Source: Ktedonobacteraceae bacterium
GTDB lineage: Bacteria; Chloroflexota; Ktedonobacteria; Ktedonobacterales; Ktedonobacteraceae
Assembly (NCBI GenBank): GCA_034436045.1
Contig: DAOTVZ010000016.1
Coordinates: forward strand, 1 to 19,260
Direction: 5' to 3'
Length of the DNA stretch: 19,260 nt
In this document: positions 1 to 19,260 of the stretch, piece after piece
How the letters are laid out: each line of letters opens with the position of its first letter
Numbering within the stretch: position 1 is the stretch's first letter
Made by a program: the position numbers and the translations under genes
Notes under the pieces: model-generated
What the model saw: only the letters and a program-made list of their open reading frames with translations
Database searches by the model: none
Told to the model about the DNA's origin: nothing

Positions 1-155
1 TAGTGTCTAGTCGGCACATGCATGATGCCGGTAATACCTGTGCCGGTATCATGCACGTCCATATCTATGCTATTCACATTATTCTCGCCGCGCGTTCCAC
101 TATTTCCTTGCGCTATGAGACACACTGAAACAAGATAGGACAGGTTTTTCACTTT

Positions 156-220
156 AAAAATGAAATTCTGCTCCATCATTGCTCATGCTGCGGGCAATGG
201 TGGAGCAGAATCCCATTTTT
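156..220. terminator. Long imperfect inverted repeat (27-nt arms 156-182 / 194-220, 11-nt loop) with A-run on the left and T-run on the right; candidate bidirectional intrinsic terminator upstream of tgt
   Basis: AAAAATGAAATTCTGCTCCATCATTGC ... GCAATGGTGGAGCAGAATCCCATTTTT. The arms are reverse complements with 2-3 mismatches. The structure is followed by TTTTTAAACTTTTTA on + and a T-run on - as well. Confidence 0.45.
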
Positions 221-238
221 AAACTTTTTAGCCCTCCC

Positions 239-290
239 TTGACGCCTGTGCGACAATGAAAGATGACTATGGCGAAACCCATGTTAGAAT
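239..290 (+). promoter_or_regulatory. Possible tgt promoter region (TTGACG at 239-244; extended -10-like TGTTAGAAT at 282-290)
   Basis: Read by eye. The spacing between the best -35-like and -10-like hexamers is not ideal, so this is weak. Confidence 0.2.
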
Positions 291-317
291 TTTTCTACGC
301 ACTCATTTGACGGAAGC

Positions 318-1499
318 ATGACATTTTTTTCTTTTACTATTGACGCGGAGTGCCCAGACACGTGGGCGCGCGCAGGCACCATCAATACGCCACACGGCAG
401 CATTCGCACGCCTATTTTTATGCCTGTGGGTACACAGGCAACGGTCAAGAGCGTCTCGCCGGAGGAACTACGCGAGGCGGGCGCGCAGATCATTCTTGCC
501 AACACCTATCACCTGATGCTGCGCCCCGGCTCAGCACTGATCCAGGAGTTTGGAGGCCTGCACCGTTTTATGCACTGGGATGGCCCCATTCTCACCGATA
601 GCGGCGGCTTCCAGGTCTGGAGCCTGGGCCACCTGCGCAAGTTGAGCGAGGAGGGCGTCACCTTCAAATCGCACCTGGATGGCTCAACGCATATGCTGAC
701 CGCCGAGCGCGTCATGCAGATTGAGGCCGAACTGGGGGCCGACATCATTCTCCCGCTCGACATCTGCGCGCCCTATCCCGGCACACCCGACACGGCCCGC
801 GCCTCCATGGAACGCACACATCGCTGGGAGGAGCGCGCCCTGTTCGCCAAAGAGCATTATCGCCCGGAGCAGGCACTGTTCGGCATCGTGCAGGGCGCAT
901 TCGAGCCGGAGCTACGACGCGAAAGCGCGCGCGTTATTGGCAACATGCCTTTTGCCGGTTTCTCTATCGGCGGCCTCTCCGTCGGTGAGCCAAAGGCGCT
1001 GATGTGGGAACTGCTCGCTTACGTAACGCCGGAACTCCCCCGCACTAAGCCACGCCATCTGCTCGGTGTGGGATCGCCGGAGGATCTGGTGATCGGCGTG
1101 GGATTGGGCATGGACATGTTCGATTGCGTCTTACCGACGCGCGTGGCCCGTCACGGTGGTCTCTTTACGCACGATGGACGCATCAACATCAAAAGTGCGC
1201 GCTACCGCAGCGAGCAGGGGCCGATTGAGGCCGACTGCACCTGTTACACCTGCCGCAACTACAGTGCGGGCTACCTGCGCCATCTCATTCAGGCCAACGA
1301 ATACCTGTATCTGCGCCTGGGCAGCATCCACAACATCCATTTCATGTTGACTCTGGCCGCGCAGTTGCGACAATCGATCATCGACGGCACCTATGTAACT
1401 TTCCGCGACAAGTTTCTGGCACGCTATATTCCCGCCTCCGAGCAGGTACGCGAACAGCAGCGGGAAAAATGGAAACAGGCCCGGCTGCGACCGGTATAA
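318..1499 (+). CDS. tgt: Queuine tRNA-ribosyltransferase (tRNA-guanine transglycosylase)
   Basis: 393 aa. Typical Tgt N-terminus (FxxxxxDxxARxGxxxTxHGxxxTPxFMPVGT) and catalytic-region motifs (LDICAPYPG, GFSIGGLSVGE). C-terminal zinc site CxCxxC...H (CTCYTCRNY...H). Confidence 0.93.
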   Translation: MTFFSFTIDAECPDTWARAGTINTPHGSIRTPIFMPVGTQATVKSVSPEELREAGAQIILANTYHLMLRPGSALIQEFGGLHRFMHWDGPILTDSGGFQVWSLGHLRKLSEEGVTFKSHLDGSTHMLTAERVMQIEAELGADIILPLDICAPYPGTPDTARASMERTHRWEERALFAKEHYRPEQALFGIVQGAFEPELRRESARVIGNMPFAGFSIGGLSVGEPKALMWELLAYVTPELPRTKPRHLLGVGSPEDLVIGVGLGMDMFDCVLPTRVARHGGLFTHDGRINIKSARYRSEQGPIEADCTCYTCRNYSAGYLRHLIQANEYLYLRLGSIHNIHFMLTLAAQLRQSIIDGTYVTFRDKFLARYIPASEQVREQQREKWKQARLRPV

Positions 1500-1524
1500 C
1501 ATCTGACGCACAAAGGGGAGAGAT

Positions 1525-2367
1525 ATGCAGCAGAGCAAAGCATACCGCTTTCTCAACACGGGGTTCCAGGACACGGCCCTGAATATGGCGATTGACGAGG
1601 CCATTTTAACGCATTATCTACGCGGCGAGGCACCGCCGACCTTGCGTGTGTTTCGCTGGAAGCGTACCGCCATCACGCTGGGTCGCTTTCAGGATGTGGA
1701 GCGCGAGATCGAGGTGGAACGCTGCCAGCAACAAAGCGTGGAACTCGTGCGCCGTCCTACCGGCGGGCGCGCCGTATACCACCGCGATGAATTCACCTAC
1801 AGCCTTGTCATCGGCAAACGGGAGGGGGTGCCGGGCGGTGTCGTCGCTGCCTATGCCTATCTGGCACAAGGCTTGATGGCCGCGCTAGACCGGCTGGGCG
1901 TGCAATCTGTTCTCAGTGAGGAGCATGTCAGCAAAAACCCTTCGGCGGCCTGCTTTGCCTCCTCTACCCAGGCCGACCTCACCGCCAGCGGCTATAAGAT
2001 CATCGGCAGTGCACAGGTCTGGAAAGATGACGGACTCCTGCAACAGGGGTCGCTCCCCCTGGAAGATCGCGCCAGCGAATTTTTTGCGCTGCTACGTTTC
2101 CCTGATGAAGAGACACGCGCACAGGCACTGGCCCGGTATCACACCAAAACGACGCCCCTGCATACCTTCAACCCGCAGGCAAGCTGGGATGATGTTGCGC
2201 GCGCCTTTCATGAGGGCTTCAACTCCTTCTTGCAACACAACTTCGTACCAGCAGAACTCAGTGCATCAGAATGGGAACTGGCCCGGCAACTGGCAGAGGA
2301 GAAATACAGTAAGCTTACCTGGAAGGCGGAAAAGGTGCAGCTCATCACACAGAATACCCAGGTATAA
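1525..2367 (+). CDS. Lipoate-protein ligase / octanoyltransferase family protein (BPL/LplA/LipB catalytic domain; LplA- or LipM-like)
   Basis: 280 aa. RRPTGGRAVYH motif characteristic of the LplA/LipB/BirA fold; Lys in YKIIGSAQ. RBS AAGGGGAGAG 5 nt upstream of ATG. Too short to carry the LplA C-terminal accessory domain, so LipM/LplJ-like. Confidence 0.85.
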   Translation: MQQSKAYRFLNTGFQDTALNMAIDEAILTHYLRGEAPPTLRVFRWKRTAITLGRFQDVEREIEVERCQQQSVELVRRPTGGRAVYHRDEFTYSLVIGKREGVPGGVVAAYAYLAQGLMAALDRLGVQSVLSEEHVSKNPSAACFASSTQADLTASGYKIIGSAQVWKDDGLLQQGSLPLEDRASEFFALLRFPDEETRAQALARYHTKTTPLHTFNPQASWDDVARAFHEGFNSFLQHNFVPAELSASEWELARQLAEEKYSKLTWKAEKVQLITQNTQV

Positions 2368-2369
2368 CG

Positions 2370-2398
2370 TTGCACGAATATCCCAGGTGCGGTACAAT
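2370..2398 (+). promoter_or_regulatory. Sigma70-like promoter TTGCAC-N17-TACAAT for the GlcG-like / membrane-protein unit
   Basis: TTGCAC 2370-2375, 17-nt spacer, TACAAT 2393-2398, immediately after the stop of the preceding gene. A roughly 100-nt leader contains a small GCTCC/GGAGC hairpin followed by a T-rich tract. Confidence 0.5.
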
Positions 2399-2502
2399 AG
2401 GCGCACGAAGCGATAACCGTCGAGAGATACTAGCTCCGCTTGGAGCGTGTCATTTTCTGCTATCATAGCACATCGTAACAAGCCAGAAGGAGTTGCAGGG
2501 CC

Positions 2503-3135
2503 GTGAGTATGTCGATAGACCTTGCGCGGCGCATACTGGAGGCCAGTAAGCAGCGCGCCAGAGAATTACGCAGTCCCGTGAGCATCGCCATTGTCGATGC
2601 CGGAGGGCACCTTGTCCTCTTTGAACGCATGATGTCCCCCTATGGATGGGTCACCGGTAATATCAGTATCGCCAAAGCGTCTACCGCTGTCATGTTCAAC
2701 CAATCTACCGACGCGGTCGCGCAGTGGGGAGGGGCCATTCCAGGTTTCGCCTCCAGCATGGCAACGATGACCGGGGGCCAGTTTATCATGGCCGCAGGCG
2801 GGTGGCCGATTCGCATGGGAGGCGCGACCATCGGCGGCATTGGCGTGAGCGGCGGGAACGCACCGGGACGCGATGATGAGATCGCCCGCGCCGGCTTGAG
2901 CGTCGTCGAAGCAATGGCCCCCGCTGCTCCAGCATTTCCAGTTTCCCAGGCAGTTCCGCCAGCGTCACCGGTATCCTACGCGGCCCCACCCCCATCACCG
3001 GCACCTGCCGCCAATCGAGCAGTCCCGCAGCCTGAGTTTCCCGGCTCACCTGCAACACACCATCTCCCCTCGCTATCCGAGAATAACGCAGCGGGAGACG
3101 ATTCCGTTAATCAGTTCGCCAATACAGACCTTTAG
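2503..3135 (+). CDS. GlcG/HbpS-like (DUF336) putative heme-binding protein with a Pro/Ala-rich C-terminal tail
   Basis: 210 aa. IAIVDAGGHLV...ISIAKASTAV...IGGIGVSGGNAPGRDDEIARAGL matches the GlcG/PduO-C/HbpS family signature. GTG start at 2503 (ATG at 2509 is an alternative), 10 nt after RBS AGAAGGAG. The C-terminal ~70 aa are low-complexity P/A/S-rich. Confidence 0.8.
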   Translation: MSMSIDLARRILEASKQRARELRSPVSIAIVDAGGHLVLFERMMSPYGWVTGNISIAKASTAVMFNQSTDAVAQWGGAIPGFASSMATMTGGQFIMAAGGWPIRMGGATIGGIGVSGGNAPGRDDEIARAGLSVVEAMAPAAPAFPVSQAVPPASPVSYAAPPPSPAPAANRAVPQPEFPGSPATHHLPSLSENNAAGDDSVNQFANTDL

Positions 3136-3144
3136 GGGGCTTCC

Positions 3145-4020
3145 ATGAGCCAGGAATACACCAACAGTAGAAAACAGCGACGGGCCAGCCGCGCCAATCG
3201 TAATCGTCCCGTCCTCGTCACCTCAACCGAGACCAACGAGTCAACCCGGACCGATAGCAACACAGCGACGGAGCAGCCATCCGCCGCCATCGCCACAGAA
3301 ACGCCACTCACTACCGACAGCCAGCCTGAAACAAAGGCGGCTCCGGCTACCGCGACGACACCGGCCTCAGGTCAGCGTACACGTCGCCTGCCAGGTTTCT
3401 TCTCCACCGTAGGTAAGAAAGAAGAGAACGCCCAGGAAGAGAAAACGAGCATCGCGCAGGCACGCATCGCTCGCGCCATCCGAGCAAAGGGTATTACCAG
3501 CACAACCGGCAAAGTCGAGGCCGTAACATCCGAAAGTACTGAAAAAAGCGACAAACGGGCCACAACCACGCAATCGACCGAGAAGACCACGCCCAGACCG
3601 GCGAGCCGCAATCCAACGAATCGACCAACCACTTTCAAGACGCGCTACATCATCGGCATGGTCGTTTACCTGCTCGCGGCTCAGCTCATCGGTGCGCTCA
3701 TCACCAGCACATTCACAGCATACAAGATCGATAGTGTTCTGCTTCAATTCCCACTCTTCGGCAGCGTGGCAGTTATCCGCACCTCGACGCTCATCTACCT
3801 GGCCATTTTAATCATACTCCTGGCCGTGCTAGCTCGCTTCGACCTGCTCCCACGCAGCCTGGGTGCGATGACCAACACCCAGACCGGTCGCAGTAGCAGC
3901 AGTAATAGCAGCAGCAACAAAAGTGAAAGCCGCAAACTGCCCACTGTGCGCCAGGGCGTCCAGGGGGCCGATGATGACCTGTACCAGCAATATCGTGCGA
4001 ATCAGCGCAAAAGGAAATAG
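3145..4020 (+). CDS. Hypothetical membrane protein: long S/T/K/R-rich disordered N-terminus plus two C-terminal TM helices
   Basis: 291 aa. Starts 9 nt after the upstream stop, so it is probably co-transcribed. No recognisable domain; two hydrophobic helices (about residues 175-195 and 215-240). Confidence 0.55.
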   Translation: MSQEYTNSRKQRRASRANRNRPVLVTSTETNESTRTDSNTATEQPSAAIATETPLTTDSQPETKAAPATATTPASGQRTRRLPGFFSTVGKKEENAQEEKTSIAQARIARAIRAKGITSTTGKVEAVTSESTEKSDKRATTTQSTEKTTPRPASRNPTNRPTTFKTRYIIGMVVYLLAAQLIGALITSTFTAYKIDSVLLQFPLFGSVAVIRTSTLIYLAILIILLAVLARFDLLPRSLGAMTNTQTGRSSSSNSSSNKSESRKLPTVRQGVQGADDDLYQQYRANQRKRK

Positions 4021-4025
4021 CGTAT

Positions 4026-4087
4026 AGAGAATGTTGTGCAAGGCACTGGCGCACTGACACTCCTGTACCCTGCACAACATTTTCTCT
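4026..4087 (+). terminator. Large hairpin (about 16-bp stem GAGAATGTTGTGCA / TGCACAACATTTTCTC) after the 3145-4020 gene; candidate intrinsic terminator
   Basis: Inverted repeat seen directly, followed by a T/C-rich tract CATTTTCTCTCTGG. Confidence 0.45.
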
Positions 4088-4122
4088 CTGGATAAAATTT
4101 CTGCCTGCCTCTTGGCTCTCTA

Positions 4123-4309
4123 TCCTTTAGGGGGATGGTGGTGGTCGGTGTAGGGGTGTCATTCATGACGCCCTGTGCGCGCATCGACGGGTGGTCAGGA
4201 TGTCATGAATGACGCCCTGTGCGCGCATCGACGGGTGGCCAGGGCGTCATTCATGACGCCCTGTGCGCGCATCGACGGGTGGTCAGGGCGTCATGAATGA
4301 CGCCCCTAC
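4123..4309. repeat. Array of four near-palindromic hairpin repeats (about 25-nt GTAGGGGYGTCAT[TC/GA]ATGACGCCCTG-type units) separated by an identical 19-nt linker TGCGCGCATCGACGGGTGG, with a CCTTTAGGG lead-in
   Basis: Units at 4150-4175, 4195-4219, 4239-4263 and 4283-4309, period 44-45 bp. The central dinucleotide alternates TC/GA/TC/GA. The outermost ends form a GTAGGGG...CCCCTAC inverted pair. Linkers are identical, so this is not a CRISPR array. Confidence 0.85.
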
Positions 4310-4343
4310 ACCGACGGATAGAGAGCCTGCCTCTTTTTCCCTC

Positions 4344-4373
4344 TTGACAATATGGGCCGTGAGTCTCTATAAT
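4344..4373 (+). promoter_or_regulatory. Near-consensus sigma70 promoter TTGACA-N18-TATAAT driving the aroF leader
   Basis: TTGACA 4344-4349; TATAAT 4368-4373. Confidence 0.6.
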
Positions 4374-4464
4374 CAACATAGAATAAAGTGCAAGGTAGTT
4401 CAACGGCAGCTTGCCGGGGAACATCCTGATAAGGGAACGCAGATTTAGAAGTGGTGTGAAGACA

Positions 4465-4551
4465 ATGCTTAGCCTGATTGTCAACCAGCAACTGAATAGC
4501 TTTTATTACTGGTTTAGCCCTCCGGCATGTGCGGTGGGCCATTTAGGCTGA
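4465..4551 (+). CDS. Candidate attenuation leader peptide (28 aa, MLSLIVNQQLNSFYYWFSPPACAVGHLG) with five consecutive aromatic codons
   Basis: ATG 4465; codons TTT TAT TAC TGG TTT at 4501-4515; stop TGA 4549-4551. Lies between the promoter and the terminator hairpin in the DAHP synthase leader. SD-like GTGGTG upstream. Confidence 0.5.
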   Translation: MLSLIVNQQLNSFYYWFSPPACAVGHLG

Positions 4552-4576
4552 GCAAAAACACCACCAGACATGCCGG

Positions 4577-4608
4577 AAGCAGAGGAAACAACCTCTGCTT
4601 TTTTGTTT
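4577..4608 (+). terminator. Intrinsic terminator / attenuator hairpin in the aroF leader (AAGCAGAGG-AAACAA-CCTCTGCTT followed by TTTTGTTTG)
   Basis: 9-bp perfect stem, 6-nt loop, U-rich tail. Located 26 nt downstream of the leader-ORF stop and 37 nt upstream of the DAHP synthase ATG. Confidence 0.65.
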
Positions 4609-4644
4609 GTCGAAAAAGTTTTAAACAGGAAAGGACTTCTCATC

Positions 4645-5718
4645 ATGATTATCAGCTTGAATAGTACAGCCAGCAACGAAGAGCGAGCCGACGTAATGGC
4701 ACACTTATGTCGCCTTACCGGTAATCAGAAACCTGTTTCCACAGTCCAGATTGATGGGCAGGAAGTAATTGCTATTGATCAGCAAAGCATAGATGAATAC
4801 AATGCCACCCTCCTCAAAGATCACCCCGCCGTCGCCACTCTTACCAATGTGAAAACCCCCTACCAGCTTGTCAGTCGCGTCTTCAAATCCACCCGGAGCA
4901 GCATCGTGGTCGGTGAAGCTCATGATTGTGATCCCGTCGTCATCGGTGGTGAACATGCCGCCCCTGTCATCATGGCTGGCCCTTGCGCCGTTGAGTCGCG
5001 CGAGCAATTACTCTCAACCGCATGTGCAGTCAAAGAGGCAGGAGCGCAAATTTTACGCGGGGGGGCCTTCAAGCCGCGCACCTCACCATACCAGTTCCAG
5101 GGCCTCGGCATTGAAGGTTTACAACTGCTGGCCGAGGCACGCGCAGCCACCGGCCTGCCGATCATCACCGAGGTCATGGAACCCGCTATGGTCGATGTAG
5201 TTGCGCAATACGCCGACATTCTGCAAATTGGCAGCCGCAACATGCAGAACTTCCCTTTACTACTGGCCGCCGGTCGCCACGCTCAGAAGCGGCCCGTCTT
5301 GCTCAAACGAGGCTTCTCCTCCACTATCGACGAATGGCTGCTGGCAGCAGAGTACATCGTTGCGGCGGGCAACCCCAACGTGATTCTGTGCGAGCGCGGC
5401 ATCCGTAGCTATGACCCGCAGACGCGCAACGTCTTCGACCTGTCCTGCGTGCCCTTGCTGCACGAACTCACCCACCTGCCTGTAATTGTTGATCCCAGTC
5501 ATGCGACGGGACGCCGCGAACTCGTTCCCCCCATGTCACGGGCCGGTATCGCCGCCGGAGCCGAGGGACTGATCATCGAAACGCATCTCGACCCGAACAG
5601 CGCACTCTGCGATGGCCGCCAGTCCATCACGCCTGAACAACTACAGAGTATCGTGCGCACCACACGCCAGCTTGCTCGCCTGCTAAACGAGGAAATGGCG
5701 CTCACGCCAGTGGCATAA
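4645..5718 (+). CDS. aroF: 3-deoxy-7-phosphoheptulonate (DAHP) synthase, type I-beta (KDO8PS-like), with an N-terminal ~90-aa ferredoxin-like/ACT-like regulatory extension
   Basis: [29 protein letters not shown] and VIVDPSH motifs typical of type I-beta DAHPS. RBS GGAAAGGA 8 nt upstream of ATG 4645. The six-frame ORF extends in frame up to 4570, but that region holds the terminator hairpin, so 4645 is preferred. Confidence 0.88.
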
Positions 5719-5833
5719 CAAAATCAGCAGGGCATATATGGTAGGGGCGTTGTGGTCGCCCACCGCCTCTCCTGGTGGCTGCCCATCGCCTTTCCACAAG
5801 AATTTCAGCTTGCAGCGTTTTTTAAGGCGCACT

Positions 5834-5863
5834 CTCGACTGAACGTATGCCTTATGGTATACT
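5834..5863 (+). promoter_or_regulatory. Possible extended -10 promoter (TCGACT ... TGGTATACT) for the ANTAR regulator gene
   Basis: TG-n-TATACT at 5855-5863 with a weak -35-like TCGACT 18 nt upstream. Confidence 0.3.
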
Positions 5864-5953
5864 GCAACCTACGTGGAGAGTATGCTATAGTATTCCATAG
5901 GATGTCCGATATTTGTGGGCATCCAGAACATATGGGCTGCGAGGTGAAACACA

Positions 5954-6526
5954 ATGCCTACGAGAGTAATTATCGCGGATGACGAAACCATCCAGCGAAT
6001 GGACTTACACGACATCTTGACGAAGCAGGGCTATCTTGTGATTGGTGAGGCCGGTGATGGGCAGAGCGCCGTCAATCTGGCACGCGAACTGCGCCCGGAC
6101 CTCGTAATTATGGACATTCGAATGCCTGATATGGACGGCATTAGCGCTGCTGAGATACTGACACAGGAGAAGATCGCCCCTGTGTTGTTGCTCACAGCGT
6201 TCGGCGATCAGCAGTTGGTCGAGCGCGCCAAAGAGGCCGGCGTTGTCAACTACATCGTGAAGCCGTTGCGCGAGAGCGAGATTGCTCCTGCCATCGAGGT
6301 CGCACTGGCCCGCTATAACGAGTTCCGCGCGATGGAAGAGAAAGCCCGCTCATTGAGCGAGCAGCTTGAGACACGCAAGATCGTGGAACGTGCGAAGGGT
6401 CTTTTAATGGAGAAGCAGGGGCTGAGCGAGCAGGAAGCCTTCCGCAAAATTCAGAAGGCCAGCATGAACAACCGCAAGTCCATGCGTGAAGTGGCCGAAG
6501 CAATCCTCCTGACCAACGAGATGTAA
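5954..6526 (+). CDS. Response regulator with REC receiver domain and C-terminal ANTAR RNA-binding antitermination domain (AmiR/NasR/PdtaR-like); no cognate kinase in the window
   Basis: 190 aa. N-terminal receiver (IIADDE..., phospho-acceptor D in LVIMDIRMPDMDG, conserved K in YIVKP). C-terminus with ANTAR signature (RKIVERAKGLLMEKQGLSEQEAFRKIQKASMNNRKSMREVAEAIL). Confidence 0.9.
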   Translation: MPTRVIIADDETIQRMDLHDILTKQGYLVIGEAGDGQSAVNLARELRPDLVIMDIRMPDMDGISAAEILTQEKIAPVLLLTAFGDQQLVERAKEAGVVNYIVKPLRESEIAPAIEVALARYNEFRAMEEKARSLSEQLETRKIVERAKGLLMEKQGLSEQEAFRKIQKASMNNRKSMREVAEAILLTNEM

Positions 6527-6586
6527 GCTGAAGCGGTGCAGCAGCGTCGCTGCGCCATCGCTTCTCTACCTGGGAAAGAAGCTATC

Positions 6587-7573
6587 ATGCAGTCGGCGAG
6601 CAATACGGCGAACCCTGAAAAAACGGTCATTATAGTTGGTATTCGTTTTCGCCCTGCGGGCCGTATCTACTCTTTTGACCCCCAGGGACAAAGCTATAAA
6701 AATGGTCAGTATGTTATTGTTGAGACGGTACGTGGCATCGAGGCGGGTCGTGTAGTAATTAGCTATAAGAAGGTGGCGGAAAGTGAGCTGAGTGAGCCGC
6801 TCAAACCTGTGTTGCGCCTGGCAACCGAGGACGAGTTACGCATGATGCTCTCTTTCAAAAGCAAAGAGAAAGATGCGCTAATCCGTTGTGCCGAACGCAT
6901 TGCCGCCCACCAGCTTCCCATGAAGCTGGTAGAGGCTGAATATGCCTTTGATGGTAGCCGTCTGACATTTTACTTCACCGCCGATGAGCGTGTTGATTTC
7001 CGTGCCCTGGTACGTGACCTGGCGGCCACCTTCCGCACACGTATCGAGTTGCGTCAAATCGGTGCGCGCGATCAGGCCAAACTCCAGGGCGGCGTCGGTC
7101 CATGCGGGAAGGCGCTCTGCTGTAGCTCGTGGATCAGCGAATTTGGCGTTGTTTCTATTAAAATGGCGAAAGAGCAGGGGCTGCCGCTCAATCCCACCAA
7201 GATTTCAGGGGTGTGCGGGCGTCTGCTGTGTTGCCTCTCATACGAAAACGATAATTATATTCAGGCCAAGCAGCGTATGCCGCAGATCGGCACCATGCTG
7301 CACACGCCCAGCGGCTACGGCAAGGTCATCGGAATCAACGTGCCGCGCAACTCCGTTGAAGTTATGTTGGAGAGCGGCGTCACCATCCAGGTGCCGGTCG
7401 ATAGCCAGCCGGAGCGCTCATCCTGTGGGGGGGGAGCCTGCTGTAGCACAACAGGCGGTCAGGGATGTAGCTGTGGCCGTGGGGGATGCGGCGGAGCCTG
7501 CGGGAATAGTGGTTGCAACTGTGGTACCTGCAAAGCTAACAAACATTTGCGCACGCAAGAAAAAGCGGATTAG
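6587..7573 (+). CDS. ricT: PSP1 C-terminal domain protein (RicT/YaaT family) with an unusual Cys/Gly-rich C-terminal tail
   Basis: LTFYFTADERVDFRALVRDLAATFRTRIELRQIGARDQAKLQGGVGPCGKALCCSSW...GVCGRLLCCLSYE is the PSP1/RicT core. Preferred start is ATG 6587 (RBS GGGAAAGAAG); the six-frame ORF begins at 6536. The tail is SSCGGGACCSTTGGQGCSCGRGGCGGACGNSGCNCGTC. Confidence 0.85.
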   Translation: MQSASNTANPEKTVIIVGIRFRPAGRIYSFDPQGQSYKNGQYVIVETVRGIEAGRVVISYKKVAESELSEPLKPVLRLATEDELRMMLSFKSKEKDALIRCAERIAAHQLPMKLVEAEYAFDGSRLTFYFTADERVDFRALVRDLAATFRTRIELRQIGARDQAKLQGGVGPCGKALCCSSWISEFGVVSIKMAKEQGLPLNPTKISGVCGRLLCCLSYENDNYIQAKQRMPQIGTMLHTPSGYGKVIGINVPRNSVEVMLESGVTIQVPVDSQPERSSCGGGACCSTTGGQGCSCGRGGCGGACGNSGCNCGTCKANKHLRTQEKAD

Positions 7574-7703
7574 AGACTTTATTACCGCCTTTCCATCCCT
7601 TATAATAAGGGTAGGAAGCGATATGTCGTGCCTACACGCTGATGTGATCGCGCTCCAGTTATTTTGTGATTGCAGGACAACGTAGGAAAGCAGGTACAGG
7701 GCA

Positions 7704-9338
7704 ATGCCATCAGACGGACAGGAAGCCGAGACTTCGCAGCAACAACAGCAGCAGGTACCTTACGCTCAGGCCAGCGCCGGGGATCCACCGGGACAGCTTC
7801 CCTTCCCATCAGCTCAACAACAGGCATCATCACCCGCCGATGCCGACGCTTACGCACCTCCTGCGCAGGGGGTGAGCGGTACCACCGCACCAGCAGACAA
7901 CCAGGCTGAAACCGATCTCCAGGCCGCGCCGGTTCAACAAACACCGCCAGCAGCGGCCCGACCGGCCATCCAGCGCCTGTTTTCGCAATTTCTCTCATTG
8001 ATTCTCATTCCACTTGTCTTTGGCGCGGTGACGTGCATTATCATTTTGCCGCTGCTCAGCATCGGACGCGCCCATCTGCCATATGCCGCCTTCTGGCCTA
8101 TTATCCTGGTCGTGCTGGCAATTGCCATTGCGCAGGGATTGGCATTGTATTACTCAGGAGAGAATACCAGCCTATGGATGCTCAGCAATGTGGGAGCTTT
8201 TTTCCTCTTCTTGCTCGTCATCACCTTCAGCATTTTTGGCCTGCTACCAGGGATCATTCTTTTTGTCGTCCTGCTTATTACCTCTATCGTTATCATACGC
8301 CGCTACAGCGTGCCGGTACCGGAAGGCTTCGTCGCCATTGTCTTTGCTTTTGGCAAATATAGCCGCACCCTCGAGGCCGGTTTCAACCTCATCCTACCCT
8401 GGGAGAAGATTGTCCGCGAGTTAAGCATCACGGAGACGACGTGGGACTGCCCGCCACAGCGCATCCAGATGTCGCATACGGAAGATGTGGTGTTGCGCTG
8501 CACTATCTCCTATCAGCTTCTGCCGGGTGAAGCTCACCTTGCCATTACTCAGGTCAAGGATTGGGAGACCAGCCTGTACAACGTCTGTTTCACCGCTATC
8601 CAGACTATCGCTACCACCTTTTCACCGGATGACCTCATTGTCTGGCAACAGGGTCTACATTCGCGTCCGGCACCAGCCGCCGACCTGGCCGTGCCGCCAG
8701 AGAGACAGGCACGCTGGGAGAAGATCAATACCTACCTGTTTGAATATATTCAAGATCGTGTCGCGGACTGGGGCATTCAGATCAACTGGGTGCGCATTCA
8801 CGACATTGTGTTGACGCCACATGCCGCACCTGTGCTGGAAGAGGCTCTCGTCACCGAATCTAACGGCAGCACTGCCGCCATGCCTGCGGAACCGGTAGTC
8901 CAGCAGGCTAATATTCCACCGCAGTCCGCCGCTTTCGGGGCCGGGCCACAGGTCGCATCTGCGCGCTCCCCGATACAGCCCCCTCCTGTAGCGGCAAAGA
9001 CCGCCCCGCCGCGCGCCCGTGCCTTCGTTCTTCCTCCTACGGTTAAGGACGAAGACCTGGAGAAGCTCCTGGCCAGAGCCTATAAAGAGGTACGCGACGA
9101 GCGCATCACCGACCCAGAAACCATCCGCAGCATCGCCAGCACATTTGCCGCCGTCGCGCAAGACCCTGTGAAGAGCCAGTTAGTCAGCTTCGATCTTGAC
9201 CGCGCCATACGCAATCTGCTCATGCAGGCTGAACGCTGCGAACAACGCTATACCGCCACTGGCATCTACAACGACGATACGCACCCGGACTGGCCCCCTC
9301 GTCGCCCCAGTGATGAGAACCTGATGGCCGGTGGCTAA
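7704..9338 (+). CDS. SPFH/band-7 (stomatin/prohibitin/HflKC-like) domain membrane protein with Q/P-rich N-terminus, four TM helices and a Pro/Ala-rich C-terminal extension
   Basis: 544 aa. The stretch PEGFVAIVFAFGKYSRTLEAGFNLILPW ... DVVLRCTISYQL ... WGIQINWVRIHDIVL resembles the SPFH core. Four hydrophobic helices lie at about residues 95-200. Low-complexity QQQQQ and PPA tracts. Confidence 0.7.
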   Translation: MPSDGQEAETSQQQQQQVPYAQASAGDPPGQLPFPSAQQQASSPADADAYAPPAQGVSGTTAPADNQAETDLQAAPVQQTPPAAARPAIQRLFSQFLSLILIPLVFGAVTCIIILPLLSIGRAHLPYAAFWPIILVVLAIAIAQGLALYYSGENTSLWMLSNVGAFFLFLLVITFSIFGLLPGIILFVVLLITSIVIIRRYSVPVPEGFVAIVFAFGKYSRTLEAGFNLILPWEKIVRELSITETTWDCPPQRIQMSHTEDVVLRCTISYQLLPGEAHLAITQVKDWETSLYNVCFTAIQTIATTFSPDDLIVWQQGLHSRPAPAADLAVPPERQARWEKINTYLFEYIQDRVADWGIQINWVRIHDIVLTPHAAPVLEEALVTESNGSTAAMPAEPVVQQANIPPQSAAFGAGPQVASARSPIQPPPVAAKTAPPRARAFVLPPTVKDEDLEKLLARAYKEVRDERITDPETIRSIASTFAAVAQDPVKSQLVSFDLDRAIRNLLMQAERCEQRYTATGIYNDDTHPDWPPRRPSDENLMAGG

Positions 9339-9352
9339 CAAAACAAAAGAAG

Positions 9353-9392
9353 AAACACTAACGGCGCTTGTTCATGTGCGCCGTTAGTGTTT
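9353..9392. terminator. Perfect 15-bp stem hairpin between convergent genes (AAACACTAACGGCGC-loop10-GCGCCGTTAGTGTTT); bidirectional intrinsic terminator
   Basis: Seen directly. On the minus strand the stem is followed by a T-rich tract (TTCTTCTTTTGTTTTGTT). On the plus strand the tail is weaker (TTTGCG). Confidence 0.6.
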
Positions 9393-9422
9393 GCGTGGAT
9401 GAACCACCATATCTAGCTGTTT

Positions 9423-9965
9423 TCAGGCATTGGAAATCGATTTCGCTTGCTTCTGCTGGATATTCGCCGTCACCAGTTCGGCAACATCTTTCTCCATTGA
9501 ACGAAGGGCTGCCACCTGTTCATTCGTCAAGACGGTATCGCTCTTGGGATCGAAGACCACATCATCGCGCTTGCAATAGTACAGGCTGCGCCAGACCTCC
9601 ATCGCCGCGTCCCACGCTGGCATGCGCTCATTGAGAAGAGCATCACCCTTCACCACCTGTTGGAAGGCATAATACGACAGCGCCAGCGCAGTGACAATGC
9701 TGATCAGCGTCAGAGCCACAATGATCGCAATACCAACCGTTCCAATATTGCTTTCAGAGCCAATCAGCACAAGAACCAGAAGGATACAAATACCGACAAA
9801 AATAGCGCTACCCAGAATATACGGCATCATGGAAACAGTCCTGGTGGGCATATCCGGTGGGGCGCAACGAGCTATACCAGAGTCATAGGCTGCCTGCATC
9901 GTCATCACCTGATCCGATTGATGACATACCGGGCAACTCGGTTTCTGGCTTTCAACAGACGACAT
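9423..9965 (-). CDS. Hypothetical membrane protein with N-terminal Cys-rich zinc-ribbon-like motif (CPVCH...C), two TM helices and a C-terminal cytoplasmic domain
   Basis: 180 aa. Strong RBS AAGGAGGAG 6 nt upstream of ATG on the minus strand. No recognisable enzymatic domain. Confidence 0.55.
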   Translation of the reverse strand: MSSVESQKPSCPVCHQSDQVMTMQAAYDSGIARCAPPDMPTRTVSMMPYILGSAIFVGICILLVLVLIGSESNIGTVGIAIIVALTLISIVTALALSYYAFQQVVKGDALLNERMPAWDAAMEVWRSLYYCKRDDVVFDPKSDTVLTNEQVAALRSMEKDVAELVTANIQQKQAKSISNA

Positions 9966-10130
9966 GAAAAACTCCTCCTTGACAACTCATACGACTCATT
10001 AATGTACCTTATAAACAGGCTCATAAGACAGGAAGCGGTGATGCTAGTTCCAATCCTAGCATAACACGTCATTGAATTTTCGACAATGCCATGCATACCG
10101 CGCGGCCACTACCCGCCTCCATTTGACGCC

Positions 10131-10512
10131 GTAGGGGCGTCATTCATGACGCCCTGTGTCCATCGACACACCCCGTCCCCATCGATAGGCCTGCCCCTAT
10201 CGACGGAGCAAGGGCATCATTCATAACACCGGGTCTCCATCCTTTAGGGAAATCTTGGTGTAGGGGCGTCATTCATGACGCCCTGTGTCCATCGACGCAC
10301 CCCGTCCCCATCGATAGGCCTGCCCCTATCGACGCAGCAAGGGCGTCATTCATAACACCGGGTCTCCATCCTTTAGGGAATTTTTGGTGTAGGGGCGTCA
10401 TTCATAACACCGGGTCTCCATCCTTTAGGGAATTTTTGGTGTAGGGGCGTCATTCATGACGCCCTGGTCGCCCGTCGATGCGCTCACAGGGCGTCATGAA
10501 TGACGCCCCTAC
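10131..10512. repeat. Second array of the same hairpin-repeat family: two full 129-bp tandem units, a truncated 52-bp unit, and a terminal 72-bp element with perfect 26-bp terminal inverted repeats
   Basis: Units start at 10131, 10260 and 10389 (the latter an internally deleted copy). At 10441-10512, GTAGGGGCGTCATTCATGACGCCCTG - 20 nt - CAGGGCGTCATGAATGACGCCCCTAC forms an exact inverted pair. The 20-nt core is the reverse complement of the array-1 linker. The lead-in motif CCTTTAGGGAA..GGT is shared with array 1. Confidence 0.85.
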
Positions 10513-10514
10513 AT

Positions 10515-10543
10515 TTGACATGCCGAGCATGACTCGCTACACT
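10515..10543 (+). promoter_or_regulatory. Sigma70-like promoter TTGACA-N17-TACACT abutting the repeat element, upstream of the YabN/MazG gene
   Basis: TTGACA 10515-10520, TACACT 10538-10543. RBS GAGAGGA lies 9 nt upstream of ATG 10581. Confidence 0.5.
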
Positions 10544-10580
10544 ACTACAAAGATTATAGCAGCAGAGAGGACTTTTTTTC

Positions 10581-12203
10581 ATGACCAGTACAGCGGCCAT
10601 TACCATTCTCGGCCTCGGCCCCGGTCACATCGACGATCTGACCTTGCAAGCACAGACAGTGTTAGCCCAGGCTGCCGAGATGGGCCAGAGCGTTTACTTC
10701 CGTACCACTGTCCATCCGACCGTTCCACCCCTGCGGCAACGTCTGCCACAATTACAGATCATCTCCTTCGACTGGCTCTACGAAGAGTCAACCGATTGGA
10801 ACAGCTTGTATCAGCGCATCGCCGACGAACTCTGCGCCATCGCCGCTCAGCAGCCCATTATCTACGCCGTACCCGGCCATCCTCTAATCGGCGAATCATC
10901 TGTACAACTTCTACTCAAACAGGCTCGTGAGCGTCATCTACAAACACGCATTGTGGCCGGTCTGTCGTTTCTCGAACCGGTATGCACCCTGCTTGGCCTC
11001 GACCCCCTGGCTCAAGGCACGCAGATTGTCGATGCTACCGACCTGGCGGCGCTGGACAGCAGCGAGGTCGCGGGCAAAATTATTCCTACCATCCCCTTGC
11101 TCGTCGGGCAGGTCTACAACCGCCGCGTAGCCAGCGCGGTGAAGCTGGCCCTCGGCGAATGCTATCCCGACGAATGGCCCGTCAAGCTGGTGCGCGCTGC
11201 CAGCGTACACGGCCTCGACCTGCCCCGACCAACTCCACCGCTAGCCGTTGAGCCGAATGAGAGAGAAGATGAGCAGAGTCAGCAAGCGCTGGCGGAACAG
11301 TTTGAAACTGCACAGGAAGAGGCTGTGATCGAAATGCCCCTCTATGAGTTAGACCGCAACCACTTCGCCAACCATCTCAGCACGCTCTACGTGCCGCCGG
11401 TCGATGCCCTGACAGCCCTGCGCGTACCGGAGACGCTGCGCTACATCACCATGCGCCTACGCCGCGAACCAGATGGCTGTCCCTGGGATCGCGCTCAGAC
11501 GCATCAGACACTGACGCGCTATGTGCTGGAAGAGAGCTACGAGGTGGTTGAGGCCATTGAAGAAGGTGACATGGATCACCTGGCCGAAGAACTGGGCGAC
11601 CTGCTGCTCCAGGTCTACCTGCATGCCGAGGTGGCCCGCCAGGCCGGAGAATTTACGCTCGGCGACGTTTTTGAGCATGTCAACGCCAAGTTGATTCGCC
11701 GCCACCCACACGTCTTTGGCGATGCCGAGGTCAACAGCGCCGCCCAGGTAGTGCGCAACTGGGAAGCCATCAAACAGCAGGAGAAACTGCAAGCCGGTAA
11801 GCCACTCAAGCAGGAAAGCCTGCTGGACGGTGTACCACTGGCTTCGCCCGCGCTGACCGTCACACGCGAATATCATAAGGTCGCCACAAAAGTCGGTTTC
11901 TATTACAAAAAAATTGAAGACCTGTATAAGAAAGTGCAGGAAGAATTGCAAGAGGTTCACGATGCCACTTCAGAAGAGCATCGCTTTGAGGAAATCGGCG
12001 ACCTGCTGCTCGTTACCGTCGAACTGGCCCACCACTATGGCATTGATGCTGAAGCTGCGCTCCGCCAGGCCAACCGCAAATTCCGCCGCCGTTTCATGCA
12101 CATGGAGCAGCAAGCCCAGGCCATGGGCCGCTCAATAGACTCGTTCACTGACGAGGAATGGGACAAATTGTGGAATAAAGCTAAAGAAGCAACAAATAAG
12201 TAA
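10581..12203 (+). CDS. YabN-like bifunctional protein: N-terminal tetrapyrrole (corrin/porphyrin) methylase-fold domain fused to tandem MazG nucleoside-triphosphate pyrophosphohydrolase domains
   Basis: 540 aa. ITILGLGPGHIDDLT...AVPGHPLIGESS gives the methylase-like fold. Two MazG EExxE/D blocks are present (EESYEVVEAIEEGD...ELGDLLLQV and EEHRFEEIGDLLLVTVELA). Confidence 0.88.
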   Translation: MTSTAAITILGLGPGHIDDLTLQAQTVLAQAAEMGQSVYFRTTVHPTVPPLRQRLPQLQIISFDWLYEESTDWNSLYQRIADELCAIAAQQPIIYAVPGHPLIGESSVQLLLKQARERHLQTRIVAGLSFLEPVCTLLGLDPLAQGTQIVDATDLAALDSSEVAGKIIPTIPLLVGQVYNRRVASAVKLALGECYPDEWPVKLVRAASVHGLDLPRPTPPLAVEPNEREDEQSQQALAEQFETAQEEAVIEMPLYELDRNHFANHLSTLYVPPVDALTALRVPETLRYITMRLRREPDGCPWDRAQTHQTLTRYVLEESYEVVEAIEEGDMDHLAEELGDLLLQVYLHAEVARQAGEFTLGDVFEHVNAKLIRRHPHVFGDAEVNSAAQVVRNWEAIKQQEKLQAGKPLKQESLLDGVPLASPALTVTREYHKVATKVGFYYKKIEDLYKKVQEELQEVHDATSEEHRFEEIGDLLLVTVELAHHYGIDAEAALRQANRKFRRRFMHMEQQAQAMGRSIDSFTDEEWDKLWNKAKEATNK

Positions 12204-12212
12204 TAGCATGAT

Positions 12213-12254
12213 AATACTGCTTTTTAATTTTAACAGTATTGTCATACTATGACA
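12213..12254. terminator. Two AT-rich hairpins (AATACTG-loop-CAGTATT and palindrome TGTCATACTATGACA) between the convergent YabN/MazG and ribE genes; candidate bidirectional terminators
   Basis: Inverted repeats seen directly. Surrounded by T/A runs. Confidence 0.4.
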
Positions 12255-12265
12255 GAATCATCAAT

Positions 12266-12844
12266 TTAATTGTGTTTGATCATCTGCGCGACATATTTGC
12301 CCAGGATATCGCTTTCGATGTTAAGCAACATGCCTGGATGAGCCAGGCCCAGGTTGGTATGTTCGCGGGTATAGGGGATGAGTGCGATAGAGAACCAGTC
12401 CGGCATACACTCGATGGTAGTCAGGCTAACGCCATTGAGAGCCACAAAGCCTTTGGGTACCACGTAGGGACGCAGCGCGACAGGCAACGCCACACGCACA
12501 GCGAGCGCAATGCCATCCTCCTCGACCGCCAGAATTGGCGTCGCGGCCTCAACATGGCCCTGCACAAAATGTCCTCCAATGCGTCCGTTGGCTGCCAGTG
12601 AGCGCTCTAGATTGACCGGCGAGCCACTCTTTAGCTCGCCGAGGCGCGTGCGACGCAGCGTCTCAGGCATGGTATCAACGCGAAACCAGTCCTTGCCCAG
12701 CGCAGTGACCGTCAAGCAGGTACCATCGACCGCGATACTATCCTTCACGGCGAGGTCTTGCAACACTGTACTTGCCTGAATCACCAGCCCCGTCGGCTCT
12801 ATCGCCTTGAGCGTGCCAACCTCTTCGACAATCCCTGTAAACAT
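12266..12844 (-). CDS. ribE: Riboflavin synthase (alpha subunit)
   Basis: 192 aa. MFTGIVEEVGT N-terminus and internal duplication typical of riboflavin synthase. RBS GAGGGGAG upstream. Confidence 0.9.
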   Translation of the reverse strand: MFTGIVEEVGTLKAIEPTGLVIQASTVLQDLAVKDSIAVDGTCLTVTALGKDWFRVDTMPETLRRTRLGELKSGSPVNLERSLAANGRIGGHFVQGHVEAATPILAVEEDGIALAVRVALPVALRPYVVPKGFVALNGVSLTTIECMPDWFSIALIPYTREHTNLGLAHPGMLLNIESDILGKYVAQMIKHN

Positions 12845-12849
12845 GACTA

Positions 12850-13332
12850 TTACTCCCCTCTATGGACGCTGCTCAATCGTTGTGGCAGCAAGGCCATCTC
12901 AATAGCAGCTTGAGCGCATTCGCGTCCACGCACGACGCGCGCCTCCGCCTGCTGCTGTGTCTCGGCGCAGACTACGCCAAAGATAATCGGCACGCCCGTG
13001 TCCAGCGCGACCCGCTGGATGCTCTGTCCGGCGGCATCCGCTACCACAACATCATGGCGCGTCTCACCTTTCATAACGCAACCAAAGCAAATCGCAGCAT
13101 GACACGACACATGCTGCAACAGCACCTTCGCACCAAAAGCCAGTTCATAAGACCCCGGCACCATCAGCACGTGGATAGCATCTTGTGCCACACCCTGCGT
13201 CAGTAGTTCATCAGTTGCTAGCCGCAGCATCGCCCCCGTGATATGCCAGTTATAGCGCGCTACCACAATGCCGATAGTCAGTCCGGCACCATCCAACCGT
13301 GTGACCGGCTCAAGTTCGTAATTTTGTAACAT
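12850..13332 (-). CDS. ribH: 6,7-dimethyl-8-ribityllumazine synthase
   Basis: Lumazine synthase motifs (GIVVARYN, VPGSYELAF, GCVMKGETRHDVV). The six-frame ORF begins at 13353 with TTG. ATG at 13332 (MLQNYEL...) with RBS GAGTGAGAG is preferred. Confidence 0.88.
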   Translation of the reverse strand: MLQNYELEPVTRLDGAGLTIGIVVARYNWHITGAMLRLATDELLTQGVAQDAIHVLMVPGSYELAFGAKVLLQHVSCHAAICFGCVMKGETRHDVVVADAAGQSIQRVALDTGVPIIFGVVCAETQQQAEARVVRGRECAQAAIEMALLPQRLSSVHRGE

Positions 13333-13356
13333 AAGCACTCTCACTCTGTTCAAATC

Positions 13357-14610
13357 TTATTGGGCAGGTTCTATCAGCACAGCTATCTCGGACATATCCA
13401 GCCAGTGGCCCATGCGCTCCTGCTTGGTTGCCAGGTAGCGACTGCTGCTGGCGGTGGGCACGATTTGCAAGGGAACACGCTCGACAGCAATACCACCCTG
13501 CGTTACTGCCAACACTTTATCAGGATTATTGGTAAGCAGGCGCGCATGAGTGACCCCCAGGTCGCGCAGGATGGCAATGGCGGCGTGATAGTTGCGCGCA
13601 TCGACCGGATAGCCCAGCCGTTCGTTGGCCTCTATTGTATCCAGGCCGCGCTCTTGCAACATATACGCCTGGAGTTTACCCGTCAGACCGATGCCGCGCC
13701 CCTCCTGCGGTAAATAGAGTAAGGCACCGCGCCCCTCCTGCGCGATCATATCTAAGGCGCGCTGCATCTGGGCCTGGCAGTCGCAGCGCTGTGAGCCGAA
13801 TACGTCGCCAGTCATGCAGGCGGAATGCAGGCGAATCAGCGGGGGTGTGCCATCGGGTATCGCCAGATTGCCGAGCGCCATGACGTGAATATCCTGCCAG
13901 GTCGCCAGTTCACGATAGTGCAGCAGGCGAAAGACGGCTCTGGCAGTGGGTAGATGCGTCTCAGCCACGATTTTCACCTTATGTTCACGGCGATAGCGCG
14001 CGATGTCATCCACCGTCACAACCGGCAATTGCCACTCCTGGAGCAAAGCCTGCAATTTCGCCCCTCGTGCCGCTTCGCCATCACGGTCTAAAATCTCGCA
14101 GATAGCCGCGCCCGGCTCCAGGCCGGCCAGCAGCATAAGGTCAACCGAAGCTTCAGTATGCCCGCGCCGTTCGAGCGTGCCACCTGGACGCGCACGCAGA
14201 GGGAAGACATGTCCCGGTTGCACCAGTTCGTCGGGGCGCGTCGTCGGGTCAATCAAGGCACGAATGGTACGGGCGCGGTCAGCAGCAGAAATACCCGAAC
14301 TGGTGCCGTAGCGCGCATCGACCGAAGCGGTAAAGGCCGTCCCCTGTAACGGTTCGCCCATGCGCTCGGCTAAGGGCAAACGCAAGGCATCAACGCGCTG
14401 ACCAGAAAGCGCGACGCAGACTAGCCCGCAGGCCTCATGTACCATAAAGTTCACCGCTGCTGATGTAATGTGCTGTGCAGCAATGCACAGATCGGCCTCG
14501 TGTTCGCGCTCCTCGTCGTCGCAAATCACCACCATCTGTCCCTTGCGCACCTGCTGTATGGCATCAATGACACGCTGCTCGCTCTCACGCGCGGACTGAC
14601 TTACCTGCAT
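13357..14610 (-). CDS. ribBA: Bifunctional 3,4-dihydroxy-2-butanone-4-phosphate synthase / GTP cyclohydrolase II
   Basis: 417 aa. N-terminal DHBP synthase half (VVICDDEEREHEADL) and C-terminal GTP cyclohydrolase II half (CxxxxxCxC zinc motif SQRCDCQAQ, LLTNNPDK). RBS GGAAGGGAG upstream. Confidence 0.92.
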   Translation of the reverse strand: MQVSQSARESEQRVIDAIQQVRKGQMVVICDDEEREHEADLCIAAQHITSAAVNFMVHEACGLVCVALSGQRVDALRLPLAERMGEPLQGTAFTASVDARYGTSSGISAADRARTIRALIDPTTRPDELVQPGHVFPLRARPGGTLERRGHTEASVDLMLLAGLEPGAAICEILDRDGEAARGAKLQALLQEWQLPVVTVDDIARYRREHKVKIVAETHLPTARAVFRLLHYRELATWQDIHVMALGNLAIPDGTPPLIRLHSACMTGDVFGSQRCDCQAQMQRALDMIAQEGRGALLYLPQEGRGIGLTGKLQAYMLQERGLDTIEANERLGYPVDARNYHAAIAILRDLGVTHARLLTNNPDKVLAVTQGGIAVERVPLQIVPTASSSRYLATKQERMGHWLDMSEIAVLIEPAQ

Positions 14611-14991
14611 TCCTGGTAGCTCCCTTCCATGAATTTACTCAACCTGGCCCGGTCGTCAGGAGTAGTACATACAGATGACCGCTCATTAGTTTGTAATTGA
14701 TAAAGCAGCGCAGGTATCTTGCCTGCGCTTACACGCAGAACGCGCACAGCCGGTTGAGAACATAAAGCGCCGCGCTGGATGCTTGTTGGCTCGTGGTGCA
14801 TAACAGTAAGATCATGCATAGAAACCCCGCCTTTGCTAAGACGTTATACCTGTATAACGTTATAAACGGTCATGCCTGCTCAAAAAACGGGGTAATGTGT
14901 ATAGGAGGAACAACATGCGGATAGTGTGAATCGCAAACCAGGTACGTAGAAGCACCTGTGCAGCACATTCACAGCGAAAACTGGCATGTCT

Positions 14992-15128
14992 GTCTTCTCC
15001 CATCCGGACTATACCGTCGGCCCTGGAACTTCCCCAGATCATGCCCCTAAAGAGGCTCGCGGGCTATACCGCCGATTGGGACTTAGAGAGCGTGCCGAAG
15101 CACCCTCTCTTCACCCTACCCCGAAGAC
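14992..15128 (-). ncRNA. FMN riboswitch (RFN element) aptamer
   Basis: The minus-strand sequence GTCTTCGGGGTAGGGTGAAGAGAGGGTGCTTCGGCACGCTCTCTAAGTCCCAATCGGCGGTATAGCCCGCGAGCC...GGGGAAGTTCCAGGGCCGACGGTATAGTCCGGATGGGAGAAGAC matches RFN blocks (UCUUCGGGGCAGGGUGAAAUUCCC, ACCGGCGGUA, AGCCCG, GCCGACAGUGAAAGUCUGGAUGGGAGAAG). A P1 helix GTCTTC/GAAGAC is present. Confidence 0.85.
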
Positions 15129-15223
15129 AAACAACATATGATAAGTTGTACTAAGATCATAGTGCCGATAGACGCACTTTGTCAAGACCACAAAGCAGGC
15201 ACGTAGGCAAGACAGCCGACCCT

Positions 15224-16819
15224 TTATACCTTATGCAGTGTGCCCCCTGTCATCAGCACGCCCAACTGCTCCTCGGTAGCGTCGGGATTGACGATATCGA
15301 CGATGCGGCCTTCATACATAACGGCGATACGGTCAGAGAGCGAGCGAATCTCGTCCAGTTCGGCGGAGACGAGCAGGACGGCTTTGCCTGCGTCGCGTTG
15401 CTCGATCAGGCGGCGATGAATGAACTCAATGGCCCCGATATCGACGCCGCGTGTGGGTTGCGCGGCGATCAGCGCCACCGGATTGCTGGCAAGCTCGCGC
15501 GCTACAACCACCTTCTGCTGGTTGCCGCCGGAGAGCGCACGCGCCGGTACTGCCGCCGAGGGCGTGCGCACATCGAAATCTTTGATTAACCGATTGGCCC
15601 AGGCTTGAATCTGCTTGAGCAGCAGGACAAAGCCGCGCCAGGAGAATTGCGGCCAGCGCTGCCGACCCAGGATGGTGTTGTCCTCAATCGAATCGGTTAG
15701 CACCAGGCCACTGCCACGCCGGTCTTCTGGAATATGCGCCAGGCCAACCCGTCGTACCGCCTGCGCGCCGAGAGTGGTAATATCCTGCTCCACACTTTTG
15801 CCACCCTGCATAACCGTCAATGTAACCTTGCCACTCGTGACGGGGCGCATGCCGGTCAGCACCTCAACCAGTTCGCTCTGGCCGTTGCCCTCGACGCCCG
15901 CGATGCCCAGAATTTCACCGGCATGCACATCGAAGCTCACATCTTGCAACACTTCCAGGTCACGATCTGATCGCGCGTGTAGATGCTCGACATGGAGTAC
16001 AACGGGACCGGGATGGGCGGGCGTCTTCTCCACGCGCAGCAGCACCTCGCGGCCCACCATCATGCGCGCGATCTCGGCCTGATTCGTTTCCTTTGTAATC
16101 AGCCCACCCACATTCTTGCCACGCCGCATCACCGTGACTCTATCGGTCAACTCCAGCACCTCGCGCAACTTGTGAGTAATAAAGATGATGGTCTTGCCTT
16201 GTGCCACCAGACCGCGTAGCACGCCAAAGAGTTCATCGGTTTCTTGCGGCGTCAAAACGCCGGTCGGCTCGTCCATGACCAGGATATCTGCGCCGCGATA
16301 GAGTACCTTGAGAATCTCAACGCGCTGTTGCAAGCCGACAGAGAGCTTCTCGATACGCAGATCAGGGTCGATGGGCAGGCCATACTGGCGGCTTAGCGCC
16401 TGAATATCGGCTCTGGCCTTGCGCACATTGTAGGGTGCGGCCAGCCCACCGGGTTCGCGGCCCAGCACGATATTCTCCGCTACAGTGAGCGGCGGGATGA
16501 GCATGAAATGTTGATGTACCATGCCGATGCCGAGCCGGATGGCGTCACGCGGCCCATTGATATGCGCCAGTTGTCCATTAATATAGATTTCGCCACTATC
16601 AGGACGTACCAGGCCATAGAGAATATTCATTAGCGTCGTTTTGCCCGCGCCATTCTCGCCCACCAGCGCATGAATTTCGCCTTTGCGCACGGCAAGGTTG
16701 ACATGATCGTTGGCAACCACGCCTGGCCACGCTTTATAGATTTCGCGCATCTCAACGGCTAACGGCGCATCCATGTCGGCAACCAGCGTACTGGCTATCT
16801 GTTCTTGCATATGCCTCAT
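15224..16819 (-). CDS. ABC transporter ATP-binding protein with two tandem nucleotide-binding domains (CUT2 / sugar-nucleoside type)
   Basis: 531 aa. Two Walker A motifs (GENGAGKTT; second [15 protein letters not shown]), ABC signatures ([23 protein letters not shown]) and Walker B motifs. The true start may be the second Met at 16810 (RBS AGGAAGG). Confidence 0.9.
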
Positions 16820-16824
16820 CCTTC

Positions 16825-17766
16825 CTATTCTGTGCCCGGCTCATAGGGAATGCCATCGGCAGCCGGTGGAATGGTGCGACCGACGAGGCCGACGAGGGCG
16901 ATCAGCGTCAGCAGGTAGGGCAGGATGCTGAGCAAATTAGGGGAGACGCCGGTGCTTTGCAAACGCGGACTTAACGCCTCGCCCAGACCAAAGACTAAAC
17001 AGGCTCCGGCGGTGCCCCAGGGTGTATATTTGCCGAAGATCATGGCTGCCAGCGCGATAAAGCCCGCCCCCGCCGTCATGTTGGTGACGAAGTTGCCGGA
17101 GATGCCCTGCGAGAGATAGGCCCCCGCCAGACCGGAGAGCAGGCCGCTCCCAACCACGCAGCAGTAACGCACCAGACGCACATTGACGCCCGCCGTGTCT
17201 GCCGCCTGTGGATGCTCGCCCACGGCGCGAATGCGCAAGCCAACATTGGTGTTAAAGAGCAGAAACTGAATGCCGATCAGAATCAGGATGGCAACATAAA
17301 AAACAATGTTCTGCTGAAAGAGGACCGGGCCAAGAAAGGGGATATGGGAGATCGGCCCTAAAGAAACATTGTTGAGACGTAGATTATTATTCAAGTGTGG
17401 CACACCCTGGCCAGACTGAAGCGAGAGATAATCCGTCAGGCCCAGCGCCGCCAGGTTGATGGCGATGCCGCTCACAATCTGATCGGCCTTGAAGTTGATA
17501 GAGACGATAGCGTGGATCAGCGCCATCAGGCCACCGGCCACCATCGCGCCCAGCACGCCGATGAGCGCATTATGCGCGGACAGCGCGATCACCACACCGG
17601 CATAGGCTCCGGTGAGCATCATGCCTTCCATCGCAATATTCACCACGCCACTGCGCTCGGAGATCACACCGCCGAGGGCCGGGAGCAACAAGAGCGCACC
17701 AAACTGAAGCGAGGCCGCCCATAAATCGCTGCTCAGTAGAACATGTAGTAACGTTTGAAAGAACAT
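16825..17766 (-). CDS. ABC transporter permease (BMP-family / CUT2-type)
   Basis: 313 aa, polytopic hydrophobic protein. A 3-nt gap to the upstream permease stop suggests translational coupling. Confidence 0.82.
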   Translation of the reverse strand: MFFQTLLHVLLSSDLWAASLQFGALLLLPALGGVISERSGVVNIAMEGMMLTGAYAGVVIALSAHNALIGVLGAMVAGGLMALIHAIVSINFKADQIVSGIAINLAALGLTDYLSLQSGQGVPHLNNNLRLNNVSLGPISHIPFLGPVLFQQNIVFYVAILILIGIQFLLFNTNVGLRIRAVGEHPQAADTAGVNVRLVRYCCVVGSGLLSGLAGAYLSQGISGNFVTNMTAGAGFIALAAMIFGKYTPWGTAGACLVFGLGEALSPRLQSTGVSPNLLSILPYLLTLIALVGLVGRTIPPAADGIPYEPGTE

Positions 17767-17769
17767 GCT

Positions 17770-19107
17770 TCACTCCTCTTCACCTGAGATGAGCGTCGCG
17801 TCAGCGCCCTGCTCTGCACTTTCGCCAGTTTGCCCGTTCTGCCCATTATCGGCAAGCCCGTTTTCCGGCAAGGGAACGACCGTTGCGCCCATAATGGCCG
17901 GCACCAGTGCGGGACGGCGCGAACGCCCCGACCAGCGCGCCCATGCGCGCTGAATGGAAGGCAGGAACTCGGCGGCAATGCTGAACAGGACAAGCGCCTG
18001 AATAATGTACACCAGATCACCGGGGATGTTGGCGTTGATCTGCATGAAAGTACCGCCCTGGCGCAGACCACCGAACAGGAAGGCGGAGATCAACACGCCA
18101 ATGGCGGTGGTGCGTCCCAGGAGCGCCACCCCAATGGCATCGAAGCCGGTAGGATCGATGCTAAAGGTAGTGGCAATCAACTGATAGGGGAACTGACCCA
18201 TCAGGTGGATGGCACCGGCCAGGCCGGAGAATGCGCCGGAGATCGCCATCACCAGAACTATGTTGCGTTTTATCGGAATACCAGCATACTTAGCCGCCTT
18301 CTGGTTCTGTCCGATGACGCGAATCTCATATCCTAACGTCGTGCGCGTGGTGATGAACCAGTAGACGACGAGGGCCAGCAGCGCCAGGAAGATCGTCATG
18401 TCCGCCGGATAAGAAAGCGGGTTGGCGATTTTGGGTAGGAAACCGCCAAACGTCTGGTTATAAAACTGCACGAGTGTGGGAATGGTGGCTTTCGGCGGTA
18501 GAGGGGGTGTCTGGTCGGCCTCGTTGGGGGCCTTAAATGGGCCGTCAATCAGGTAATCGGTGAAATAGAAAGCGATCCAGTTGAGCATAATCGTCGTAAC
18601 GACCTCGTGCGCTCCGCGCCACGCTTTAAGCAAGCCCACAATACCACCCCAGATTGCGCCCGCTATCATACTGGCGATGAGCATGAACGGGATAAGGATA
18701 ATGGAAGGCAGGAATGGCATCTTAAAGGCAATAATCCCGGCGGTGGTGGCCCCAACAGCGAGTTGGCCCTCTGCGCCGATGTTGAAGAGACCGGCACGAA
18801 AGGCGAGAGCGACCGAGAGACCGGTGAGGATCAATGGGCCAACGCGCACAAGCGTAAACGAGAGGCTCTGCGGATCACCAATGGAGCCTTGCACCAGCGA
18901 GGCATAGGCGGCAAAGACAGCATTGAGGCGATCACCCGGCGAGCCTGGGGTAGTGATGATGATAACGATGCCACCAGCGACGATGGCGAGCAGCAAGGCA
19001 AAGAGCGGGCGGGCCAGCGCAGAACCAAGCCTGCGCATCCACGCCGTAAACCGTAACGCGACCGGGCGCTGTTCAGACCCCCGGCGCGGTGCTGATGACG
19101 CGGCCAT
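17770..19107 (-). CDS. ABC transporter permease (BMP-family / CUT2-type) with an acidic, low-complexity C-terminal tail
   Basis: 445 aa, multiple TM helices. RBS AAGGAGAA 7 nt upstream of ATG 19107. Tail: PENGLADNGQNGQTGESAEQGADATLISGEEE. Confidence 0.82.
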   Translation of the reverse strand: MAASSAPRRGSEQRPVALRFTAWMRRLGSALARPLFALLLAIVAGGIVIIITTPGSPGDRLNAVFAAYASLVQGSIGDPQSLSFTLVRVGPLILTGLSVALAFRAGLFNIGAEGQLAVGATTAGIIAFKMPFLPSIILIPFMLIASMIAGAIWGGIVGLLKAWRGAHEVVTTIMLNWIAFYFTDYLIDGPFKAPNEADQTPPLPPKATIPTLVQFYNQTFGGFLPKIANPLSYPADMTIFLALLALVVYWFITTRTTLGYEIRVIGQNQKAAKYAGIPIKRNIVLVMAISGAFSGLAGAIHLMGQFPYQLIATTFSIDPTGFDAIGVALLGRTTAIGVLISAFLFGGLRQGGTFMQINANIPGDLVYIIQALVLFSIAAEFLPSIQRAWARWSGRSRRPALVPAIMGATVVPLPENGLADNGQNGQTGESAEQGADATLISGEEE

Positions 19108-19184
19108 AGAACGTTCTCCTTACAGGGGAGCAGACGATACGACGAAATAAGATACCGCAACAGGGTATCCGCGATTTGTTCCCT

Positions 19185-19193
19185 AGTATACCA
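19185..19193 (-). promoter_or_regulatory. Possible extended -10 promoter element TGGTATACT (minus strand) for the ABC transporter operon, followed by a leader hairpin GATACCGCAACAGGGTATC (19151-19169)
   Basis: Same 9-mer TGGTATACT as upstream of the ANTAR regulator gene. No good -35. Confidence 0.25.
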
Positions 19194-19260
19194 CAGCCAT
19201 TCAATCAGATAGCTACTCAAGGGTGTGCGTCAACATTTTGCACAAGCAGCAAGGCGACCG

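Follow-up and report, generated by a model that had tools for sequence, protein, structure and literature searches.

REPs, REPINs, BIMEs, MITEs and minisatellite-bearing MITEs are all known already. Pneumococcal BOX elements are organized as boxA-boxB(n)-boxC, have inverted-repeat ends and a variable number of internal units, and occupy intergenic positions in multiple copies. A precedent for a bacterial MITE with a minisatellite is provided by BrickBuilt of Porphyromonas gingivalis (Klein, 2015, PMC4596501), and GTAG REPs have already been reported in the Chloroflexi (Di Nocera et al., 2013, PMC3733652). In the latter report, REP clusters were often tandem reiterations, and some REP dimers, including GTAG dimers, lay inside longer palindromes. 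The GTAG-15 dimers of Anabaena variabilis and the CGTC-1 dimers of Halothiobacillus neapolitanus are doublets held in such a longer conserved palindromic shell, and copies of these shells without REPs were not found (PMC3733652). More generally, the REPs and REPINs associated with RAYT genes are GC-rich palindromes with a 5' GTAG, arranged as head-to-head doublets with a short spacer (Nunvar et al., 2010, PMC2817692; Bertels and Rainey, 2011, PMC3116915; Di Nocera et al., 2013, PMC3733652), and the BIME-2 elements of Escherichia coli combine regularly spaced REPs with two alternating linker motifs in variable tandem modules.

The window considered here is a 19,260-nt stretch of DNA from a Ktedonobacteraceae bacterium (assembly GCA_034436045.1, contig DAOTVZ010000016.1, positions 1-19,260 of the forward strand). 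Upstream of aroF it contains a non-coding element of 214 bp (4114-4327) with 12-nt TIRs and a perfect 8-bp target-site duplication. The left TIR, GGCTCTCTATCC (4114-4125, plus strand), is 100% complementary to the right TIR, GGATAGAGAGCC (4316-4327, minus strand), and in the family alignment these sequences are conserved at the ends of other members. The two copies of the duplication, TGCCTCTT at 4106-4113 and again at 4328-4335, agree at 8/8 positions, the host sequence around the insertion reading ...TTTCTGCC on the left and TTTCCCTCTTGACA on the right; the same geometry, with other 8-mers, is seen at at least 13 further sites. Inside the left TIR is a subterminal segment, TTTAGGGGGATGGTGGTGGTCGGT (4126-4149, plus strand), which agrees with the family consensus TTTAGGGGGATGTTGGTGGTCGGT and recurs in a second cluster of the window at 10232-10440. 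Its counterpart on the right is reduced to a remnant, ACCGAC (4310-4315), which, in an alignment of six elements, is 11 nt (ATTTCCCCCGCAA) shorter than the family consensus. An earlier note on this DNA had recognized the array and its inverted ends, which are present as GTAG at 4150-4153 and CTAC at 4306-4309, and had called the structure MITE-like, a reading with which the TIRs and the duplication around the whole element agree. It had, however, overlooked the true extent of the element (4114-4327) and the duplications beyond it.

The interior consists of four REP units with a core of the form GGGCGTCAT[TC/GA]ATGACGCCC, beginning at 4154, 4198, 4242 and 4286 and carrying the loops TC, GA, TC and GA. 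Unit 1 (4150-4173, core 4154-4173, plus strand) opens with the GTAG tag, followed by the hairpin GGGTGTCAT-TC-ATGACGCCC, and has one stem mismatch, while unit 2 (4198-4217, plus strand; GGATGTCAT-GA-ATGACGCCC) has two. Unit 3 (4242-4261, plus strand; GGGCGTCAT-TC-ATGACGCCC) is perfect, with a stem of 11 bp when the flanking CA/TG is included. Unit 4 (4286-4309, core 4286-4305) reads GGGCGTCAT-GA-ATGACGCCC followed by CTAC and thus forms, with its GTAG tag on the minus strand, the inverted counterpart of REP unit 1. Stems of 9-11 bp and loops of 2 nt describe all four copies, so that the perfect hairpins of the earlier note hold for units 3 and 4 and not for units 1 and 2. Between the cores are three 24-nt linkers on the plus strand, at 4174-4197, 4218-4241 and 4262-4285, whose 3' ends are TCA, CCA and TCA, respectively. 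The 19-mer TGCGCGCATCGACGGGTGG is identical in 3/3 linkers and keeps a single orientation, and the earlier note had correctly described four hairpin units with identical 19-nt linkers; their period is 44 nt (cores 4154-4305). Tandem Repeats Finder assigned the aroF array a period of 44, 3.5 copies and 89% matches, and the window as a whole contains 10 core matches, where shuffled sequence would give 0.01. The segment 4106-4335, folded as single-stranded DNA, reaches -87.7 kcal/mol (z = -14.5); Rfam returned for the array only sub-threshold matches to miRNA precursors, as generic long hairpins do. A perfectly palindromic stem leaves the "orientation" of an internal unit to be read from its 2-nt loop only.

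The regular 44-nt period and the palindromic repeats are features by which repeat finders could flag the array, and a degenerate or orphan CRISPR-like array, with repeats of ~20-25 nt and spacers of ~20-24 nt, was therefore weighed. Within the array, however, all "spacers" are identical, and between arrays they are homologous, where those of a CRISPR array would be unique, and on this ground the reading is excluded, as the earlier note had argued. TIRs and a target duplication bound the array, none of the 18 long ORFs of the window scanned against Pfam matched a Cas family, and there was no match to a CRISPR direct repeat in Rfam. A CRISPR origin is accordingly extremely improbable.

The distribution of the element was examined by scanning metagenomes with the exact 26-mer GTAGGGGCGTCATTCATGACGCCCTG. 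This identified 77 stretches, mostly from samples that hold near-identical relatives of the window; exact-protein look-ups placed near-identical copies of the window locus in several JGI, ENA and Logan metagenome assemblies. One assembly, Ga0080006, contributes ~40 of the 77 stretches, and four stretches with the exact 26-mer lie on the 152-kb contig bearing the ortholog of the window. Together the 77 stretches contain 451 cores, and adjacent cores are spaced by 44 nt far more often than by any other distance (121 pairs). With these stretches and a second cluster in the window itself (10131-10515), the motif belongs to a dispersed family, as the earlier note had supposed. The basic form of the element is ~135 bp long (131-137 nt) and contains exactly two inverted GTAG REPs, 24 nt apart, in a REPIN-like arrangement. 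Its consensus order is TIR, TTTAGGGGGATGTTGGTGGTCGGT, GTAG-hairpin, 24-nt linker, hairpin-CTAC, ACCnATTTCCCCCGCAA and TIR, with imperfect complementarity reaching ~45 nt inward from the TIRs. Family members range from 131 to 577 nt and contain 1-12 modules of 44 nt, each a hairpin plus a linker; the window copy, at 214 nt, differs from the ~135-nt consensus by the loss of 11 nt of the right subterminal segment and the gain of two modules. ORFs inside the element, among them the GVMNDAPTP frames that the note had already regarded as spurious, are repeat artefacts. Gene callers annotate ORFs of 36-118 aa within the arrays.

Both ends of the shell (GGCTCTCTATCC or GGGTCTCCATCC at one end, GGATAGAGAGCC or GGATGGAGACC at the other) were found at ~22 distinct sites, and at at least 13 of these the flanking 8-mers are identical at 8/8 positions, each site having a different sequence (GGCTTTGA, TCACGGTA, TTGCTGCT, ATTTAGCG, TGCCTTGC, ACAGAACG, AACCTTTA and TGTTAGCG, among others); five more agree at 7/8. 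Mismatched pairs of left and right flanks mostly agree at no more than 4/8 positions. The same is evident in the alignment of six elements, where the first and last 8 columns are identical inside each row. No duplication was present at a few family members (L132/L147 and L104/L115). The placement is intergenic, in keeping with the check proposed in the earlier note: of 15 insertion sites tested, none splits a long ORF, and two are placed right at the end of frames that span 443-457 codons. With TIRs, a fixed-length duplication of variable sequence and a small, non-coding, multi-copy form, the element has the make-up of a MITE.

The hairpins at the center of the element have the properties of REPs. 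In the aroF array the GTAG tag is present at the foot of a short GC-rich imperfect palindrome, and likenesses to the REP/REPIN and RAYT systems extend to the head-to-head doublet with its short spacer, high copy number, extragenic location, tandem clusters and a hairpin-flanked RAYT-type gene in the same community. This candidate gene, at 8505-9050 (minus strand) of locus L099 (contig Ga0080006_1123283), has exact 26-mers on both sides and encodes an HUH/Tyr protein of 179-182 aa in which the motifs NHLHGII and REYYEHII are present. Among NCBIfam models the protein matched REP_Tyr_transpos best (E 8e-16), at 58 bits and so below the 80-bit equivalog cut-off. Approximately 2000 homologs were found, many of which are named RayT by JGI, and a copy that is 98% identical occurs in another sample; a PDB sequence search with the protein gave no match at E <= 0.01. 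The contig is from the same assembly as the window's ortholog, and the tetranucleotide correlation of its flank with the window (r = 0.91) compares with 0.77-0.95 for other loci of that assembly and 0.46-0.79 for other phyla. Composition and the shared exact REP are thus compatible with the contig having come from the same genome as the window. The RAYT candidate itself has a G+C content of 45%, against 54-57% in its flanks and in the window, which hints at horizontal acquisition. The REP-type reading of the earlier note is therefore upheld, both by the GTAG-tagged hairpins and by the occurrence, in the same metagenome, of a RAYT gene between copies of this 26-mer.

The REP core is also found well beyond these metagenomes. 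Among GTDB representative genomes the 20-nt core occurs at 79 sites in 63 stretches, with GTAG or CTAC at 60/79. In a Nitrospirae MAG (L050, e.g., 3539-4270) a RAYT gene has the core on its flanks, and a RAYT homolog lies among core copies in an Armatimonadetes MAG (L033, e.g., 7179-7955). The GTAG-tagged core was observed in Chloroflexota, Armatimonadota, Nitrospirota, a Myxococcales MAG, Pantoea and others, often together with the variant GGGCGCGATKMATCGCGCCC. Conservation this wide is unusual for a REP.

These observations bear on whether the element is a MITE at all or a pure REP/BIME cluster that spreads only by means of RAYT, an HUH enzyme acting on single-stranded hairpins, without a DDE transposase; the outer inverted repeats would then be co-mobilized flanks. 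The GTAG-tagged hairpins, the inverted doublet and the RAYT gene between identical 26-mers all fit such a scheme, for which the tandem REP clusters and palindrome-bound GTAG dimers described by Di Nocera et al. (2013, PMC3733652) also speak. Furthermore, 62 REP clusters in the same metagenomes, including those at the L099 RAYT candidate, lack the GGCTCTCTATCC shell, making the hairpin and not the shell the common denominator; those inspected are often paired with a variant REP, GTAGGGGCGTGA...TCACGCCC. It is difficult, however, to reconcile RAYT-only spread with perfect 8-bp duplications of unrelated sequence around the TIR-bounded form at 13 sites or more, since enzymes of the IS200/IS605 type are described as using no TIRs and leaving no target duplications (Nunvar et al., 2010, PMC2817692), and an REP doublet enclosed in 12-nt TIRs and 8-bp duplications would not be expected from mobilization of this kind. 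Visual inspection of four shell-less clusters revealed no duplications around them. Spread by RAYT alone is consequently considered unlikely. REPs and REPINs elsewhere also differ from those described here in that the stem here is a perfect palindrome, orientation being given by the tag and the 2-nt loop only.

A transposase that could account for the MITE features was sought in the window and in the recovered loci. None of the 18 long ORFs of the window scanned against Pfam matched an IS200-type (Y1) or any other transposase family, and no autonomous IS with matching TIRs was present in ~1.2 Mb of loci, which are a biased sample picked by their REP content. Solitary 11-12-mer matches to the TIR were set aside as chance occurrences in which the subterminal motif is absent. 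A 438-aa ORF beside the repeat at locus L074 was likewise rejected as a transposase: it has no Pfam or NCBIfam match and is the neighbor of the family member at the L106 site, joined at the repeat. A literature search for the IS family with GGCTCT ends (ISL3) produced no match. Duplications of 8 bp are made by several IS families. For this reason the element was left unassigned to an IS family.

The second cluster of the window (10131-10515, plus strand) belongs to the same family and is composite, with seven cores, tandem repeats of 129 nt and 52 nt, and a terminal canonical doublet at 10441-10515. Copies of the left end, GGTCTCCATCC, lie at 10232, 10361 and 10413 inside the tandem repeats, without a right TIR. 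The cluster is situated upstream of a MazG/tetrapyrrole-methylase gene, and the linker of its doublet is the reverse complement of that in the aroF array. Its length is strain-dependent, the intergenic distance ranging from 615 to 763 nt. In an ENA assembly (L074, 12330-12445, compared with L106, 9203-9341) the mazG-side doublet is joined to the right half of another member together with the duplication ATTTAGCG, and synteny shifts at the junction, as would result either from two elements having recombined or from an assembly chimera formed via the repeat.

Close relatives differ in the number of units at the aroF site: three in L068, four in the window and L071, six in L065, and eight in L064, L066 and L069. 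Unit counts also vary at other orthologous sites (5 vs 11, 9 vs 10 and 11 vs 12). Such counts come from short-read metagenome assemblies, which are prone to miscounting tandem repeats; the eight-unit form is nevertheless identical in three independent samples, and the four-unit form occurs in two records. The earlier note had held that an invariant array in related strains would speak against its reading; with 3-8 units at the locus, and none in more distant relatives, the array is not invariant. Across 16 arrays, linkers are 93% identical within an array against 74% between arrays, and this greater likeness within arrays indicates that modules were copied locally after insertion. Many metagenome contigs end inside arrays (L068-L073, L099, L105, L108, L109 and L137), so the family is a frequent assembly breakpoint.

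The alternation of orientation that the earlier note had described is present in the window as the loop series TC/GA/TC/GA, but it is read from the 2-nt loop alone and fails in other strains and arrays. The loop order is GA GA GA TC GA GA in L065 and GG TC GA TC GA TC TC GA in L064, and in most arrays elsewhere it is TC...TC GA. Alternation of TC and GA is therefore local to this allele and is not a rule of the family. At the aroF site CCA precedes TC units (CTA once, in the eight-unit allele) and TCA precedes GA units, and from this pairing of linker ends with loops an 88-nt, two-unit step at the locus can be deduced. An 88-nt two-unit repeat with an alternating loop, regular REP spacing, variable tandem modules and intergenic location are points of resemblance to E. 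coli BIME-2. In contrast to BIME-2, the array has one type of linker in one orientation, its alternation is not family-wide, and its REP is not of the enterobacterial Y/Z type; BIMEs are, moreover, not bounded by TIRs and target duplications, and the element here is bounded by both. An assignment to the E. coli type of BIME, with its strict alternation and two linker types, was rejected for the aroF array.

The position of the array relative to the surrounding genes had been correctly described. A long terminator-like hairpin, predicted by RNA folding at 4026-4085 (plus strand) and followed by TTTTCTCTCT, lies after a 291-aa gene, consistent with the upstream terminator reported in the earlier note, and a sigma-70-like consensus promoter of the DAHP-synthase leader (TTGACA-18-TATAAT, 12/12, 4344-4373, plus strand) begins 34 nt past the end of the array. 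The closest named homologs of the DAHP synthase, at ~70% identity, are from Ktedonobacteria, which marks the host as an uncultured, Ktedonobacteria-like bacterium within the Chloroflexota. An exact-protein look-up with the 382-aa ORF that starts at 4570 (4570-5718) gave no match. This ORF starts within a terminator-like hairpin, and the JGI calls on most relatives, like the homologs, are of 354-357 aa; the start is for this reason likely to be at 4645 (357 aa), and 4570 is probably an over-extension.

An array that precedes a consensus -35 box by 16-34 nt and follows a terminator-like hairpin at ~30 nt, with very strong secondary structure, might be a dedicated cis-regulatory device, its hairpins acting as protein-binding sites or operators for the DAHP-synthase promoter or in upstream termination. 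For enterobacterial REP/BIME sequences, binding of gyrase, IHF and Pol I and a contribution to termination have been reported (background in PMC2817692). The same element, however, adjoins unrelated genes at dozens of sites, and its size varies from 3 to 8 units among close strains. In relatives where it is absent, the promoter, leader peptide and putative attenuator are kept almost unchanged: this is the case in L161/L163, where the DAHP synthase is 76% identical and the gene order is the same, and in L160 (85%). The element is also absent from L164 (GCA_027311145.1; 76%), which shares only the downstream gene order. No REP cores are present upstream of the conserved promoter in L160, L161/L163 or L164, in which the upstream DNA is too diverged for a clean empty site; an exact one with a single TGCCTCTT was not recovered. 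The insertion at aroF is lineage-specific. Unrelated neighbors elsewhere, absence from relatives and strain-variable size make a dedicated role at aroF very unlikely.

The leader itself has features of its own. A 28-codon ORF, MLSLIVNQQLNSFYYWFSPPACAVGHLG (4465-4551), is rich in Phe, Tyr and Trp codons; downstream of it come a conserved stem, CCGGCATG...CATGCCGG, and, shortly ahead of the likely DAHP-synthase start at 4645, a hairpin with a T-run that resembles an intrinsic terminator (4575-4602). In relatives whose enzymes are 76-85% identical, the FYYWF codons and the two leader hairpins are near-invariant. The leader (4465-4645) looks like a ribosome-mediated attenuator that would sense aromatic amino acids; no Rfam family matched it. 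Elsewhere in the window, an FMN riboswitch (RF00050, 95.6 bits) is located at 14988-15132 on the minus strand, upstream of a ribBA-ribH-ribE operon.

The element at 4114-4327 is most probably a non-autonomous MITE whose core is a REPIN-like GTAG-REP doublet and which was inserted and then amplified in place as an array. The 8-bp duplications point to insertion by a staggered-cut (DDE-type) transposase acting in trans, which would have placed the element ~16 nt upstream of the -35 box of DAHP synthase. After insertion, the 44-nt module would have been amplified in place, from two to four copies here and to 1-12 elsewhere. A palindromic stem reads alike on both strands, so that the inverted hairpin pair of the basic element doubles as a direct repeat with a 44-nt offset, and replication slippage or unequal recombination could add or remove 44-nt modules, each hybrid unit inheriting a TC or a GA loop. 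An 88-nt two-unit step may have produced the TC/GA alternation at the aroF locus, and RAYT may nick or amplify the hairpins. The effect on the host is probably neutral; at most, the element would separate the upstream terminator from the aroF promoter as a structured spacer or insulator. A different proposal, that the 8-bp duplications stem from the REP/RAYT pathway itself or from an obligatory RAYT-transposase partnership, and that the arrays are promoter-adjacent contingency loci, is judged quite unlikely.

Viewed as a non-autonomous MITE with an REP-doublet core, the element has affinities with several of the systems introduced above. It shares with BrickBuilt (PMC4596501) and BOX a small non-coding form, inverted-repeat ends, variable internal units, intergenic location, multiple copies and variation among strains, but its module is a 44-nt GTAG REP hairpin with a linker, it is associated with a RAYT candidate and has an 8-bp duplication, and there is no sequence similarity. 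As in the GTAG-15 and CGTC-1 dimers, the doublets are regularly held within a longer palindromic shell that is conserved; those dimers have other sequences and hosts of other phyla, and neither target-site duplications nor internal arrays of variable copy number are reported for them (PMC3733652). What is new is a GTAG REP doublet held in TIRs, with consistent 8-bp duplications and expanded to variable 44-nt arrays, a combination that is not described in the REP and MITE literature cited here. The elements constitute a new MITE family, with an REP doublet and internal minisatellite as its core: ordinary selfish DNA with an unusual hybrid architecture.

In practical terms, the arrays break metagenome assemblies, create spurious VMNDAP-type ORFs and can pass for CRISPR arrays, but they could also serve as VNTR-like strain markers for an uncultured Ktedonobacteria-like lineage. 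If the contingency-locus proposal were true, hypervariable arrays adjacent to promoters might tune neighboring genes. The family described here bears on how REPs and REPINs spread, as it pairs canonical GTAG doublets and a RAYT candidate with the footprints of cut-and-paste transposition. A system that offers filled sites, copy-number alleles and element-free relatives allows it to be asked which enzyme moves REP doublets and how arrays grow, and if the duplications were indeed made by REP/RAYT, the family would be a mechanistic bridge from REPINs to classical MITEs.

Follow-up and report, generated by a model that had tools for sequence, protein, structure and literature searches.

The repeat cluster and its neighborhood

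The window, the whole 19,260-nt stretch of DNA that was analyzed, carries two arrays of one hairpin repeat. Array 2 (10131–10512) is located between a divergent 180-aa ORF (9423–9965, minus strand, no Pfam match) and a tetrapyrrole-methylase/MazG gene (10581–12203, plus strand). Array 1, in which a tandem family was detected at 4144–4315, proved to contain the same repeat, as the original prediction had stated. The features are listed below.

4106–4113, unstranded, left 8-bp target-site duplication TGCCTCTT of array 1
4114–4327, unstranded, array 1, a complete copy of the putative type-A MITE with 12-nt terminal inverted repeats (TIRs) GGCTCTCTATCC and GGATAGAGAGCC and an expanded REPIN core
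4328–4335, unstranded, right 8-bp target-site duplication TGCCTCTT of array 1
10131–10156, plus, REP copy 1: GTAG tag, 8-bp stem with TTCA loop, then TG; an exact 26-mer that folds
10157–10211, plus, spacer of unit 1 with an inner hairpin at 10180–10205; locus-specific, its modules being unique to this locus within 600 kb
10212–10231, plus, degenerate REP GGGCATCATTCATAACACCG, whose mutated right arm leaves no hairpin
10231–10259, plus, outer-end module GGGTCTCCATCCTTTAGGGAAATCTTGGT of the type-A MITE, copy 1 (copies in the window start at 10231, 10360 and 10412)
10260–10388, plus, second 129-bp unit, 96% identical to unit 1: REP 10260–10285, inner hairpin 10309–10334, degenerate REP 10341–10360, MITE end 10360–10388
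10389–10440, plus, 52-bp unit: hybrid REP, then MITE end copy 3 (10412–10440)
10441–10512, unstranded, 72-bp REPIN: two inverted REPs with outward GTAG tags around the 20-nt core GTCGCCCGTCGATGCGCTCA
10515–10543, plus, promoter-like site TTGACA-17-TACACT of the methylase/MazG gene, a consensus match only, beginning 3 nt past the REPIN

Array 2 consists of two 129-bp units, a 52-bp unit and a 72-bp doublet, in that order. Tandem Repeats Finder reported a 129-bp period at 10131–10405 (2.1 copies, 96%), which bore out the predicted 129-bp tandem units, and a 52-bp period at 10341–10457 (2.2 copies, 100%). The REP hairpin is composed of GTAG followed by GGGCGTCA-TTCA-TGACGCCC. The exact 26-mer GTAGGGGCGTCATTCATGACGCCCTG starts at 10131, 10260 and 10441; a reverse-complement copy starts at 10487. 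Folded alone, the REP 26-mer formed an 8-bp stem with a TTCA loop and left GTAG unpaired (dG −9.7, z −5.8). The 20-nt palindrome occurred 17 times in the window (at most 3 mismatches, both strands), against a chance expectation of 0.01. A fourth hairpin had been predicted at 10389 beside those at 10131, 10260 and 10441. Only the latter three are intact; at 10389 the sequence is a hybrid, reading GTAGGGGCGTCATTCAT joined to AACACCGGG, with GTAG and the left arm intact and the right arm degenerate. It equals an intact REP joined to the degenerate copy at 10341, and it did not fold (dG 0). The inner hairpin CATCGATAGG-CCTGCC-CCTATCGA was present in the first two units, as predicted, starting at 10180 and 10309 (dG −6.8, z −3.1).

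The REPIN had been described as a compact TIR–core–TIR element. It has perfect arms 20 nt apart, the inverted-repeat call giving 27-nt arms at 10440–10466 and 10487–10513, and it folded as a single hairpin (dG −36.2, z −10.4). Two claims about the relation of array 2 to array 1 held only approximately. The REPIN core had been equated with the reverse-complemented array-1 linker; 13 nt matched exactly (CCCGTCGATGCGC), with 94% identity over 71 nt including the hairpins. The CCTTTAGGGAA motif said to be common to both arrays reads CCTTTAGGGGGA in array 1. The idea that array 1 is built of alternately oriented modules had to be dropped, as its linkers are all direct and the flip is limited to the 2-nt center of the hairpin loop. 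The GTAG tag, the identity as a REP/REPIN/RAYT system, and the outer TIRs with 8-bp duplications that enclose array 1 had all been missed by the original prediction.

A dispersed family of GTAG-tagged hairpins

A metagenome scan with the 26-mer retrieved 77 stretches with a total length of 600 kb; the source metagenomes include JGI 3300005573, 3300027863 and 3300009503 and ENA ERZ27247228. These related contigs contained 408 hairpins (at most 2 mismatches) in 108 clusters, a density that is biased since the loci were fetched by the repeat itself. The window's own locus was among them, on Ga0080006_1177775 (97.8–99.6% identity) and Ga0078972_1001881. The predicted existence of copies elsewhere, and of a non-autonomous, dispersed and recombining repeat family, was thus supported.

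Among TC-loop copies, 114 of 195 had a GTAG head, and among GA-loop copies, 104 of 159 had a CTAC tail, indicating that the tag marks orientation. Only 5.6% of the hairpins were intragenic (ORFs of at least 150 aa), although such ORFs make up 75% of the bases. The commonest architecture was the forward–reverse, head-outward doublet, i.e., the 72-bp unit (21 of 108 clusters), and the modal spacing was 44 bp. Larger arrays had outward GTAG tags at their edges and untagged inner copies every 44 bp; array 1, with four hairpins in its core, has the same 44-bp period. The doublet core GT[CA]GCCCGTCGATGCGCTCA was found at at least 25 loci. Two stem variants, GTCA/TGAC and GTGA/TCAC, are distinguished by a double change that is compensatory; across both variants, 265 of 298 tagged copies retained the three central stem pairs.

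Species-representative genomes were scanned with the 20-mer. This returned 46 loci from genomes labelled as many phyla; the source organism was not among them. GTAG heads were present in 42 of the 53 exact 20-mer matches, and for 13 of these an inverted partner with a CTAC end was located no more than 80 nt away. No genome in that collection contained the REP family at high density.

A G+C-rich stem-loop palindrome, an unpaired GTAG, dispersal at high copy number and an extragenic location are the defining traits of GTAG-tagged REPs (PMC3733652, PMC2817692). An inverted REP pair that folds as a single hairpin and a doublet that is the predominant conserved unit match the definition of a REPIN (PMC3116915). 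We class the region as a GTAG-tagged REP cluster with a 72-bp REPIN, a known kind of repeat.

A RAYT homologue bracketed by the same REP

Gene and domain searches supported the earlier statement that the window encodes no transposase. A search elsewhere, which had been proposed as a check, located a homologue of the REP-associated tyrosine transposase (RAYT) in stretch L069 (contig Ga0080006_1123283, 8496–9041, minus strand). The gene was first found by a weak tblastn match to an approximate E. coli RayT query and was then confirmed by profile searches. RAYTs are HUH/Y1 enzymes, a kind that recognizes a REP hairpin and its GTAG tag on single-stranded DNA. The protein from L069 and from L130, the same locus in another sample, contains the HUH motif NHLHG and the Tyr motif YITNNP. 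The same REP is present on each side of the L069 gene with its tags toward the gene; in L130, where the gene spans 389–934, the downstream REP overlaps the RAYT stop codon.

The L069 protein matched NCBIfam REP_Tyr_transpos (NF047646) with an E-value of 8.9e-16 and 58.1 bits. By its sequence it is a RAYT-family homologue and not an equivalog, because the score is below the 80-bit equivalog cut-off. At 1e-3 it matched no Pfam family, PF01797 included, and as a single sequence it matched no PDB entry. More than 1000 homologues were found, many of them named RayT or REP-associated tyrosine transposase by their sources and many with PF01797. The HUH and Tyr columns were invariant in 30 homologues. 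The 30-sequence family profile matched the E. coli TnpArep structure (PDB 4ER8) with an E-value of 1.8e-5, and both catalytic motifs were aligned. In an Armatimonadetes MAG (L028), a RAYT homologue is likewise situated amid related GTAG hairpins. In the 46 species-representative loci, a regex for the HUH and Tyr motifs found no RAYT, and all-against-all clustering found no recurrent gene.

The L069 gene may come from the window's genome. The metagenome that yielded it also contains the window's locus at 97.8–99.6% identity, the REP is identical, and the tetranucleotide composition of the unbinned L069 contig is moderately similar to that of the window (r = 0.84).

A longer element with 8-bp target-site duplications

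Many doublets, array 1 included, were embedded in a palindromic element of about 136 bp with its own TIRs (GGCTCTCTATCCTT...), named type A. Its ends read GGGTCTCCATCCTTTAGGGGGATGTTGGTGGTCGGT followed by REP at one side and GGCTCTCTATCCTTGCGGGGGAAATTGGT followed by REP at the other, and every outer end that was located had a REP directly after it. The minimal size was 131–137 bp. Nineteen non-redundant elements (131–553 bp) had the TIR consensus GG[CG]TCTC[CT]ATCCTT at both ends. The element has no coding capacity. An example (L106, 1239–1374) folded as one long palindrome with a dG of −64 and a z of −16. The sequence of the outer-end module was found 5' of REP at dozens of loci; array 2 holds three left-end modules without a right end. 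A second composite type, in which an outer module ...TTTTCACCCGAAACCGGCAAT..CATCCC precedes REP, was common and often tandemly reiterated, and it also occurred around the RAYT gene.

Direct repeats of 8 bp were found exactly at the boundaries of the non-redundant complete type-A elements, with 8 of 8 positions identical in 11 of the 19 and 7 of 8 in a further 2. In the control, none of 342 mismatched pairs reached 7. By inspection, several further type-A elements had 7-nt repeats shifted by one base. The proposed check for target-site duplications thus gave a positive answer for type-A elements and a negative one for array 2. The candidate CATTTGAC (ATTTGAC) at 10120 and 10512 was rejected as a chance match: among clusters bounded directly by GTAG or CTAC, 64 of 65 had no flanking direct repeat, and array 2 as the sole exception is within chance (control rate 0.7%).

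The 8-bp duplications at the type-A boundaries imply a staggered-cut transposase, and type A would therefore behave as a MITE moved by a DDE-type enzyme of that kind. To our knowledge, RAYT-type enzymes do not make target-site duplications. An 8-bp duplication together with ends starting with GGCTCT is, we assume, most reminiscent of ISL3; IS256, IS6, IS66 and IS1595 presumably also give 8 bp. The copy number and the duplications suggest mobility. When the flanks of 27 type-A elements were joined with one duplication copy, no empty site was matched among the 600-kb metagenome loci, and no excision product was found in the same loci. A search of the 600 kb of metagenome contigs for a parent IS with GGCTCTCTATCC ends was negative; it covered end pairs up to several kb apart, unpaired ends, and 0.5–4 kb segments repeated between loci. 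ORFs beside a look-alike end in L119 were considered as a parent transposase and proved not to be one.

These observations raise the question of whether the whole family is simply a MITE family, in which the hairpin is the inner part of the long TIRs of a DDE-derived element and RAYT is incidental. The duplications around complete elements, array 1 included, agree with such a scheme, as do the folding of the entire 136-bp element into one palindrome and the REP behind every outer end. We nevertheless consider it improbable. Many REPs and REPINs are located outside type A, as bare doublets, as singlets or in the second composite type, and the tag-bounded clusters are free of direct repeats beyond the chance rate. 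In addition, the RAYT gene is bracketed by REP in two samples, GTAG hairpins accompany RAYT homologues in a different phylum (L028), and the 600 kb contained no parent IS.

Local amplification and strain differences

The two periods of array 2 correspond to distances between its REPs: 129 bp is the spacing of two direct intact REPs, and 52 bp is the spacing between the degenerate REP and the intact REP after it. Three parts of the 129-bp unit, namely its inner hairpin, its spacer and its degenerate REP, had no counterpart elsewhere in the 600 kb of loci that carry the family. The 129-bp unit was ruled out as a mobile element on the uniqueness of these inner modules.

Strains were compared by using contigs with an identical MazG protein and flanks at least about 99% identical. 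The units upstream of the doublet were as follows.

Window: 129-129-52
L047: 129-148-129-52
L049 and L092: 129-148-52-52 (the same 541-nt version from two independent metagenomes)

Inside the 148-bp unit, 19 bp are duplicated. The number of hairpins in array 1 was 4, 6 or 8, depending on the strain. These unit numbers come from short-read assemblies, which are able to collapse or expand tandem repeats, and the exact counts are possibly distorted. Such clusters also break short-read assemblies: three other contigs terminate inside array 2, and in L048 the entire left part is replaced while the promoter-like site is kept, on a contig that may be chimeric there. The L048 contig joins the mazG locus to the L076 locus at a REPIN common to both.

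The copy-number differences that had been suggested as a check were thus observed. Because the periods equal the spacings of direct REPs, the extra modules are confined to this locus and the unit numbers vary between strains, array 2 is the result of local amplification via unequal recombination or slippage, and not of nested transposition. The hybrid junction of the 52-bp unit is as expected from recombination between the degenerate REP and the next intact REP. The nested structure had been read as a sign of repeated insertion; this reading fails, as the extra modules of the 129-bp unit do not occur elsewhere in the loci searched.

No sign of a selected function at the locus

The promoter-like site at 10515–10543 was kept in all strain variants. 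No terminator-like site was detected in the array-2 region, and the best Rfam match there had an E-value of 0.17 and 20 bits, versus a gathering score of 55. Elsewhere in the window, an FMN riboswitch was the sole Rfam match at the gathering score.

A functional element of the divergent promoter region, such as an sRNA gene, a leader or a protein-binding array, might account for some of these features. The region folds strongly (z −8.5), the array adjoins the promoter-like site, the REP stems vary in a compensatory manner, and enterobacterial REP/BIME clusters have been described as binding sites of several proteins (PMC2817692). We regard this explanation as very unlikely, since the region contains neither an Rfam family nor a terminator-like site, the same modules are present at more than 100 unrelated intergenic sites, and strains with about 99% or higher flank identity differ by gain or loss of whole units and not by conservative substitution. 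L048 swaps the entire left part yet keeps the promoter-like site. We saw no evidence of a selected function at the array-2 locus, which is probably a neutral, hypervariable repeat cluster upstream of a promoter-like site and in itself of little importance.

A degenerate or miniature CRISPR-like array, which the regular palindromic repeats of 24–26 nt and the 20–24-nt intervening segments of array 1 and the doublet might recall, is effectively refuted, because the intervening segments are one conserved sequence within arrays and across loci and not unique spacers, the repeats form inverted pairs, the window's genes include no cas gene or domain, and more than 100 clusters per 600 kb far exceed CRISPR locus numbers.

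Proposed origin of array 2

We think it probable that array 2 is a GTAG-REP/REPIN cluster mobilized in trans by RAYT and amplified locally, and that its REPIN often resides inside an element that makes target-site duplications. The dispersed unit is the 72-bp REPIN observed at many loci, with two inverted REPs and GTAG outward, and its REPs were most likely spread in trans by a RAYT. The REPIN often forms the core of the element of about 136 bp found inserted with 8-bp duplications, for which a DDE-type transposase may be the mover. Array 2 contains a REP on its own, local DNA of about 55 nt, a REP that has decayed, and one half of a type-A element, the left one, together with its REPIN. Unequal recombination or replication slippage between direct REPs 129 bp and 52 bp apart would have produced the tandem units, whose numbers appear to be still changing. 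What was observed directly are the two periods, the junction in the hybrid REP and the differences between strains; the enzymes assigned to each step are putative.

A further possibility, which we hold to be doubtful, is that the element is a chimera in which a miniature transposon that makes target-site duplications has captured a RAYT-type REPIN as its core, so that the hairpin is spread by two unrelated machineries, an HUH tyrosine transposase acting on single-stranded DNA hairpins and a DDE-type enzyme acting on the outer TIRs, and that the REP/RAYT pair is unusually conserved. The latter is suggested by the occurrence of the GTAG-headed 20-mer in genomes labelled as many phyla. If true, such cross-phylum conservation fits poorly with the view of REPIN–RAYT systems as lineage-specific and vertically inherited.

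Comparison with known systems

The family resembles the GTAG-tagged REPs described by Di Nocera, De Gregorio and Rocco (2013, PMC3733652) and Nunvar et al. (2010, PMC2817692). Like them, it is a short stem-loop, rich in G+C, that leaves a GTAG unpaired at one of its ends, and it has many extragenic copies. These copies likewise stand alone, pair up as head-outward dimers or form large clusters in which REPs and the DNA beside them are repeated jointly, and a tyrosine-transposase gene is bracketed by REPs. Chloroflexi are already in the phylum list of the GTAG-REP survey (PMC3733652), and the likeness to its 24 GTAG families is one of general features. This REP differs in its perfect 8–9-bp palindromic stem, so that only the tag and the two central loop bases reveal the orientation, and in the recurrence of the same GTAG-headed 20-mer across genomes labelled as many phyla.

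In Pseudomonas fluorescens SBW25 (Bertels and Rainey 2011, PMC3116915), REPINs are also inverted REPs with a short conserved spacer that form one long hairpin. There, too, the doublet is the commonest unit, with 71 bp between 16-mers in SBW25 group I, versus 44 bp start to start and 72 bp in total here; tandem arrays and a RAYT presumed to act in trans are further likenesses. Unlike those REPINs, many of the present ones are located inside a longer element with TIRs and 8-bp duplications, of which the passages of that paper considered here contain no mention. A further difference is that no excision events were observed here.

The E. coli BIMEs (cf. Ton-Hoang et al. 2012, PMC3333891) are similarly mosaics of REPs and other short motifs with regular spacing. 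Unlike in BIMEs, the intact REPs of array 2 are direct and do not alternate, and the linkers of array 1 are all direct. TnpA-REP (4ER8; Messing et al. 2012, PMC3479197) has HUH and Tyr motifs in common with the present RAYT family, although the similarity is remote and was detected by profile only (E 1.8e-5). Bacterial MITEs such as Correia/NEMIS, RUP, ERIC and Nezha (reviewed in PMC3733652 and PMC2817692) share with type A the TIRs, the lack of coding sequence, the single hairpin and the duplications of fixed length. Type A is unlike them in having a RAYT-type REPIN as its core and no parent IS found in the contigs searched.

The placement of a REPIN inside a MITE that has 8-bp duplications adds modest novelty to the known GTAG-REP/REPIN/RAYT kind. 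It offers a clean case, open to testing, in which two transposition systems share one piece of DNA, and could inform the origin and spread of REPINs. In an uncultivated organism, the metagenome contigs document a GTAG-REP/REPIN/RAYT system of high density, in which many clusters reiterate REPs and their flanking DNA. The arrays would be usable as strain-typing markers.

Loop orientation in array 1 and across the REP family

In array 1, the 24-nt linkers shared one orientation throughout in the window (4154-4305), in L047, another contig carrying the mazG locus (3338-3577), and in locus L081 (11997-12324). The central two loop bases, by contrast, could switch from TC to GA or back between one hairpin and the next; the palindrome was otherwise perfect. 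When the three arrays were compared, the TC/GA pattern was different in each strain. The usual pairs in this family are a GTAG head with a TC loop and a CTAC tail with a GA loop. Family-wide, the GTAG head was found on 23 GA-loop copies, and the CTAC tail on 16 TC-loop copies. Together with the flips in array 1, these copies suggested that the hairpin loop is often inverted or undergoes templated repair.

Possible rearrangements at the REPIN upstream of mazG

In ENA contig L048, the mazG locus was fused to another locus, with the junction exactly at the shared REPIN, the inverted REP doublet (window about 10436). The other side of the join was the L076 locus (99.7% identity between L048 2602-4163 and L076 9232-10793), and the L076-like locus joined there adjoins a complete type-A element, a MITE-like palindrome. 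The join was either a genuine REPIN-mediated rearrangement or a chimeric assembly. In one contig, L051 (1-120), a reversed 148-bp unit lay directly beside the right-hand REP of the doublet. Either the DNA between inverted REPs had been inverted, or the arrangement came from the assembler's route through the inverted repeat.

REP hairpin in other genomes

The exact 20-mer hairpin with its GTAG head was present in MAGs of many labelled groups (L001-L046, genome contig matches): Calditrichaeota, Armatimonadetes, Omnitrophota, Tectomicrobia, Methylomirabilota, Thermodesulfobacteriota, Burkholderiales, Prosthecobacter and several Chloroflexota. A partner of the GGGCGCGATGAATCGCGCCCCTAC type was frequently present at these loci. 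The Myxococcales MAG Hm464_bin50 carried the 20-mer on about 13 contigs, joined to an A+T-rich repeat. Conservation of the 20-mer hairpin is unusually wide for a REP sequence.

Second composite repeat and RAYT homologues

A second composite repeat consisted of an outer module (...GATGAAAATTTTCACCTGAAACCGGCAATTGGAAGCCCCC), followed by the REP. It formed long tandem arrays (L069 7800-9945; L073, L099, L110 and L127), among them arrays flanking the RAYT gene of metagenome contig L069 on both sides. When translated, the arrays gave many spurious ORFs of 60-90 aa. The RAYT homologue consensus (alignment A1) contained the segment 'VGAQxIAP.......G..N.APT' shortly after the HUH motif. This segment resembled the peptides encoded by translated REP DNA, such as MNDAPT and GVMNDAPTG from spurious L069 ORFs; the L069 RAYT protein lacked it. 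Many RAYT genes of this clade may carry REP-like sequence inside the gene.

Other features of the window

Immediately after array 1, a TTGACA-18-TATAAT site was picked out by eye; about 200 nt of leader separate it from the DAHP synthase gene (4570-5718), site and leader together spanning 4344-4570. The leader could be regulatory. No Rfam family matched it at gathering score. The riboflavin operon and its upstream element comprised:

14988-15132, minus strand: FMN riboswitch (RF00050; Rfam, 95.6 bits), upstream of the operon
13357-14610: ribBA
12266-12844: lumazine-binding-domain gene
DMRL synthase gene, its domain assignment borrowed from the L047 gene table
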